A stretch of 64,000 nucleotides of DNA from a virus. Taxonomy: Duplodnaviria > Caudoviricetes. How positions within the stretch are numbered: position 1 is the stretch's first letter; the number at the start of each line of letters is the position of its first letter. The position numbers and the translations under genes were made by a program. Positions 1-64,000 of the stretch are shown one piece after another. The stretch lies in IMG/VR virus record IMGVR_UViG_3300025016_000004; one strand, written 5' to 3'. The notes beneath the pieces are model-generated. The model saw only the letters and a program-made list of their open reading frames with translations, did no database searches and had not been told where the DNA came from.

Positions 1-1
1 T

Positions 2-454
2 ATGTCATTCTCTGAAGAAGGTTATGTTGTAGTTGATGCTAATTTCAATAGAATCAAGTTAAAAAACCCAGCTTATGTTGCAATGCATTATACTAAAAGT
101 AAATTAGGTAATCACCATATATTAGAGGTGTTAAAAACTAATGAAGTTGATGAATGGATTGCAACGTTCCCAGAAAGGTCTGAAGAAATAATTCAACTTA
201 AAGAAGGGTTAGTAAAATTGACTGATGATTTGGAAAATGCTTGGGTAGAATTAATACCATATAAACCTAAAAACATAACTAAACAAGAACAAAAGAGGTT
301 TGCGATGAAAGTATTTGAAGTATCTAATAAACACTTCAAAAATACTCGTCACACTGGATTGTTTTTTGGGTTAAAAGATGGTAAAATTAACACGATTAGA
401 GAATATATAATCAATATGAATAATAAAGATTTATATGAAATATTAACAAAATAA
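2..454 (+). CDS. RNA ligase (T4 Rnl1/RnlA-like), C-terminal part; 5' end outside window
   Basis: EGYVVVD..NRIKLKNPAY matches nucleotidyltransferase motifs IV/V of phage RNA ligases. Confidence 0.7.
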   Translation: MSFSEEGYVVVDANFNRIKLKNPAYVAMHYTKSKLGNHHILEVLKTNEVDEWIATFPERSEEIIQLKEGLVKLTDDLENAWVELIPYKPKNITKQEQKRFAMKVFEVSNKHFKNTRHTGLFFGLKDGKINTIREYIINMNNKDLYEILTK

Positions 455-477
455 AAGGCCCTCATGGGGCCTTTTTT
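453..477. terminator. Bidirectional intrinsic terminator between convergent genes
   Basis: AAAAGGCCC-TCATG-GGGCCTTTT with A/T tracts on both sides. Confidence 0.85.
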
Positions 478-910
478 ATCCAATTTCTATTCTTCTATTG
501 GGTGAATCTTTATTATTGCTTTTAGGAATGGATATTTTAAGGATTCCATCAACATAATCAGCTGAGATTTTATCATGCTCAACGTTTTTTGGTAAAGAAA
601 AGCTTCTTTTAAACGATGAATAAGAAAATTCTCTTTTCTTATAATTTAAATCATCTTGATTATTTTCCATTGATGATTCAGCTGACACTTCTAATTTATC
701 ACCATTAATCTCAATATTAAAATTGGATTTGTTAAAACCTGGGGTTGCCACATCAATAAGATAAGCTCCCTCATTTTCAATAACATTAACCGAAGGGGTT
801 GTTATTAATCTACTGTCAAAAAGATTATCAAACCAAGGGTCTAATTTTGGAAATTCAAATAAGCTTGGTGATAACTGACCGTTTTTTTTAATTGGTACTA
901 AAGTTTTCAT
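476..910 (-). CDS. hsp20: Small heat-shock protein (Hsp20/alpha-crystallin)
   Basis: PSVNVIE..TPGF..FSYSSFKRSFSLP..A.Y.DGILKISIPK. Confidence 0.95.
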   Translation of the reverse strand: MKTLVPIKKNGQLSPSLFEFPKLDPWFDNLFDSRLITTPSVNVIENEGAYLIDVATPGFNKSNFNIEINGDKLEVSAESSMENNQDDLNYKKREFSYSSFKRSFSLPKNVEHDKISADYVDGILKISIPKSNNKDSPNRRIEIG

Positions 911-1048
911 AAGTTCTAAAAATTTTTATTTGTTATTATTTGTTTGTATGTAGACAAATTATATACCATTAGAAAAAACCTGAAAAAATGTCAGTTTATT
1001 TGTTTATCTTAAATATTATTCGTATATTTGCGTATTAAACACAGTATT

Positions 1049-1351
1049 ATGAAAAAACTAGAGATATATAGAAGGGTGTTATTTTATAAAGTAAGGAGTT
1101 ATCAAGGTGGTGAATATGACATGTTTACAAATTATGAAACAATTTTTTATGTATACAAGGGTATTGAAAAAAGAAAGAAATTTTGGCTATTTGGGTCTGA
1201 ATATGATTATGAAATTTATGAAGAAGTTTTTACTCTAGGTTTTAATATCGAAAGCAAACACTTCTCAAAGAAAGAGGTTAGAGATAAAATTTACGAACAA
1301 GTAAAGTTGTTAGAAAGACAAGAAGAAATCAAAAAAGGAGAATTAATATAA
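1049..1351 (+). CDS. Hypothetical protein
   Basis: ORF behind TATATTTG promoter at 1023-1030; ATG at 1049 preferred over TTG at 1028. Confidence 0.7.
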   Translation: MKKLEIYRRVLFYKVRSYQGGEYDMFTNYETIFYVYKGIEKRKKFWLFGSEYDYEIYEEVFTLGFNIESKHFSKKEVRDKIYEQVKLLERQEEIKKGELI

Positions 1352-1417
1352 CTTACATAGGAAAAAGATTATAGAGAAGCGAGAATGGTGTCGGTAAAAA
1401 CCAAAAGGGTAAATAAA

Positions 1418-1450
1418 GTTTGTTTATTTAAAATAAATTACGTATATTTG
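1418..1450 (+). promoter_or_regulatory. Bacteroidota housekeeping-type promoter (TTTG -33 / TAnnTTTG -7), representative of ~25 copies
   Basis: GTTTGTTT..N..CGTATATTTG; other -7 boxes include 1023, 8730, 13862, 16572, 19653, 29579, 30878, 32501, 49833, 55686. Confidence 0.85.
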
Positions 1451-1454
1451 CATT

Positions 1455-2069
1455 ATGAAATTAACATTAGATACAATTTTAAGTGAATTGAAGATAACTG
1501 GAGAAGTTCTAGCGGTTTTTGGGTACGGCTCTCAAATATATGGTACAGCGACTGAAACTTCTGACCATGATTTTATTATAGTCATGAAAGGTGCTATGTT
1601 AGATAATGGTGCATTTAAGAATAATGCAATTTCTAATGAAGATTATTCAATTCAAGGTACAGTATACTCAAGAGGTGGATTCTTAGACGCTATTAATAGG
1701 TATGATATAATCGCATTGGAGTGTTTATCATTGGATGATTCTCAAGTGGTATTCAAGAAATGGCCCTTTAAGGTAACCAATTGGAATACCAAAGAAATGA
1801 TTAAACAAGTTATCAGAAAGGCATCTGATAGTCGTCACTATGCTAATATGGCATCAAAGAATGGTGATGGTGAACATGCAATAAAGAGTATGTTCCATGC
1901 TTTGAGGATATTACAATTTGGATTACAATTAAAAGAGCATAAAAAGATTATTGATTTTCAAGCATGCAATAATTTATATGCGGATTTTAAAAAAATACTT
2001 CCAGAAAATTTTGATTCTAGAAATTATTTTCGTATCTTTGACAAACTAATGAATAATTTAAAAGAATAA
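1455..2069 (+). CDS. Nucleotidyltransferase (Pol beta superfamily)
   Basis: YGSQIYGTATETSDHDFII = GS..DxD motif. Confidence 0.85.
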   Translation: MKLTLDTILSELKITGEVLAVFGYGSQIYGTATETSDHDFIIVMKGAMLDNGAFKNNAISNEDYSIQGTVYSRGGFLDAINRYDIIALECLSLDDSQVVFKKWPFKVTNWNTKEMIKQVIRKASDSRHYANMASKNGDGEHAIKSMFHALRILQFGLQLKEHKKIIDFQACNNLYADFKKILPENFDSRNYFRIFDKLMNNLKE

Positions 2070-2070
2070 T

Positions 2071-3489
2071 ATGACAATTAAAGCAATATTTGATGAAATA
2101 AGTAACACAGCTGGTGATAATGCCAAAATGGATGTATTACGCAAGTATAAAGACAACGACTTACTTAAAGAAGTTTTGTATCGAATAAAATCTAAAAGAG
2201 TGAAGTTTTTTATTAAACAAATACCTGAATATATTTCATTAAATAGTTCAATCCCAGCTTCATTAGAGTGGGGTTTAAATAATCTTGATGAAATTTCTGA
2301 CAGAAAAATTAGTGGACAAGCGGCTATAAATCATTTAAAATTCATATTAGAAAGTGTATCACCAGATGATGCTTATATCATTGAGAGAATTATTGATAAA
2401 GACCCTAAGAATGGTTTAGGTAGAACCTACATTAATAAAGTCTATGGTGATTTGATTGAGAAAACGCCATATCAAGGTGCTAAATCATATGATGAAAAAT
2501 TAGCTAAAGATATTTTTAAGAAATATGGTTACGCTTATAGTGACGTTAAAATGGATGGTAGGTATGCTAACGCAATCATTCAAGGTGGTGAAGTTGAGTT
2601 AGAGTCTAGACAAGGTGAAACAACTCATATTCCAAGTGACTCATTATTATTTGAGGAATTATCAAAATTCCCTGATGGTGTATTAAATGGTGAGCTTACA
2701 ATGGAGAATTTAGACCGATACACAAGTAACGGTATTATAGCTTCAATTGTCGATATTGAGGGTCGTGGTAAAATGGGTGATAGAAGTGATGAAGAAACCG
2801 CTAAAAAATTAGTGGCATTCGAGAAAAAGCATGGTAGTTTTAAAGAAGCTGTTGATAAAATCAGATATACTGTATGGGATTCAATTACATTAGATGATTA
2901 TTTTAATAAGAAATCTGATATTGAATATAGACATAGATTGGATTTCTTATTTAAAAAGACTCCAGTTTTAGAATGTGATAGAGTATCAGTAGTTGAACGT
3001 AAGAAAGTATATTCTTATGATGAAGCAATGAGTCACTTCCAAGAGATTTTAAATAGAGGTGAAGAAGGTACCATCCTTAAAGCACCAACAGCTGGATGGT
3101 TTGATGGTAAGAAAAATCACCAAATAAAAATGAAATTAGAAATGAATATTGACCTTAGAGTTATAGGGTTTGAATATGGTGAAAAAAGAAGTAAAAATGA
3201 AAATGTTTATTCAACAATAAACCTTGAATCATCATGTGGTAAATTAAGAACCAATGCTTCTGGTATGACTGAGAAGATGATGAAAGATATTACTGAAAGA
3301 GGTGATGAACTTATGGGGACAATAGTAGAAATACGTTGTTGTGGTTTATCTCAAAACTCTAATGGTGATTGGTCAACTTTACATCCTTCAGTTGTTGAAT
3401 TGAGAGATGATAAAGATACTTGTGATTCATTAGAGTCATGTCAAGAGATTGAAGCAATGGCTAAAGGATTAGGTAAAGAAGTGGGATAA
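2071..3489 (+). CDS. ATP-dependent DNA ligase
   Basis: KMDGRY motif I, NGEL, EEGTILK, C-terminal OB fold, T4 gp30-like N-terminal domain. Confidence 0.93.
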   Translation: MTIKAIFDEISNTAGDNAKMDVLRKYKDNDLLKEVLYRIKSKRVKFFIKQIPEYISLNSSIPASLEWGLNNLDEISDRKISGQAAINHLKFILESVSPDDAYIIERIIDKDPKNGLGRTYINKVYGDLIEKTPYQGAKSYDEKLAKDIFKKYGYAYSDVKMDGRYANAIIQGGEVELESRQGETTHIPSDSLLFEELSKFPDGVLNGELTMENLDRYTSNGIIASIVDIEGRGKMGDRSDEETAKKLVAFEKKHGSFKEAVDKIRYTVWDSITLDDYFNKKSDIEYRHRLDFLFKKTPVLECDRVSVVERKKVYSYDEAMSHFQEILNRGEEGTILKAPTAGWFDGKKNHQIKMKLEMNIDLRVIGFEYGEKRSKNENVYSTINLESSCGKLRTNASGMTEKMMKDITERGDELMGTIVEIRCCGLSQNSNGDWSTLHPSVVELRDDKDTCDSLESCQEIEAMAKGLGKEVG

Positions 3490-3779
3490 TGGGAAAGTTA
3501 TTTATAATTATTACAATAATTTTGGTTTACGTTATTGGGTATGTAATATCATTAATTACATTGAAGAGGTGTGCTAAACAACTTGGGTTAGACCATTACG
3601 ATGATAATGATAGAGGGTATGTAATGATGGATGATTATGAATCAAATGAATCAGCTTGGATATCTTTTAGTTTTGTTTGGCCAGTGTTCTGGTTTATAAT
3701 TGGAATCATTGGATTCTTCAAATTCATTTCAAATCAAAGTGAAAAATTTTTAAATAAATTAAATAATGAAAAAACATAG
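3489..3779 (+). CDS. Small membrane protein
   Basis: Two hydrophobic segments. Confidence 0.7.
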   Translation: MGKLFIIITIILVYVIGYVISLITLKRCAKQLGLDHYDDNDRGYVMMDDYESNESAWISFSFVWPVFWFIIGIIGFFKFISNQSEKFLNKLNNEKT

Positions 3780-4230
3780 TGCATTCCCGAAAATCGGGCA
3801 ATATAGACAAGTAGTAAAAGAAGCTAGAGATAGAGCCGCATACATAGGTAAAGATGAGAATGGTGATGCAATTTTTGACTATTCTAAAGTTGCACCAACC
3901 ATTAAATTTAAAGGTACTGTGAAACTTCATGGGTGTTTTGATAAAAACTCTTTAGTTACTTTAAGTAATGGTGAAGAAATACCAATTAGTGAAATTAATG
4001 TTGGTGATTCTATTTTGAGTTATGATTTTGAATTTAATAGGTTTGTGGATAAAAAGGTTGTAAATACTGAAAACTTTAAATCAAATAAAAATTGGGTTGA
4101 GCTAGTATTTGATAATAATTCTTCAATAAAATGTACTGAAGACCATAAAATTTACACAAAAAATAGAGGGTGGGTTGAAGCCATTAACTTAACTGAAGAA
4201 GATGTTTTTTTAGAAAATGACCAAAATTAA
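3766..4230 (+). CDS. RNA ligase (Rnl2-like) N-extein (56 aa) fused to split intein N-half
   Basis: TVKLHG|CFDKNSLV (intein block A, C at 3934), TEDHKIYT..GWVEA (block B), stop at 4228-4230. Confidence 0.9.
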   Translation: MKKHSAFPKIGQYRQVVKEARDRAAYIGKDENGDAIFDYSKVAPTIKFKGTVKLHGCFDKNSLVTLSNGEEIPISEINVGDSILSYDFEFNRFVDKKVVNTENFKSNKNWVELVFDNNSSIKCTEDHKIYTKNRGWVEAINLTEEDVFLENDQN

Positions 4231-4274
4231 AGTTAGTTTCATGAAACGCTACATATTTATATTAAAAAGTAAAT

Positions 4275-5102
4275 ATGGTAATTACAACATGGTGTGAATT
4301 AGTAAATGGTAGGTGGGGTTACTCAAAACACCTATCTAAGATAAAATTTCCGATTAATATGGTTAAATGTGATGATTGTAATCACATATATAATGAAAGG
4401 TTTGATAAAACAAATAAAAGGTTTGAAAAAAATGAAAAAGATTTGTGTAAAAATTGTGTTAAAGAGAAAGAAGCTAAAAGACTTTCAGAGGTAGGTAAAA
4501 AAGCTTTAAGTAAAATATCAAAAAAAGATAGAACCAAAAATGCTAAATTGGGTGGTGAAGCATCATCTTTGAATCATAACAATTCTGGTAGATTTTCAAC
4601 GGAAAGGTGGGAGTCTATGAGTAAAAAAGAGCAAAATAAACAAGTAACAAGAGCAAATAAGGCATTACACGATAAATTAAATTCAGATGAAGAATTTAGA
4701 TTAAAACATTATTTAAAGATTTTTAAAAATTCTAAAATTGGTTTTACATCTAAAGGTCATAATGAATTACATGATTTTTTAAAAGAATATGGATTTAAAC
4801 AGCACCATGTAATAGATAAACTTGAGGTTGATGAATGTAATGTTAATAGAAAAATCGTTGTGGAATATAATGGGGATTTATATCATTGTAATCCTAGAAA
4901 ATATGATGGTGATTACTACAACACAGCAATTAAAATGATTTGCTCTGATAAATGGGAAAAGGATAGAAAAAGAACTTGGTTATTAAAAAGAAAGGGATAT
5001 AAAGTTTTTGTTGTTTGGGAAGATGATTGGTATAAAAATAGGGAAAAAATTAAAAATAGATTAAATAAATTTATTAATAATGAAATTAAAAAAGATAAAT
5101 AA
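4275..5102 (+). CDS. Free-standing Vsr/DUF559-like putative homing endonuclease
   Basis: VVEYNGDLYHCNP..KWEKD..R..LLKRKGYKVFVVWEDDW; lies between the intein halves. Confidence 0.85.
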   Translation: MVITTWCELVNGRWGYSKHLSKIKFPINMVKCDDCNHIYNERFDKTNKRFEKNEKDLCKNCVKEKEAKRLSEVGKKALSKISKKDRTKNAKLGGEASSLNHNNSGRFSTERWESMSKKEQNKQVTRANKALHDKLNSDEEFRLKHYLKIFKNSKIGFTSKGHNELHDFLKEYGFKQHHVIDKLEVDECNVNRKIVVEYNGDLYHCNPRKYDGDYYNTAIKMICSDKWEKDRKRTWLLKRKGYKVFVVWEDDWYKNREKIKNRLNKFINNEIKKDK

Positions 5103-6039
5103 AATAAAAGAAAGAAGGTCATTTGACCTTACGATACAAGACACAAATTGTTTTTTTGTAAATGACATTTTGGTGCATAATTCAAATGCGGGTATTGGAC
5201 ATACTGAAAATGATGGTATTTGGGCACAATCTAGAAGTAATATTATAACTCCTGAAAATGATAATATGGGGTTTGCAAGGTATGTTGAAGATAATAAACA
5301 AGCATTCCTTGAATTGGTTGAACATGTTAGATATGTAAACCATAAGATTAACCCAAACGATACTGTTATTGTATTCGGTGAATGGGCTGGTAAAGGCATC
5401 CAAAAAGGAGTTGCAATATCTCAAATAGAAAAGTCATTTTTCATATTTGACGTAAAAGTTGTACCTGAAGATAGTACTAAACCATATCATTTAGCTTCTC
5501 ACTATTTAAGAGATATTGACCATAGAATTTATAATGTTGAAGATTTCTTATCTTATGAAATCGAAATTGATTTTAATAGACCTGATTTGGCTCAAAATGA
5601 ATTAAGTGAGATTACCATTGCAGTTGAAGAATTATGCCCCGTAGGTAAAGCTTTTGGTATTGAAGGAATTGGTGAGGGTGTGGTTTGGTGTGCAACGGTT
5701 GATGGTCATGATTACCGTTTCAAAGTGAAGGGTGAACGACATAGCGCATCTAAAGTTAAGACTTTAGCTAAAGTTGATACTGAGAAAATAAATTCTATCC
5801 ATGAATTTGTTGGTTACGCTGTAACTCAAAATAGATTTGAACAAGGTATGGGCATTATTTTCCCTAACGGAGATATTGACATTAAAAAAATGGGTGATAT
5901 CATTAGATGGGTTGTGAATGATATTATGGCCGAAGAAAAGGATGTTTTAGAAGATAATAACCTCCAATCAAAAGATGTCAACAAATACATTTCAACAAAG
6001 GTTCGAGAACTCTTTTTAGAGGAATATAATAAACTTTGA
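5080..6039 (+). CDS. Split intein C-half (34 aa) fused to RNA ligase C-extein
   Basis: FDLTIQDTNCFFVNDILVHN|SNAG (blocks F/G); ligase motifs FGEWAG, EGVVW, FKVK. Confidence 0.9.
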   Translation: MKLKKINKIKERRSFDLTIQDTNCFFVNDILVHNSNAGIGHTENDGIWAQSRSNIITPENDNMGFARYVEDNKQAFLELVEHVRYVNHKINPNDTVIVFGEWAGKGIQKGVAISQIEKSFFIFDVKVVPEDSTKPYHLASHYLRDIDHRIYNVEDFLSYEIEIDFNRPDLAQNELSEITIAVEELCPVGKAFGIEGIGEGVVWCATVDGHDYRFKVKGERHSASKVKTLAKVDTEKINSIHEFVGYAVTQNRFEQGMGIIFPNGDIDIKKMGDIIRWVVNDIMAEEKDVLEDNNLQSKDVNKYISTKVRELFLEEYNKL

Positions 6040-6043
6040 TAAT

Positions 6044-6071
6044 AAAACCACCGAAAAGTGGTTTTTTTTTT
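6044..6071 (+). terminator. Intrinsic terminator
   Basis: AAAACCAC-CGAAAA-GTGGTTTT plus long T run. Confidence 0.8.
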
Positions 6072-6130
6072 TGCTAAAAACTTGTTTTTTTCCTTTTTTT
6101 GTAGTTACATTGCACAAAGATTATAAAATT

Positions 6131-6340
6131 ATGAAAAACATACAAAACGGAGTTTTTAGATTAACAAAAGATTCAAGCCCAATGGAAGGTGTCGAATTTA
6201 AAGCTGGTCAAGAATTTGAACTTATTGGTGGTGTTATTTACATGGGTGGATTCCCATTACAACTTAATTTCCAAAATTTAATAAAAACGTGGATGGATAA
6301 AAACCCAACATTATTTGAAAATGATACAAGAGACTTTTAA
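6131..6340 (+). CDS. Hypothetical protein
   Basis: ATG after A-rich leader and promoter-like box. Confidence 0.65.
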   Translation: MKNIQNGVFRLTKDSSPMEGVEFKAGQEFELIGGVIYMGGFPLQLNFQNLIKTWMDKNPTLFENDTRDF

Positions 6341-7055
6341 GAATATGGAAACCGAACATACATTATATGAGTGGTGTTTAGTTAATAATATTAGAATTTT
6401 AGATTTAGAAGAGAGTGAGTATGATGAATATATGTTGGATAAACTTAGTCTTGAGAGATTTAAATCTGTTATAGAAGAGTATAAAGTAGTTTATAATTCT
6501 ACACCAGGAAAACCTGAAAAATTCTTAGAATTAAGAATGTACGGTTTAGTACCATATAACCTTTCACCAATTCAACAAGGAATTCAATTTAATCACGCAA
6601 ATGATGTTTATAGTCTTGAATGGGGAACGAATAACGAAAAATATGATTGGTTCAGAACTGAATGGATGACCAATATTTTATTGAATGGCGGTACATCTAA
6701 TGAAGGTCATGAGGTAAGACATGGATTTAAAACTGAGTTATATGTTGGCACAATGCAACAACATTTAGCTGATTTAACATTAAATGGCATCAAGGTTTCA
6801 AGATTTTATGAACCTGATTTAAACTCTATGTTAACAGCGATAGTATTTCTTGTTGACGAAAGAGTGTTTAATAAAAATTTATACCCTGATTTTTCACCAA
6901 TGCCAGCATTAGATTACGTTGGGGATGTTAGTGATGACCAAATAGCTTCATGGGTTAGAGTTAATGATGAGCAATATAATAAATGGGTTGAAAAAGTTGG
7001 TGGCCCTAAGAATGTCTTTTTAAGAGAATTCTTAAAAGATAAAAAATTAGCATAA
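6315..7055 (+). CDS. Pth2-like (peptidyl-tRNA hydrolase II fold) protein
   Basis: LSPIQQGIQFNHA..ILLNGG..FYEPDLNSMLTAI resembles phage Pth2-like family. Confidence 0.6.
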   Translation: MKMIQETFKNMETEHTLYEWCLVNNIRILDLEESEYDEYMLDKLSLERFKSVIEEYKVVYNSTPGKPEKFLELRMYGLVPYNLSPIQQGIQFNHANDVYSLEWGTNNEKYDWFRTEWMTNILLNGGTSNEGHEVRHGFKTELYVGTMQQHLADLTLNGIKVSRFYEPDLNSMLTAIVFLVDERVFNKNLYPDFSPMPALDYVGDVSDDQIASWVRVNDEQYNKWVEKVGGPKNVFLREFLKDKKLA

Positions 7056-8690
7056 ATGAGTAAAGATAAAACAAACAAAGTTAAATTTAAAGATTTAACA
7101 GACGAGAATAAGGACTATATTAGAATGACTTATTATGATGAGGAATTAACCCATAAAGAAAAAATGGAAATTCTCACAAATAAATTTGGTGTTGAAGGTA
7201 GGACGATAAGAAAATGGTGGTTAGAAAAAATGGACTTACAAAAAGTCTCATCAAAATTACCACCACAATTATTAGAAGCTCGTGATAGAAATCTACCATT
7301 AAATACAAAAGTTTTAATGGTAACATCAGCTCAAAATGAAACTCCAATTAACCACAAGCAATTAGCTTCAATGTTAATTTATAAGGATTTTATTACCAAT
7401 AAGTTAAATAAGGAGACCAATATTGTGGTTATACCAGTTAGGTACCGTAATCCAACAACACCAACGGAAGACCAGAATAAGAAAAAAGACATGTGGTGGG
7501 TTGATGAAATAAAGGATAATATCTATTATAATAAAGTTGAATTTGGTGATACTACCATAGCAGCTGACACACATATTTCACCAACAGCTAAAATGCCATT
7601 AACTGGATTAGATGCATTGAGTGATGATGGTCATTTGATTTTAGGTGCATTTAGAATTCATTTTAAAACTCAAGCTAGGCTTAGAAATACACCATTAAGA
7701 ACTATGAGTACGACTGGTGCGATTACTAGGAAGAATTACTCTAGAAGTAAAGCTGGTGACACTGCCGCTATACATCATTCATATGGTTTTAGTATCATTG
7801 AGTTGAGAGAAGATGGTACATGCCATATTCCTAGAAATATCTATGTAACTGATGATGGTGAATTTACTGATTTATGTTATAAGGTAACCCCTGAAGGTGT
7901 AACTAAAGTTAAAAATGTTGAAGCTATTGTTTGGGGTGATATCCATAATGAAGTTATTGATGAAGCGATATATGAGAAAACCAAAGAGTTGTGTGATATT
8001 TTAAAACCTAAAGTTCACGTATTGCATGATTTATTAGATGGGGCCAGATTTAACCCACATGAAAGGTTAGATATGTTTAGCTTACGAAGAAAAATCGTTA
8101 ATGGTAAATACCTTATTGAAGATGAAGTAGATGAAGCTGTTAAATTTCCTAAAAAGGTATTAAAAGAATGTGGTGGTGATAAAGTGTATGTGGTTCAATC
8201 AAACCATGATGAATTCTTAGATAGACATATCAACGATATGAATTGGAAAAGAGATTTACATAATTCACCAGCTTATTTGAAATATGCAATGATTCATCAA
8301 ACTATTGATTTAGAGCTTTATGGAAATATATTTGGTTATTTACTAACCGAAAAATATGGTAAAAAGAAAAAAGTTAAATATCTTAAATTCGGTGACCACT
8401 TAACTATCAAAGGTTTTAACCTAGCTATGCATGGTGACCATGGTACAAATGGTTCTAGAGGTAATATAACGCAATATAAGCGTATGAACTTTAAAATGAT
8501 ACACGGACATAACCACTCACCTATAATAATGGATGGTGTGACTTCTGTGGGTCTTACAGGGCATGTTAAACAGTTCTACACTAGAAAGGGTGTTAGCACT
8601 CACGCATACGGACATTGTTTGGTTCATGAGAATGGAAAACGTCAATTATTGGTGTTTGATGATAATGGAGAAATAACAGATTTAATATGA
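7056..8690 (+). CDS. N-terminal HTH plus calcineurin-like metallophosphoesterase
   Basis: GDIH, HDLLDG, SNHD, HGDHG, HGHNH motifs. Confidence 0.75.
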   Translation: MSKDKTNKVKFKDLTDENKDYIRMTYYDEELTHKEKMEILTNKFGVEGRTIRKWWLEKMDLQKVSSKLPPQLLEARDRNLPLNTKVLMVTSAQNETPINHKQLASMLIYKDFITNKLNKETNIVVIPVRYRNPTTPTEDQNKKKDMWWVDEIKDNIYYNKVEFGDTTIAADTHISPTAKMPLTGLDALSDDGHLILGAFRIHFKTQARLRNTPLRTMSTTGAITRKNYSRSKAGDTAAIHHSYGFSIIELREDGTCHIPRNIYVTDDGEFTDLCYKVTPEGVTKVKNVEAIVWGDIHNEVIDEAIYEKTKELCDILKPKVHVLHDLLDGARFNPHERLDMFSLRRKIVNGKYLIEDEVDEAVKFPKKVLKECGGDKVYVVQSNHDEFLDRHINDMNWKRDLHNSPAYLKYAMIHQTIDLELYGNIFGYLLTEKYGKKKKVKYLKFGDHLTIKGFNLAMHGDHGTNGSRGNITQYKRMNFKMIHGHNHSPIIMDGVTSVGLTGHVKQFYTRKGVSTHAYGHCLVHENGKRQLLVFDDNGEITDLI

Positions 8691-8741
8691 AAGCTAAAAT
8701 AAAAATTTGATTTTTTAAAAAAATTATTGTATCTTTGTATT

Positions 8742-9284
8742 GTGAATACAACATTTAAAATAAAAGGTAAGATAGTTTTTGACCCACCAGACATCACTTC
8801 TAAACATAAGAAGCAAGCTGATTGGAAGAAAGTCGCATTTGTAGAATTTGATGGTGACATCAAAGCTTACTACAGATGGTTTGTGAAAAAAAGATATAAT
8901 CTTATTTTAGGAGAATCAATTAGAAAGGCTCATGTAACATTTATAAACGACAGTCATAGAGATATGGGTGATAATGTTAAGAAATGGGATGATGTTAAGA
9001 AGAAATGGGATGGAAAATCAATTGAAGTTAACTTATCAGTTGATGTTAGGTCCGATGGTATCAATTGGTGGTTGGTTGTACCAGAAGAAGGTAGGGAAGA
9101 GTTACATGCGATTAGAGCTGAATTAGGGTTAGGTAGACCTTATTTTGGTTTACATATGACATTTGGTATCGCTAGAGATGCCAAAGATGATGATTTTGAA
9201 GGTAACGGTGTGAGAGCTGTTAGACAAAATGAAGAACATTCAAGATACATTCTTGGATTAATAGATAAAGGATTGATAACATGA
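8742..9284 (+). CDS. 2H phosphoesterase family protein
   Basis: Two HxT motifs (AHVTF, LHMTF); GTG start 5 nt after TATCTTTG. Confidence 0.65.
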   Translation: MNTTFKIKGKIVFDPPDITSKHKKQADWKKVAFVEFDGDIKAYYRWFVKKRYNLILGESIRKAHVTFINDSHRDMGDNVKKWDDVKKKWDGKSIEVNLSVDVRSDGINWWLVVPEEGREELHAIRAELGLGRPYFGLHMTFGIARDAKDDDFEGNGVRAVRQNEEHSRYILGLIDKGLIT

Positions 9285-9372
9285 AAAGATTTAGATGGAA
9301 TTTAGGGGTACTTATTTTAAAAATAGGTTATTGGATTAGACAAGAAATCCCACAAAAACCTTATTTTAAGAA

Positions 9373-9624
9373 ATGAGAATAAAGGCGATATATAAGAAAA
9401 ACCTTAAAATGCCTGAAGGTAAGGTTGCAGCGCAAATAGCACATGCAGTTAAGAATCTAGGTATAACACCACTTGATTCAGATATAGTTGTTTTAAGAGT
9501 TTCTGATAAGAAATTTGATGAATTAGTGGTTGAGCATCCAGATTGTTATGTACAAGTCGATAAAGGGCTTACAGTAGTTGAAAAAGGTACTGCAACAGCT
9601 GCCGCTTGGATAGAAAGTAAGTAA
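9373..9624 (+). CDS. pth2: Peptidyl-tRNA hydrolase, Pth2 type (minimal)
   Basis: KMPEGKVAAQIAHA and DKGLT signature motifs. Confidence 0.85.
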   Translation: MRIKAIYKKNLKMPEGKVAAQIAHAVKNLGITPLDSDIVVLRVSDKKFDELVVEHPDCYVQVDKGLTVVEKGTATAAAWIESK

Positions 9625-9675
9625 AAATACCCCATTTGTTGTGTGGGGTATTTTGTGTTTTAGGGTAATTATCTC

Positions 9676-9864
9676 TTATTTAATCTTTTGGATTAACTCT
9701 TTGATGACTGCATAGTTGAAATATACGAATAATCCCGCACAAGCTCCCGCTAAGAAAGTCCCAAGACCACCTCCAATAAAAATAAAAGAACCAGCACAAG
9801 CTCCCGCCCATCCTAGATTTCCTAATCCTGTGGCTTTAATCCACTCTTTAATTTTGTTTACCAT
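9676..9864 (-). CDS. Small membrane protein
   Basis: Gly-rich hydrophobic hairpin; ATATTTATA motif upstream on minus strand. Confidence 0.65.
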   Translation of the reverse strand: MVNKIKEWIKATGLGNLGWAGACAGSFIFIGGGLGTFLAGACAGLFVYFNYAVIKELIQKIK

Positions 9865-10185
9865 AATATATTTGTTTTTTATATATATAAATATGCCGAA
9901 AATTTGGAAAATCAGACAAAATGTAGTATAATTGCGTTAAGAAACAATTAAATTACAACAAATTAAAAAAAAAGTGGGGATTTCATTTGGTAATCCCAGA
10001 TTTTATTTTTATGGTTGTACCAACACCTCATGATAAAATATTAGAAAATAGTAGAAAAGATTGTAGTTGTAGTAATGTTAAGACCGAAAGGTTTATGTAT
10101 ATAGATGCAATTAAATATTAAAAATTATTTAGTTATTTAAAATAATTTACATACCTTTGAAGAGTTAATATAAAATTTTTTGAAA

Positions 10186-11469
10186 ATGATTACTAAAGAA
10201 AATGGTTTAAGGTATGCAAAATTAGTCCATGTATCAGTTGATAATGGGTTAACATCTCAAAGTAATAAGGTGTATATAATGGAAGAACAACCTGATGGTA
10301 GAATCAAATGTGATTATGGTCGAGTTGGTAAAGATTTAGTGACTGTCTACAAGCGGTCACACGAATGGAATAAAGTTCTTCAAAGTAAAACAAACCCTAG
10401 AAAGGGTTATCAAGATGTTACAGACCTTATTGCTGAAACCACAACAACCTCTTCAAATAGTACATCATCAAAAACAGCTGATATTAAAGATAATCAAGTA
10501 AAACAATTATTTGATGATTTAATGGCTTATGCAAATAAATCAATCCAAAGAAACTATAAGGTTACACAAGATGCTGTAACTCAAGCACAAATTGATGCCG
10601 CTCAAGAAGTTTTAACAAAAGCTTCAGGATTGGCTAAAGTTGGTGTTAATGTTAAAGAAATCAACGACTTATTAATAAGACTGTACACCATCATTCCAAG
10701 AAAAATGAAAGATGTTCGTGATTATTTGATTGATGCTGCGGATGATAAAGATGATTTAGATAAGATAAAAAACTTCTTAGCTAACGAACAAGATACATTA
10801 GATACAATGGCTGGTCAGGTAAAACTTATTAGTCAACAAAAGGGTTCAACCATTGATGATGATTTAGATGGTGATGGGGAAATTACCTTATTAGAACAAA
10901 TGGGGTTAGAGGTGTCTGTTGAAACTGACCCTAAACAATTAGAATTGATAGATAGATTGGTTGGACCAACTAAAGATAGACTTAAAAAGGTTTATAAATG
11001 TGTTAATAAGAAAACACAAGCTGTATTCGATAAACATTACGGTAATGCTAGATTTAAAGACAGAAAATTATTCTGGCATGGGTCTAGAAATGAAAATATT
11101 TTTAATATAATCCAATCAGGATTATTAATTAGACCTTCAGGTGCAGTTCATACGGGGTCAATGTTTGGTGATGGAATATATTATGCTAATAAGGCTCAAA
11201 AATCATTAGGTTATACTTCAGTAAGAGGTTCTTATTGGGTAAATGGTAGTTCTAATAAGGGTTATTTATTGTTATATGATGTTTATCATGGAAAACAAAA
11301 AGATATTTATAAACATGATTCTAGTTGTTACTCATTATCTCAAAAAGTAATGGATGATGAAGGTTATGATTCAGTTTATGCACATGGTGGAGCGGATTTA
11401 AGAAATGATGAATTCATTATTTATAACCCAAAACAGTGCACTATTAAATATATAATTGAGATAGTCTAA
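10186..11469 (+). CDS. PARP-like ADP-ribosyltransferase (WGR-like, regulatory and catalytic domains)
   Basis: FWHGSR, GSMFGDGIYYAN..KSLGY, NDEFIIYN (H-Y-E triad). Confidence 0.92.
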   Translation: MITKENGLRYAKLVHVSVDNGLTSQSNKVYIMEEQPDGRIKCDYGRVGKDLVTVYKRSHEWNKVLQSKTNPRKGYQDVTDLIAETTTTSSNSTSSKTADIKDNQVKQLFDDLMAYANKSIQRNYKVTQDAVTQAQIDAAQEVLTKASGLAKVGVNVKEINDLLIRLYTIIPRKMKDVRDYLIDAADDKDDLDKIKNFLANEQDTLDTMAGQVKLISQQKGSTIDDDLDGDGEITLLEQMGLEVSVETDPKQLELIDRLVGPTKDRLKKVYKCVNKKTQAVFDKHYGNARFKDRKLFWHGSRNENIFNIIQSGLLIRPSGAVHTGSMFGDGIYYANKAQKSLGYTSVRGSYWVNGSSNKGYLLLYDVYHGKQKDIYKHDSSCYSLSQKVMDDEGYDSVYAHGGADLRNDEFIIYNPKQCTIKYIIEIV

Positions 11470-11494
11470 ATTATTTTACGCTCCTTTTTATAAA

Positions 11495-11940
11495 AATTTT
11501 AATAGAGATGTTAAGAATGTTTATTCTATTGATAAAATTATCAAAAAATATATCCCCAAAGAAGAAGAAAATGAAATAAAATTTAAGATAAAATCAAATA
11601 ATAGTAAAAATAGGCGTGAGACTGAAGAAAGTAAAATTAATCGCTCTAAAGGTCAGGTAGGTAAAACACTTTCTGAAGAAACTAAAGAAAAAATAAGGTT
11701 AAGTAAATTAGGTAGTAAACATACAATTGATTCTAAAAATAAAGTAAAAAAAAATAATAAACGAACTATTAAATTTAGTAGGATAGAAATAAAATTTATT
11801 TTAAAATCAATTAAAAATAAAAATAGTAAGAGAAATACAATATCTATTTTAAACGATAAATTTGGTTATAATATAAATTTATCTAGTACTAGTGTTATTG
11901 ATAGAGTAATTAAAGATTTTACTAAAAAATTTGGTAGTTA
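11495..11940 (+). pseudogene. 5'-truncated NUMOD3 homing endonuclease remnant
   Basis: Open frame GKTLSEETKEKIRLSKLGSKHT with no start codon; IS left-end remnant TTTTACGCTCC just upstream. Confidence 0.6.
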
Positions 11941-11977
11941 ATTTTATTTTACGTATCTTTGTAGAAAATATAATAAA

Positions 11978-12244
11978 ATGAAAAGAGAATTATCGGATTT
12001 AGAAAGAAATGAAATCGATATCAATGTAGTTGGTTATTCAGCTACAGGTAAAAGCACAATTCAATATTTAATTTAATAAGTTTTAAAAGACTATGGTTTT
12101 AATGTTGTAGTTCGTAGTAATGACCATGAATGGATTATATCCCAACCATATAGGGAATTAGAAAAAAGGATGGATATTGTAATAAAAAGTAATAGAGTTA
12201 TTAATATCAACGAAGTACAAGCCGTTAAAAATATTAAACAATAA
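11978..12244 (+). pseudogene. Small P-loop-like gene interrupted by in-frame TAA TAA at 12074-12079
   Basis: GYSATGKST, and the frame continues to a stop abutting the next gene. Confidence 0.55.
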
Positions 12245-12456
12245 TGGATGGATTAAGTGATTGTGTAGAAATTAAAGAACCAGTAACTGTTGGTCAAGAA
12301 TTTATTGAATGGGCTGAGAAGTATTGGTTATTAGATAAATTAACAAAAATCGACACTCCTGATAATTTTGCTGGTGAGGTTTGTGATTATCAGTATATGC
12401 GTAAAATTTTCATTGAAAAAATAAATGGTATTATCAATACTAGATTAAGAAATTAA
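12244..12456 (+). CDS. Hypothetical protein
   Basis: ORF coupled to the upstream frame end. Confidence 0.6.
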   Translation: MDGLSDCVEIKEPVTVGQEFIEWAEKYWLLDKLTKIDTPDNFAGEVCDYQYMRKIFIEKINGIINTRLRN

Positions 12457-12476
12457 TAATTTAAAACTTAGAAATC

Positions 12477-13484
12477 ATAGGAGGTAGAGCACTTAAAAAC
12501 ACCTTTACAAGAAGGTACGAAAGACAAGAATTTGAAGATATCAAGAATGAAATTTTTGATGTTCTTTCAAAAACATTCTTAAGATACGACATACCACGAT
12601 TCTTCGCTAAGAAAGAAACGTTTGGTGATATCGATATCATTATATCAATGGATGGTTTTTATGGTAACATGAATGACTATATTGATGCAACATTTAAACC
12701 AAATGAAATTTTTCATAATGGTAACGCATGGTCATTTGACTATAAGGAGCTTCAAGTGGATTTCATTACATGTGCCGATGAGGATTATGATTCTAATTAT
12801 CACTACTTAGCGTTTAACGATTTAGGAAATTTTCTGGGAAGATTAGCCCAATCAATTGGATTTAAAAGTGGTCAAGAAGGGTTATGGTATAATTATTTTA
12901 GTGATGCTAATACCAAAACTAAAATTATGGTATCAAAAGACTACCCTAAGATTTTTCAATTTTTAGGTTTAGATTACCAAAAATGGTTAGATGGGTTTGA
13001 CACGCTTGAAGATATATTTGAATATACAATGACATCATCATTATTCAACCCTGAAATGTTTCAATTAAGTCAATTAAATAAGATTAACCGTGAGAGAAAT
13101 CTTAAACGAGCATCTTATATGGCTTTCTTAGATTACATTGAAGATAAACCAGCACATCCTGAGTATAATGAGAATGTGGTTAAATATGCTAAGAATAATA
13201 TTATTGAGGTTATTAGAAGTTGGTTTCCAGAGGCTAATATTGATATAAGATTAGCTGAAATTGAATATAAAGCTGCCAAGAAAAAGCTGGTTAATATGAA
13301 GTTCAACGGTAAAACCGTAATGGAGAGATATGGTCTTCAAGGTAAAGAATTAGGTGAAGCTATATATACTTTTAAAGATTATGTATGTACTGTGTATTAT
13401 GGTAATGATTTTGATGATATTATAGTTGATAGTGATGTAGAATATATCTATGCTTTATTCGAACAAGCCAACAATATTAAATAA
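12477..13484 (+). CDS. PolX/Pol beta-like nucleotidyltransferase, probable non-ATG (ATA) start
   Basis: Frame is open upstream of ATG 12648 through IGGRALK..FGDIDII (catalytic DxD). Confidence 0.7.
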   Translation: MGGRALKNTFTRRYERQEFEDIKNEIFDVLSKTFLRYDIPRFFAKKETFGDIDIIISMDGFYGNMNDYIDATFKPNEIFHNGNAWSFDYKELQVDFITCADEDYDSNYHYLAFNDLGNFLGRLAQSIGFKSGQEGLWYNYFSDANTKTKIMVSKDYPKIFQFLGLDYQKWLDGFDTLEDIFEYTMTSSLFNPEMFQLSQLNKINRERNLKRASYMAFLDYIEDKPAHPEYNENVVKYAKNNIIEVIRSWFPEANIDIRLAEIEYKAAKKKLVNMKFNGKTVMERYGLQGKELGEAIYTFKDYVCTVYYGNDFDDIIVDSDVEYIYALFEQANNIK

Positions 13485-13785
13485 AAGGATTGCCTGATTG
13501 CTCCAAAAACTCGAAATTGTTATGTAAAGATTGACATTCAGAAATAAAATTCTGGATGTCTTTTTTTTCTAATACAAACCATTCACCCTTCAATCGCTTG
13601 GTTCCATAACGCTTATGCAACGCACCTTCAATTTTATTATTGTATTTAGATTCAAATTCAGCCACAACATCAATCACATCACCATTTCCTGTCTGCAAAT
13701 TCTTGATTCTCTTTTTACCGTTATATTTGGTAATACCAATCTTATATTGGTCATTGTTGTTCGTTAATAAATAAATTACTCCCAT
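13477..13785 (-). CDS. GIY-YIG family (T5orf172/Mug113-like) nuclease
   Basis: GVIYLL..YKIGIT..RIKNLQTGN..E..LH..GEWF. Confidence 0.85.
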   Translation of the reverse strand: MGVIYLLTNNNDQYKIGITKYNGKKRIKNLQTGNGDVIDVVAEFESKYNNKIEGALHKRYGTKRLKGEWFVLEKKDIQNFISECQSLHNNFEFLEQSGNPFI

Positions 13786-13873
13786 ATTTTAATTTTATGG
13801 AAATATGGAAAAAATAATCCATTAAGTAAAGGTAAAACTTTGATTTATCATTAATTTTTAGTATATTTGTACT

Positions 13874-14305
13874 ATGAATAGAATGTTTGCTACATTTGAT
13901 AGATTCATCAACTATCAAACCGTAAGTCGGAGATTGGTTTTTAATAATTTAGTTAATGAATTGGGTGAAAAAATCGATGGTGAAGTTTATATTGATAACC
14001 AAATGGTTATTGCATATATGAAGTTGAAATTTGGTGATAGGTACTTCATTAAATTTGGCGATATCCAAGATGGGGTTCTGATTAATATTAGTGAAACCAA
14101 ACATATTAATAAAAAGGTTAAATGCGACATTTTCAGACGTTTTAAGGACGAAATGCATTTTATTGGTGGCAAACATCAAGGAAAGAAAGATAGTGACTTA
14201 GATGAAGCTGAATTGAGTAATTATTGCATCTGGTTGGCCAGACAGTCATATAACGAAGCAACAATAAAGAATTGTTTAATAATATTAAAAAAATTACATG
14301 GATAA
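13874..14305 (+). CDS. Hypothetical protein
   Basis: ORF directly after TATATTTG. Confidence 0.65.
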   Translation: MNRMFATFDRFINYQTVSRRLVFNNLVNELGEKIDGEVYIDNQMVIAYMKLKFGDRYFIKFGDIQDGVLINISETKHINKKVKCDIFRRFKDEMHFIGGKHQGKKDSDLDEAELSNYCIWLARQSYNEATIKNCLIILKKLHG

Positions 14306-14522
14306 GCATTTAAAAGAGTATTTAGACGAAAAATTAGACCTAGAGGAAAGATTAAGAATGTTAAATGTTATTATAGAAGGCATTCAAGATAGATGTAATT
14401 ATGACCAACATAAGGATAAGGATGGTAATGGTTATATGACACTCCAATTTAATACAGATGATAGGCGTTTTATAAAATGGAGCGTAAAACCCATCCATCG
14501 CTTTTGCGTGGATGGGATGTAA
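14298..14522 (+). CDS. Hypothetical protein, 3' end replaced by IS left-end sequence
   Basis: Frame runs into GGAGCGTAAAACCC hairpin. Confidence 0.5.
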   Translation: MDKHLKEYLDEKLDLEERLRMLNVIIEGIQDRCNYDQHKDKDGNGYMTLQFNTDDRRFIKWSVKPIHRFCVDGM

Positions 14523-14530
14523 GCGACAAA
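14474..14530 (+). mobile_element. IS200/IS605 left-end remnant
   Basis: TTTAT|AAAATGGAGCGTAAAACCCATCCA..TGGATGGGATGTAAGCGAC. Confidence 0.8.
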
Positions 14531-14650
14531 GGCTAACCTTGGAACAACAATATGGTATGAAAAAGGTTGATGACGCTTTCTTGTATGACCAAGCATGTAA
14601 TTCTGTAGGTTCCAGTTGGGAATGCAGAGATTGTATAATAAAATAAAGTT

Positions 14651-15532
14651 ATGAAAGGAATTATATTAGCTGGCGGTGCTGGAACAAGGTTGCACCCACT
14701 CACAATTAGCGTTAGTAAACAACTAATGCCAATATACGATAAACCAATGATTTATTACCCATTATCAACGCTTATGTTGGCTGGAATTAATGAAATACTT
14801 ATAATTACAACCCCAGAGGACCAACACTTATTTAAAAAATTATTGGGTGATGGAACTCATTTAGGTTGTAGATTTGAGTATGCTGTTCAAGAACAGCCCA
14901 ATGGGTTAGCTGAAGCATTTATTATAGGTGAAGAATTTATTGGAAGTGATAGTGTAGCATTGATATTAGGTGATAATATATTTTATAGTGGTGGTTTATC
15001 TAAAATTTTACAGCAATGCGTTGAAGATATTGATACTGGTTTTGAAGCTGGAATTATTTTTGGGTACCACGTAAAAGACCCTGAAAGATTTGGTGTTGTG
15101 GAATTTGATTCTGAAGGTAGCGTAATATCAATTGAAGAAAAACCTGAAACCCCTAAATCTGGATATGCAATACCAGGTTTATATTTTTACCCTAATAGTG
15201 TGATTAATATAGCTAAAACTATACAACCTAGTGATAGAGGTGAATTAGAAATATCTTCAATTAATCAAGTATACTTAGAAAATAATTCTTTAGCCGTTGT
15301 TAAATTAAATAGAGGTACTGCTTGGTTAGATACTGGGACATTTGATTCATTGAATGAAGCTAGTGATTTTGTCAAAGCAACCCAAAATCTTCAAAACCTT
15401 AAAATAGGTTGTATTGAAGAAGTTGCTTGGAGAATGCGATATATTGATTCACAACAACTCGTTGAACTGTCACATTCGTTGGGTAAAAGTGGATACGGTC
15501 AATATTTAACAGATATTATCAAAGAATATTGA
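14651..15532 (+). CDS. rfbA: Glucose-1-phosphate thymidylyltransferase
   Basis: [40 protein letters not shown]. Confidence 0.97.
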
Positions 15533-15584
15533 TATTTATTTGTGTAAGACTTAATAAATTCATATATTTGTACTATAAAAATTA

Positions 15585-16166
15585 ATGATGGAAGACGAGC
15601 AATTTGAGAAAGCTAAAAGATTTTTAAATGAGAAAAAAATTCCCATATCTGAGGAAATTTTAAACTTATTTTTTAATGGTATTGAAAATGTGACAATAAT
15701 CACTGAGGAAGACCTTAAAACAATTGATTTTAAAACTCTAGGTGATGCTGATGATATTAAAACAATATCAGGTACTGAGTGGGTAGCTTCTAGATTAATC
15801 TGGAATACCCTTGATGGACCAATATGTAGCGTTAATTTAATTAAAATAGGCCAATTTAACCTTAAAAACCCCTTTGATATTATGAATGGATTATATTCCA
15901 ATAAACCAAATTACCCATACGGTAAAGAAAATGTTATAGATATTGATTACGAAGATATATTACCTTTACCATTTACAGAACAGTTAGCACTTGCAATAGA
16001 AGTTGAAGATTTTGAAGAAGCGGCAAGATTGAGAGACTGGGATACTGGTCTTAAAAATTTATTATTAAAATTAAAACCCCTAATACTAGACGCACTTAAA
16101 AAAGAAGATGTTACAAAATTAGACGATTATTTAACTCAAATTAGGGATTACCGAAAAACATTATAA
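15585..16166 (+). CDS. Hypothetical protein with UVR-like motif
   Basis: LALAIEVEDFEEAARLRD. Confidence 0.6.
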   Translation: MMEDEQFEKAKRFLNEKKIPISEEILNLFFNGIENVTIITEEDLKTIDFKTLGDADDIKTISGTEWVASRLIWNTLDGPICSVNLIKIGQFNLKNPFDIMNGLYSNKPNYPYGKENVIDIDYEDILPLPFTEQLALAIEVEDFEEAARLRDWDTGLKNLLLKLKPLILDALKKEDVTKLDDYLTQIRDYRKTL

Positions 16167-16525
16167 TGAAAGTTAGTTTTGATTTTGATAGTACGCTATC
16201 AACACCTTTAATTCAAAGGTTGGCTAAACGTCATATTAAATATGGTGACGAAGTTCATATTACCACCACTAGGCAACATGAAGATGATAGTCTAGGGTTT
16301 ACAAATGAGTATTTATATAAAGTGGCCAATAGATTAGGGATTAAAAAAGAAAATATACACTTTACCAAATTTCAAGATAAAGTTCATTTTCTTAAAACAT
16401 TCGATATGCATTATGATGATGATGAGCATGAAATCGATTTAATCACAAGGTCAGACCTACCATGCTTAGGTATTCTTATAAATTATAAGAATTATTACCT
16501 TGATAATGAGGAAGTTAAAAAATAA
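16166..16525 (+). CDS. HAD-superfamily phosphatase-like protein
   Basis: SFDFDSTL motif I, HYDDD motif IV. Confidence 0.75.
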   Translation: MKVSFDFDSTLSTPLIQRLAKRHIKYGDEVHITTTRQHEDDSLGFTNEYLYKVANRLGIKKENIHFTKFQDKVHFLKTFDMHYDDDEHEIDLITRSDLPCLGILINYKNYYLDNEEVKK

Positions 16526-16666
16526 TTTAAAAAAAAGTATAAAAAAACTTGTTTTTTATTTAAACAATTACTATATTTGCACATATATATTAACAAGAGA
16601 TAGGATAATACATCTGGACAAACCCAAATGGGAAAGGATTGAATCTGAACAGTCTCTTAAATAAAA

Positions 16667-16750
16667 ATGAAAATGAAAACTTTAGTAACTTTATTATCTT
16701 TATGTCTGTTGGTCGTGTGTACTGACACATCGAGTTATGTAATTACTTAA
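16667..16750 (+). promoter_or_regulatory. Leader peptide A (MKMKTLVTLLSLCLLVVCTDTSSYVIT) of tRNA-operon attenuator
   Basis: Leu/Val/Cys-rich uORF between promoter (16572) and terminator; CATCGAG in the uORF is complementary to the terminator 5' arm. Confidence 0.85.
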
Positions 16751-16782
16751 AGGATTTATTTATATATTTTTTAAATTGTTAT

Positions 16783-16814
16783 AAAAGCTCGATGTTAACG
16801 CATCGAGCTTTTTT
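16783..16814 (+). terminator. Attenuator terminator A
   Basis: AAAAGCTCGATG-TTAACG-CATCGAGCTTTTTT, 2 nt before tRNA-Cys. Confidence 0.9.
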
Positions 16815-16816
16815 AT

Positions 16817-16901
16817 GCACTAGTGCTCCGAGTGGTCGAAGGGGGTGGTCTGCAAAACCGCCAGAGAAATCTCAACGTTGGTTCGAATCCAACCTAGTGC
16901 T
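16817..16901 (+). tRNA. tRNA-Cys(GCA), extended variable arm
   Basis: GCACTAG/CTAGTGC acceptor, loop CTGCAAA, U73. Confidence 0.9.
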
Positions 16902-16913
16902 CAAAATAAAAAT

Positions 16914-16999
16914 GCGGCCATAGTTCAGTAGGTCAAGAGCACCACCCTTACAAGGTGGGGGCGAATAGTATAACGGGGGTTCGAATCCCTCTGGCCGCA
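16914..16999 (+). tRNA. tRNA-Val(TAC), extended variable region
   Basis: GCGGCCA/TGGCCGC, loop CTTACAA, TTCGAAT. Confidence 0.88.
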
Positions 17000-17051
17000 C
17001 AACAATTGTGAGGCCATCTGTTATGTTGCAACATAAAATGATGGTCTGAAT

Positions 17052-17198
17052 ATCTAAATGAGCGTATGGTGAAATTGGTAGCCACGGGGACCTAACCGTC
17101 TTAATGACTAGCCGCAGACTTGCCATCTGGGTTGAAGGGTGAACCCTCTGTTATAGGCATATACGTATAGGTTCGAATCCTATTGCAGTTATTTAGAT
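17052..17198 (+). ncRNA. tRNA-like RNA with expanded central domain
   Basis: Leu-type D arm and T arm (ATAGG-TTCGAAT-CCTAT) flank ~85 nt of hairpins; closing ATCTAAAT/ATTTAGAT. Confidence 0.5.
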
Positions 17199-17204
17199 GA
17201 TAAT

Positions 17205-17290
17205 GGGGATGTGGTGGAATTGGTAGACACGCTGGTTTTAAGCATCAGTGCCTCGAAAGGGGCGTGTGGGTTCGACTCCCACCATCCCCA
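17205..17290 (+). tRNA. tRNA-Leu(TAA)
   Basis: GGGGATG/CATCCCC, loop TTTAAGC, long variable arm. Confidence 0.93.
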
Positions 17291-17295
17291 CAATT

Positions 17296-17369
17296 GGCCC
17301 CATAGCTCAGTGGTTTAGAGCGTCTCTTTTACACGGAGAAGGTCTTAGGTTCGATTCCTAATGGGGCTA
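17296..17369 (+). tRNA. tRNA-Val(TAC)
   Basis: GGCCCCA/TGGGGCT, loop TTTACAC. Confidence 0.92.
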
Positions 17370-17533
17370 CATGAAAAATTGGAATAAAATAATAGCACCA
17401 AAAGTTGAAATGTCTATGAATGAATTGGTTAAAACAAAGTCATCAAATATAGAAGGTTATTTTGAAATAATAGAAAAATTAACATGTAGTAAAATAATAA
17501 AAAACGATAATAATATATCAATTTTTATGTAAG

Positions 17534-17610
17534 CACCCCCATGGTGCACGTTGGAATGCACAACAGGTTTAAGCCCTGTCGTTTCGTGGGTTCGATTCCC
17601 ACTGGGGTAC
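17534..17610 (+). tRNA. Atypical tRNA-Leu(TAA) with short variable loop and imperfect acceptor
   Basis: ACAGG-TTTAAGC-CCTGT; GTGGG-TTCGATT-CCCAC. Confidence 0.6.
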
Positions 17611-17622
17611 AAAATTAAAATT

Positions 17623-17823
17623 ATGGAAATTAGAATAACAAAAACTCCGTATTCAATATTTAAAGATGTTCCAAAAATTAACTATTTTTGGGTATATAGA
17701 AAATATAAATATGTGAAAGGGTTTCGTTTTAGGTTTTTTGGTTATAATTTTAACGTAACTGAAAATTTTGCAACATATAAATTAATCAATAAGTTTAAAA
17801 ACAATGAAAACGCATACAATTGA
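17623..17823 (+). CDS. Hypothetical protein
   Basis: ATG downstream of the tRNA; upstream part of the listed ORF overlaps the tRNA. Confidence 0.55.
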   Translation: MEIRITKTPYSIFKDVPKINYFWVYRKYKYVKGFRFRFFGYNFNVTENFATYKLINKFKNNENAYN

Positions 17824-17950
17824 AGTTTCGGAAGTTGACATGAAAGGTTCTAAATATGAAATTAGTGAATGGCATAAACGAGTTGATGTTGTTAGGTGGG
17901 AACATGACTATGAAGATAAAATATATAGAATTACAATTAGAATAAAATAA

Positions 17951-18228
17951 CCCTCTATGCTGTACGTTGGAATTCAGCGTGGCTTTTATTATTATTAAAC
18001 TGCCCTTATGAGCAAAATGGCAAAGCTTGCTGGTTTAGACCCAGTGGAAAACATAAGAAACGTTCTCAGTTCGACTCTGAGTAAGGGTACAATCCGAAGT
18101 ATTAATTTTAAAGTAAAAATAATTTAATTTTTCCTAACTGTTACGGATAACGCAATTAGAAAATGGATTAAAAGTTCTTTAAGTAAGTAGACCCCACGAT
18201 TTCGTCAGTTCGATTCTGACTAGAGGGA
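17951..18228 (+). pseudogene. Split tRNA-Leu(TAG): 5' half 17951-17985, 3' half 18188-18228
   Basis: CCCTCTA/TAGAGGG acceptor and GTGG/CCAC anticodon stem reunite across a ~200-nt insert. Confidence 0.75.
18002..18089 (+). tRNA. tRNA-Leu(TAG)
   Basis: GCCCTTA/TAAGGGT, loop TTTAGAC, long variable arm. Confidence 0.88.
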
Positions 18229-18261
18229 CTTTGGAACTTTTGTACCTTTCTACATATTTAT

Positions 18262-18308
18262 ATTTTGGAGCGTAAAACCCATTGGTCTTTAGCTAATGGG
18301 TAGTTCAC
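18262..18308 (+). mobile_element. 47-bp minimal IS605-derived element
   Basis: TTTAT|ATTTTGGAGCGTAAAACCCATT..AATGGGTAGTTCAC: left and right ends share one hairpin. Confidence 0.75.
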
Positions 18309-18578
18309 TGAAAATCTACACGCAATGGCCAAAGATTTAAACATCAAACGATGTTGATTCCATAAGAATCACTATGATATACCAAAAAAACGTATTGAAG
18401 AAATTACCAAATAATGCACATTGGTATCCCCTAGAGATATTCATAAAATAATACATAATCTATAATACTGGTATTTAGTCGAATAAGTTTTGTAGCTAAA
18501 ATAATAACAATTATTTTAGCTAAACTATTGATTAATACTATTTATTGAATATATTAGGTATATAAAATAATTAATATT

Positions 18579-18773
18579 ATGACACAAACAGAAAAAGCTG
18601 AAAGATTTGAAAGCTTAACAAGAGAAAGTGATGTTATCCAAAGGGAGATATCAAAATTACAATCAGCAAATGCTGGTATTAACACAACATCCGAAGAATA
18701 CGATAATAAACTTAATCATTTAAGACATAGGTTATCAATTTTAGAACAAGAGATGGTAAAATTATTTATATGA
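18579..18773 (+). CDS. Hypothetical coiled-coil protein
   Basis: ORF track. Confidence 0.65.
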   Translation: MTQTEKAERFESLTRESDVIQREISKLQSANAGINTTSEEYDNKLNHLRHRLSILEQEMVKLFI

Positions 18774-19084
18774 ATCTAAATGAAAATTTAAACGAAGAAT
18801 TAGTTGAAGCATTAAAAAATATCTACCCAATTAGAGAAAATCTAAGGAAGGAGTTGTTAAAAACTTATGATGAAGAATTATTAGATAAATTAAATGCTTT
18901 GAATAAAATGATTGAGAATGCTGAAATTTTAATCAACAAATCTCAAGATGTTAAAAAGTTTTATGCTGAACAATACCCTGATTATGTCGATGAAAACAAT
19001 CATATCAACGAAATAGGTATAAATAGAATAAGCATTTTGAAAAAAAAATGGAAAAAATTAGGCTATCTAAAAAAGAATTCATAA
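18770..19084 (+). CDS. Hypothetical protein
   Basis: ATGA overlap with the upstream gene. Confidence 0.65.
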   Translation: MNLNENLNEELVEALKNIYPIRENLRKELLKTYDEELLDKLNALNKMIENAEILINKSQDVKKFYAEQYPDYVDENNHINEIGINRISILKKKWKKLGYLKKNS

Positions 19085-19110
19085 ATTAGCCGAATTAAAA
19101 TTAGAAAAAC

Positions 19111-19560
19111 ATGAAAAAAACAGCCCTACTTGTATTATTAATGTTGACATTAACCTTTAGTTTTGGACAAACCAATGGGTCAGTAATTATGAACGATTCA
19201 CTTATTGTTCAATATCTTGAGGAATTCGTTGACGAAGCCGCCCAAAATGGCTACGATATTCAAGAACAATTATTAAGTAAAGTTAGTTATATACTAATAG
19301 CAAAAGAGGATAAGCAAATTGAAGGTTTATCTGAAATTGATTTGAATAACAAATTAATCTTATTGGACCCCAAAGTTCGTTTAGATAGATTAATATTAAA
19401 AGCAAGGCTATATAGAGAGTTATGTCACGCTTTAGGTGTACCATATGACACTGGTAGTGTTATGATGGATAGGGTTAAAGAAAAAGGTTTTTCTTATGTG
19501 GCATTTGATGATTCTGAAATACTTAGCATTGAATTAGGTAAAGTTCTGAAATTAATTTAA
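19111..19560 (+). CDS. Secreted protein with degenerate zincin-like motif
   Basis: Signal peptide MKKTALLVLL..; RELCHALG in place of HExxH. Confidence 0.6.
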   Translation: MKKTALLVLLMLTLTFSFGQTNGSVIMNDSLIVQYLEEFVDEAAQNGYDIQEQLLSKVSYILIAKEDKQIEGLSEIDLNNKLILLDPKVRLDRLILKARLYRELCHALGVPYDTGSVMMDRVKEKGFSYVAFDDSEILSIELGKVLKLI

Positions 19561-19708
19561 AAAATCAAGGTTTTAATTAATTGAAAATCAAATAATTTAA
19601 AAATAATTTAAAAATAATTGCAAAAAAATTTGTTTTATATTGAAACATTTACTATATTTGCACTATATATTAATAACGGTATTAATAAAGTACCACAAAA
19701 TAAAAGTA

Positions 19709-19804
19709 ATGAGAAACTTAATTAACATATTTGAAAACGAATTTTTCGCAGCCGAGGCAGATTTTAGCTTGGGTAGGATGAGAATTGTCAAAAATGAAAG
19801 TTAA
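19709..19804 (+). promoter_or_regulatory. Leader peptide B (MRNLINIFENEFFAAEADFSLGRMRIVKNES) of tRNA-operon attenuator
   Basis: F/E/A/D block; GGATGAGA (19776-19783) is complementary to the terminator 5' arm; promoter at 19653. Confidence 0.88.
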
Positions 19805-19835
19805 GTTATTTAAAAAATAATAAAAACAATAAGAC

Positions 19836-19869
19836 AAAATCTCATCCAAATCGGATGAGATTTTTTTTT
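19836..19869 (+). terminator. Attenuator terminator B
   Basis: AAAATCTCATCC-AAATC-GGATGAGATTTTTTTTT, 9 nt before tRNA-Asp. Confidence 0.9.
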
Positions 19870-19878
19870 GTTATAAAC

Positions 19879-19951
19879 GGATGTGAGGTGTTGTAGGTAA
19901 CATGCTTGACTGTCACTCAAGCGATTGCGGGTTCGACCCCCGTGACATCCG
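19879..19951 (+). tRNA. tRNA-Asp(GTC)
   Basis: CTTGA-CTGTCAC-TCAAG, G73. Confidence 0.9.
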
Positions 19952-20036
19952 CAAAATTAAATTTGATTATCATGGGATAAATAAAGAAGTGATTAAGAAT
20001 TTCCTACTTAATCGAGATGAAACTGGAAGAGAGATA

Positions 20037-20294
20037 ATGTTCTATCCAGAAACAGGAAAAAAGTATTATATTGAATGGATAGGTGATGGTTATAGTAAAT
20101 GGGGAGATTTCGACCCAGTAACTAAAAAATTCACTGGTAATTATGGAACTAAATATAGAGGTTCAGTAACACCTAAAGAATCTGTAATCACTAAAGAGAA
20201 TGGATTCAATGATATTCATGAAGGTAAAGGTTCAGCGTATGAACACGTAAATTGGTTGCATAACCAATGGAAAAAAGAAAATGGTTATGGGTAA
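20037..20294 (+). CDS. Hypothetical protein (start uncertain)
   Basis: The upstream part of the listed ORF overlaps tRNA-Asp. Confidence 0.5.
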   Translation: MFYPETGKKYYIEWIGDGYSKWGDFDPVTKKFTGNYGTKYRGSVTPKESVITKENGFNDIHEGKGSAYEHVNWLHNQWKKENGYG

Positions 20295-20457
20295 GATTGA
20301 TAAAAAGAGAAATAGATTAATTGAGAGAATCAAAATGTTAGAAGATGAATTAACTTTATCTTTAACTAAAAAAACCTCTAATACTGTGGAAATTAATGTA
20401 CCACTTCAACAAAGAAAGATTCAGGAGTTGAAAGAACAATTAAGAGGGTTAATGTAA
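20287..20457 (+). CDS. Small hypothetical protein
   Basis: MGKIDKKRNRLIERIKMLEDEL.. read from sequence. Confidence 0.55.
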   Translation: MGKIDKKRNRLIERIKMLEDELTLSLTKKTSNTVEINVPLQQRKIQELKEQLRGLM

Positions 20458-20463
20458 CCCTCA

Positions 20464-20554
20464 AACAGTACCAGCGCATAACGGTTGGTGTACCTGACTG
20501 TCACTCAGGTTTGGTTTATCCATGTAGCGGGTTCGACTCCCGTTGTAGTTGCCA
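20464..20554 (+). tRNA. tRNA-Asp(GTC), long variable region, weak acceptor, encoded CCA
   Basis: CCTGA-CTGTCAC-TCAGG; GCGGG-TTCGACT-CCCGT. Confidence 0.7.
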
Positions 20555-20615
20555 AAAATAAAACAAAGAATCATTGTTTTAACCCTTGTCGGGGAGGTTT
20601 TTAAATGGTTCATAA

Positions 20616-20686
20616 GGGGACTTCGAATAATGGTAGTTCGTATGGTTGAAGCCCATAAGGTAAGAGTTCGACTCTCTTAGTTCCCA
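20616..20686 (+). tRNA. tRNA-Phe(GAA)
   Basis: GGGGACT/AGTTCCC, loop TTGAAGC. Confidence 0.85.
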
Positions 20687-20693
20687 CAAATTT

Positions 20694-20767
20694 GCTGCCG
20701 TAGTATAGCGGTCAAGTACACAAGGCTTTCAACCTTGCAGACGCCAGTTCGAATCTGGTCGGCAGTA
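20694..20767 (+). tRNA. tRNA-Glu(TTC)
   Basis: GCTGCCG/CGGCAGT, loop CTTTCAA. Confidence 0.92.
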
Positions 20768-20870
20768 CAAATAATAATGGTCGGGTAGAGCATAATAAGT
20801 TATTTGACATTTTGGTAGAATTTATTTTTTAAAAAATGTGTCTTTTAATAAAAACTTCATATTTATTAAT

Positions 20871-21362
20871 ATGAGTAGAGACGAAAAGATTATAGAAATG
20901 TATAACGCTGGTGAAACAGCCACAGTTATATCAAAAGAATTAAAAATAGGTAGGAAAACAGTTTATAGAACTTTAGATAAGTTTAATATAACATTACATA
21001 AAAATAAACCTAATAATTGTCTAGTGTGTGGTAAGACATCTAAAAAGAAGTTATGTGGTACGTGTAACACTAATCTAAGGAGATATAGAGTCAAGAAATT
21101 AGCTGTTGAATATCTAGGTGGTGAATGTAAAAGATGTGGTTGGGAGGGTGATGTATCAGGATTTGATTTTCATCATAAAGACCCAAATCAAAAAGATTTT
21201 AATCCAAGTGGTTTAAACTTGGCTAATAAATCTTGGGAAAGGGGTAAAGAAGAATTGGATAAGTGTGAATTATTATGTGCACTGTGTCACAGATTAGAAC
21301 ATAGCACTTATGGGATTTTAGAAAAAATAAATTTAGAGTATAAAGGTAAAACCTTTCTATAA
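20871..21362 (+). CDS. HTH plus HNH endonuclease
   Basis: C..C zinc fingers, FDFHH..KCELLCALCHRLEH; stop abuts tRNA-Phe. Confidence 0.88.
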   Translation: MSRDEKIIEMYNAGETATVISKELKIGRKTVYRTLDKFNITLHKNKPNNCLVCGKTSKKKLCGTCNTNLRRYRVKKLAVEYLGGECKRCGWEGDVSGFDFHHKDPNQKDFNPSGLNLANKSWERGKEELDKCELLCALCHRLEHSTYGILEKINLEYKGKTFL

Positions 21363-21435
21363 GGCTTGGTAACTCAGTTGGTAGAGTAGTGGACTGAAAA
21401 TCCATATGTCACTGGTTCGATTCCAGTTCAAGCCA
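21363..21435 (+). tRNA. tRNA-Phe(GAA)
   Basis: GGCTTGG/TCAAGCC, loop CTGAAAA. Confidence 0.93.
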
Positions 21436-21585
21436 CTATACCAAAAAGTTATTGAAGAACCATGTGTCGTTGGTTCGATTCCAACTCCGACCACAAATTG
21501 TGATAGTTAATCCTCTTATCTATGAAGTCTTAGGTAATGAAACTAGTCTCGGTAGACAATGTGCACATTGATTCTACCCAAATAT

Positions 21586-21657
21586 GGCCCATTCGTCTAA
21601 TGGTTAGGACGACAGGTTTTCGACCTGTAAACGAGAGTTCGACTCTCTCATGGGCTA
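21586..21657 (+). tRNA. tRNA-Glu(TTC)
   Basis: GGCCCAT/ATGGGCT, loop TTTTCGA. Confidence 0.92.
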
Positions 21658-21689
21658 CAAGTTTGCAAACTAAGGTTATTAATTTCCTT

Positions 21690-21755
21690 GGGGGTATCGT
21701 CTAACTGGTTAGGATAGCTATTGGTAAGATATGGGTTCGAGTCCCATTGTTTCCA
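21690..21755 (+). pseudogene. Degenerate tRNA lacking anticodon arm
   Basis: D arm GTCTAACTGGTTAGGAT and T arm ATGGG-TTCGAGT-CCCAT present. Confidence 0.5.
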
Positions 21756-21767
21756 AAAAATTAATAT

Positions 21768-21842
21768 GGTTTATCGTCTAAATGGCAAAAGATACTGTGC
21801 GTGTCAGTACAGAGATGGAGGTTCGAGCCCTCCGAAAACCGC
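21768..21842 (+). tRNA. tRNA-like gene, identity uncertain (8-nt anticodon loop containing GTC/GTG)
   Basis: GGAGG-TTCGAGC-CCTCC T arm; GGTTT/AAACC acceptor. Confidence 0.45.
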
Positions 21843-21931
21843 AATATGGGGGGCACATGTACCAAGGCAAGGCGTTGGACATTTACCTAAACTTATGTGG
21901 TCGTTTCGATTATTTTGTGATATTTATTAAT

Positions 21932-22573
21932 ATGAAAGAATGTCCAAAGTGTGGTAATAACCACCATAAAAAGGGTAAGTTTTGTTCTAGGTCTTGTGCT
22001 AATAGTAGAACTTGGTCCAAAGAAGATAAAAGTAAAAAATCTGAAATCGCTAAAAAATCTGAAAAAGTTTTATTGGCCAATCGTGACCCTGAAAGAAGAA
22101 AGAATCTCTCAATATCAGCAAAAGCCCAAGCAAAAGTTGGTAACATTAATTGGAGTAAATTACATACTAAAGATGTTATTAACAAGGCCTTAAAAACTAA
22201 AAAGCTTAAAAGGGAACTATGGTTAGATTCATTTGATAGGAGTGATAAAATTGAATACCGTAAAGCTTGTAAATTTAAATTTAGTCTTAATTCATACCCA
22301 GATAAATTTGATTTTTGGTTGATTGAAGAGTATGGCTGGTATAAAGCTAAAAATATGGGTGACAATCCAAATGGGATAAGTAGAGACCATATGTACTCAA
22401 TTAGTGAAGGATTTAAAAATGGTGTTGACCCGTATTATATTAGTCACCCAGCCAATTGTAAATTAATGAGGCATGGTGAAAATAATAAAAAAGATGGTAA
22501 AAGTAGTATTAATCTAGAAGATTTAATAAAAAAAGTTAATAAATGGGATAATAAATATGGGCCGTTAGCATAA
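21932..22573 (+). CDS. Zn-finger plus HNH endonuclease
   Basis: CPKC..FCSRSC; SRDH..HPANC..H.EN; 3' end overlaps tRNA-Ala. Confidence 0.82.
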   Translation: MKECPKCGNNHHKKGKFCSRSCANSRTWSKEDKSKKSEIAKKSEKVLLANRDPERRKNLSISAKAQAKVGNINWSKLHTKDVINKALKTKKLKRELWLDSFDRSDKIEYRKACKFKFSLNSYPDKFDFWLIEEYGWYKAKNMGDNPNGISRDHMYSISEGFKNGVDPYYISHPANCKLMRHGENNKKDGKSSINLEDLIKKVNKWDNKYGPLA

Positions 22574-22631
22574 ATGGCAAATGCTCTTCATTTGCAATGA
22601 GGAAGATTGGGTTCGAATCCCAGCGTGTCCA
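22559..22631 (+). tRNA. tRNA-Ala(TGC)
   Basis: CTTCA-TTTGCAA-TGAGG; G3-U70; bulged acceptor. Confidence 0.82.
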
Positions 22632-22805
22632 CAATGTCCGAGAGAAGGATTCGATTTCCTTTGTCTCCACAAACATTCTTTACTTATGAATATAATTTAT
22701 TATATTATATTTATGAGTAAGGATTATCGAAAATTATACGAAACTACCCACGGTGAACTACCCACACACTAAAAAGATGTGTGGGCTTCCTGCACAACGC
22801 ACAGC

Positions 22806-23924
22806 CTAATGGCTCACGTTAGCGTACAAAGGGTTGTCCCTAACCCCGAAATTCTTTATGTTATATGCAGCGTTTACATCTCTATCAATTGAATTACCGC
22901 ACTTATCACAATCATAAGTTCTATCTAAAAGTTTTAAATCTTTCTTGTGGTTTCCACAGTTAGAACATACTTTACTGCTTGGTTCAAACCTTCCAATTAC
23001 AACAAGATTTTTACCTTGCCATTCAGTCTTATATTCAAGCATTGTTCTTAATTGTCGCCAACCCATATCAGATATTGCTTTAGCTAAATTATGGTTCTTA
23101 ACCATATTACTAACAGACAAATCTTCCAATACAATTGTATTATAAGATTTAACTAATTCAGTAGATATTTTGTGCAAGTAATCAGTCCTTTGGTTACGAA
23201 TTTTTTCTTGCAGTAATGCTACTTTTAATTTTTGTTTTTCTCTATTTATTGAGTCTTTCTGTTTTCTTGCAAGGCTTCTTTGTTCAACTCTTAATCTTCT
23301 TTGTTGTGATTTAAAGAAGTTTTTATTTTCATATACTACACCATCAGAAGTAATAGCTAAATCTTTAATTCCAAAATCAATACCAACAGATGTTTCAGTT
23401 TTAATTGATTTTTTCTTTGGTTTTTCGGTTTGAGTATCAACCAATATTGAAACAAAATATTTACCAGTTACTGTTTTAGTTAATGTAACTCTTTTAGGTA
23501 AACCTTTAAATTCTCTGTGGTAATCAATAGCAACTTCTTTTAATTTAGGTAGCTTTAGTATTCCCTCTTTAAACGATATTTCAAATCCTTGTGGAAACGT
23601 AATTGACTGTTTGGAATACTTATTTTTAAATTTAGGAAATTGACCTTTACCCTTAAAAAAGTTTTGATATGCTGTATCTAAATTGATTATGCTATGTTGT
23701 AATACTTGACTTGGACATTCTTTAATGTAGTCAAATTCTTTTCTCAATTCTGGAAGTTGTTTTATTAAATCATATTTAGATATTGATTTTTTATTTGAGG
23801 CATACGCAACAGTCTTGGTTTCCAACCCCAAATTATAGACAAGTCTATTTACACCAAAATACCTTTGTAGTTGGTCTTTTTGGTCATCTGTTGGAAATAT
23901 TCTGTATTTGTATCCTTTAAGCAT
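22806..23924 (-). CDS. tnpB: IS605 TnpB RNA-guided nuclease
   Basis: HTH YKYRIFP, GIDFG (RuvC I), LEDL, SKVCSNCG Zn finger, DRDVNAA. Confidence 0.95.
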   Translation of the reverse strand: MLKGYKYRIFPTDDQKDQLQRYFGVNRLVYNLGLETKTVAYASNKKSISKYDLIKQLPELRKEFDYIKECPSQVLQHSIINLDTAYQNFFKGKGQFPKFKNKYSKQSITFPQGFEISFKEGILKLPKLKEVAIDYHREFKGLPKRVTLTKTVTGKYFVSILVDTQTEKPKKKSIKTETSVGIDFGIKDLAITSDGVVYENKNFFKSQQRRLRVEQRSLARKQKDSINREKQKLKVALLQEKIRNQRTDYLHKISTELVKSYNTIVLEDLSVSNMVKNHNLAKAISDMGWRQLRTMLEYKTEWQGKNLVVIGRFEPSSKVCSNCGNHKKDLKLLDRTYDCDKCGNSIDRDVNAAYNIKNFGVRDNPLYANVSH

Positions 23925-24070
23925 ATATTATTAAATAGTCTAAACTTTTGTAAAAGTACAATATTTTTATCTAAATCACAAACTTTGGTTAAAATTAATT
24001 TATTTCATACCGTATTTTGTTTAAATCATTCCGTCTTTGGTTGTAAATAATTTAAACAAAATACTACATT

Positions 24071-24475
24071 ATGCAATCAAATTACATTTCTACAAACCAT
24101 TCAAAACATTATCTTAAAGCACATATTATATTGGTTACAAAATATCGTAAACCATTATTAGTTAATCAACTTAAAGAAGATATGTATGTAATATTCAACA
24201 ACATCATAGATAATTCAGATTTTAATGTAGAGGTATTTCAAAGTGATATAGACCACATACATTTCTTAATTAGGTACATACCTCGTTTGTCTATATCTCA
24301 AATTGTACGTAGGTTAAAACAACAATCTACATATCATATTTGGCAATTACATTCAACATTGCTTCGTAGGGAGTATTGGTACAAAAGTATGTTTTGGTCA
24401 GCAGGGTATTTCGTTTGCTCTATTGGTGAAGCAAGTCCAGATACTATTCGTCAATATATTTTAAGTCAAGGTTAA
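24071..24475 (+). CDS. tnpA: IS200 Y1 transposase
   Basis: DHIHFLI HUH motif, W..GYF..SIG, IRQYI. Confidence 0.95.
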   Translation: MQSNYISTNHSKHYLKAHIILVTKYRKPLLVNQLKEDMYVIFNNIIDNSDFNVEVFQSDIDHIHFLIRYIPRLSISQIVRRLKQQSTYHIWQLHSTLLRREYWYKSMFWSAGYFVCSIGEASPDTIRQYILSQG

Positions 24476-24575
24476 TTACTACATTTGTCGCTTACATTTT
24501 GTGAATTTAAACAAATATTTGGTTTTGTCAAAATAATATTGTATTTTTGCAAAAGTTTAGACTATTTAATAATAT

Positions 24576-25743
24576 ATGCTTAAAGGATTTAAATATAGAT
24601 TATACCCAACAAACTCACAAAAAGAGTTGATTGCCAAACATATTGGTAGTAGTCGTTTTGTGTATAACCTTGCATTAGAAACAAAAATACAGCGTATTTA
24701 GGTTCTAAACATAATTTTTCTCCTTTTGACTTAATCAAACAACTACCAGAACTTAAAAAAGAATGTGAGTGGTTAAAAGAAGTCAACAGCCAATCATTAC
24801 AACAATCTATACAAAATATGGATATTGCATTTAAGAAATTCTTTAAAGGTGCAGGTTTTCCAAAATTCAAATCTAAACATAAAGGAAAACAATCTTTTTC
24901 AATTCCACAAAACGTAATAGTTGAAAATGACCTTTTGATTATTCCTAAATTCAAAGAAGGAATTAATATAGTTTTGCATAGAGAAATTAAAGGAACAATT
25001 AAAAGTGCTACCATAAGTGTTACCCCAACAGGTAAATATTTTGTTTCAGTATTGGTTGATACTAATACTGAAATGCCTATTAAAGCACCTATTAAAGAAA
25101 ACACAACATTGACTTGGGTATTAAAGATTTTGCAATTACATCTGATGGTGAAGTATTTGAAAATCCAAAGAACTTACGAAAAGCACAAAGTAAACTAAAA
25201 TATGTACAACGTAAATATTCAAAAAACAAAGGTAAACACACTAAACACCGTCTTGCCTTACTACACGAAAAAGTAGTAAACAAACGTAAAGATTTTCTGC
25301 ATAAAACATCCACTAAATTAATTCGTGAGAACCAAACAATTTGTTTAGAGGATTTGGCAGTAAGTAATATGGTCAAAAACCACAATTTAGCACAAGCAAT
25401 AAATGATGTAAGCTGGTCAACTTTTGTAACTATGTTGGAATACAAGGCTGAATGGTATGGTAAAAACATTCTACGTATAGGACGTTTTGCACCATCATCC
25501 AAGACTTGCAACTGTTGTGGATACATAAATAAAGAACTGACACTAAAAGATAGGTCTTGGACTTGCCAAAAGTGTAATTCTGTTCTTGATAGAGATGTAA
25601 ACGCTGCCATAAATATTAAATTATTTGCATTAAAAAATATTTTGAGTGGGGAACACACTCTTAAAAATCATGATGAACTGCCCACATTAGTGAGAGTGCT
25701 GACTCATGAAGCCCATCCCATCGGCTCTGCCGTGGGTGGGTAG
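24576..25743 (+). pseudogene. tnpB: tnpB with two frameshifts (~24690, ~25110)
   Basis: TnpB motifs spread over three frames. Confidence 0.88.
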
Positions 25744-25995
25744 TTCACGTTTTCCACATGATGGTTATATGGTAAATTTTGATAAATATCAATTATTAAT
25801 GAAATAAATGGATAGCGAATCTTTAATAGAAGAGTTAAAATTTAACGATAAATGGCTTACTGATGAATATAAGCAAAGTGCGTATTATCGGGAATATTTG
25901 CATTTAATCTTTAAAAAGTTAGAAAATTTATATAAATAATTTGTTTATGTAAATTTTTTTTTGTATCATTGCTTAAATATTAAAAATAACAAATT

Positions 25996-26664
25996 ATGAA
26001 AAACAAAAACATTATTTATGCAATCGGAGTCATATTGTTAATAGCGCAAATAGGCTTCATGGTAACCAAATGTCAACCAGATAACTGTACTAAAACAGTT
26101 TATAAACAAAAAGTAACAGCTGGAATGACACTTAAATCTTCATCCAGTAAAGCATATACAGCTGAAGGATTCATTCCTAGTACAAAAGAAACACCAGTTT
26201 GGATGGATTGGGAAAGTAGAAATATTGATATTAATAACCTTAGTGGGAGATATTTTTCGGGGATGATTAAAAATGACATAGACCAAACTTATTCTGTAGG
26301 CCCATGGATTGGATTCCAAAGTTCAATTACAATACCTGAAGGTAAAGAACTTCATATGAGGTCAGTAAATTGTATAATTAAAGGTGATATAAATGGAAGC
26401 GGTACGTTAATATTTGAAAGCTATCAAGAAGATAAAGCTTATAACACTCCAGTTGGTGCCAAATTGATAGTTGAAGGTACTGTTGCGAGTTCAATAAATC
26501 TAGTATTAAATGCCAATGCAACAGTTGAAACTGGAATTACATTAAGTGATAATGATACTGGAATAAGTAATAAAATTAAAGTAGACGTACCATGTGATTG
26601 GCCTATGAATGAGCCAATTAAAGATGAGAATGGTGTGTTATGGATATATACTGAATATAAATAA
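25996..26664 (+). CDS. Predicted exported or membrane-anchored protein
   Basis: N-terminal signal or TM segment. Confidence 0.7.
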   Translation: MKNKNIIYAIGVILLIAQIGFMVTKCQPDNCTKTVYKQKVTAGMTLKSSSSKAYTAEGFIPSTKETPVWMDWESRNIDINNLSGRYFSGMIKNDIDQTYSVGPWIGFQSSITIPEGKELHMRSVNCIIKGDINGSGTLIFESYQEDKAYNTPVGAKLIVEGTVASSINLVLNANATVETGITLSDNDTGISNKIKVDVPCDWPMNEPIKDENGVLWIYTEYK

Positions 26665-26793
26665 ATATGAGAATAGGGCCGTTATATATCTATACAGGTA
26701 ATGGCATATTCTGGTTTCGAATATGGGGTAAAGGGTTAGCTTTTAGAAATAAAAACCATAAAAACTTTTATGGTAAATTTTCGGAAAGAATGG

Positions 26794-26824
26794 GCAAGTC
26801 TAAATATTTAGACTTGCTTTCTTT
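26794..26824 (+). terminator. Palindromic hairpin, possible terminator
   Basis: GCAAGTCTAAAT-ATTTAGACTTGC followed by T-rich tract. Confidence 0.55.
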
Positions 26825-26845
26825 TCGTATAACATTATTAAAATA

Positions 26846-27298
26846 ATGGAAGATAAATTTAGAGTTATAATTGCTGGTGGTAGGGACTTCGATGATTTTA
26901 GAACGTTATCTGAATTCTGTATGCACATACTTCAAAATAAACAAAATGTTGAAGTGGTTTCTGGTAAAGCAAATGGGGCTGATAAATTAGGTGAACAATT
27001 TGCTAGATTTATGGGTTATCCAATAAAAGAATTTCCAGCAAATTGGGACAGTGTTGAAGATAAACCAGAAAGTCAAATTGGGTGTGATAAATCAGGCAAA
27101 CCTTATTGGAAAATCGCTGGAATGGTGCGTAATAAAGAAATGGCTGAATATGCTGATGCGTTGATTGCTTTCTGGGATAAATCATCTAAAGGCACAGCCC
27201 ACATGATAGATTTAGCAAAAAAAATGAATTTAAAGGTTAGAATATACAAATACGAACAACCAATAAAAGAAGAAGATATACCTTGGTGGAAACAATAA
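26846..27298 (+). CDS. SLOG/YspA (DUF2493-like) protein
   Basis: VIIAGGRDF, VVSGKANGAD, AGMVRNKEMAEYADALIAFWD..KGT. Confidence 0.88.
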   Translation: MEDKFRVIIAGGRDFDDFRTLSEFCMHILQNKQNVEVVSGKANGADKLGEQFARFMGYPIKEFPANWDSVEDKPESQIGCDKSGKPYWKIAGMVRNKEMAEYADALIAFWDKSSKGTAHMIDLAKKMNLKVRIYKYEQPIKEEDIPWWKQ

Positions 27299-27299
27299 T

Positions 27300-27764
27300 A
27301 TGGAGATAACAAATGGTGCGTTTATAATAGATAGTTTAGGGAAGATATTGGTTACTCATGCAATGGGTCATACATTAGCTGTATGGTCAGTACCTAAAGG
27401 ATTATACGAAGAAGGTGAAACTTCAAAAGAAGCTGCAATCAGAGAAGCTTTAGAAGAAACTAATTTAGATTTGAAACTTTATGAGAATATTACATTTTAT
27501 AAAGATTTAGGAATAGAATCATATTCTAGTAAGAATAAAAAGATACAAGGTCACTTGTTTTTAGTCGATTTCCCGCTGTCTGAATTGAATTTAGACTTGA
27601 CATGCGTTAGCATGTTTGAATGCACCTATACGGGCATGCAATTACCTGAGAACGATATTACTATATGGGAGACGTTAGACTTCGCAGAAAGGTTATTACA
27701 TGAGTCTCAAAAAAAGTTTTTAAAAAAAATAACAAAATTATTTGTTAGTAAACAATTAAAATAG
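27300..27764 (+). CDS. Nudix hydrolase
   Basis: PKG.YEEGETSKEAAIREALEETNL Nudix box. Confidence 0.9.
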   Translation: MEITNGAFIIDSLGKILVTHAMGHTLAVWSVPKGLYEEGETSKEAAIREALEETNLDLKLYENITFYKDLGIESYSSKNKKIQGHLFLVDFPLSELNLDLTCVSMFECTYTGMQLPENDITIWETLDFAERLLHESQKKFLKKITKLFVSKQLK

Positions 27765-27790
27765 TATATTTGCTTAAATAAAAAGAAACG

Positions 27791-28000
27791 ATGGCGAACA
27801 AAAAAATTAAATTGAGTAAGCCTAGCAAATCTTGTGCTGGGTTAAATTTTAAGGTTAGGTTTAAATTTGATAACAAAAATGGTTATTTTATTGTAACTAA
27901 CAGTAAGGGAAAACAAATAGATAGTAAACAATTTAACAACCATGATGAAGCATTAGTGTTCGCTAAGGGGTTAAATGATAAAACAATTAATGATGAGTAG
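27791..28000 (+). CDS. Hypothetical protein
   Basis: ORF after TATATTTG promoter. Confidence 0.6.
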   Translation: MANKKIKLSKPSKSCAGLNFKVRFKFDNKNGYFIVTNSKGKQIDSKQFNNHDEALVFAKGLNDKTINDE

Positions 28001-29330
28001 AAAAATAACGTCAAATAAAGATTTCGAAGGTTGGGATGAAGAGGTCAACGAAGCAACTGCTATAGATATGGGTGAAGATTTTTATTATGATGAAGAGGTC
28101 ACTTCAAGAAATAATTATAAATCGAAGGTTAGTTTTTATGATGAAGTAAATAAACCAATCATGGCGATATTTTTTAACTTCTTTAATCTGTTAAGTCATA
28201 AACGAACTAATGAAGGAGTCGAATCTTATGAAGGTGTTAAATTTAAAGGTATCTTAAATATAGATAATAACTATATTGATTATTTACCTGATTATCCACC
28301 TGTGGTGTTTGAATATACTGTTTTAATTAGTATTAATGGTAATAATATGACTTTTGTTTTATTAGCGTTTAGAGAAGGTGGTCAAGTTAGAAATTTAGTT
28401 AGATTAAGTAGCTTAGATGATGATGATATTAAATCTCATGTAGTATATGATAAGTTATTTAAATTAGCTGTTGATAGTTCCAACTTAAAAGGTAGTTATT
28501 TAACAATCGCTGATGAGTTTTTAGAGTGGAAAATACGTGACCTTAAAGAATTATCTTTTGATAATGTATTCTTACCTGAAGATTTGATGGATGATTTAAA
28601 TATGTACATTAAGTTATTCGAGAAGAAAGGGGTGCTACCTAGATACATGTTTAGTGGTGCGCCAGGAACGGGTAAAACCGAGTCAACTAGGGCGATTAGT
28701 AAACTTTTGAATAATCAAAATGTTACAATCATTAAAACAAATATCTGTAAAATCATTAAAGACAAATTTGAATTGGCTAAAATTTTAGCACCTTGTGTGT
28801 TGATATTAGATGATATTGATTTATATCTAGGTGATAGGAATCATGGTTCATATAGCCCATTATTAGGTGCTTTCTTAGATATATTAGATGGTGTTGACAA
28901 ATTACCTGATAATGTAGGTGTTATTGCAAGTACAAATGCGCCACATTTAATTGATTTAGCCGCACAGAGGCCAGGCCGTTTCCATAAATTATTATTCTTT
29001 GATGAATTGACAAATGAAAATGTTAAGTCGATAATTATTAAATCATTAGAAAATTTAGATAAAAAATATAATTCAGTAAGTGAAGAGGATATAAAAATAT
29101 TAACTGATGAAATGTTGGTTAATTTCTTTAAATCAGAAGGGTTTACTGGCGCATTTATTTATGAAGCAATTCAAGATTTTAAAAATAAATCTGAAATTTT
29201 AGAAACTCCGTTAGACTTAGCTAAAATTATAGCTGAAATCAGTAAAAAGAATACGACGTTAGAAAATAAATTAAAGAGTGCTACCATCGATAGTAAACTT
29301 AAAAAAAGTAGTAAAAAACTAGGTTATTAA
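27975..29330 (+). CDS. AAA+ ATPase
   Basis: GAPGTGKT, ILDDID, RPGRF. Confidence 0.9.
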   Translation: MIKQLMMSRKITSNKDFEGWDEEVNEATAIDMGEDFYYDEEVTSRNNYKSKVSFYDEVNKPIMAIFFNFFNLLSHKRTNEGVESYEGVKFKGILNIDNNYIDYLPDYPPVVFEYTVLISINGNNMTFVLLAFREGGQVRNLVRLSSLDDDDIKSHVVYDKLFKLAVDSSNLKGSYLTIADEFLEWKIRDLKELSFDNVFLPEDLMDDLNMYIKLFEKKGVLPRYMFSGAPGTGKTESTRAISKLLNNQNVTIIKTNICKIIKDKFELAKILAPCVLILDDIDLYLGDRNHGSYSPLLGAFLDILDGVDKLPDNVGVIASTNAPHLIDLAAQRPGRFHKLLFFDELTNENVKSIIIKSLENLDKKYNSVSEEDIKILTDEMLVNFFKSEGFTGAFIYEAIQDFKNKSEILETPLDLAKIIAEISKKNTTLENKLKSATIDSKLKKSSKKLGY

Positions 29331-29496
29331 AAAAAGTTAAAAAATATTTGGTAGTTTAAAATATTATTCATATCGTTGCGACATCAATAACATTAAAAAT
29401 TTTAAAATGACAAAATCAAAAGGATTATTCGGCAAGTTAATGGCCTTGGTGTACCAATTAGTTTTAGACAAGCTTTAAGCCCAACAAGTAATTTAT

Positions 29497-38190: not shown

Positions 38191-38490
38191 ATGGGTAAGA
38201 AATATTGTGATTGCGGTAAGCCAGCGAAATGGTTATACATGCCAGGTTATAGTGATAGTGATAATGATTTTTCATGTGATGATTGTGTTCCAAGAGGTTG
38301 CTCTTGTAATTCACACCATTTATTTAATAAATGGGAAAGTGCACCAACCGACAAAGATGGGGTTGAAGGTAAAGATTGGAAGTGGCTTGAGAAAGACGTT
38401 GAATGGACTCCATTAGATAGTAAGGGTAGAGAATACCCATGTTGTGAATTTGAATATGATACAGACGAAGATACTTTTAGTGATTTATAG
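38191..38490 (+). CDS. Cys-rich small protein
   Basis: CDC, CDDC, CSC, CC clusters. Confidence 0.7.
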   Translation: MGKKYCDCGKPAKWLYMPGYSDSDNDFSCDDCVPRGCSCNSHHLFNKWESAPTDKDGVEGKDWKWLEKDVEWTPLDSKGREYPCCEFEYDTDEDTFSDL

Positions 38491-38533
38491 GTAAAAAATT
38501 TGTTTATTCATTTTTTTATAGTATAATTGCGTC

Positions 38534-38965
38534 ATGATAGAATCGTTTAAAGGTCAATATGCTTGGTTAAGCAACATGACACCAGTTAAAATAATGTATG
38601 ATGGAATTGAATATCCATCAGTCGAACACGCTTATATGTCGGCCAAATCGCATAATATGGAATGGAAATCTAGATGTGCCGATGGTCAAATATCAGCAAG
38701 ACAAATAAAAGCTGAAAGTAAAGGTATCTTCTTAATTGAGGGTTGGCATGATTTCAAACTTGATGTAATGAGAGAATGTATTAACCAGAAGTTTTCTCAA
38801 GAACCATATAAAACCCAATTGGATGAAACGGGTAACATGTATATTCAAGAAGGCAACTGGTGGAATGATACTTTTTGGGGTGTTGTTATCAAAACTGGTA
38901 TAGGTGAAAACAATTTAGGTAAATTAATAATGGAAAAAAGGGATGAAAACAGAAAAAATAAATGA
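38534..38965 (+). CDS. NADAR (YbiA-like) family protein
   Basis: WLSNM..YPSVEHAYMSAK..KFSQ..EGNWWNDTFWG..GENNLGKLIM. Confidence 0.92.
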   Translation: MIESFKGQYAWLSNMTPVKIMYDGIEYPSVEHAYMSAKSHNMEWKSRCADGQISARQIKAESKGIFLIEGWHDFKLDVMRECINQKFSQEPYKTQLDETGNMYIQEGNWWNDTFWGVVIKTGIGENNLGKLIMEKRDENRKNK

Positions 38966-39311
38966 ACTAATTGCTGAATTTATGGGTTATTCCAAACACC
39001 CCGATTACAATGGATATGAAATTGATGGTGACCCATATCATGCTAGTCAATTAAGATATCATGAAAAATGGGATAAATTAATGTTGGTGGTTGAAAAAAT
39101 CGAATCAATCAAAGATGAGCATCATGGCTATTTCGCTGTATATATTGGTGCTAACGGGTGTACCATTCAAGGTACTAAATTAAGGCTTGATAAACCAATT
39201 GCTAATCCACCAATATATTTTAATAATGTTGTATTAAGTACAAAGTTAGAAGCAACATATCAGGCGGTACTTAATTTCATTAAATGGTATAATAAACAAA
39301 TAAAAAAATAA
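38943..39311 (+). CDS. Hypothetical phage protein
   Basis: ORF track. Confidence 0.65.
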   Translation: MKTEKINELIAEFMGYSKHPDYNGYEIDGDPYHASQLRYHEKWDKLMLVVEKIESIKDEHHGYFAVYIGANGCTIQGTKLRLDKPIANPPIYFNNVVLSTKLEATYQAVLNFIKWYNKQIKK

Positions 39312-39313
39312 TT

Positions 39314-39568
39314 ATGTTAGAACAAATTTTAGAAAATTATGAAGATGAGTAAATCTTCATAGCTGATGGTTTTGATAAAGCTGTTATTGGTATTGCAACT
39401 GATTTTACAGACCCAAGATTAATATACTCTGTAAGTAAATGTATTGCAATATTAATGGAACGAGATGAAATGTCGTATGAAGAAGCATATGAATATTTTA
39501 CATATAACGTTTCTGGCGGTTACATAGAAAATGGACCGATTTGGTGTTGGGATGATTTTGAGTGGTAA
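39314..39568 (+). pseudogene. Small phage gene with in-frame TAA at 39350
   Basis: Frame continues IFIADGFDKAVIG..EEAYEYF.YNV to a stop at 39566. Confidence 0.65.
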
Positions 39569-39621
39569 AAATTTATTATTTTCAAATAAATTTAGTATAT
39601 TTGCAACACAAAATATAAATT

Positions 39622-40218
39622 ATGATAATACAATTAGTAGATAGAAATAAAGAAATGTGCGATGCATGGGCAAAAGAATTCGTGGATTGTGACGATGTTA
39701 TTACATTTTGTGGCGACTTTTTCACACCAGAAACTGACTGCATAGTATCACCAGCAAATTCATTTGGGTTTATGGATGGCGGCTTAGATGGTGTGATTAC
39801 TAAACGTTTAGGTTCACAAGTTGAGAAAAATATTCAAGACCGAATTAAAGAAACTGATATAAAAGAATTATTGGTTGGTCAAGCAATAATGGTTCCAACT
39901 GAAAACAAAGAAATACCATTTTGTATTTCAGCACCAACAATGAGAGTCTCCATGAATATTGAGAATACAGTTAATGTCTATTTAGCGGCCAAAGCTATTT
40001 TTAGTCAATTAAAAGGTGAAACTAGAATTAATAAAGTTACAATTAGTGGTTTAGGAACTGGTGTGGGTAATGTATCACCTGAAATATGTGCCGCACAGAT
40101 GAAACAAGCTTATGATGAAATTTGGTTAGGTAAATCAAAATTCCCGAATTCTTTAAAAGATGCTTTTTTATTAAACATAAAATATATTAATGAATCCATT
40201 AGAAAAAATAGAAAATGA
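39622..40218 (+). CDS. Macrodomain (ADP-ribose-binding/hydrolase) protein
   Basis: GD..IVSPANSFGFMDGGLD..APTM..GLGTGVG. Confidence 0.92.
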   Translation: MIIQLVDRNKEMCDAWAKEFVDCDDVITFCGDFFTPETDCIVSPANSFGFMDGGLDGVITKRLGSQVEKNIQDRIKETDIKELLVGQAIMVPTENKEIPFCISAPTMRVSMNIENTVNVYLAAKAIFSQLKGETRINKVTISGLGTGVGNVSPEICAAQMKQAYDEIWLGKSKFPNSLKDAFLLNIKYINESIRKNRK

Positions 40219-40477
40219 CCCTAGATTGCAGACCATACTACATGGTTTAACCCAAATGTGGCACTATCCTGAAGAATTTTTAGCGTTAGTTGTATATCAT
40301 ACTGATGATTTTGATTTAGCTAATGAAAGTATTGAAATGTTTTCTGAACATGATATTGATTTGGAAGAAGTATTCATTCAAATAATGGATATTACTGATT
40401 TTAAAGAAAGGTGTTTGAATAGTGAATATTTAAACCGAGAACGTTGCAAAGAAGTATATGATGAAAGAACTTTATGA
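40190..40477 (+). CDS. Hypothetical protein
   Basis: ORF track. Confidence 0.6.
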   Translation: MNPLEKIENDPRLQTILHGLTQMWHYPEEFLALVVYHTDDFDLANESIEMFSEHDIDLEEVFIQIMDITDFKERCLNSEYLNRERCKEVYDERTL

Positions 40478-40590
40478 GTTTATAAATAAAAGAATTGAAC
40501 ATATTGAGAATTCAGCAACATCTTCAATGGGGTTAGGTAGAATTTTAGAGTTAAATATTATAAAGTTTAAAGTAGAATAATTACTGAAAG

Positions 40591-40851
40591 ATGGATAGAG
40601 ATGTAAAATTAAAACAATTACGTTATAAATTTCCAAAATTGATAAGTGAAGGTAAAGTTAAAATTTCTACTAGAAGAAGTGAAAATTCAAATAACCGCAT
40701 GATAAATTTCTTAATACCCGCTGAAATAGTAGTTTATTTAGAGACTTCATGTTACTTTGAAGATGGTAAAGTTGGAAGGGATAAAGTTACTAGTTGGTTA
40801 AGACGTAATAATTATAGATATTCACCATTGTTTGATTCATATCTATATTAA
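40591..40851 (+). CDS. Hypothetical protein
   Basis: ORF track. Confidence 0.6.
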   Translation: MDRDVKLKQLRYKFPKLISEGKVKISTRRSENSNNRMINFLIPAEIVVYLETSCYFEDGKVGRDKVTSWLRRNNYRYSPLFDSYLY

Positions 40852-40862
40852 TAAATTAAAAA

Positions 40863-41396
40863 ATGAAAAATAATAGTAAATTTTTAAGTTTGGTTTTAAG
40901 ACATAAACCTGAAACCATTAAAATAAAATTGGATAAAAATGGATGGGTTGAGGTTGATGAATTATTAGCTAAATTAAAACAGCATAATAAAGAGATTCCT
41001 TTAATGGAATTAAAGGAAATTGTTTATTTTAATGATAAAAAACGTTTCGAATTTAACGAAGATGAAACCAAAATTAGAGCGGCTCAAGGTCATAGTGTAA
41101 AGGTTGATTTACAACTTAAAGCTCAACGACCACCAATGGAGTTATACCATGGAACTGTATCTAAATTTCTGGATGCAATCAAAAAAGATGGTCTAAAGAA
41201 AATGAATCGCCATGCAGTCAATTTAAGCCATGATTTATCTACTGCGACTAAAGTTGGTAGTAGAAGAGGTGAGGCAATCATATTGGTTGTTAATAGTGGT
41301 GCTATGTATGCTGATAAATTCAAGTTCTTTCAATCAAAGAATGGTGTTTGGTTAGTGGATGAAGTTCCACCAAAATATATAAAAGTTAAAGAATAA
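40863..41396 (+). CDS. kptA: RNA 2'-phosphotransferase (Tpt1/KptA)
   Basis: SKFLSLVLRH, DKKRF, IRAAQGHS, LYHGT, NGVWL. Confidence 0.95.
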   Translation: MKNNSKFLSLVLRHKPETIKIKLDKNGWVEVDELLAKLKQHNKEIPLMELKEIVYFNDKKRFEFNEDETKIRAAQGHSVKVDLQLKAQRPPMELYHGTVSKFLDAIKKDGLKKMNRHAVNLSHDLSTATKVGSRRGEAIILVVNSGAMYADKFKFFQSKNGVWLVDEVPPKYIKVKE

Positions 41397-41791
41397 TGTA
41401 TAAAAAAATAATTGAAATTGAAATTAACGATATTAGGTATGAGGCTGAAATATTATTACCTGAATATGATGAATCATTAAATCGTAACCCAAATAATTAT
41501 AAAGTTGTTATTGAAAATGCCGATGAAGATTTGATTCTATATCTTAATGACCGTTTGGTTAATACAGAATATCATAATTCAAAACCAATAGCGTCTTCAT
41601 ATAAAATTGATTGTAAGATTTTTTATAAAAAACTTCATGTTGGTACATTAAAGGGTGTATTTCCTACTATAATAGACGCTAATTTTGAACACATTGTACT
41701 TAAATCAGATATATTTGAACTAGAAGTATTTAAACTGTTAGAAGGGACAAAAACCTTAAATGGTACTAAAATTTATAAACTAGGAGAATGA
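41396..41791 (+). CDS. Hypothetical protein
   Basis: ORF track. Confidence 0.6.
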   Translation: MYKKIIEIEINDIRYEAEILLPEYDESLNRNPNNYKVVIENADEDLILYLNDRLVNTEYHNSKPIASSYKIDCKIFYKKLHVGTLKGVFPTIIDANFEHIVLKSDIFELEVFKLLEGTKTLNGTKIYKLGE

Positions 41792-41945
41792 TAATAGAAG
41801 AAACAGAAAATGGTGATTTAAAGTTTGGAACGAATAATTTTGATGGTTTGAATAAGGGAATAGTGATTTTCCCTGAAAATTTGAGTGATATCAAAAAATT
41901 AGAACAAATTAAATTATTTTTAGAAAATATATTAAAAAAAGATTA

Positions 41946-42449
41946 ATGGGTGATATTAAATATTGGTTTAAAAGAAAATTTTGGCAAATACGTAACGTAT
42001 TTAGATGGTTACCTATCATTTGGAATCAATTCGATTTTGATTATAGATATGCCATTGATGTATTTAAATTTCAATTACAAAAAACTTCAGATTATTTAAA
42101 TTCAGATAAAGCAATGACTTTATCAGCTAAAGATAATCATAAACGTTTACAGATGATAATTAATTTAATGGATAAAGTTTATGATGAAGAATATGGAGGT
42201 GAATATTATGATAAACTAATTGAACTATATGGTGAAGATATATTAAAGCATAAATTTATTCCATGTGAAGACAATCAAGGTTATAGTGAGTTGAAATATT
42301 CATATGAATTAACTGAAACCCCTGAGCGGATTAAAGAGATTAATGAAACTAGATTAAGGTTGTTAAAAGAAAGCCATGAAAAACAACTTAGAGCGCATAA
42401 ACTTTTATGGGAATTAGTGGAACATAACATTCAAAAAATGTGGGATTAA
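41946..42449 (+). CDS. Hypothetical phage protein
   Basis: ORF track. Confidence 0.65.
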   Translation: MGDIKYWFKRKFWQIRNVFRWLPIIWNQFDFDYRYAIDVFKFQLQKTSDYLNSDKAMTLSAKDNHKRLQMIINLMDKVYDEEYGGEYYDKLIELYGEDILKHKFIPCEDNQGYSELKYSYELTETPERIKEINETRLRLLKESHEKQLRAHKLLWELVEHNIQKMWD

Positions 42450-43378
42450 TGTTTGAAATATATAAAATATATGGGTGTATAAGTGCTATATCTGAGCGTT
42501 GTAGAAATAAAATAAAAAATATAAAGGTTATATTTGGAATTTTAAAAATTAATAAAATTAAAGATAATTTAGAAATAAAAAATACAAATAAAAAGGGGCG
42601 ACGCTTCATCTTGGGCGACATACATGGCGCATATTTAGCACTTTTACAAGTTTTAGAACGTTGTGGATTTGACTATGATAATGATGAGCTTATAACCATT
42701 GGTGATATTGTTGATGGATGGGGCGATTCATTCATGGTGGTTGAAGAGTTGCTTAAGATTAAGAATAGAATTGATATTCGTGGGAATCATGACTTTTGGT
42801 TTCAAGAGTTTTTAGACACTACCGTTCATTCAGAACGATGGGGGATGGGTGCTTTATCTACAGCTAAATCATACGCAAAAGCTGCTGGGATTGAATTATT
42901 GATTCAAAAGTTACCAAGTAAAGATGATGAATTTTTTAGAGATAATGGATATATTTTGAATTTTAATTCAGGTGATGTACCAGATAGTCATAAAGCTTTC
43001 TTCAGAAAACAAAACAATTATTATAAAGACCACCTTAATAATTTATTTGTTCATGGTGGGTTTAATCTAGGTATTCCGATAAAACAAACTTTACCTTACA
43101 TATTCATGTGGGATAGACATTTATGGAAAAGAGCGTTAGAGATTAAAGATTCAGGAATGATGTTGATTTATCCTGAACAATTCAACCAAATATTCATTGG
43201 ACATACAGCGGTAAGAGGTACTGAACCTATAAAAGCTGATAAGATTTGGAATGTTGATACTGGTGCTGGTGGGGGTGGTAAATTAACTATAATGGATATT
43301 GATACCAACGAATATTGGCAGTCAGATAACGTACCCGATTTATATCCTGATGATGAACATAATAAAAACAATTGGTAA
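42440..43378 (+). CDS. PPP-type (lambda-like Ser/Thr) metallophosphoesterase; true start probably downstream
   Basis: GDIHG, GDIVDG, RGNHD, FVHGG, IGHT, DTG. Confidence 0.88.
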   Translation: MGLMFEIYKIYGCISAISERCRNKIKNIKVIFGILKINKIKDNLEIKNTNKKGRRFILGDIHGAYLALLQVLERCGFDYDNDELITIGDIVDGWGDSFMVVEELLKIKNRIDIRGNHDFWFQEFLDTTVHSERWGMGALSTAKSYAKAAGIELLIQKLPSKDDEFFRDNGYILNFNSGDVPDSHKAFFRKQNNYYKDHLNNLFVHGGFNLGIPIKQTLPYIFMWDRHLWKRALEIKDSGMMLIYPEQFNQIFIGHTAVRGTEPIKADKIWNVDTGAGGGGKLTIMDIDTNEYWQSDNVPDLYPDDEHNKNNW

Positions 43379-43953
43379 TGAAATATAAAATTAAAGAAGA
43401 ATTAAGAAGAGGTTTATTAGAAAAGAAAGGTGACACTTATGATTATGGGTGTGTTATGCTTTATTTTAATATAAAGAAAAGTGATTGGGATAGGATTCAA
43501 TCATTAATAGCTGATGAGGACCTTTATGAAGAAGAAGGTGACCAGACATATGGCCGTGAAAATGACCCACATGTAACCGTATTATATGGTTTGCATGCGG
43601 ATGTTCCAGATTCTAAAATTGAAGAATTGGTTGATGGACTTAAACCAACGGAATTGATATTGAAAAAGATTTCAATCTTCGAGAATAATGATAAATATGA
43701 CGTTGTTAAATTCGATATCACTGGGGTTAGTAAAGGTAAGTTAAGTGATATGAATACTAAATTTGTAAAATTACCTCATACAAGCGATTACCCCGATTAT
43801 TATCCACATGCAACGATAGCATATGTTAAAGCTGGAACTGGTAAGAAATATGTACAAACGTTATCTACTAAAGATGCGATTACTGTAGAAGCAAAAGATT
43901 TTAGATATAGTAAGGCTGATGGGACTGAAAACAAATATAAATTAAAATGGTAG
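43378..43953 (+). CDS. 2H phosphodiesterase, Acb1/gp57B-like
   Basis: PHVTVLYG and PHATIAY HxT motifs. Confidence 0.8.
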   Translation: MKYKIKEELRRGLLEKKGDTYDYGCVMLYFNIKKSDWDRIQSLIADEDLYEEEGDQTYGRENDPHVTVLYGLHADVPDSKIEELVDGLKPTELILKKISIFENNDKYDVVKFDITGVSKGKLSDMNTKFVKLPHTSDYPDYYPHATIAYVKAGTGKKYVQTLSTKDAITVEAKDFRYSKADGTENKYKLKW

Positions 43954-44330
43954 AACAAATTAAAAAAGACATGGTACAAGCCATGAAAGAAGGTGATACA
44001 CTTAAAAGAGATGTGTTACGAGTATTACGAGGTGAATTACAAAGAGGTTTCTTAACTGAAGATGCTGATGTAATTAGAACAGTTAAAAAAATGATTGAAA
44101 ATATCAAAGAAAACGGTGGTAATGATGCTGAAGTTGAAGTGTTGGAAAAATATTTACCCCAACAAATAACTGAATCTCAAATGAGATATTTGGTTAAAGA
44201 AGTTATCAACAAAGATGATATCGAATCAATGAGTGGTATGGGGCTTATTATGGCTCATTTCAAAAGTAAATATGATGGGACATACGATGGTAGGGTGTTA
44301 AGTACAATAGTTAGAGACGAATTATCATGA
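43947..44330 (+). CDS. GatB/YqeY domain protein
   Basis: IKKDMVQAMK..LEKYLPQQ..MGLIM..DGRVLSTIV. Confidence 0.88.
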   Translation: MVEQIKKDMVQAMKEGDTLKRDVLRVLRGELQRGFLTEDADVIRTVKKMIENIKENGGNDAEVEVLEKYLPQQITESQMRYLVKEVINKDDIESMSGMGLIMAHFKSKYDGTYDGRVLSTIVRDELS

Positions 44331-44337
44331 GCATATA

Positions 44338-44655
44338 ATGAAAGCGTATAAATTAGTACGAGAATTGAAAAATGGCGAAATCACTTCCTTATTCATCAAC
44401 AAGCAAGAGCGATATGATTTTGGGATTTGGTATGAGGCGCAAAACCATCCAACAAACGGTTTTGCGGAAAGACCATTTTTTCATTGTACAGCTAAGATGT
44501 CAGCACCACATTTGAAAACGCAACTTAAAACTGGTGAAAATCGAATTTGGGTTGAATTGGAAATCGATGGGTTTACTGAAATGAAACGCCCCGAAAATCA
44601 AGGTGGTGTATGGTATCTAGCAGAAAAAATTAAATTCATTAAAAAAATACTTTAA
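44338..44655 (+). CDS. Hypothetical phage protein
   Basis: ORF track. Confidence 0.65.
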   Translation: MKAYKLVRELKNGEITSLFINKQERYDFGIWYEAQNHPTNGFAERPFFHCTAKMSAPHLKTQLKTGENRIWVELEIDGFTEMKRPENQGGVWYLAEKIKFIKKIL

Positions 44656-44665
44656 ATAATAAGCT

Positions 44666-45169
44666 ATGACAATATTTTTTATGATAACAACCATTATGTT
44701 TTTAACTTTATGGTTAAATACTTTCTGGATTACAAAAACACCTGATATCATTAAATCAATTGAGCGTGAATATCAAAATATGCGTGATAGAGGTTGGGAT
44801 AGAATATTCTTGATGTTTGATTTGCATGGGACTATCATAAAACCTAATAGGGCTGTCGGAAATACTGACCTTGTTTATTATCCTTACGCTAAAGAAACAC
44901 TTCAATTACTTAGTAAACAGAGTGATTTAGATTTAAATATCTACACATGTTCACATGAAGATGAGATTATTGAATATCAAGCAAAGTTCAAAGAAGATGG
45001 AATAATCTTCAAATATGTGAATGAAAACCCTGATGTTCAAACAAGTGGGTATGGAAATTATGATAAGAAGCCATACATGAATATCTTATTTGAAGATAAA
45101 AGCGGTTTTGACCCAACAAAATGGAAGCTTATTTACGATTATTTTAAGGAAAAATATAAAGATTCTTGA
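44666..45169 (+). CDS. HAD-like protein with N-terminal TM segment
   Basis: FDLHGT, YTCS, FEDK. Confidence 0.7.
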   Translation: MTIFFMITTIMFLTLWLNTFWITKTPDIIKSIEREYQNMRDRGWDRIFLMFDLHGTIIKPNRAVGNTDLVYYPYAKETLQLLSKQSDLDLNIYTCSHEDEIIEYQAKFKEDGIIFKYVNENPDVQTSGYGNYDKKPYMNILFEDKSGFDPTKWKLIYDYFKEKYKDS

Positions 45170-45214
45170 CTTTTCTAATAAATTGTAATATTTATATGTA
45201 TAAGTATTACAATT

Positions 45215-45367
45215 ATGAAAAGAAAAAAAATTAAAAAAACATTTACATTAGATGAAGAAATTTATAATAACTTCTGTGAATTAGCTGATTCATTAGCAAT
45301 TAATAAGTCAAAATTTGTTGATAATAAATTGAAAGAATTCATAAAACTTAATAGTGATGAAAAATAA
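45215..45367 (+). CDS. Small ribbon-helix-helix-like protein
   Basis: KKTFTLDEEIYNNF..INKSKFVDNKLKEFI; ATATTTATA upstream. Confidence 0.6.
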   Translation: MKRKKIKKTFTLDEEIYNNFCELADSLAINKSKFVDNKLKEFIKLNSDEK

Positions 45368-45369
45368 GT

Positions 45370-45543
45370 TTTATATTACGTTTAGGGTGGTCACCAACTA
45401 AATACGATAAAAGTAATAATATTATAACTAAAGATAGGGCTATTAAAATGTTCTTATCTGATGGTAAAATGAGAGCACCAAATTGTAAAGTCGATATTGT
45501 AAAATTAGATTGGTTTAATAAGAAATATAATAATGGTCTTTAA
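45370..45543 (+). pseudogene. Possible remnant of a glutamyl-tRNA synthetase-like gene
   Basis: Startless frame ILRLGWSP..IITKDRAIKMF..KLDWFNKKY resembles the GluRS segment after KMSK. Confidence 0.45.
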
Positions 45544-45596
45544 TTACTTGGTTAATTAGAAAAAATTGTGTATATTTGCATTAAATAAAATTAGTT

Positions 45597-46010
45597 ATGA
45601 GTGAAATGGTAGATAAGTTAAAAGCCATACTTGAAAGTGAAGAGGGTAAAAAGGCAACTGAAGAATATTTCGGTAGGCTTGCTCGTGCTGATAAACGACA
45701 AAAAAAGAGAGTTAAAAATCTTAATAAATACGTTCAAACATTAACTAATGAGTGTTTACATAGTTTAGTAGTTAGATATTGTAAATGGGAAGAAAAGATT
45801 CAGGATAGATTATATTATCGTGGGATTGATGGTAGTAGTACGTTGATGGGCGTAGTGTTTGATTTTTTTCAAGAATATGGAACTGAATTAGAGAGTGAAG
45901 ATATGTTTCAAACAGCTCGTTATCAATTTAGAAACTATGAAATGAGCCTTTATCAAGGTCAAGGTTGCTTTTTTAAAATAGAATACATAGAAAAAACAAG
46001 ATTAATATAA
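45597..46010 (+). CDS. Hypothetical protein
   Basis: ORF after promoter. Confidence 0.65.
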   Translation: MSEMVDKLKAILESEEGKKATEEYFGRLARADKRQKKRVKNLNKYVQTLTNECLHSLVVRYCKWEEKIQDRLYYRGIDGSSTLMGVVFDFFQEYGTELESEDMFQTARYQFRNYEMSLYQGQGCFFKIEYIEKTRLI

Positions 46011-46366
46011 TGGTATTAGTAAAATTTGAAATAGAAGAGTATCACTTAATTTTAATTAAGCATTTGGGTTGGGAAATAATCAAAGACAGTAATAAAATAT
46101 CAAGCTTTATCGAAGAAGGTGCTGAAACACCTTTTGGTGGTTTTCACATTATTGAAGACATTGGTATTATGTTATTTGGTAAACCAGAAGATGATTTTGA
46201 CCCATTAAGCCCATATGGACCACAATACACTGATGAACAAAAAGAAATCATAAAACGTGTATGGTATACATTACCAAAAGCGTTAGAAATTTGCTGTTAT
46301 GTACAGAAATTTGAAGCTGGAGTTTATCGCACAAAATATAATCTTAAAAACTGGAAAAAGATATAA
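46010..46366 (+). CDS. Hypothetical protein
   Basis: ORF track. Confidence 0.65.
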   Translation: MVLVKFEIEEYHLILIKHLGWEIIKDSNKISSFIEEGAETPFGGFHIIEDIGIMLFGKPEDDFDPLSPYGPQYTDEQKEIIKRVWYTLPKALEICCYVQKFEAGVYRTKYNLKNWKKI

Positions 46367-47317
46367 ATGGAATCAGTAATATTTAATCTAAATGAAACTA
46401 ATAGTTTATTCAATGGAATAATTGATTCCAGTTGGCACGCAATTGTTTTGGGTGAAGTTGCAATTCCAATCTTTAAAGATGGTGAAACATGCCCACATTT
46501 TAAAACAAGTGTTAGAGGTAAAAGAGTGTATCTTCTTACATCACCAAATTCATCATTAAAAATCATGCAACTAATGTTAGCAATAGATGCCCTTAAACGA
46601 GCTAGTGCTGCTGAAATAATACCCATAATACCTTATTTTCCTTATGCTAGACAAGATAAACGTGACCAACGAAGAGGCCCAATTGGTGCTAGAGTTATGG
46701 TTGAAATGATTGAAGGTAGAGGGGCAACGTCTATTATTACATTAGACTTGCATTCAGACCAAATTGAAGGGTTTTTTAGAATACCCGTAATTCATTTAAG
46801 AGGTAAATATCTATTCCATGATTATATAGTTAAAACAAGCTCTTCTAAGACCGTTTTATGCTCACCTGACGCTGGTGGATTAAAACGTGTTAAAATGATA
46901 AGAGACCTTATATATAAGCGTAATGAAAGTATTAAATTATCATTCGTATCAATAGATAAAACTAGGTCGGAAGCTAACAATGTTGATAGTATGGAAGTGT
47001 TGGGTAATGTTGAAGGTAAAGATGTTTTGGTAATAGATGATATGTGTGATACTGGTAATACATTGGTTAAAGGAGCCAATGCATTATTAGCCGCTGGGGC
47101 ATTAACCGTTAGAGTGTTGGTAACGCATGCGGTTATGAGTGGTAATGCTTATGAGATGATTGAAAGTTCTATTATTGATGAATTTATTTGTTCAAATTCA
47201 TTAGAACAAGAAGAAGAAATATATAATATGGGTGGTAAATTGACCGTCATTTCAGTGGCAAATGAAATAGCAAATGCAATAATTAATATTAATAACAGTG
47301 GAAGTATTCACAGATAA
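46367..47317 (+). CDS. prs: Ribose-phosphate pyrophosphokinase-family protein
   Basis: PYFPYARQDK, TLDLHSDQIEGFF, SPDAGG, IDDMCDTGNT. Confidence 0.9.
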   Translation: MESVIFNLNETNSLFNGIIDSSWHAIVLGEVAIPIFKDGETCPHFKTSVRGKRVYLLTSPNSSLKIMQLMLAIDALKRASAAEIIPIIPYFPYARQDKRDQRRGPIGARVMVEMIEGRGATSIITLDLHSDQIEGFFRIPVIHLRGKYLFHDYIVKTSSSKTVLCSPDAGGLKRVKMIRDLIYKRNESIKLSFVSIDKTRSEANNVDSMEVLGNVEGKDVLVIDDMCDTGNTLVKGANALLAAGALTVRVLVTHAVMSGNAYEMIESSIIDEFICSNSLEQEEEIYNMGGKLTVISVANEIANAIININNSGSIHR

Positions 47318-47324
47318 GATTATA

Positions 47325-47552
47325 ATGGATGAATTAGAATTATTAATGTCGCAATGTGAGATATACTTAGACGTACCAAAAGAGCGTGTAGGTGGTCAAG
47401 TAGCTGGCATGCAGTATTACCCTACAGTTGTTGAACATAAAGACTTAGGAATTAAGATAACTATAAACTCTAGTAAATCACAATATAAGAATAAAGAACT
47501 TGCTAAAACCCTTATGGAATTAGCCATTTTAGATTTAATTAAATTAAAATAA
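47325..47552 (+). CDS. Minimal GGQ (release-factor catalytic domain-like) protein
   Basis: VGGQ..VEHKDLGIKI..SKSQYKNKELA parallels RF GGQ..H.PTGI..RSQHKNK..A. Confidence 0.72.
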   Translation: MDELELLMSQCEIYLDVPKERVGGQVAGMQYYPTVVEHKDLGIKITINSSKSQYKNKELAKTLMELAILDLIKLK

Positions 47553-47809
47553 TGAAGATTACGTGGAATTTTAGAGTGTTGGTCACAGAACATAAACATG
47601 CTGATGGTGAAGTGGAAACTTGGTTGGCTATTCATGAAGTTTATAGTGATGACAAAAGTAACCCCCATAGTTATACAGAAAACTCAGTTGATATTTCTGG
47701 AAATACAAAAAAAGAGTTGAAGTAGCGTATTAAAAATGAAGGAATGTTTAAACAAACCTTATTTATGGGGTGATGATAGATTCCCACAAGAATATAAAAA
47801 AGGTGAGTA
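47552..47809 (+). pseudogene. Small phage gene interrupted by TAG at 47723
   Basis: WNFRVL..IHEVY..YTEN then LWGDDRFPQEY after the stop. Confidence 0.5.
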
Positions 47810-48030
47810 GTTTTACAGACCCAATTATTAAGCAACTTAGAAAATCTATTCCTGAATCTGAAGCAAGACTTAGACAGCTTAAGAAAGAGATAATACCTGA
47901 ATTCATTAAACCATATCACGTTAGGATATGTGAATTGATGGAAGGTAATCTTGAAGCTAATATAAGGTTTCTTAAAAAGATGGAAGCGTTTAAAAATGAA
48001 GAAATGACATCGAAATTTAAAAAGAAAAAA

Positions 48031-49377
48031 ATGAATAATTTAATTGGTGTTAGTGGGGGCATTAAAGCTGGTAAAGACCTTGTAGGGCAGATGATTCAAT
48101 ATATTGGTGATGAAATTGCTGAACCAACATTTGAAGGCTTTCAAGAGTTTCAAGTTACATTTACATTTACATTATATACCAAATATCAAATAAAGAAATT
48201 CGCTGATAAACTTAAAGATTGCCTATGCCTTATTTTAGGTTGTACTAGGGAACAACTTGAAGATAGAGATTATAAGAATACTGAATTAAGTGAAGATTGG
48301 TGGTATTATAAAGGAAATACTGGAATTTATCTTTATAATACTCCTTATAAAAGTAATAAGAAATTACCTCTTATTAAATTAACTCCTAGACTTTTACTTC
48401 AATTATTAGGTACTGAATGTGGTAGAAATATTATTCATCCAAATATTTGGTGCAACTCGCTTTTTTCTGACTACACAGGAGATATTGAAACTTGGAAAAA
48501 TATTAAAAGTTATGAAGGATTATACCAAATCTCTTCTTTTGGTAATGTAAAAAGTTTGGATAGAAAAATAACTTATGGTAATCATAAAGGAGAATACCAC
48601 ACTAGAAAAGGACAATTATTAAAACCTACTTTAAGTGGTGGATATGCAACAGTATCGTTAAGTGGAATTACTTACACTGTACATAGTTTAGTGGCTAGAC
48701 ATTTTTTGAAACAACCTGAAGGTAAAGATTATGTGATTAATCATATTGATTACAATAAAGAAAATAACTTTTATAAAAATCTTGAGTGGGTTAAACAAGC
48801 AGATAATGTAAGATATAATTATAAAGTAGGTAAAGCTAATATAGGAGAAAAGCAAAAAGATGCTAAACTTACAGATACTATTGTTTTACAAATTAAAGAC
48901 TGGTTATTTTCTGGAAAATATACCAATACTGAAATAGCAAGAAGAGTTAATGTATCACCTACAACTATTACAGATATAAAAAAAGGAAGGAAATGGAAGC
49001 ATGTAGGTAAAGAAATAGAAGAAATTCAACCAATATTACCTGAACCTACCTCTAACTGGATTATAACTGACGTTAGATTTCCTGAAAATGAAGGTAAAGC
49101 TGTTAGTGATAGAGGCGGTTTATTGATTGGCGTTAGACGAAAATTTGGGTTAAGATTTCCAGAGTATGCATTTCGTGAAATGCCTGATGACCCATATGCC
49201 ATACCATCAATGCTACAGAATGATGACGAAAAGTTATTTGATACTTTAACTCATGAGTCCGAGGTAAATATGGGTGACCATTCATGGTGTGATGTAGTAA
49301 TAGAAAACAACGGAACGGTTGAAGAGTTATTCAATGAAGTTTTGAAAGCTGTTTATTATAAAAAAGAATTAGTATGA
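48031..49377 (+). CDS. dNMP kinase-like protein with in-frame NUMOD4-HNH-HTH insertion (frame open from 47770)
   Basis: GVSGGIKAGKD, LQLLGTECGR..IW, WIITDVRF; insert WKNIKSYEGLYQISSFG..VHSLVA..NHID..NLEW. Confidence 0.85.
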   Translation: MNNLIGVSGGIKAGKDLVGQMIQYIGDEIAEPTFEGFQEFQVTFTFTLYTKYQIKKFADKLKDCLCLILGCTREQLEDRDYKNTELSEDWWYYKGNTGIYLYNTPYKSNKKLPLIKLTPRLLLQLLGTECGRNIIHPNIWCNSLFSDYTGDIETWKNIKSYEGLYQISSFGNVKSLDRKITYGNHKGEYHTRKGQLLKPTLSGGYATVSLSGITYTVHSLVARHFLKQPEGKDYVINHIDYNKENNFYKNLEWVKQADNVRYNYKVGKANIGEKQKDAKLTDTIVLQIKDWLFSGKYTNTEIARRVNVSPTTITDIKKGRKWKHVGKEIEEIQPILPEPTSNWIITDVRFPENEGKAVSDRGGLLIGVRRKFGLRFPEYAFREMPDDPYAIPSMLQNDDEKLFDTLTHESEVNMGDHSWCDVVIENNGTVEELFNEVLKAVYYKKELV

Positions 49378-49521
49378 GTTTATTTAGTGTAGCTTTTAGA
49401 GATAAATTAGGTCTATATATTAAGCTATAATCATAGAGAAAAACAATCAAAATTAGGTGACTTTTATCACTTTTTTTGATATTTATAGTATAGGGAATTT
49501 TACAAAAAACGTTTTAAAAAT

Positions 49522-49791
49522 ATGCAAATATTAGTTAGTATTGATGGCGATGGACACTTCATGGCCGCATATCCAAGTGATAGAAAATCAGTGATAAAAT
49601 TATTAGAAAGTATCAATGATGGTGATTATTATTATGACATTATAAATGATAATGGAATAAAATTACCTTCTGATATATCAACTATGTGCTGTCAAGATTG
49701 GGATGATTTTATCCAAAATTTTACCCAAAGAGGTATGTTAGAATATGTAGAAATTCCTAATATAATTCCTAAAGCTTGTGAGTGTGTATAA
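49522..49791 (+). CDS. Hypothetical protein
   Basis: ORF after ATATTTATA. Confidence 0.6.
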   Translation: MQILVSIDGDGHFMAAYPSDRKSVIKLLESINDGDYYYDIINDNGIKLPSDISTMCCQDWDDFIQNFTQRGMLEYVEIPNIIPKACECV

Positions 49792-49871
49792 AAATAAATC
49801 ACAAAAAACGGGGTTTATATACCTAAAAAGCGTACATTTGCTTTAATTAACAAAAAAATTTATTATATTGT

Positions 49872-50402
49872 ATGGATGTAACCAAGATTACAAAAGTCTC
49901 TGTCTTCGATTTTGACGGTACGTTAATAGACACTACGATGCCTGATGAGGGTAAAAAATTATGGAAAGAGAAAACTGGTGAAGACTTCCCACACAAAGGT
50001 TGGTGGAGTAAAAGAGAGTCACTTGATTTAAACATTTTCCCTAATAACGCCTTTGATGATATGGAAAGTGAATTTAATAAAGCCAAATCACAACCTGATA
50101 CTTTTGTAGCATTATGCACTGGTAGAATCACACCATTAACAAATCAAGTTAAAGCTATTTTAAAGAAACATGGTTTTAAGTTTGATGACGTTGTTTTAAC
50201 TGGTGATAAGAGATTTAACAACGGAGCTAATAACACATTATCATTTAAAATAAACTATCTAAATTCATTACAAAAACAATTTCCAAATTTAAAAGAAATT
50301 ACTTTTTTTGATGACCGTAAAATACATACCGATGCATTTTTAGAATGGGGAAAAACACAAAAAATTACATTTAACCATCATTTAGTTGAACGTGGGGAGT
50401 AA
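49872..50402 (+). CDS. HAD phosphatase, RNA-repair (Swiss-army-knife-like) type
   Basis: VFDFDGTL, WWS, LCTGR, FFDDR. Confidence 0.78.
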   Translation: MDVTKITKVSVFDFDGTLIDTTMPDEGKKLWKEKTGEDFPHKGWWSKRESLDLNIFPNNAFDDMESEFNKAKSQPDTFVALCTGRITPLTNQVKAILKKHGFKFDDVVLTGDKRFNNGANNTLSFKINYLNSLQKQFPNLKEITFFDDRKIHTDAFLEWGKTQKITFNHHLVERGE

Positions 50403-50486
50403 TACACCACGTAAAAAGACAAGAAAATCATTACGACACCAACATGTAAAACACTAAATAATTATAAATTTTAACCTAATTAAATA

Positions 50487-51341
50487 ATGAAATCAGTCGA
50501 AATTAAACAATCTATCACAAATCGTGACTCTCATGCCTTGAAGTCATACTTCCAAGAACTTGCAAAAATAAAAGTTTTAAAACATGACGAAGAATACGAG
50601 ATAGCTTACTTAGCCTTTAATGGTAATGAAAAAGCTAAAGAATTATTAGTAAAACATAACCTAAGATTTGTTATAAGTGTTGCAAAACAATACGAAAAAT
50701 CTCAGCTTAGACTTGAAGATTTAATCAATGAGGGTAATATAGGATTGGTTATCGCTTCATCTAAATTTGACCCATCAAGAGGTTTTAAATTCTTATCATA
50801 TGCAGTATACTGGATTAGACGTTATATTTTATCTTTTATTGCTGAAAATGGTAAAACAATTAGATTACCAAATAACAAAATTAACGTTATTACCAAGATA
50901 AAAGAAGAATTTAATATTCTTGAACAAAAATTACAAAGGTCACCATGTTATGATGAAGTTGTACATGCATTAGATGGTGTTTTTTGTGAAGAAGATGTGG
51001 CATTTTATTTTGATTCAATTGATACTCATACAATCTCTTTAGATGCTGAAATGGGTCATGAAGGTTCAACAACAGCCTTGTATAATCTTATTCAAGAAAC
51101 CAATAACATTGATGCATCACACTATCTAGATGAAGAAGATACTAAAAAACGTCAAAACGCCATTTTAAATCTTTTAGATAAAGATATTGAGCGTGAAGTT
51201 GTTAAATTAATCTACGGTTTGGATGGGCAAGAACCTATACCGCTTAAGACAATAGGCTTCTTATTAGGTATTACAGCTGAGAGAGTTAGACAAATCAGAG
51301 ATGAGTCTTTGGAGAAATTAAAATTAAATTTAGTAAAATAA
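50487..51341 (+). CDS. Sigma70 factor, Bacteroidota RpoD-like (paralog 2)
   Basis: NLRFVISVAKQY, RGFKFLSYAVYWIRR. Confidence 0.93.
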   Translation: MKSVEIKQSITNRDSHALKSYFQELAKIKVLKHDEEYEIAYLAFNGNEKAKELLVKHNLRFVISVAKQYEKSQLRLEDLINEGNIGLVIASSKFDPSRGFKFLSYAVYWIRRYILSFIAENGKTIRLPNNKINVITKIKEEFNILEQKLQRSPCYDEVVHALDGVFCEEDVAFYFDSIDTHTISLDAEMGHEGSTTALYNLIQETNNIDASHYLDEEDTKKRQNAILNLLDKDIEREVVKLIYGLDGQEPIPLKTIGFLLGITAERVRQIRDESLEKLKLNLVK

Positions 51342-51365
51342 TTTTGTATTTTAATTAATTTTTAT

Positions 51366-51665
51366 AAAAGGGAGCGTAAAACCCACAGGTCTTTAGCCTG
51401 TGGGATGTAAGCGACTAACCTTGTGAAAGGATATACTCACGAATGGTATCAGGAGAAGCCTCACCGATTGAGCAAACGAAATAACCATCTGACCAAAAAG
51501 TATGTTCTTTCCAAAAATGTTTAAATAAGAATGACCTGTGAGATGAACGCCAAATGTGATAAGTAATTTCGGGGTTAGGGACAACCCTTTGTACGCTAAC
51601 GTGAGCCATTAGGCTATGCGTTGTGCAAGAAGCCCACACATCTTTTTAGTGTGTGGGTAGTTCAC
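51366..51665 (+). mobile_element. 300-bp internally deleted IS605 derivative (tnpA tail plus tnpB/omegaRNA tail)
   Basis: Right ~100 bp nearly identical to the 3' end of tnpB 22806-23924; TTTAT| left flank. Confidence 0.88.
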
Positions 51666-51847
51666 TACATAACATAGGGGTCAATTGGTATAATGGTCAG
51701 GGTAAATTATATAAAGAGTTTGGATATCCACCTTTCTGGAATGAACCTGAAAACCTAGAATTAATATAATATTTTACGTCTTTTTATTACTTTTCAGTAT
51801 ATTTATAGTATAACTGTAATAAGTTTGATGTGTAAAGTTATAATATA

Positions 51848-52228
51848 ATGGAAAAAAATAAGATTAAAAAAATATTGCGAGAAATAAGTGTTGGGCTATC
51901 TGAAGCTCCCAACCCACATATTCAGCATGCTGTTAAGCCTAAATCTAACGATGAAGCGGCTAAAGATAACGATTATGAAAAAGTTGTCAAGTTATTAGAT
52001 AATGACCTTATCAATCATGCAGCAATTGTTCGTAGAATGAAAGGTGAAGAATGGTCTAATAATAGTGAAGCTACCAACAGGTCTAAATTCAGAAAGAAAG
52101 TTAAGAAAATGCAAAATGATGAAGGTGGTACTTACATGTTTGATGAAGATGAATTAGGACAAATTCAAAAAGTTCTTATGAATTTTTCTTCAACAATAAA
52201 TCATTCATTAGGTAGGCAAGGAAGATAA
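51848..52228 (+). CDS. Hypothetical protein with KIKKILRE-type N-terminus
   Basis: ATATTTATA upstream. Confidence 0.7.
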   Translation: MEKNKIKKILREISVGLSEAPNPHIQHAVKPKSNDEAAKDNDYEKVVKLLDNDLINHAAIVRRMKGEEWSNNSEATNRSKFRKKVKKMQNDEGGTYMFDEDELGQIQKVLMNFSSTINHSLGRQGR

Positions 52229-52229
52229 T

Positions 52230-52595
52230 TTGAGTAAAAAAGTAGACACTAATGACATTAAAAGTCTAATCGATAACATTCATGAGACTTTTGACCAATT
52301 ACTATCATTAAGAGAACAAGCTAAAAAAGAATTATCTGAATTAGATAAAGACTTATCAAATCAATATCATAATATTGAAGGTACTGAAATTGACCATATG
52401 TGTGATTCACATTTTATGGTCATGAAACTAAAAGATATTCTATATCAACGAAGAACAGCTAAAATTAATCATACGTTATTGGAATCATTTATCACTGCCC
52501 TAGATTTAAATATGAGGAAAACTAAAAAACGGACCGCTGAGATAGTTAAACGACATGACGAAGTAATACAAGAAATTATAAATAGAGCCAAGTGA
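52230..52595 (+). CDS. Hypothetical coiled-coil protein
   Basis: Stop supplied by IS right end; the empty site would read RAK-TAA. Confidence 0.65.
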   Translation: MSKKVDTNDIKSLIDNIHETFDQLLSLREQAKKELSELDKDLSNQYHNIEGTEIDHMCDSHFMVMKLKDILYQRRTAKINHTLLESFITALDLNMRKTKKRTAEIVKRHDEVIQEIINRAK

Positions 52596-52596
52596 A

Positions 52597-53793
52597 CTAC
52601 CCACCCACAGCATAGCTGATGGGATGGGCTTCTGGTTTCATAGAGTGTGCTTTGTTGCCAAAGTCTGATTTACTCTCCACCTTTGTAATCGCAAGTTCCT
52701 CACGATATATTTTTAACCCTTCATTTAAGATATTGGTGCTTGCATTTAAATCACGGTCTAATTTATGACCATTATTGCAAGTCCACTCTCTATCTGAAAG
52801 ATTTAAGTCTTGATTTATATATCCACAAACACTACAAGTCTTACTTGAGGGATACCAACGATTGATTTTAACAACAGTTTTATCATTCCAATTTGCTTTG
52901 TACTCAACAAATCTAACAAACGTACCCCAACTTGCATCAGAGATATGTTTGGATAATTTTCTGTTTTTAACCATTCCTTTAATATTTAAATCTTCAAGGC
53001 ATATTACATCATAATTATTTACAATTTCATTACTTACTTTATGTAATACATCTTGCCTTGTGTTTGTGATTTTCTCGTGAATTAAGGCAACTTTGAGTTT
53101 TTGTTTTTCAAACCCATTACTACCATTCTGTTTACGAGAAAGATGTTGTTGTGCTTTCTTTAATTTTCTTTCATATCTTTTTGTGTATCTATTATTTTTA
53201 TACTTTATTCCATCAGAAGTGATAGCAAAGTCTTTTAAACCTAAATCTATTCCAACCGATTTATAAGTTTTTTTACTTGGATGATATTCTTGTTCAGTGA
53301 AAATTGAAACAAAATACTTCCCAGTTGGAGTTTTAGATATTGTGAATTTACCCACCTCACCTTTAATTTCTCTATGAATATTCACCTTAATACCACCTTT
53401 AAATTTAGGTGCGTATATTCTGCCATCCATAACTTTAGTATGTTGTGGTACTGTAAATGTATTTTTATTCTTTTTTGATTTAAATCTTGGGAACTTAGCG
53501 TTACCTCTAAAGAAGTTCACATAAGCGGTGTCTAAAGAGCGTAAAGCAAATTGAAGTGTTTGGCTATTCACTTCTTTCAACCAAATGGTGTCTTCTTGTT
53601 TTTTTAATTCAGTTAATGTTTTGGCTTGTCCGTAATAGTTATCGGTTTTTTTATCTGCTTGATACTGTTCCTTACGTTCATTTAAAAAGTGATTGTAAAT
53701 ATACCTAACACAACCAAAGTGCTTATCCAATAAGGTTTTCTGCTCCTTATTAGGTAATAATTCAAATTTATATGTTCTGTGTATATTCTTCAC
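52597..53793 (-). CDS. tnpB: IS605 TnpB
   Basis: GIDLGL, CLEDL, SKTCSVCG, DRDLNAS. Confidence 0.95.
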   Translation of the reverse strand: MKNIHRTYKFELLPNKEQKTLLDKHFGCVRYIYNHFLNERKEQYQADKKTDNYYGQAKTLTELKKQEDTIWLKEVNSQTLQFALRSLDTAYVNFFRGNAKFPRFKSKKNKNTFTVPQHTKVMDGRIYAPKFKGGIKVNIHREIKGEVGKFTISKTPTGKYFVSIFTEQEYHPSKKTYKSVGIDLGLKDFAITSDGIKYKNNRYTKRYERKLKKAQQHLSRKQNGSNGFEKQKLKVALIHEKITNTRQDVLHKVSNEIVNNYDVICLEDLNIKGMVKNRKLSKHISDASWGTFVRFVEYKANWNDKTVVKINRWYPSSKTCSVCGYINQDLNLSDREWTCNNGHKLDRDLNASTNILNEGLKIYREELAITKVESKSDFGNKAHSMKPEAHPISYAVGG

Positions 53794-53940
53794 TCTATTA
53801 TTAAATAGTCTAAACTTTTGTAAAAGTACAATATTTTATACGATTTGTTAAGTTTTTTGTAAATTTATTTCATTTGATGCCATATTTTGTTTAAATCATT
53901 TCGTCTTTGGTTGTAAATAATTTAAACAAAATACTACATT

Positions 53941-54345
53941 ATGCAATCAAATTACATTTCTACAAATCATTCAAAACATTATCTAAAAGCACATATCATA
54001 TTGGTTACAAAGTATCGTAAACCATTATTAGTTAATCAACTAAAGGAAGATATGTACTTAATATTCAACAATATCATAGATAATTCAGATTTTAGTGTAG
54101 AGGTCTTCGAGTCAGATATAGACCATATACATTTCCTTATCCGTTACATACCACGTCTTTCAATATCACAAATAGTCCGTAGGTTAAAACAAGAATCTAC
54201 ATATCGCATTTGGCAATTATACCCAACCTTACTTCGTAGAGAATACTGGTACAAAGATATGTTCTGGTCAGCAGGTTATTTCGTTTGTTCAATAGGTGAA
54301 GCAAGTCCAGAAACCATACGTCAATATATCTTATCACAAGGTTAG
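53941..54345 (+). CDS. tnpA: IS200 Y1 transposase
   Basis: DHIHFLI; near-identical protein to 24071-24475. Confidence 0.95.
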   Translation: MQSNYISTNHSKHYLKAHIILVTKYRKPLLVNQLKEDMYLIFNNIIDNSDFSVEVFESDIDHIHFLIRYIPRLSISQIVRRLKQESTYRIWQLYPTLLRREYWYKDMFWSAGYFVCSIGEASPETIRQYILSQG

Positions 54346-54694
54346 TGTGTCGCTTACATCCCATTGGTGAAACGACCAATGGGTTTTACGCTCCGTTTCG
54401 TATAAATTAAAAATTATTTGGTTTTTTCGTTTTTATAGCACCTGAAACAATCAGCCCGTTTTATGGCAATATTCGTATTCCCAGAAAATTAAAGAAAAAA
54501 GTTAAAGCCTTTGTCGGCACCTCATGGAGTAATAATGATAATGCTAGTAGATTATGGTATTACATGGAAAAAAGTAATCCAAATTATAAGCGATTTTTAA
54601 TAAAACAAATCTGTGAAGAAAAAAAACCAAGATTTTATTAGGATATATCAAACATTCTTTTTATCTTTGTATCATAATAATTAAAAACTACATC

Positions 54695-55180
54695 ATGGAA
54701 ATTACAAAAACATTAGAATTCAATTCAATTAAAACAATTAGATTAATCAACAAAGACCCTTTACTTCAAAGAGTGCACATCGACAAAACTGGTACATATG
54801 GTTTTAATACCTTATTAGAATCCGCTGAAAATGGTACGTTAACACCTAAAGAAGTTGAATCTCTTGAAACTATTCACCAAGATGTGATATTGGTTTCTGA
54901 TAGGCATAAACAACTTTATCAAGAAATTAAAATTAAACCTGACACACCTAGACGTTACGGTAAGAAACAAGTCTTGGTCGAAGTTAAAAAGCAAGGTGGT
55001 AAAGCAACTTCACAACAAGAAACGGCATTAGAAATAGCCGATTTAAAGGCTATAGCTGCTACTTTTAATAGTAGAGTTACATCTGATAGATATAAAGGCA
55101 CTAACAAGCTTACAGATGAGAAACAACGTATTATCAAAGCGGCCATTAGAGACCTTAAAAAGAAATTAAAAGCAATATAA
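54695..55180 (+). CDS. Hypothetical protein
   Basis: ORF after TATCTTTG. Confidence 0.65.
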   Translation: MEITKTLEFNSIKTIRLINKDPLLQRVHIDKTGTYGFNTLLESAENGTLTPKEVESLETIHQDVILVSDRHKQLYQEIKIKPDTPRRYGKKQVLVEVKKQGGKATSQQETALEIADLKAIAATFNSRVTSDRYKGTNKLTDEKQRIIKAAIRDLKKKLKAI

Positions 55181-55439
55181 TAAGATAAATACAAAAATGA
55201 AAAGTAACACAGGACAATTGATTAGATGTAGAAAATATAATATTAACAACAGCAATAGTAAAAACATCTAACAGTTATTGCTTATACAATTTGTTAGCCC
55301 AGTACGCTTTATTAGTAGAATTTTAAATTTGGAATATTTATATATAAAATAAAGGACAAATGGAATTGAGAAAATTTATAAAAACAATAATCAAAGAATA
55401 CTTAATGTCTGGTGCGGATTTTAAACAAAAAACTTTGAT

Positions 55440-57185
55440 ATGAAAAACGAACGTAGTAATAATATTTTTTTGAGCGAGGGCATTAACGTACTGTCTTTAT
55501 TTGATGGCATTAGTTGTGGACAAGTAGCTTTAGAACGTGCAGGAATTAAAGTAAATAAATACTTTGCTTCCGAGATTGACAAACACGCAATTAAGGTAAC
55601 TCAAAGCAACCACCCAAATACAAAACAGATTGGTGATGTAACCAAAGTAAAAGTAAAATTACTTTACTTATCGGAGGTTTATTCGTATATTTGCAATTAT
55701 GATAACAATTTACAAAGCAAAATTTCCGAATGGGAAATATTATATTGGCTTGACAAGAAATACGCTATGTCAACGAAAGTCGGAACACAAAAGTCGAATG
55801 AAGGACAAGAAGTACAAGAATTTACCACTTTACAATGCATTGAGGAAATACGGTTTTCAAACAATAGTATGGGAAGTATTACTAAAGGTAGGAACAATAC
55901 AGGAAGCAGAAAGAATGGAGATGAAAATGATTGTAGAAAACCCTTTAAACTACAATGTAGCAGCTGGGGGTATGACTATGAGTTTCACACCCGAAATTTG
56001 CAAGAAAATATTAGAGAGTCAAAAGGGAGTGCCAAAGACAGATATTCAGAAAAAGAGAATATCACAAACATTGAAGAAAAGATTTCAAGACAAAAAGGAG
56101 AGGGATTTAATTTCAAAGAAAACCAAAGAAGCGATGCGGACTCCAGAAGTGAGAAAGAAATACTTGGAGAGTCGGATGAAGATAGATTACGAAGAGAGGT
56201 CAAGAAAAAAGAAAGAGACCGAAAAGAAGAAGAGATTAATTCTATTGAAGAAATTATCAAAGAATTACAAAGATGGGATGAAGTTGACAAAATTGAAAAG
56301 AATTACTGGGATTTCTTACGACTTCATAAGGAGGAACAAGTCACGGTGGTTGAGTATGAGGGAGGATTAAACGTATTTAAAGGAAGAATAGACCTTTTAT
56401 GTGGTGGTTCTCCTTGCCAAGGATTTAGTTTTAGTGGTAAGCAATTGAACTTTGAAGACCCACGAAGTAAACTATTCTTTGAATTTGTTCGGTTGCTTAA
56501 TGAAGTGAAGCCTAAATACTGGCTACTTGAAAATGTGGTAATGAAGCAAGAATACCAAGACGTAATAAGCCAACATTTGGGTGTTGAGCCAGTAAAATTG
56601 AATAGTTCTTTAACTTCTGCTCAAAACCGTGTGAGATTGTATTGGGCAAACTTCGATATTACTGAACCAACCGACAAAGGAATAGGACTTGAAGATATTT
56701 TGGAAGATACTGAAATGATTGGCCCAAGTGCGATACGTGGCAGAAGATTGAATAAAGCCACTATTTTAGGGCGTAGATTAGATGAACTAGGTAAACGACA
56801 AGATTATGACAAAACCATACCAATTACGCAATGCCTTGAAGTAAGAGCAACTAATCGAGATAAAAGTAATTGCCTTACTACCGTAGCAAAAGACACGGTT
56901 TTAACGACAATGGAAATAGGGCGACACCCTGACGCTTTTAATAGGAAATTACCATTTAGGAACTACAATAAAATTGAAAGGTGTAGGTTGATGAATTTGC
57001 CTGACAATTATTGTGATGAGATAAGTGATAACCAAACAGTAAAAGCGACTGGTAATGGTTGGGAAGTTGGAATGATTACTCACATATTTAACCAAATGGC
57101 TGCCCAAGCAGACAAAGAGCGTGGGGAAGAAAAAAATATTATTACGGCTTATATGCACGAACCATCATTGAAAACGGGAACGTAG
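55440..57185 (+). CDS. DNA (cytosine-5) methyltransferase with ~245-aa insert before motif IV
   Basis: FDGISCG, GGSPCQ, ENV, QNRVRLYW, GNGW. Confidence 0.9.
   Translation: MKNERSNNIFLSEGINVLSLFDGISCGQVALERAGIKVNKYFASEIDKHAIKVTQSNHPNTKQIGDVTKVKVKLLYLSEVYSYICNYDNNLQSKISEWEILYWLDKKYAMSTKVGTQKSNEGQEVQEFTTLQCIEEIRFSNNSMGSITKGRNNTGSRKNGDENDCRKPFKLQCSSWGYDYEFHTRNLQENIRESKGSAKDRYSEKENITNIEEKISRQKGEGFNFKENQRSDADSRSEKEILGESDEDRLRREVKKKERDRKEEEINSIEEIIKELQRWDEVDKIEKNYWDFLRLHKEEQVTVVEYEGGLNVFKGRIDLLCGGSPCQGFSFSGKQLNFEDPRSKLFFEFVRLLNEVKPKYWLLENVVMKQEYQDVISQHLGVEPVKLNSSLTSAQNRVRLYWANFDITEPTDKGIGLEDILEDTEMIGPSAIRGRRLNKATILGRRLDELGKRQDYDKTIPITQCLEVRATNRDKSNCLTTVAKDTVLTTMEIGRHPDAFNRKLPFRNYNKIERCRLMNLPDNYCDEISDNQTVKATGNGWEVGMITHIFNQMAAQADKERGEEKNIITAYMHEPSLKTGT
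55699..56370 (+). CDS. GIY-YIG/NUMOD3-like homing endonuclease overprinted in the +1 frame of the methylase
   Basis: TIYK..KYYIGLT..R..EH..LYNALRKYG..YNV..GG; own TATATTTG promoter at 55686. Confidence 0.88.
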   Translation: MITIYKAKFPNGKYYIGLTRNTLCQRKSEHKSRMKDKKYKNLPLYNALRKYGFQTIVWEVLLKVGTIQEAERMEMKMIVENPLNYNVAAGGMTMSFTPEICKKILESQKGVPKTDIQKKRISQTLKKRFQDKKERDLISKKTKEAMRTPEVRKKYLESRMKIDYEERSRKKKETEKKKRLILLKKLSKNYKDGMKLTKLKRITGISYDFIRRNKSRWLSMRED

Positions 57186-57271
57186 CACTTGCAGCTAACG
57201 GTTGTGTGTATGAAACGTAGCCATAGTAAACAGTTGATATAAACCACAGACCTTGATTGGGTATGTTTTAT

Positions 57272-57454
57272 AAAGGAGCGTAAAACCCATTCATCGCTTT
57301 AGCGTGAATGGGATGTAAGCGACAAAATTTTTATTAACTCTGGTTGTGGTATGCAGTCGGAGTATAAACAAAAACGGGATGAGGCGTTACCATTAGGTGA
57401 GTCTGTGACCCCCGAAGCCCAACCCATCGCCTCTGGCGTGGGTGGGTAGTTCAC
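57272..57454 (+). mobile_element. 183-bp non-autonomous IS605 derivative (promoter deleted)
   Basis: Same ends and tail as the 37952 copy. Confidence 0.88.
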
Positions 57455-57560
57455 GTTACATTTAAACCAAATCAAATTAAATCGGTTGATAATGATGGAA
57501 CTTGGGATATTGGGGATAATAACATTTTTTCTTAAATTTGTGTGGTGGGAGAAAAAATAA

Positions 57561-57594
57561 AACAATGAAAGATTTGAAACAATGAAAGATTTGA
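57561..57594 (+). repeat. 17-bp tandem duplication spanning a start codon
   Basis: AACAATGAAAGATTTGA x2. Confidence 0.9.
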
Positions 57595-58142
57595 AACAAT
57601 TTATAAAAACAACGATGCGAGAATTTTTGAATGAGAATAGAGTTTATCATTTATCCGATAATCCAAATTTAAAAATTGATAAAAACTATAACCCGAAACA
57701 AGGACAATTGGGTAAAGGTTTTTATGTAACAAAAAATATTGATGATTGGGGTATAGAATCTATTGGAAAACGTGATTATATATATGTAATAGAAAATTTT
57801 GAGGAATTAAGAATAGCCAAACCAAATGAACAACCAAATAGGGAACAACTCGTTGATTTTGGAATTAAAAATGGGTTTTATGAAATGGATAAGGTAATTA
57901 AACCTAATGGTGATGTTGTTAAGAATTTAGATGGGAATGATTTAATTAGACCTATTGAAACTGATAAATATAAAAAATATGCAACATATATAGACCCGAT
58001 GACTGGTAGTAGTATTGATTTTTTAGAACAAGAATATTTAAAATCAAAAGGCTTTGATGGCAAAGAACCATATTATAGCAGAGATGGTCATCAAATAATT
58101 ATATGGAATTATGATAAAATCAAATTAAAAAGAATTAAATAA
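57582..58142 (+). CDS. Protein with FIKTTMREFLNE leader and possible ART-like domain
   Basis: RVYH..GQLGKGFYVT. Confidence 0.6.
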   Translation: MKDLKQFIKTTMREFLNENRVYHLSDNPNLKIDKNYNPKQGQLGKGFYVTKNIDDWGIESIGKRDYIYVIENFEELRIAKPNEQPNREQLVDFGIKNGFYEMDKVIKPNGDVVKNLDGNDLIRPIETDKYKKYATYIDPMTGSSIDFLEQEYLKSKGFDGKEPYYSRDGHQIIIWNYDKIKLKRIK

Positions 58143-58364
58143 AGTGGGTGGGATTTTCTTTTAAATTTTTCAACCGAAATGTTGGTTAGAACGATGAACT
58201 GAACACTTACACATAACGTTTTGCGTGTATATGCCAGGTGGCGATTAGAAGCACTTACCTTTCAATTACACAGAATGTTTGATAGAAGAACGAATGTTGA
58301 ATAAACAACAGAACTCCCACTTGCATATATACCTTGTTATAACACGTTTTTAAAAATTAAAATT

Positions 58365-58691
58365 ATGAAAAGAAATATAACCGAAACCCCTGAAAAGTGG
58401 GTAATATTAAAACTATCAAACAATTATTATAAAGTTTTTGGAACTTGGAGTGGTGATTATTTAAATGGTGACAGGTGGAAGTTAAATTCTGGAATTGAAA
58501 AAGTTGAACAAGATGCTGATTTCTATTATTTTATCGGTTTTAGCGGTAGTTGCTACAAATGTCATAAAAAGAGTTATGGAACTGCAACTTCTTATGGATT
58601 AGGTATGTTGAATAAAATAATAGAAGATAGTAATAGTCAGATTGAATTAGTTGAAGATGAGGATATTGATGATTGGTCAAATGGGTGCTAA
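58365..58691 (+). CDS. Hypothetical cassette protein
   Basis: Stop lies in the next TAAC site. Confidence 0.7.
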   Translation: MKRNITETPEKWVILKLSNNYYKVFGTWSGDYLNGDRWKLNSGIEKVEQDADFYYFIGFSGSCYKCHKKSYGTATSYGLGMLNKIIEDSNSQIELVEDEDIDDWSNGC

Positions 58692-58752
58692 CGTTTAGTG
58701 TATGGCAAGTAAGCCACGCACGAAACTATCAAATTACTAATAACTTAATAGA

Positions 58753-59025
58753 ATGAACGAAACTTTAAATAACGCAGAAACCCACCATGTTTTATACACG
58801 GTGTTAGGCACAGTTTTATATCAAATTTGTGCAAAAGGAAAATATGCTTCATTTGATGGAAAAACCAAATATTATAGTAAAAACGCTTACATTAACAAAC
58901 CATCACAAGATGAAATAGATTCTTTTATTGATAAGTGCTGTAACAGTAAACATCCTAAGAATTTATATGATTTGGAAAAGGAAACAGTTGAAATATTTAT
59001 TGTTGAATTGAAACTTGCTCGTTAA
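58753..59025 (+). CDS. Hypothetical cassette protein
   Basis: Starts inside a palindrome (..LYTVLGTV). Confidence 0.6.
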   Translation: MNETLNNAETHHVLYTVLGTVLYQICAKGKYASFDGKTKYYSKNAYINKPSQDEIDSFIDKCCNSKHPKNLYDLEKETVEIFIVELKLAR

Positions 59026-59101
59026 ATAGTGTATAACGGGTTGCATATAACCTAAGTAGCGGACTTTAAAACCAAATGTTGAATATAAAAATAAACTTGA
59101 T

Positions 59102-59314
59102 ATGAAAGAAAAATGGACAATTAACATACCTAACCCGCTATTTTGGTTATATGCTGTTATGTATCGTTTTCATAAGTGTAAATTTGAAAATAAATTGTAT
59201 GATATACCTATGGAAAACAATACAAATTTTCTAGTAACACAATGCAGATGTGGAAAAACTAATATGGTAAGAGCACACAGGGAAAGTGAAATGTATAAGG
59301 ATTGGATTAAATGA
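59102..59314 (+). CDS. Hypothetical cassette protein
   Basis: Starts inside a palindrome. Confidence 0.55.
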   Translation: MKEKWTINIPNPLFWLYAVMYRFHKCKFENKLYDIPMENNTNFLVTQCRCGKTNMVRAHRESEMYKDWIK

Positions 59315-59520
59315 TACATACCAAGTAGAACAAAATGGGCACTGCGTGTATCAAGGAACTGAAAGTGATTGTAATGAATGGCTTAAATGTCAGTTAGGGT
59401 ATTGTGGCTCTCGTGCCGAATTATTAAGCACAAAACTTAATTTGGAACAATAAAGAAAAACAAAAAGAATTTTAGGGTGGAAATTTTAATTTGGAATATT
59501 TATATATATAAAGAAAATAC

Positions 59521-60109
59521 TATGAGTGAGATGAAAAACCATATTAAAACTACCTTAAAAGAATTTGTTGCTAAAATTATTAAAGAAGAACTTGAAAATG
59601 ACACATATGCTTCATTTAAAGGTGTAAAGCCATATAAAGAAAGATTATTAGATTTTAAAAATTCAATAAAAACATTCCACGATTTAGATGATGATAAAAT
59701 ATTGAAATGTATTGATTTTTTTGGGTGGGAAGGATTTGAAGATGAAGAAGAAGCTTTTAAAGAATTAAAAGAAAGGGTGGAATTTTATAAAAAATTACCA
59801 AATCCTTCAATAATGTATAGAGCAGTTGGTGTTAAAAATAAAAAACTGATAGACATTGAAAATATTGGGGAACACGTTACACCATATAAATGGGCTATTG
59901 ATGGAGATATGCTTTTAATGATTGGTAGTGAGAACTGGGATAATGATGTAGTGCCTTATATAATGGAACTTAGTGTTCCTTTATCTGAAATAGATATTAT
60001 TCAAACAATAATTCAGAATTTATCATTTCCAAATGAACATGAAATAAATTTGAAAAATAAAGGAAAAGGTGCTAAATTTGTAAAAGCATATAAATTAAAA
60101 GGTTTTTAA
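59521..60109 (+). CDS. Protein with HIKTTLKEF leader
   Basis: ATATTTATA upstream; ATG at 59521. Confidence 0.7.
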
Positions 60110-60233
60110 AAGTGCGTTGGGAAAATTCTTTTTGTTTTTCATCACAAATGTTAAATAGAAGGACTGAACTAAGGCATGGAGCATAACGGCTGCAAATATA
60201 TTGTCGTTTTAATGCAATATATTTGTTGTTAGC

Positions 60234-60856
60234 ACCAGTACGGTAATTTAAGATAAAACTTGATTAAATGGATAATAATTAGTATATTTGTAAAAAAAAT
60301 AAATTTATGGAAAAACAATGGAACTGGTTTGAAAAAACCAATAAAAAAGATGCAATTAAAAATGAGTTACAACCATTAATTACTGAAATGATTAGTGATG
60401 ATGTACAGTGTTTATTTATTAGCCCACAAGTTGGCGTAATTTTAGAAGAGTGTGACAATGTGTTTATAATACCTAATGATGAAATAATCCATCATAACGA
60501 AAATTTAACCGTAGAACATTTTTTTAATTTTTATAAAAATGATGAGCCGATAAGGGTTTACATTGATAGAAACAAAGAAGATGTTGAAATTATTGATTTT
60601 CGTGGACATAAAGAAATTGTTAATACTTTAAGAATTGGTAGTGATGGATTTTTTACAAAATATAGCAATAAACTTTAAATCGAAGCACTTTCGTAGTATT
60701 GGTGCTAACGGTTGGGTGTATGAGAAGGTTTGCTTGTATAAACTTTCAAATTACCACACTGTTAATAGCAAACTTTCTTATACACCTTGTTATAACCAGT
60801 ACGGTAATTTAAGATAAAACTTGATTAATTGGAAAATAATTAGTATATTTGTAAAA
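60234..60856 (+). repeat. ~62-bp direct repeat carrying a promoter (60234-60296, 60795-60856)
   Basis: ACCAGTACGGTAATTTAAGATAAAACTTGATTAA..AATAATTAGTATATTTGTAAAA after two attC-like sites. Confidence 0.85.
60307..60678 (+). CDS. Hypothetical cassette protein
   Basis: ORF track. Confidence 0.65.
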   Translation: MEKQWNWFEKTNKKDAIKNELQPLITEMISDDVQCLFISPQVGVILEECDNVFIIPNDEIIHHNENLTVEHFFNFYKNDEPIRVYIDRNKEDVEIIDFRGHKEIVNTLRIGSDGFFTKYSNKL

Positions 60857-61015
60857 TAATGAATTATGGAGAATAGAAGAATTATTAAAGTAGAAGTTCC
60901 AAAAGAAATTTGGGATGCACATATGTCTATTTTTAATTTTAGAAAAGATATATTAGGTGCTTGGATGGAAAGCGTTAGAAAAGTAATTAACGAAATGACA
61001 TTAACAAATTAATTT

Positions 61016-61345
61016 ATGGATAATAGTTTATTAATATTTGGTAATGAAAAACAAAATTACACTTCAGATATATTTTATATTGAAAATGATAATGTTTATT
61101 TTACCGAAGTAAATGTTTTTAAATTAAACGGAAACATCTACGCAATAGATGATACTTGTAAAGTAGATAGAAATGATATAGTTGATGGAATTAACAATGG
61201 TGATGATGTTATAATTAAGATAGATAGTTCTTTTTTAGTTGCAGTTATAATACCAAGGAGTTTAGAAACCAAACTAAAAAACGCAATTGATAATGAAGAT
61301 TATGAATTAGCAAAAATAATAAATGATAAAATTAAAAACAAGTAA
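61016..61345 (+). CDS. Hypothetical protein with C-terminal UVR-like motif
   Basis: LKNAIDNEDYELAKIIND. Confidence 0.6.
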   Translation: MDNSLLIFGNEKQNYTSDIFYIENDNVYFTEVNVFKLNGNIYAIDDTCKVDRNDIVDGINNGDDVIIKIDSSFLVAVIIPRSLETKLKNAIDNEDYELAKIINDKIKNK

Positions 61346-61828
61346 AATGGAAAATTTAACAATTAAAATCACTATTAGTGATGATGAAAAAGAAATCAAA
61401 GCTACAAACATCAATGTGGGTGATTATAAAAAAACTAAAGACTTACATGGTATCTCTTTGGTTGATGAAATGGTTAATGAATTATTATCTACAATCGAAG
61501 CGGATAAGTAGTATTGGTTATAACGTATCGGTTGTATGGTTAGTGCGATTTAATAATAATAAACTTTAATGAAATGACAGAAGCAGAGTAAATATTCGAA
61601 AAACACATTGGGTTAAATACTGAATTAGGTTATTTGCCTTTTGAAAGACGAACCTTTTAATTATTAACCGCCCTTTTTCTTTTATTTTTTTTGAGCGTGG
61701 GCAAATGCTTGTAAAAGCAATTATTTACAAAATAATTAAAATATTTTGCTTTTTTCTTTGGTAGTTACAAAATAAGTTATATATTTGTAGTGTAATAATT
61801 AATTAATAACAATTTAAAACACAAAATT

Positions 61829-62014
61829 ATGAAAACTTTACATTACATCTTAAACACAAAAACAGACGAAAGCTTTGATACAATAGAAATGAAATTTTAT
61901 CCTAATAATTGGGAACCTGAAATGGAAGAGGATAAAGATTATTTACAAAGCTTAATTGACGAAGACCCAGAAAAATTTAAAAACTGTATAATCGAAACAA
62001 GAACTTTTGAATAA
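61829..62014 (+). CDS. Hypothetical protein
   Basis: ORF after promoter. Confidence 0.6.
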   Translation: MKTLHYILNTKTDESFDTIEMKFYPNNWEPEMEEDKDYLQSLIDEDPEKFKNCIIETRTFE

Positions 62015-62423
62015 TGGCTTACTGGTTTTTAAATAAGCAAACAAAAGAGCCGAGAATATTCTCGACTCTTTGCCTGTTATGTGTGAAGAAATTACTGAAC
62101 TTGATAAGCAAAGTTTAGAGTACCATTTTAGCAGACTGAAAAAAGAAGAATTTGAAAACGATAATTACAGAATTGTTAAGCGTAATCTTGAGAGGGGTGG
62201 AAAAAAATAAAAGAAAAAGATTAGAAGCACTAAACGTTGATACAGCACGGAATTAGGCATAAACTATATACCGTGTTGTGCAATCGTTTTAATGTTGCAC
62301 AACGTTTTTCGGCTTGGTGTCTGTTATTTTGCCTTGCAGACATTTCAAGTTTTAGATAAATTTAATAGGTAAAATAATAGCACCAAACCGCTGTTAGTGG
62401 CTGGTGCGGTAAATTAAACGAAA

Positions 62424-62675
62424 ATGAAATTTCATAAAACAAAAGATGGTAAAAAAATTAAGTTGACTGATTTAGAAACGAATCACTTGAAAAATATCAT
62501 TAAATGGATTGAACGGAAAGCAAAGGAAGGATTAACGGTAGGAATGGGCGGTGGCTCGTGTGCTGAAGATATGTGGTATGATGAGGAAACTTATTATGGC
62601 AAAGAAGCTAAAAGCCAACTTAATTTTTCAGACTACAAAGCTGAATTGAAGCGGAGAGTTAGCACTTGCCACTAA
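62424..62675 (+). CDS. Hypothetical cassette protein
   Basis: Stop TAA coincides with a TAAC site. Confidence 0.65.
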   Translation: MKFHKTKDGKKIKLTDLETNHLKNIIKWIERKAKEGLTVGMGGGSCAEDMWYDEETYYGKEAKSQLNFSDYKAELKRRVSTCH

Positions 62676-62727
62676 CGTAGATAGGCTATGAATAGTAAGG
62701 CGATTTTAAAACACAAAACTTTGAATT

Positions 62728-62916
62728 ATGAAATGGATTAAATTAAAAGACCGAAAGCCATCTTGCGAGATTGATGGTGAAAAGATGTTGGTTTACAGAA
62801 TAATGAATGAAAGCCAAGCGAGTATGGCAATAAGCATCCTTGATACGAAGATGATTAAATACAGTAATGAGGATGAAACTTGGTGGATGGCTTTACCTGA
62901 TGAACCACGAACCTAA
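62728..62916 (+). CDS. Small protein (DUF551-like WIKLKDRKP..WMALPDEP) inside an attC-like loop
   Basis: N- and C-terminal motifs; flanked by complementary arms. Confidence 0.6.
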   Translation: MKWIKLKDRKPSCEIDGEKMLVYRIMNESQASMAISILDTKMIKYSNEDETWWMALPDEPRT

Positions 62917-63120
62917 GCCTTATTATTTATAGCCTTTGTTGTAAAATCGTTTTAATGTTTTACAACGATTTGCAGCTAACCGAAGTTGGCGATTACGAAG
63001 CACAAAACTTGAATTTAAAAAAAATGTATAATCGAAGCATAAACGTTGATATAACCACTGAACCGCCAATTTTGGTTAGGTGCTGTTATAAGCCGTTTTT
63101 CTTCACAAATTTTAAATAAA

Positions 63121-63327
63121 ATGTATAATAAAATACCAGATAACAAAGTAAAAGAAGCTATAAAGGATTATAGTATTACCAAATTGAAATTATTTATAGA
63201 TGCAATGGATATAGCTAATGAAAAAGCAGAAAGAGGTTCAGATGTTCGTTTCCAAACTTATGATGCTAAACAAGTAGCTATCGACTTGCTTTATGAAAAG
63301 ACGTGTAGTTTCTTAAATGGCTTATAA
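63121..63327 (+). CDS. Hypothetical cassette protein
   Basis: Stop coincides with a TAAC site. Confidence 0.6.
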   Translation: MYNKIPDNKVKEAIKDYSITKLKLFIDAMDIANEKAERGSDVRFQTYDAKQVAIDLLYEKTCSFLNGL

Positions 63328-64000
63328 CGGAAAAATGTAAAAAATCGTTGCGATATGAATGAAGAACTATTTGGAAAACTGCACGAACAAGAAGAATATG
63401 GATTGTTTGGGAAGGAACACGAACGCCAGCAATGTTTTTTACATAGTGTTAGCACCAGTGCCTACACGAAATTAAATATTAAAACTTAAATAAAAATACA
63501 ATGGCAAAAACAGTAAAATTACCCGATAACATTTCCGAAGAAGAATTAGTAAGGCTTTCTAAAATGAAAGAACTTTATATGACATACACCAATGAAGGAT
63601 TAAAAGATGATGAGTATGAACAAATGAGGCAATTAGCAGAAGAATTATCTTACTGTTTTGCTGTCGATACGAAGGTCTGATGGCATTGGTGCTAACGGTT
63701 TGCAGATAGGCGATGTGGCGGATTTTGGAACGCTGAACTATCTGTAAGCACTTAACTTGATTTGAAACACTAAACTTAATATTAACCGAGAAACCCGCCA
63801 TAGTGCTGTTATGTGCTGGCCTTCTCAAAAACTCAAATAGAATGATAAACAAAATAATTGAAATCGCATTTAGTGGCTTTTGGCCATTTGTAGGAATGAT
63901 GATATTACTAAACGGAGCGGCCTATTTTGCTGTAAACGGTTTGGTAAAAATGTGGAGCAGGTTTATGAGAATGTTAATGGTTAGGAAACATGGTTGGCCG

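What the first reader, a model, noticed from the sequence alone, without database searches (positions are those of the whole stretch)
55205..63811. Integron-like cassette array (attC-like palindromes) in a phage, with no integrase in the window
At least 10 complete and several partial YAACG..TGTTR elements with long imperfect self-complementary arms separate single small ORFs. Stops often fall in the TAAC and starts inside the arms. There are back-to-back empty junctions (TGTTGTGCAA-TCGTTTTAATG-TTGCACAACG at 62276; TGTTGTAAAA-TCGTTTTAATG-TTTTACAACG at 62937), and a whole gene lies inside one loop (62728-62916). The elements resemble the attC-like repeats of Bacteroidota cassette arrays. Inference: a shuffling platform for accessory or anti-defence genes using host or phage recombinase.
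Basis: partly seen in the sequence, partly recalled or inferred. Interest (0 to 1): 0.75.

Follow-up and report, generated by a model that had tools for sequence, protein, structure and literature searches.

The report
Integron-like gene-cassette array in giant phage
This stretch is the first 8.6 kb of a roughly 31-kb array of about 50 small mobile gene cassettes in a giant phage of Flavobacteria-type hosts. Each cassette is bounded by a DNA hairpin, and the array ends at a short Xer-like recombinase gene, so it is built like a bacterial integron but uses a different enzyme and the opposite gene orientation.

Summary
Between 55270 and 63810 there are 13 complete hairpin elements (AAC...GTT cores), one half element and two 'empty' junctions. 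A covariance model finds none in the other 55 kb of the window.

The same family occurs in at least 84 IMG/VR phage contigs. Its inner stem covaries. Its mismatches are almost all G.T on the gene-sense strand (106 against 3 A.C), so that strand is the one that folds.

The 12 bases after each hairpin pair with the 12 bases before the next hairpin (9.1 of 12, against 6.0 for unrelated pairs; 0 of 5000 permutations). This is the signature of units that circularise at the core.

Two comparisons break exactly at AAC. One is a co-occurring strain variant. The other is a 506-base block that is 98% identical in a phage whose DNA ligase is only 56% identical.

Walking along contigs shows that the array runs on to a 269-aa tyrosine recombinase 22.5 kb beyond the window. 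Three other giant phages have the same array-then-recombinase layout and a conserved site next to the gene. The enzyme is XerA/Xer-like and scores far below the integron-integrase thresholds.

My reading is an integron-like cassette platform, not a canonical integron. This scan has described the same system before on other DNA. One published 'attC' site of Polaribacter phage P12002L belongs to this family.

The parts
55270..55295 (+). First (array-boundary) short hairpin element, AAC...GTT, followed by AGCCCAGTACGC and a promoter-like box at 55322-55346
   Evidence: CM hit 55256-55307, E=0.03. The sequence is. blastn blocks to 11 other phage contigs start at 55270-55291.
55440..57185 (+). Cassette gene: C-5 cytosine DNA methyltransferase with an in-frame GIY-YIG-like insert. 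It shares its first ~14 and last ~25 codons with the N6 methyltransferase cassette next to the recombinase.
   Evidence: Pfam PF00145, E=2.6e-31. Sequence. Compared with L099:12799-13632. The joint 55476->57114 reflects this paralogy.
57197..57457 (+). Hairpin element whose right arm is split by a gene-less IS200/IS605-type insert (about 57273-57455)
   Evidence: Partial CM hit 57209-57272. The insert's ends match the ends of the complete IS605 at 52.6-54.4 kb.
58215..58338 (+). Hairpin element
   Evidence: CM hit 58201-58347, E=4e-5. Energy scan -17.6.
58690..58805 (+). Hairpin element. The stop codon of ORF 58365-58691 lies in its TAAC core. Its right core reads GTTAGGC.
   Evidence: Read from the sequence. 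Missed by the CM.
59035..59158 (+). Hairpin element, homologous to 62964-63087. The predicted start of ORF 59102-59314 lies in its loop.
   Evidence: CM hit, E=1e-6. Inverted repeat I4, 90% complementary.
60185..60230 (+). Minimal hairpin element with the conserved loop TCGTTTTAATG, followed by AGCACCAGTACGG and a Bacteroidota-type promoter-like box (60257-60295)
   Evidence: CM hit, 56.6 bits, E=1.6e-12..
60707..60791 (+). Hairpin element of the commonest subfamily, followed by a promoter-like box at 60818-60856
   Evidence: CM hit, 103 bits. Twelve blastn blocks to other phage contigs start at 60706, the T of TAAC.
61508..61545 (+). Half element: left flank GTAGTATTGGTTAT plus the AAC core (61522-61524) with no right arm. 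The flank is complementary to the start of its own cassette (ATAACCAGTAC at 60792).
   Evidence: Sequence. Complementarity checked by eye.
62233..62277 (+). Short hairpin element
   Evidence: Sequence. Energy scan.
62278..62300 (+). 'Empty cassette': GTGCAA, TCGTTTTAATG, TTGCAC, lying between a GTT core and the next AAC core
62301..62395 (+). Hairpin element
   Evidence: CM hit, E=0.003. blastn blocks to L054 and L080 start exactly at 62301.
62674..62940 (+). Hairpin element with a 215-nt loop that holds a 62-aa ORF (62728-62916)
   Evidence: Inverted repeat I6, 89% complementary over 19 nt. Energy scan -25.0.
62941..62963 (+). Second 'empty cassette': GTAAAA, TCGTTTTAATG, TTTTAC
62964..63087 (+). 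Hairpin element. Its loop carries a copy of the first codons of the next gene fused to a cassette-end motif.
   Evidence: Energy scan -28.4. blastn blocks to L016, L048 and L027 start exactly at 62964. Sequence.
63326..63450 (+). Hairpin element. The stop codon of ORF 63121-63327 lies in its TAAC core.
   Evidence: CM hit, E=3e-6.
63694..63810 (+). Hairpin element. A co-occurring strain variant (L094) diverges exactly after its AAC core (window 63696).

Best explanation
The stretch is the promoter-distal part of an integron-like cassette platform in a giant phage.

**Cassette structure.** Each cassette runs from one AAC core to the next. It holds a hairpin site, then usually its own promoter-like box, then one to three small ORFs. 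The hairpin site has five parts: the core helix TAAC(G)/(T)GTTA, a 2-5 nt bulge on the 5' side, a variable 12-24 bp stem, a loop, and the return arm.

**Proposed mechanism.** The gene-sense (+) strand folds when it is single-stranded. A phage-encoded Xer/XerA-like tyrosine recombinase of 269 aa is encoded 22.5 kb beyond the window, at the 3' end of the array. It most likely recognises the folded sites, exchanges strands within TAAC, excises cassettes as circles and inserts them at a conserved site just upstream of its own gene.

**Geometry.** Read on the opposite strand, the layout is that of a classical integron: recombinase gene, attI-like site, then an array with the crossover at the far end of each site. 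The difference is that the ORFs point towards the recombinase and carry their own promoter-like boxes.

**What is shown here:** the structure, the covariation, the strand asymmetry, the cassette-end complementarity, two natural breakpoints at AAC, and the conserved linkage to the recombinase.

**What is inferred:** catalysis by this enzyme, the single-stranded substrate, replicative resolution, and the function of the cargo.
For: 1. **Family and structure.** The 17-mer after the right core occurs in at least 84 IMG/VR contigs, nearly all in the same context. In 32 aligned members, 18 of 20 inner-stem pairs show changes on both sides and 91% of cells are paired. No shuffle out of 500 reached the observed values.
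2. **Strand.** There are 106 G.T cells against 3 A.C cells. With DNA energy parameters the + strand hairpin is the more stable one in 41 of 48 elements (Wilcoxon p=6e-8). The 5'-side bulge is longer than the 3'-side bulge in 46 of 47 elements.
3. **Cassette ends pair with each other.** The 12 nt after hairpin k pair with the 12 nt before hairpin k+1 at a mean of 9.09 of 12, and 24 of 47 pairs reach 10 or more. The two flanks of a single hairpin pair at 6.29, and unrelated pairs at 6.02. No permutation out of 5000 reached the observed mean. The result repeats in six other contigs: 8.75 against 6.16.
4. **Breakpoints.** L094 is identical to L093 up to the C of the AAC at window 63696 and unrelated after it. 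A 506-nt block that is 98% identical to phage G001 ends exactly at the AAC core, although the DNA ligases of the two phages are only 56% identical. Many blastn blocks start at TAAC.
5. **Recombinase.** The array is continuous up to L099:12772, and a PF00589 protein lies at L099:14003-14812. No elements follow it. G001, G002 and G003 have the same co-oriented array-then-recombinase layout. In all of them a terminal AAC is followed by a related AT-rich sequence 45-70 nt before the start codon. In G001 the cassette next to the recombinase is the one that is 98% identical to a mid-array cassette here.
Against: - No recombination product (a circle or an excision junction) was observed. Only assembled contigs were available.
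- The enzyme's activity on these sites is untested.
- G.T pairs on the sense strand would equally support a hairpin that acts in the mRNA.
- The left edge of the 98% block lies at a promoter/start junction, not at a core. Ordinary recombination therefore also reshuffles these modules.
- About a third of consecutive element pairs show weak end complementarity. Most of these have gaps over 500 nt, where elements were probably missed.
- One 96%-complete relative (G004) and phage P12002L carry elements but no detectable recombinase.
- The link from the window to the recombinase rests on a walk across contigs from different samples. The overlaps are 100% identical.
Confidence: 0.78

Rival explanations
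1. The hairpins are RNA-level signals in the sense transcript, acting as terminators or insulators, or as RNase III-type processing sites like those between T7 early genes. With the promoters that follow them they would form PeSL-like regulatory cassettes. On this reading genes are shuffled only by homologous recombination between the conserved motifs, as proposed for the hyperplastic regions of T4-type phages.
For: - The G.T (G.U) pairs are on the sense strand.
- Promoter-like boxes follow several hairpins.
- One edge of the 98% shared block lies at a promoter/start junction.
- PeSL motifs are documented in T4-type phages (PMC2839356, PMC4122927).
Against: - This reading does not explain why the two ends of each cassette, 150-1200 nt apart across the ORF, covary.
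- It does not explain why natural breakpoints fall exactly after AAC.
- It does not explain why the elements are confined to one locus of a >300-kb genome that has genes and operons everywhere.
- It does not explain why that locus ends at a tyrosine recombinase in four phages.
- An RNA role could still exist alongside the DNA role.
Confidence: 0.12
2. The array is a CALIN in the strict sense: cassettes captured from a bacterial integron, with true attC sites that a host IntI would mobilise.
For: - The sites have AAC/GTT cores, an imperfect palindrome and variable loops.
- HattCI called a member of this family (P12002L_attC1) an attC site (PMC9892861 and its supplement).
Against: - P12002L_attC1 was the one site of six for which the authors verified no IntI1 recombination junction.
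- There are no conserved extrahelical bases.
- The folding strand is the sense strand.
- The arrays have their own non-IntI recombinase.
- In bacterial genome collections the motif turned up only on short MAG contigs.
Confidence: 0.05
3. The elements are miniature transposable elements (PATE/MITE type) moved by the IS200/IS605 TnpA and TnpB genes present in the window.
For: - A complete IS605 (tnpA 53941-54345, tnpB 52597-53793) lies just upstream. A second tnpB and two gene-less derivatives are also present.
- TnpA acts on single-stranded hairpins.
Against: - The IS605 ends have a different sequence and structure. One derivative is itself inserted into a hairpin arm.
- The hairpin elements are strictly co-oriented and tandem in a single locus.
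- Their flanks covary per cassette, which transposition would not produce.
Confidence: 0.03

Closest known systems
Classical integrons (IntI, attI, attC cassette arrays; for example class 1 and Vibrio chromosomal integrons; review PMC8946536)
   Same: - A tandem array of small cassettes.
- Each cassette is bounded by an imperfect palindrome with conserved AAC/GTT cores, an unpaired region beside the core, a variable stem and a variable loop.
- One strand folds preferentially.
- The two ends of a cassette are complementary, as expected for circular intermediates.
- The crossover maps to the core.
- A tyrosine recombinase of the Xer/IntI clade sits at one end of the array beside a conserved non-hairpin site.
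- Seen from the strand opposite the ORFs, the order and polarity of recombinase, attI-like site and crossover points match.
   Different: - The recombinase has 268-286 aa. It scores 72 bits against a cut-off of 265 on the integron-integrase model, and only its N-terminal half aligns to IntI4.
- There are no conserved extrahelical bases. Instead there is a 2-5 nt 5' bulge and a recurrent T.G wobble.
- The outer (R) stem is about 12-14 bp rather than 7.
- The ORFs lie on the folding strand and point towards the recombinase.
- Many cassettes carry their own promoter-like boxes.
- The host is a lytic-type giant phage.
CALINs reported in virulent phages (Qi et al. 2023, PMC9892861), in particular P12002L_attC1
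   Same: P12002L_attC1 has the same architecture and the same loop, TCGTTTTAATG. My model finds five such sites beside methyltransferase genes in P12002L. Methyltransferases are also cargo here.
   Different: That paper treats them as attC sites without an integrase, and P12002L_attC1 gave no verified IntI1 junction. Here the array has about 50 cassettes and its own recombinase. The folding strand and cassette polarity are also worked out here.
PeSL promoter/stem-loop cassettes of T4-type phage hyperplastic regions (PMC2839356, PMC4122927)
   Same: Small ORFan genes in a plastic region of a large phage, each flanked by a stem-loop plus promoter motif. Some module junctions here lie at promoters.
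   Different: PeSL shuffling is ascribed to homologous recombination and has no dedicated recombinase. Here there are core-exact breakpoints, cassette-end covariation and a linked tyrosine recombinase.
Archaeal XerA and bacterial XerC/XerD
   Same: These are the best sequence matches for the recombinase: NF040815 at 136 bits (cut-off 220), and PDB 5hxy and 4a8e. Length and domain layout are similar.
   Different: Xer enzymes resolve dimers at a single double-stranded dif site. This enzyme is linked to tens of hairpin sites in a phage and scores below every equivalog cut-off.

Membership tests
Integron (sensu IntegronFinder: IntI + attI + attC cassettes) | An integrase of the IntI family carrying the IntI-specific additional domain | tested here: not met
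   TIGR02249 scores 72.4 bits against a cut-off of 265 and matches profile positions 9-180 of 315 only. NF011946 scores 32 bits against 435. PDB 2a3v (IntI4) aligns only to residues 13-157. The protein has 269 aa.
Integron (sensu IntegronFinder: IntI + attI + attC cassettes) | Recombination sites that are imperfect palindromes with conserved AAC (R'') and GTT (R') cores and little other sequence conservation | tested here: met
   AAC and GTT are invariant in 32 of 32 aligned members, and the inner stem covaries. There are 48 sites in this phage's array.
Integron (sensu IntegronFinder: IntI + attI + attC cassettes) | Extrahelical bases in the folded recombinogenic strand, which is the bottom strand relative to the cassette ORF | tested here: not met
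   No conserved single-base bulges were found. Instead there is a 2-5 nt bulge on the 5' side in 46 of 47 elements. The better-folding strand is the ORF-sense strand.
Integron (sensu IntegronFinder: IntI + attI + attC cassettes) | Cassette boundaries and crossover at the conserved core, and cassette ends that complete one site when circularised | tested here: met
   Breakpoints fall exactly after AAC in two independent comparisons. End complementarity is 9.09 of 12 against 6.0 and was repeated in other contigs.
Integron (sensu IntegronFinder: IntI + attI + attC cassettes) | An attI site next to the integrase gene, where cassettes are inserted | tested here: inconclusive
   A terminal AAC followed by a related AT-rich sequence lies 45-70 nt before the recombinase start in four phages. 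In G001 the adjacent cassette is a recent arrival. There is no functional test.
Integron (sensu IntegronFinder: IntI + attI + attC cassettes) | Mostly promoterless cassettes transcribed away from intI from a common Pc promoter | tested here: not met
   The ORFs point towards the recombinase. Promoter-like boxes follow several hairpins. The promoters are predicted from consensus only.
PeSL regulatory cassettes (T4-type phages) | A conserved early promoter plus stem-loop motif flanking ORFs, with shuffling by homologous recombination and no site-specific enzyme | tested here: inconclusive
   Hairpin-plus-promoter modules exist, and one junction lies at a promoter. Core-exact breaks and the linked recombinase go beyond this model.
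IS200/IS605 PATE elements | Left and right ends with the subterminal hairpins of the parent IS, inserted 3' of a short target motif | tested here: not met
   The IS605 ends in this window share no sequence or architecture with the AAC...GTT elements.

The most novel reading that the evidence does not exclude
These phage arrays would be a separate lineage of single-stranded-hairpin cassette capture. It would be run by a Xer-like recombinase that lacks the domain thought necessary for reading folded attC sites. Strand choice would be set by a 5' bulge and G.T wobbles rather than by extrahelical bases. Giant phages of Bacteroidota would then own a private, self-encoded gene-exchange market of ORFan and methyltransferase cassettes. 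Such a system could be either a sister or a precursor of bacterial integrons.
Probability: 0.6. Interest if true: 0.88.

Novelty: new variant of a known kind. Interest (0 to 1): 0.8.

Why it matters
Integrons are the textbook system for capturing genes as cassettes. Their integrase is defined by an extra domain that reads flipped-out bases in folded single-stranded DNA.

Here the same logic (hairpin sites, a core-exact crossover, circularisable cassettes, an enzyme at the end of the array) appears in lytic-type giant phages, with a plain Xer-sized recombinase and mirrored gene polarity. If the enzyme works as inferred, three things follow:

- Hairpin-based cassette capture does not need the IntI domain.
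- We would have a mechanism for how large phages of Bacteroidota turn over about 10% of their genome as ORFan and methyltransferase genes.
- We would have a compact new recombinase-and-site pair to test.

It would also reinterpret at least one published phage 'attC' site that IntI1 failed to recombine.

Tried and rejected
- **Crude detectors.** Simple arm-alignment and energy scans for AAC...GTT palindromes were too noisy in this AT-rich DNA. They picked up tRNA genes and missed weak elements. I replaced them with a covariance model.
- **Cultured phages.** Megablast of the region against cultured phage genomes found no match.
- **Upstream protein.** A search for relatives of the upstream 161-aa protein in IMG/VR found none.
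- **The window's own DNA in IMG/VR.** An exact 44-mer was not found. No whole genome is held for the window.
- **Rfam.** At gathering thresholds it reported only tRNAs.
- **Cassette proteins.** Pfam and PHROGs gave nothing for ten cassette proteins, apart from the methyltransferase and a weak UVR motif.
- **Sequencing runs.** All 24 holders are assembled contigs. Laying four of them gave only short-sided joints between paralogous cassette ends and no usable evidence on circles or excisions. One contig of X24 ends at 63696.
- **Bacterial genomes.** The 17-mer gave 24 hits, about the number expected by chance. About nine carry real elements, all on short MAG contigs that look like phage DNA. I therefore make no claim about chromosomal arrays.
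- **The 13-mer at 39145.** The exact 13-mer TTGGTGCTAACGG there lies in a coding region and has no partner arm. I do not count it as an element.
- **MITE/PATE reading.** Rejected after comparing the ends of the elements.

Full report
**Observation**

The region 55.2-63.8 kb holds small + strand ORFs separated by imperfect palindromes. Each palindrome starts with (T)AAC(G) and ends with (T)GTT(A). I count 13 complete elements, one half element and two 'empty' junctions. Their coordinates are listed under parts and were checked by script. One element (57197-57457) has its right arm split by a gene-less IS200/IS605 derivative, whose ends match the complete IS605 at 52.6-54.4 kb.

**The elements belong to a widespread family with a conserved fold**

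The 17 bases that follow two of the elements (TGTTAGCACCAGTACGG) occur in at least 84 IMG/VR contigs. Nearly all are low-GC phage contigs. In almost every case the 17-mer is preceded by a hairpin of the same build but with a different stem sequence, and often by the same 11-base loop TCGTTTTAATG.

I aligned 32 members (A2) and counted pairs:

- The AAC/GTT core helix is invariant.
- 18 of 20 inner-stem pairs show changes on both sides.
- 91% of cells are paired.
- No shuffle out of 500, and no slid register, comes close to these values.

A covariance model built from this alignment (R1) hits the window only between 55256 and 63460, always on the + strand, and nowhere in the first 55 kb.

**Which strand folds**

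Non-Watson-Crick cells in the stems are almost all G.T: 106 cells, 102 of them with the G in the 5' arm, against 3 A.C cells. On the complementary strand these positions would be mismatches. With DNA energy parameters the + strand hairpin is the more stable one in 41 of 48 elements. Directly inside the core helix, the 5' arm carries a bulge of 2-5 unpaired bases (mean 3.9) against 0-2 (mean 0.7) on the 3' arm. This holds in 46 of 47 elements. No conserved single extrahelical bases are seen. The folding strand is therefore the gene-sense strand. This cannot by itself tell DNA from RNA.

**The array and its recombinase**

No whole genome is held for the window, so I walked along public contigs that encode identical proteins. 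The window is 100% identical to L093 apart from one 30-base indel. L093, L096 and L099 overlap at 100% identity.

The series of small + strand ORFs and model hits continues to L099:12772. It is followed by these features:

- an N6 methyltransferase cassette;
- one more long-loop element around an 81-aa ORF;
- a terminal AAC;
- 58 bases later, a 269-aa tyrosine recombinase at L099:14003-14812, also on the + strand.

In window coordinates the recombinase gene would start at about 86483, which is 22.5 kb beyond the window's end. No elements follow it. The array therefore spans about 31 kb and holds at least 48 elements.

The enzyme is Xer-like:

| Model | Score (bits) | Cut-off (bits) |
|---|---|---|
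| XerA-type (NF040815) | 136 | 220 |
| XerC | 77 | 335 |
| Integron integrase (TIGR02249), first half of profile only | 72 | 265 |

The nearest solved structures are archaeal XerA. IntI4 aligns only over residues 13-157.

**The same layout in other phages**

Four of five giant phage contigs that carry the 17-mer encode a homologous recombinase of 268-286 aa. These are 30-33% identical to the one here over their full length. In G001, G002 and G003 the elements all lie upstream of the recombinase gene and on its strand. None lie downstream. In all four phages a terminal AAC core lies 45-70 bases before the start codon and is followed by a related AT-rich sequence. In the three relatives this sequence reads AACTATAWTATATA. 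It is a candidate attI-like site.

**Evidence that cassettes move by exchange at the core**

1. *The two ends of a cassette pair with each other.* The 12 bases after the GTT of hairpin k pair with the 12 bases before the AAC of hairpin k+1 at a mean of 9.09 of 12, and 24 of 47 pairs reach 10 or more. The two flanks of a single hairpin pair at 6.29, and unrelated pairs at 6.02. No permutation out of 5000 reached the observed mean. The flank sequences differ from cassette to cassette, so this is covariation across the ORF. A recurrent T.G wobble again favours the + strand (29 T.G, 9 G.T, 1 A.C). Six other contigs give the same result: 8.75 against 6.16. This is what is expected if each unit once existed as a circle whose joined ends complete a fully paired site. 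Weak pairs mostly have gaps over 500 bases, where elements were probably missed.

2. *A strain variant breaks at the core.* L094 is identical to L093 up to the C of the AAC at window 63696 and unrelated from the next base on.

3. *A recent transfer ends at the core.* A 506-base block is 98% identical between this phage and G001 and ends exactly at the AAC core. The DNA ligases of the two phages are only 56% identical. In G001 this is the cassette next to the recombinase.

4. *Homology blocks start at the core.* Many blastn blocks shared with other contigs start at the T or A of TAAC: at 60706, 62301 and 62964.

There is one caveat. The other edge of the 98% block lies at a promoter/start junction and not at a core. 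Ordinary recombination between shared promoter modules therefore also acts here.

**Mechanism proposed**

The sense strand folds, probably while it is single-stranded during replication. The recombinase binds the core helix and the bulge. Strand exchange occurs within TAAC on the 5' arm. Two sites recombine to release a cassette circle. The circle recombines with the recombinase-proximal site to insert.

Read on the other strand, the order and polarity (recombinase gene pointing away, attI-like site, crossover at the far end of each site, folding strand opposite) are those of a classical integron as reviewed in PMC8946536. The difference is that the ORFs are inverted. Several cassettes also carry promoter-like boxes, so their expression would not depend on position in the array. 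All enzymatic steps are inferred.

**Comparison with what is known**

- *Qi et al. 2023 (PMC9892861)* reported attC clusters without an integrase in virulent phages. Their P12002L_attC1 has the architecture and the loop of this family. My model finds five such sites beside methyltransferase genes in P12002L. That site was the only one of six for which the authors verified no IntI1 junction.
- *PeSL cassettes* of T4-type phages are the closest phage analogue that lacks a recombinase.
- *Literature search.* Five full-text searches found no paper that describes arrays of this kind linked to a Xer-like recombinase. The library is incomplete, so this is not proof of absence.
- *Earlier notes of this scan* describe the same system on other genomes. 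I used them as leads and re-tested the claims here on this genome.

**Verdict**

By the family's defining features the element is not a canonical integron. I classify it as a new variant of a known kind. Cargo function is unknown apart from three DNA methyltransferases. Ten cassette proteins match no Pfam or PHROG family.

Noticed in passing
window 52590-54400; 51370-51667; 57273-57455; 22806-23924: A complete IS200/IS605 element (tnpB 52597-53793 on the - strand, tnpA 53941-54345 on the + strand) sits just upstream of the array. There are also two gene-less derivatives with the same ends, both inserted after TTTTATAAA-like sequence, and one of them lies inside a hairpin arm. A second tnpB lies at 22.8-23.9 kb.
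   Followed up: partly
window 55440-57185 and L099:12799-13632: A C-5 methyltransferase and an unrelated N6/N4 methyltransferase, 30 kb apart in the same array, share nearly identical first ~14 codons (M-K/E-NERSNNIFLS) and last ~25 codons up to the cassette end. It looks as if only the enzyme core was swapped within a fixed cassette frame.
   Followed up: partly
window 55699-56370 within 55440-57185: The methyltransferase ORF carries an in-frame GIY-YIG-like segment between its conserved motifs. Another note of this scan describes it.
   Followed up: no
window 55361-55444, 57582-58142, 59522-60109; L086:43-651: Several cassette proteins begin with the same leader (M..L/M-K/R-x-FIKTT-I/M-K/R-E-F/Y-L), including a 27-aa stub at 55361. 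A homologue lies next to the recombinase in G002. Its function is unknown.
   Followed up: no
window 60204, 62284, 62947; many IMG/VR loci; Polaribacter phage P12002L: The 11-base sequence TCGTTTTAATG is conserved both as the loop of minimal hairpins and as the whole content of 'empty' cassettes, while the stems around it vary. It may be a binding site or the minimal remnant of a cassette.
   Followed up: partly
window 39145-39157: An exact copy of the left-flank 13-mer TTGGTGCTAACGG lies inside a coding region (it reads IGANG) and has no partner arm. It could be a relic or the source of the motif.
   Followed up: partly
window 57327 versus L093:3797-3827: The only difference between the window and contig L093 over 10.5 kb is a 30-base indel inside the gene-less IS605 derivative.
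   Followed up: no
window 63026-63056: The loop of the 62964-63087 element holds the first codons of the downstream gene (ATGTATAAT) fused directly to a cassette-end motif (CGAAGCATAAACGTTGATA). It looks like the scar of a deleted cassette body.
   Followed up: no
L017, L022, L028, L035 and others (IMG/VR): In many contigs the right arm and the conserved 17-mer are translated as the N-terminus (..LAPVR) of a C-5 methyltransferase whose start codon lies in the hairpin loop. The site can therefore double as coding sequence.
   Followed up: partly

What the first reader, a model, noticed from the sequence alone, without database searches (positions are those of the whole stretch)
55440..57185. 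Homing endonuclease overprinted inside a methyltransferase, both frames open, with its own internal promoter
A 223-aa GIY-YIG ORF (55699-56370) lies in the +1 frame wholly within the C5-MTase. The MTase frame stays stop-free for ~245 codons between motifs I-III and motif IV (GGSPCQ), where homologs have only a short linker. In ~30% GC, Lys/Glu-rich DNA such a long open alternative frame implies selection. There are no intein motifs and no room for a group I intron core. A TATATTTG box sits 5 nt before the inner ATG. Inference: a splicing-free way for a homing endonuclease to invade an enzyme, by becoming a tolerated loop.
Basis: partly seen in the sequence, partly recalled or inferred. Interest (0 to 1): 0.85.

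Follow-up and report, generated by a model that had tools for sequence, protein, structure and literature searches.

The report
Hidden out-of-frame homing endonuclease in methyltransferase
A selfish DNA-cutting enzyme gene sits in a shifted reading frame inside a phage DNA-methyltransferase gene, and selection keeps the host frame free of stop codons so the enzyme can be read straight through it; a similar trick was described in 2025 with an unrelated nuclease.

Summary
A 223-codon GIY-YIG endonuclease ORF (55699-56370) lies in the +1 frame inside a 581-codon C5 cytosine methyltransferase ORF (55440-57185), between motifs III and IV. Close homologs (93-95% identical) have only a 6-residue linker there.

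The open host frame is not chance:
- Synonymous-codon shuffles expect 11 stops; none is seen (0 of 20,000 shuffles).
- None of the 95 endonuclease codons followed by AA/AG/GA ends in T.
- Other ORFs in the window never exceed 85 stop-free alternative-frame codons.

I retrieved relatives by the endonuclease alone, so host-frame status could not bias the sample. All 19 loci with an endonuclease at least 45% identical sit at the same site of diverse C5 methyltransferases with zero host-frame stops. The 36 more distant relatives are free-standing and carry about 11 stops per 100 codons.

Substitutions cluster at endonuclease third positions. The host frame is kept open only; its peptide is not conserved and is predicted disordered.

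The TATATTTG box belongs to this genome's own promoter motif, which occurs 11 times, always on the coding strand.

No intron, intein, split gene or bypass fits.

The strategy was published in 2025 for an HNH nuclease in mycobacteriophage methylases (PMC11855218), so this is a new, better supported variant. Translation and methylase activity remain untested.

The parts
55440..57185 (+). C5 cytosine DNA methyltransferase ORF, 581 codons, read through the insert
   Evidence: ORF; PF00145 in two stretches; aligns to DNMT3B and M.HhaI on both sides of the insert; motifs I, IV, VI, VIII, IX and X invariant in alignment A1
55440..55651 (+). 5' host segment (motifs I-III, ending GDVTKVK), homologous to the insert-free allele
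   Evidence: blastn to insert-free locus L118: window 55406-55651 at 89.5% identity
55652..56411 (+). Mobile insert: 760 nt replace 43 nt of the insert-free allele (net +239 codons). It carries the promoter, the endonuclease ORF and its own version of the codons for the strand before motif IV
   Evidence: 3' end ATAGACCTTTGTATAGG-like, conserved among insert-bearing alleles of different methyltransferases
55663..55693 (+). Promoter-like element: -33-like TTTA (TTTG in most relatives) at 55663-55666 and -7 box TATATTTG at 55686-55693, 5 nt before the endonuclease ATG
   Evidence: GTATATTTG occurs 11 times on the + strand and 0 on the - strand (about 0.9 expected). Nine copies lie 4-18 nt upstream of an ORF of at least 60 codons, and all 11 have a TTTG or TTG about 19-20 nt upstream. 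The box is conserved in 15 of 15 main-clade relatives, with -33 TTTG in 11
55699..56370 (+). GIY-YIG homing endonuclease ORF, 223 codons, +1 frame relative to the methyltransferase
   Evidence: purifying selection at the amino-acid level (variable columns by codon position 71/49/135)
56412..57185 (+). 3' host segment (rest of motif IV to motif X and the C-terminus), homologous to the insert-free allele
   Evidence: blastn to L118: window 56412-57199 at 90.2% identity

Best explanation
A free-standing-type GIY-YIG homing endonuclease gene with its own promoter has inserted into a phage C5 cytosine methyltransferase gene. The site is just upstream of the codons for catalytic motif IV (GGSPCQ), and the gene lies in the +1 frame. 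It is not removed by RNA or protein splicing. The methyltransferase is translated straight through the about 240-codon insert, which forms a disordered hydrophilic excursion from the short surface linker between motifs III and IV. Selection on the phage to keep a working methyltransferase purges any host-frame stop codon, although the endonuclease frame alone determines the amino-acid-level sequence. The endonuclease is made separately, most likely from a transcript started by the internal -33/-7 promoter a few bases before its ATG, giving a leaderless or near-leaderless mRNA. It then probably cuts insert-free methyltransferase alleles near the conserved motif IV DNA, so that repair copies the element in. 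Shown here: the anatomy, stop-codon depletion, its recurrence, the selection pattern, insert-free alleles, incongruent endonuclease and host histories, and the promoter motif. Inferred: translation of both frames, methylase activity, transcription start, cleavage site and homing.
For: (1) Stop depletion: 0 observed against 11-14 expected in the window and 8 relatives, with no stop-free shuffle. The window background is 16.8 stops per 100 codons in that frame, with a longest open run of 85 codons.
(2) Retrieval unbiased for host frame: all 19 loci with an endonuclease at least 45% identical have 0 host-frame stops. Each lies inside a 158-695-codon open frame that is a C5 methyltransferase, with the insert at the same site (the two shortest frames are cut by contig ends). 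The 36 more distant relatives have 2-18 stops per 100 codons.
(3) Variable columns at endonuclease codon positions 1/2/3 are 71/49/135. Host-frame peptide identity (0.47-0.52 for window pairs) is no higher than in the non-coding third frame (0.50-0.56).
(4) About 10% of endonuclease-synonymous single changes would create a host-frame stop (36 of 375), yet lineages about 25% diverged in DNA have none.
(5) Decayed copies keep the host frame. L018 has two nonsense codons in the endonuclease but a 591-codon open host frame, and P0003 has an in-frame internal deletion.
(6) Host catalytic motifs are invariant in insert-bearing genes.
(7) The AlphaFold2 model has a core pLDDT of about 80-96, while insert residues 91-296 are below 50. 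The insert replaces a roughly 5-residue linker relative to DNMT3B and M.HhaI.
(8) Mobility: insert-free alleles 93-95% identical exist. The window and L005 share 92-93% identical host segments but a 71% identical endonuclease. The window and L006 share an 84% identical endonuclease but a 54% identical 3' host segment. The hosts differ in target-recognition regions.
(9) Promoter motif evidence.
(10) The closest free-standing relative (41% identical) lies 9 nt upstream of a C5 methyltransferase gene.
Against: There is no direct evidence of translation of either frame, of methylase activity with the insert, or of the absence of RNA processing. No RNA data set could be found, and the element is known only from metagenomes (closest cultured-phage relative below 37% identity). 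The window's -33 element is TTTA, not TTTG. The more divergent clades lack the TAnnTTTG box and show only a weak -10-like hexamer. One database protein (P0122) runs from the methyltransferase frame into the endonuclease frame, so broken alleles, or frameshifted products, exist.
Confidence: 0.75

Rival explanations
1. The methyltransferase with the insert is enzymatically dead or dispensable. The host frame is kept open for another reason, for example so that translating ribosomes prevent premature transcription termination or mRNA decay and thereby protect expression of the endonuclease or downstream genes.
For: Phage methyltransferases are often dispensable, as argued for the ShiLan methylase in PMC11855218. 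The host-frame peptide itself is not conserved.
Against: All catalytic motifs remain invariant across insert-bearing genes whose 3' segments are only 41-93% identical. A copy with a dead endonuclease still keeps the host frame and motifs intact. The endonuclease appears to have its own promoter.
Confidence: 0.1
2. The insert is removed from the mRNA, or skipped by the ribosome, through an unrecognised mechanism such as an atypical intron or translational bypass. The open frame would then be incidental to that mechanism.
Against: No Rfam family matches, even at E up to 1. The endonuclease ORF fills 672 of about 760 inserted bases, leaving no room for a ribozyme core. Folding of the 5' junction is not better than shuffles (z -0.78). 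Splicing or bypass would remove the need for the very strong stop-codon depletion. Bypass also needs a stop after the take-off codon, and none is present.
Confidence: 0.05
3. The endonuclease is not made from its own transcript. It is made by a programmed +1 ribosomal frameshift from the methyltransferase frame, giving a fusion of methyltransferase motifs I-III with the nuclease.
For: The endonuclease frame is already open from 55654. A conserved GGRGG-containing stretch (CTTATCGGRGGTTTAT) lies about 21 nt before the ATG in all clades. One database protein (P0122) has exactly such a fusion architecture.
Against: I could identify no slippery or stop-stimulated shift site. The P0122 frame change lies about 40 codons inside the endonuclease, so its nuclease lacks the GIY and YIG strands. 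The conserved stretch is explained as the spacer of a promoter whose -33 and -7 elements match 10 other sites in the window. Shine-Dalgarno-like motifs are almost unused in this genome (1 of 60 ORF upstream regions).
Confidence: 0.06
4. The host-frame insert peptide is itself a functional domain that the methyltransferase has adopted.
For: The junction segments of the insert (residues 71-90 and 297-315) are modelled with moderate confidence as strands packing next to the core.
Against: Host-frame amino-acid identity between relatives equals that of the non-coding frame. No Pfam or PHROG family matches the insert read in that frame. pLDDT is below 50 over residues 91-296.
Confidence: 0.03

Closest known systems
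[quoted passage not shown]
   Same: [quoted passage not shown] A homing-type endonuclease ORF in another frame fills almost the whole insert. No intron or intein features are found. The host-frame peptide is predicted to be a poorly structured loop. The distribution among close relatives is disjunct. A related free-standing endonuclease lies just upstream of a methylase in other genomes.
   Different: The nuclease family is unrelated (GIY-YIG, I-TevI-like, against HNH with zinc fingers). The hosts are AT-rich phages with Bacteroidota-type promoters rather than mycobacteriophages. That paper reports no stop-depletion statistics, codon-position analysis or promoter, and it leaves translation of the endonuclease as an open question. 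Here a genome-typical promoter sits 5 nt before the ATG, and the element has spread among C5 methyltransferases of differing specificity domains.
Free-standing GIY-YIG (seg) and HNH (mob) homing endonuclease genes of T4-like phages, including Aeh1 mobE, which splits nrdA into two genes (review PMC2988022; PMC3045599)
   Same: An endonuclease gene without an intron or intein, mobilised with flanking DNA, targeting conserved genes, often with its own or embedded promoters.
   Different: Those sit between genes or split the host gene into two separately translated pieces. Here the host gene stays one continuous ORF that overlaps the whole endonuclease gene in another frame.
I-TevI (group I intron-encoded GIY-YIG endonuclease of the T4 td gene)
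   Same: An N-terminal GIY-YIG catalytic domain whose model's best structural match is 1ln0 (target-normalised TM 0.74). A long helical linker leads to a small C-terminal helical DNA-binding-like domain (weak HTH_58 hit). It is transcribed from its own promoter embedded in the host transcription unit.
   Different: There is no intron around it. Sequence similarity is too low for a sequence-profile match to PDB chains. Cleavage specificity is unknown.
Inteins with homing endonuclease domains, including a LAGLIDADG intein in this same methyltransferase family
   Same: They target the same conserved motif IV DNA. Protein P0091 carries an intein between Pro and Cys of GGSPCQ, about 8 codons downstream of this element's site. 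The insert is translated with the host protein.
   Different: An intein is in frame and splices itself out. Here the nuclease is out of frame and the translated insert lacks every intein motif.
Out-of-frame homing endonuclease inside the cyanobacterial dnaX intein (bioRxiv 10.64898/2026.09.14.751524)
   Same: A homing endonuclease is encoded in an overlapping alternative frame of a translated insert.
   Different: There the carrier is a splicing intein, so the host protein is restored by protein splicing.

Membership tests
GIY-YIG homing endonuclease (I-TevI-like) | GIY-YIG catalytic domain with its conserved Tyr, Arg, Glu and Asn positions | tested here: met
   Pfam PF01541 at 25 bits (cut-off 22.6) on residues 3-72. 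PHROG homing-endonuclease families at E 1.9e-16 and 1e-14. Invariant or near-invariant I4 Y5, Y15 I16 G17, E71/E74 and N86 in alignment A2. Best structural match is the I-TevI catalytic domain.
GIY-YIG homing endonuclease (I-TevI-like) | Separate C-terminal DNA-binding domain joined by a linker | tested here: inconclusive
   The model shows a helical linker and a confident three-helix C-terminal module (pLDDT above 90 for residues 170-220). Only a sub-threshold HTH_58 hit was found (E 0.044).
GIY-YIG homing endonuclease (I-TevI-like) | Presence/absence polymorphism at one fixed site of a conserved host gene, with a history incongruent with the host gene | tested here: met
   Insert-free alleles at 93-95% identity. 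The same site is used in all 19 endonuclease-seeded loci. Identity patterns of endonuclease and host are incongruent.
GIY-YIG homing endonuclease (I-TevI-like) | Site-specific cleavage of the insert-free allele and gene conversion | not testable with these tools
   Needs an in vitro cleavage assay and a co-infection assay.
C5 cytosine DNA methyltransferase | Conserved motifs I (FxGxxxG), IV (PCQ), VI (ENV), VIII (QxRxR), IX and X (GNGW) in canonical order | tested here: met
   PF00145 at E 2.6e-31. Invariant columns in A1 and A3. Sequence matches to DNMT3A/B, M.HhaI and M.HaeIII.
C5 cytosine DNA methyltransferase | Catalytic activity retained with the insert | not testable with these tools
   Supported only indirectly, by motif conservation and a confidently modelled core.
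Out-of-frame endonuclease insertion element (ShiLan type, PMC11855218) | The insert in a phage methylase adds no host-frame stop, while an endonuclease ORF in another frame fills it | tested here: met
Out-of-frame endonuclease insertion element (ShiLan type, PMC11855218) | No self-splicing intron or intein features | tested here: met
   Rfam finds nothing. There is no Hint or intein Pfam hit in the host frame, and no PHROG hit for the insert peptide. The junction residues are not Cys/Ser ... His-Asn.
Out-of-frame endonuclease insertion element (ShiLan type, PMC11855218) | HNH nuclease with flanking zinc fingers (the described members) | tested here: not met
   The nuclease here is GIY-YIG. It is an analogue, not a homologue, of the ShiLan element.
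Group I intron carrying an endonuclease ORF | Ribozyme core (P3-P9) flanking or looping out the ORF | tested here: not met
   No Rfam match at E up to 1. Only about 47 nt lie 5' and about 41 nt 3' of the ORF within the insert. The 5' junction fold gives z -0.78.
Intein | In-frame Hint domain with N-terminal Cys/Ser, C-terminal His-Asn and a +1 nucleophile | tested here: not met
   The host-frame insert begins VKLLYLSE and ends NVFKGR, followed by IDLL. No Hint or intein family is detected. A true intein in a homolog (P0091) shows what one looks like.
Gene split by a free-standing endonuclease ('genes in pieces', Aeh1 nrdA/mobE type) | The upstream half ends at a stop codon and the downstream half has its own start | tested here: not met
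   There is no stop in the host frame anywhere in the insert in the window or in 27 related loci: 8 seeded by the methyltransferase and 19 by the endonuclease, a few of them the same contig or near-identical.

The most novel reading that the evidence does not exclude
Out-of-frame 'stealth' insertion is a general third way, beside introns and inteins, for homing endonucleases to occupy the most conserved DNA of enzyme genes. It would have evolved convergently in GIY-YIG and HNH nucleases from free-standing genes next to their target. The element itself would be shaped to be stop-free in the host frame, and it would carry a promoter matched to the host's sigma factor that fires a leaderless endonuclease mRNA. 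Gene callers report only the long ORF, so such elements are systematically missed.
Probability: 0.5. Interest if true: 0.75.

Novelty: new variant of a known kind. Interest (0 to 1): 0.62.

Why it matters
Homing endonucleases are thought to persist inside essential or useful genes only by riding in self-splicing introns or inteins, or by splitting the gene. This locus and its relatives add strong quantitative support for a further solution proposed in 2025. The endonuclease gene hides in an alternative frame, and the host protein simply carries the translated insert as a loop. About 20 clusters at 50% identity hold the insert's host-frame translation, always at the same position.

The case shows a rare, clean example of selection acting on one frame for protein sequence and on the overlapping frame only for the absence of stops. 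It offers a concrete answer, an internal genome-typical promoter giving a near-leaderless mRNA, to the published open question of how such hidden nucleases are expressed.

It also indicates that the motif III-IV linker of C5 methyltransferases may tolerate an insertion of about 240 residues, which could be useful for engineering. Finally, it warns that standard annotation hides these elements: only 9 database proteins correspond to the endonuclease frame, against dozens of long host ORFs.

Tried and rejected
- **Rfam:** a scan of 54000-59000 at E up to 1 gave no match.
- **RNA folding:** the 5' junction (55630-55760) folds no better than shuffles, and the one long-range stem is not conserved in relatives.
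- **Sigma-70 scan:** the number of sites equals the shuffled expectation, so it is uninformative. The informative motif was the Bacteroidota-type box.
- **Single-sequence locus searches with the endonuclease:** these found only distant relatives or nothing. An alignment query was needed.
- **PDB sequence-profile search with the endonuclease alignment:** no meaningful match.
- **Whole genome:** none is held for this window.
- **Sequencing runs:** 23 aquifer-metagenome DNA runs hold the stretch and may be its source. No RNA holder was listed.
- **Laying contigs of four of those runs:** the insert-bearing form is covered by one 1848-nt contig. A second, lower-identity contig matches only the gene's two ends, with what lies between unknown and 30 nt on the shorter side. 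I could not tell whether it is an insert-free allele or another gene, so I draw nothing from it.
- **Cultured phages:** no close relative of the endonuclease (best below 37% identity), so no ready experimental system.
- **Five literature searches**: no description of a GIY-YIG out-of-frame element in a C5 methyltransferase. They did find the HNH precedent.
- **Intein reading:** rejected on junction residues and the lack of Hint motifs.
- **Split gene and bypass:** rejected because no host-frame stop exists.
Full report
**What is there**

The window carries a 581-codon ORF on the + strand (55440-57185) and, wholly inside it in the +1 frame, a 223-codon ORF (55699-56370).
- The outer ORF is a C5 cytosine DNA methyltransferase. 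Pfam PF00145 matches in two stretches.
- A PHROG methyltransferase profile is matched at positions 200-265 by residues 7-73, and at 269-502 by the part after the insert. This is a clean insertion.
- Against solved structures, residues 15-73 align to DNMT3B 8-67 and residues 315-406 to DNMT3B 73-173. About 240 residues therefore replace a linker of about five residues between motif III and motif IV.
- The inner ORF is a GIY-YIG endonuclease. Pfam GIY-YIG passes its gathering score on the first 100 residues, and PHROG homing-endonuclease families match at E 1.9e-16.
- In an AlphaFold2 model (mean pLDDT 77.6) the N-terminal domain's best structural match is the I-TevI catalytic domain (1ln0, target-normalised TM 0.74). 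It is followed by a helical linker and a confident small C-terminal helical module.

**Is the open host frame more than chance?**

Yes, by several independent measures.
- Shuffling synonymous codons within the endonuclease ORF gives on average 11.0 stops in the methyltransferase frame, and never zero in 20,000 trials. The observed number is 0, while the third frame has 29.
Of the 95 endonuclease codons followed by a codon starting AA, AG or GA, none ends in T, although 18% of all its codons do.
- In the window's other ORFs of 150 codons or more, the same alternative frame carries 16.8 stops per 100 codons. The longest stop-free alternative-frame run is 85 codons, against 223 here.

**Relatives**

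A protein search with the long ORF found two groups. One is many insert-free 342-residue homologs at 93-95% identity. The other is dozens of 528-653-residue homologs with the same insert at the same place, in methyltransferases whose target-recognition regions differ widely.
- All eight insert-bearing genes whose DNA I fetched contain an intact 221-230-codon GIY-YIG ORF in the +1 frame. Each has zero host-frame stops against 11-14 expected.
- That sample is biased toward long ORFs, so I retrieved loci again using only an alignment of the endonuclease, by translated search of raw contigs.
- All 19 loci whose endonuclease is at least 45% identical to the window's have zero stops in the -1 frame. 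Two of these are cut by contig ends, and a few are near-duplicates.
- In each, the surrounding open frame of up to 695 codons is a C5 methyltransferase with the insert between motif III and GGSPCQ.
- All 36 more distant relatives (at most 44% identity) have 2-18 stops per 100 codons in that frame and are ordinary free-standing genes.
- The host-frame translation of the insert occurs in 21 representative clusters at 50% identity. In the full-length ones it always lies at about residues 61-305.
- The endonuclease frame has been called as a gene only nine times in the large protein collection. Annotation hides this element.

**What selection acts on**

- Among nine aligned copies, variable columns fall 71/49/135 at endonuclease codon positions 1/2/3. 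This is the pattern of a protein-coding frame under purifying selection.
- Amino-acid identity of the insert read in the methyltransferase frame (0.47-0.52 between the window and the 70%-identity clade) is no higher than in the non-coding third frame (0.50-0.56).
- The host frame is therefore constrained only to stay open.
- About one in ten endonuclease-synonymous single changes would create a host-frame stop (36 of 375). Yet lineages differing at about 25% of bases have none.
- Decaying copies tell the same story. L018 has two nonsense codons in the endonuclease frame but an intact 591-codon host frame, and P0003 has an internal in-frame deletion.
- One protein, P0122, runs from the host frame into the endonuclease frame. 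It is a frameshifted or mis-assembled allele.
- The host's catalytic motifs are invariant throughout.
- AlphaFold2 models the methyltransferase core confidently (pLDDT about 80-96) and insert residues 91-296 at below 50. This is a disordered, highly charged excursion.

**Boundaries and mobility**

- Against an insert-free allele on a 285-kb phage-like contig (L118), homology runs over window 55406-55651 and 56412-57199 at about 90%. Between these blocks, 760 nt in the window replace 43 nt in L118.
- The native linker GTDLPN is lost. The element brings its own codons for the strand preceding motif IV.
- Its 3' end (consensus ATAGACCTTTGTATAGG) is conserved among insert-bearing alleles of different methyltransferases up to the Gly-Gly codons.
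- In most relatives the endonuclease stop codon is the TAG inside those codons. In the window it ends seven codons earlier.
- Endonuclease and host histories disagree. The window and L005 have 92-93% identical host segments but a 71% identical endonuclease. The window and L006 have an 84% identical endonuclease and a 90% identical 5' segment but a 54% identical 3' segment.
- Together with the insert-free near-identical alleles, this is the pattern expected of homing with co-conversion of flanks.
- The closest free-standing relative (41% identical, L024) ends 9 nt upstream of a C5 methyltransferase gene. None of the 35 more distant relatives has such a neighbour. This suggests an origin from a free-standing endonuclease beside its target gene.
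- A homolog (P0091) carries a LAGLIDADG intein between Pro and Cys of GGSPCQ. The motif IV DNA is thus a shared target of different mobile elements.

**Expression of the endonuclease**

GTATATTTG occurs 11 times on the + strand and never on the - strand, with about 0.9 expected per strand.
- Nine of the 11 copies lie 4-18 nt before an ORF of at least 60 codons, and all have a TTTG or TTG 19-20 nt upstream.
- From my own knowledge, this matches the Bacteroidota primary-sigma promoter consensus (-33 TTTG, -7 TAnnTTTG).
- Shine-Dalgarno-like motifs precede only 1 of 60 ORFs, which also fits such hosts.
- The copy at 55685-55693 lies 5 nt before the endonuclease ATG. This is the same geometry as two other genes in the window with 4-nt spacing, so I infer a leaderless or near-leaderless transcript.
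- The box is present in 15 of 15 main-clade relatives, and a proper -33 TTTG in 11. The window's subclade has TTTA.
- More divergent clades lack the box. They show only a -10-like hexamer (TAGAAT, TATACT or TACAAT) 8 nt before the ATG, which is weak evidence.

**Alternatives**

- Group I or II intron: no Rfam match. Fewer than 50 nt lie on either side of the ORF, the fold is not significant, and splicing gives no reason for stop depletion.
- Intein: the nuclease is out of frame. The host-frame peptide has no Hint motifs, junction residues or conservation.
- Split gene or translational bypass: both need a host-frame stop, and none exists.
- Dead methyltransferase: argued against by motif conservation and by frame retention after endonuclease decay, but not excluded without an assay.
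- Frameshift-made fusion: no shift site was found, and the conserved upstream stretch is better explained as a promoter.

**Comparison with what is known**

- The strategy is published. Arsenault, Gosselin and Gogarten (2025, PMC11855218) described the 'ShiLan domain', an insertion in mycobacteriophage DNA methylases.
[quoted passage not shown] It has no intron or intein features, a predicted loop, and relatives free-standing upstream of methylases. They left its translation as an open question.
- That paper mentions neither GIY-YIG nucleases, promoters nor stop-depletion statistics.
- A 2026 preprint reports an out-of-frame endonuclease inside the dnaX intein.
- The Edgell review of T4 mobile elements lists only short overlaps and split genes for free-standing endonucleases.
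- The present element is therefore an analogous, apparently convergent variant. It differs in nuclease fold, host phage group and methyltransferases, and it comes with stronger evidence for selection and a candidate expression mechanism.
- Earlier notes of this scan describe in-frame GIY-YIG mini-elements and an endonuclease replacing a methyltransferase 3' end on other DNA. Those are related themes, not this arrangement.

**Verdict**

- It is not categorically new.
- The source is an aquifer metagenome, with no RNA data and no cultured relative.

Noticed in passing
window 29588-29617, 38043-38072, 57333-57362 (+): A 30-nt element (ATTAACTCTGGTT..GG.ATGCA.TCGGAG) occurs three times, with 0 expected. 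The copy at 29588 directly follows a GTATATTTG promoter box. The region 57272-57400 downstream of the methyltransferase has several-fold higher contig depth in the metagenome runs, so it is multi-copy. It may be a small RNA or a cassette boundary. Another first-stage finding (e1-5389567) reads 55205-63811 as an integron-like cassette array.
   Followed up: partly
window 22806-23924 (-), 52597-53793 (-), 53941-54345 (+): There are two IS605-family TnpB (OrfB_IS605 plus Cas12f1-like TNB) genes and an IS200-type Y1 transposase inside what looks like a jumbo-phage genome. One TnpB/TnpA pair lies just upstream of the methyltransferase.
   Followed up: partly
window 4275-5102 and 5080-6039 (+): An RNA ligase ORF has a weak intein-splicing-domain match at its first 34 residues (E 7e-4) and is preceded by an overlapping 275-codon ORF. 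This may be an intein or split-intein arrangement in the ligase gene.
   Followed up: no
window 47770-49377 (+): A 535-codon ORF has NUMOD4 and HNH_3 endonuclease domains only in its middle (residues 240-348). It may be another endonuclease fused to, or inserted in, a host gene.
   Followed up: no
window 10180-11469 (+); also 2071-3489 and 46367-47317: The window encodes a protein with a PARP catalytic domain, an ATP-dependent DNA ligase and a ribose-phosphate pyrophosphokinase. Together with the 285-kb syntenic contig behind L118, this points to a jumbo phage with Bacteroidota-type promoters.
   Followed up: partly
protein P0091 (homolog of the window's methyltransferase): The same methyltransferase family carries a LAGLIDADG intein inserted between Pro and Cys of the catalytic GGSPCQ motif. 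P0038-P0041 are tandem fusions of two C5 methyltransferases.
   Followed up: partly
L024:1472-3009: The closest free-standing relative of the endonuclease (41% identical) ends 9 nt before the start of a C5 methyltransferase gene. This is a possible ancestral arrangement.
   Followed up: partly
L018:2-1777: This copy of the element has two nonsense codons and a one-codon deletion in its endonuclease frame, while the 591-codon methyltransferase frame stays open.
   Followed up: yes
window 55406-55473 and 57114-57200 (runs X1, X4, X9, X16): A second contig population, at about 60-80% of the depth of the main contig, matches only the two ends of the methyltransferase gene with several mismatches. 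It may be a co-occurring divergent or insert-free allele.
   Followed up: no
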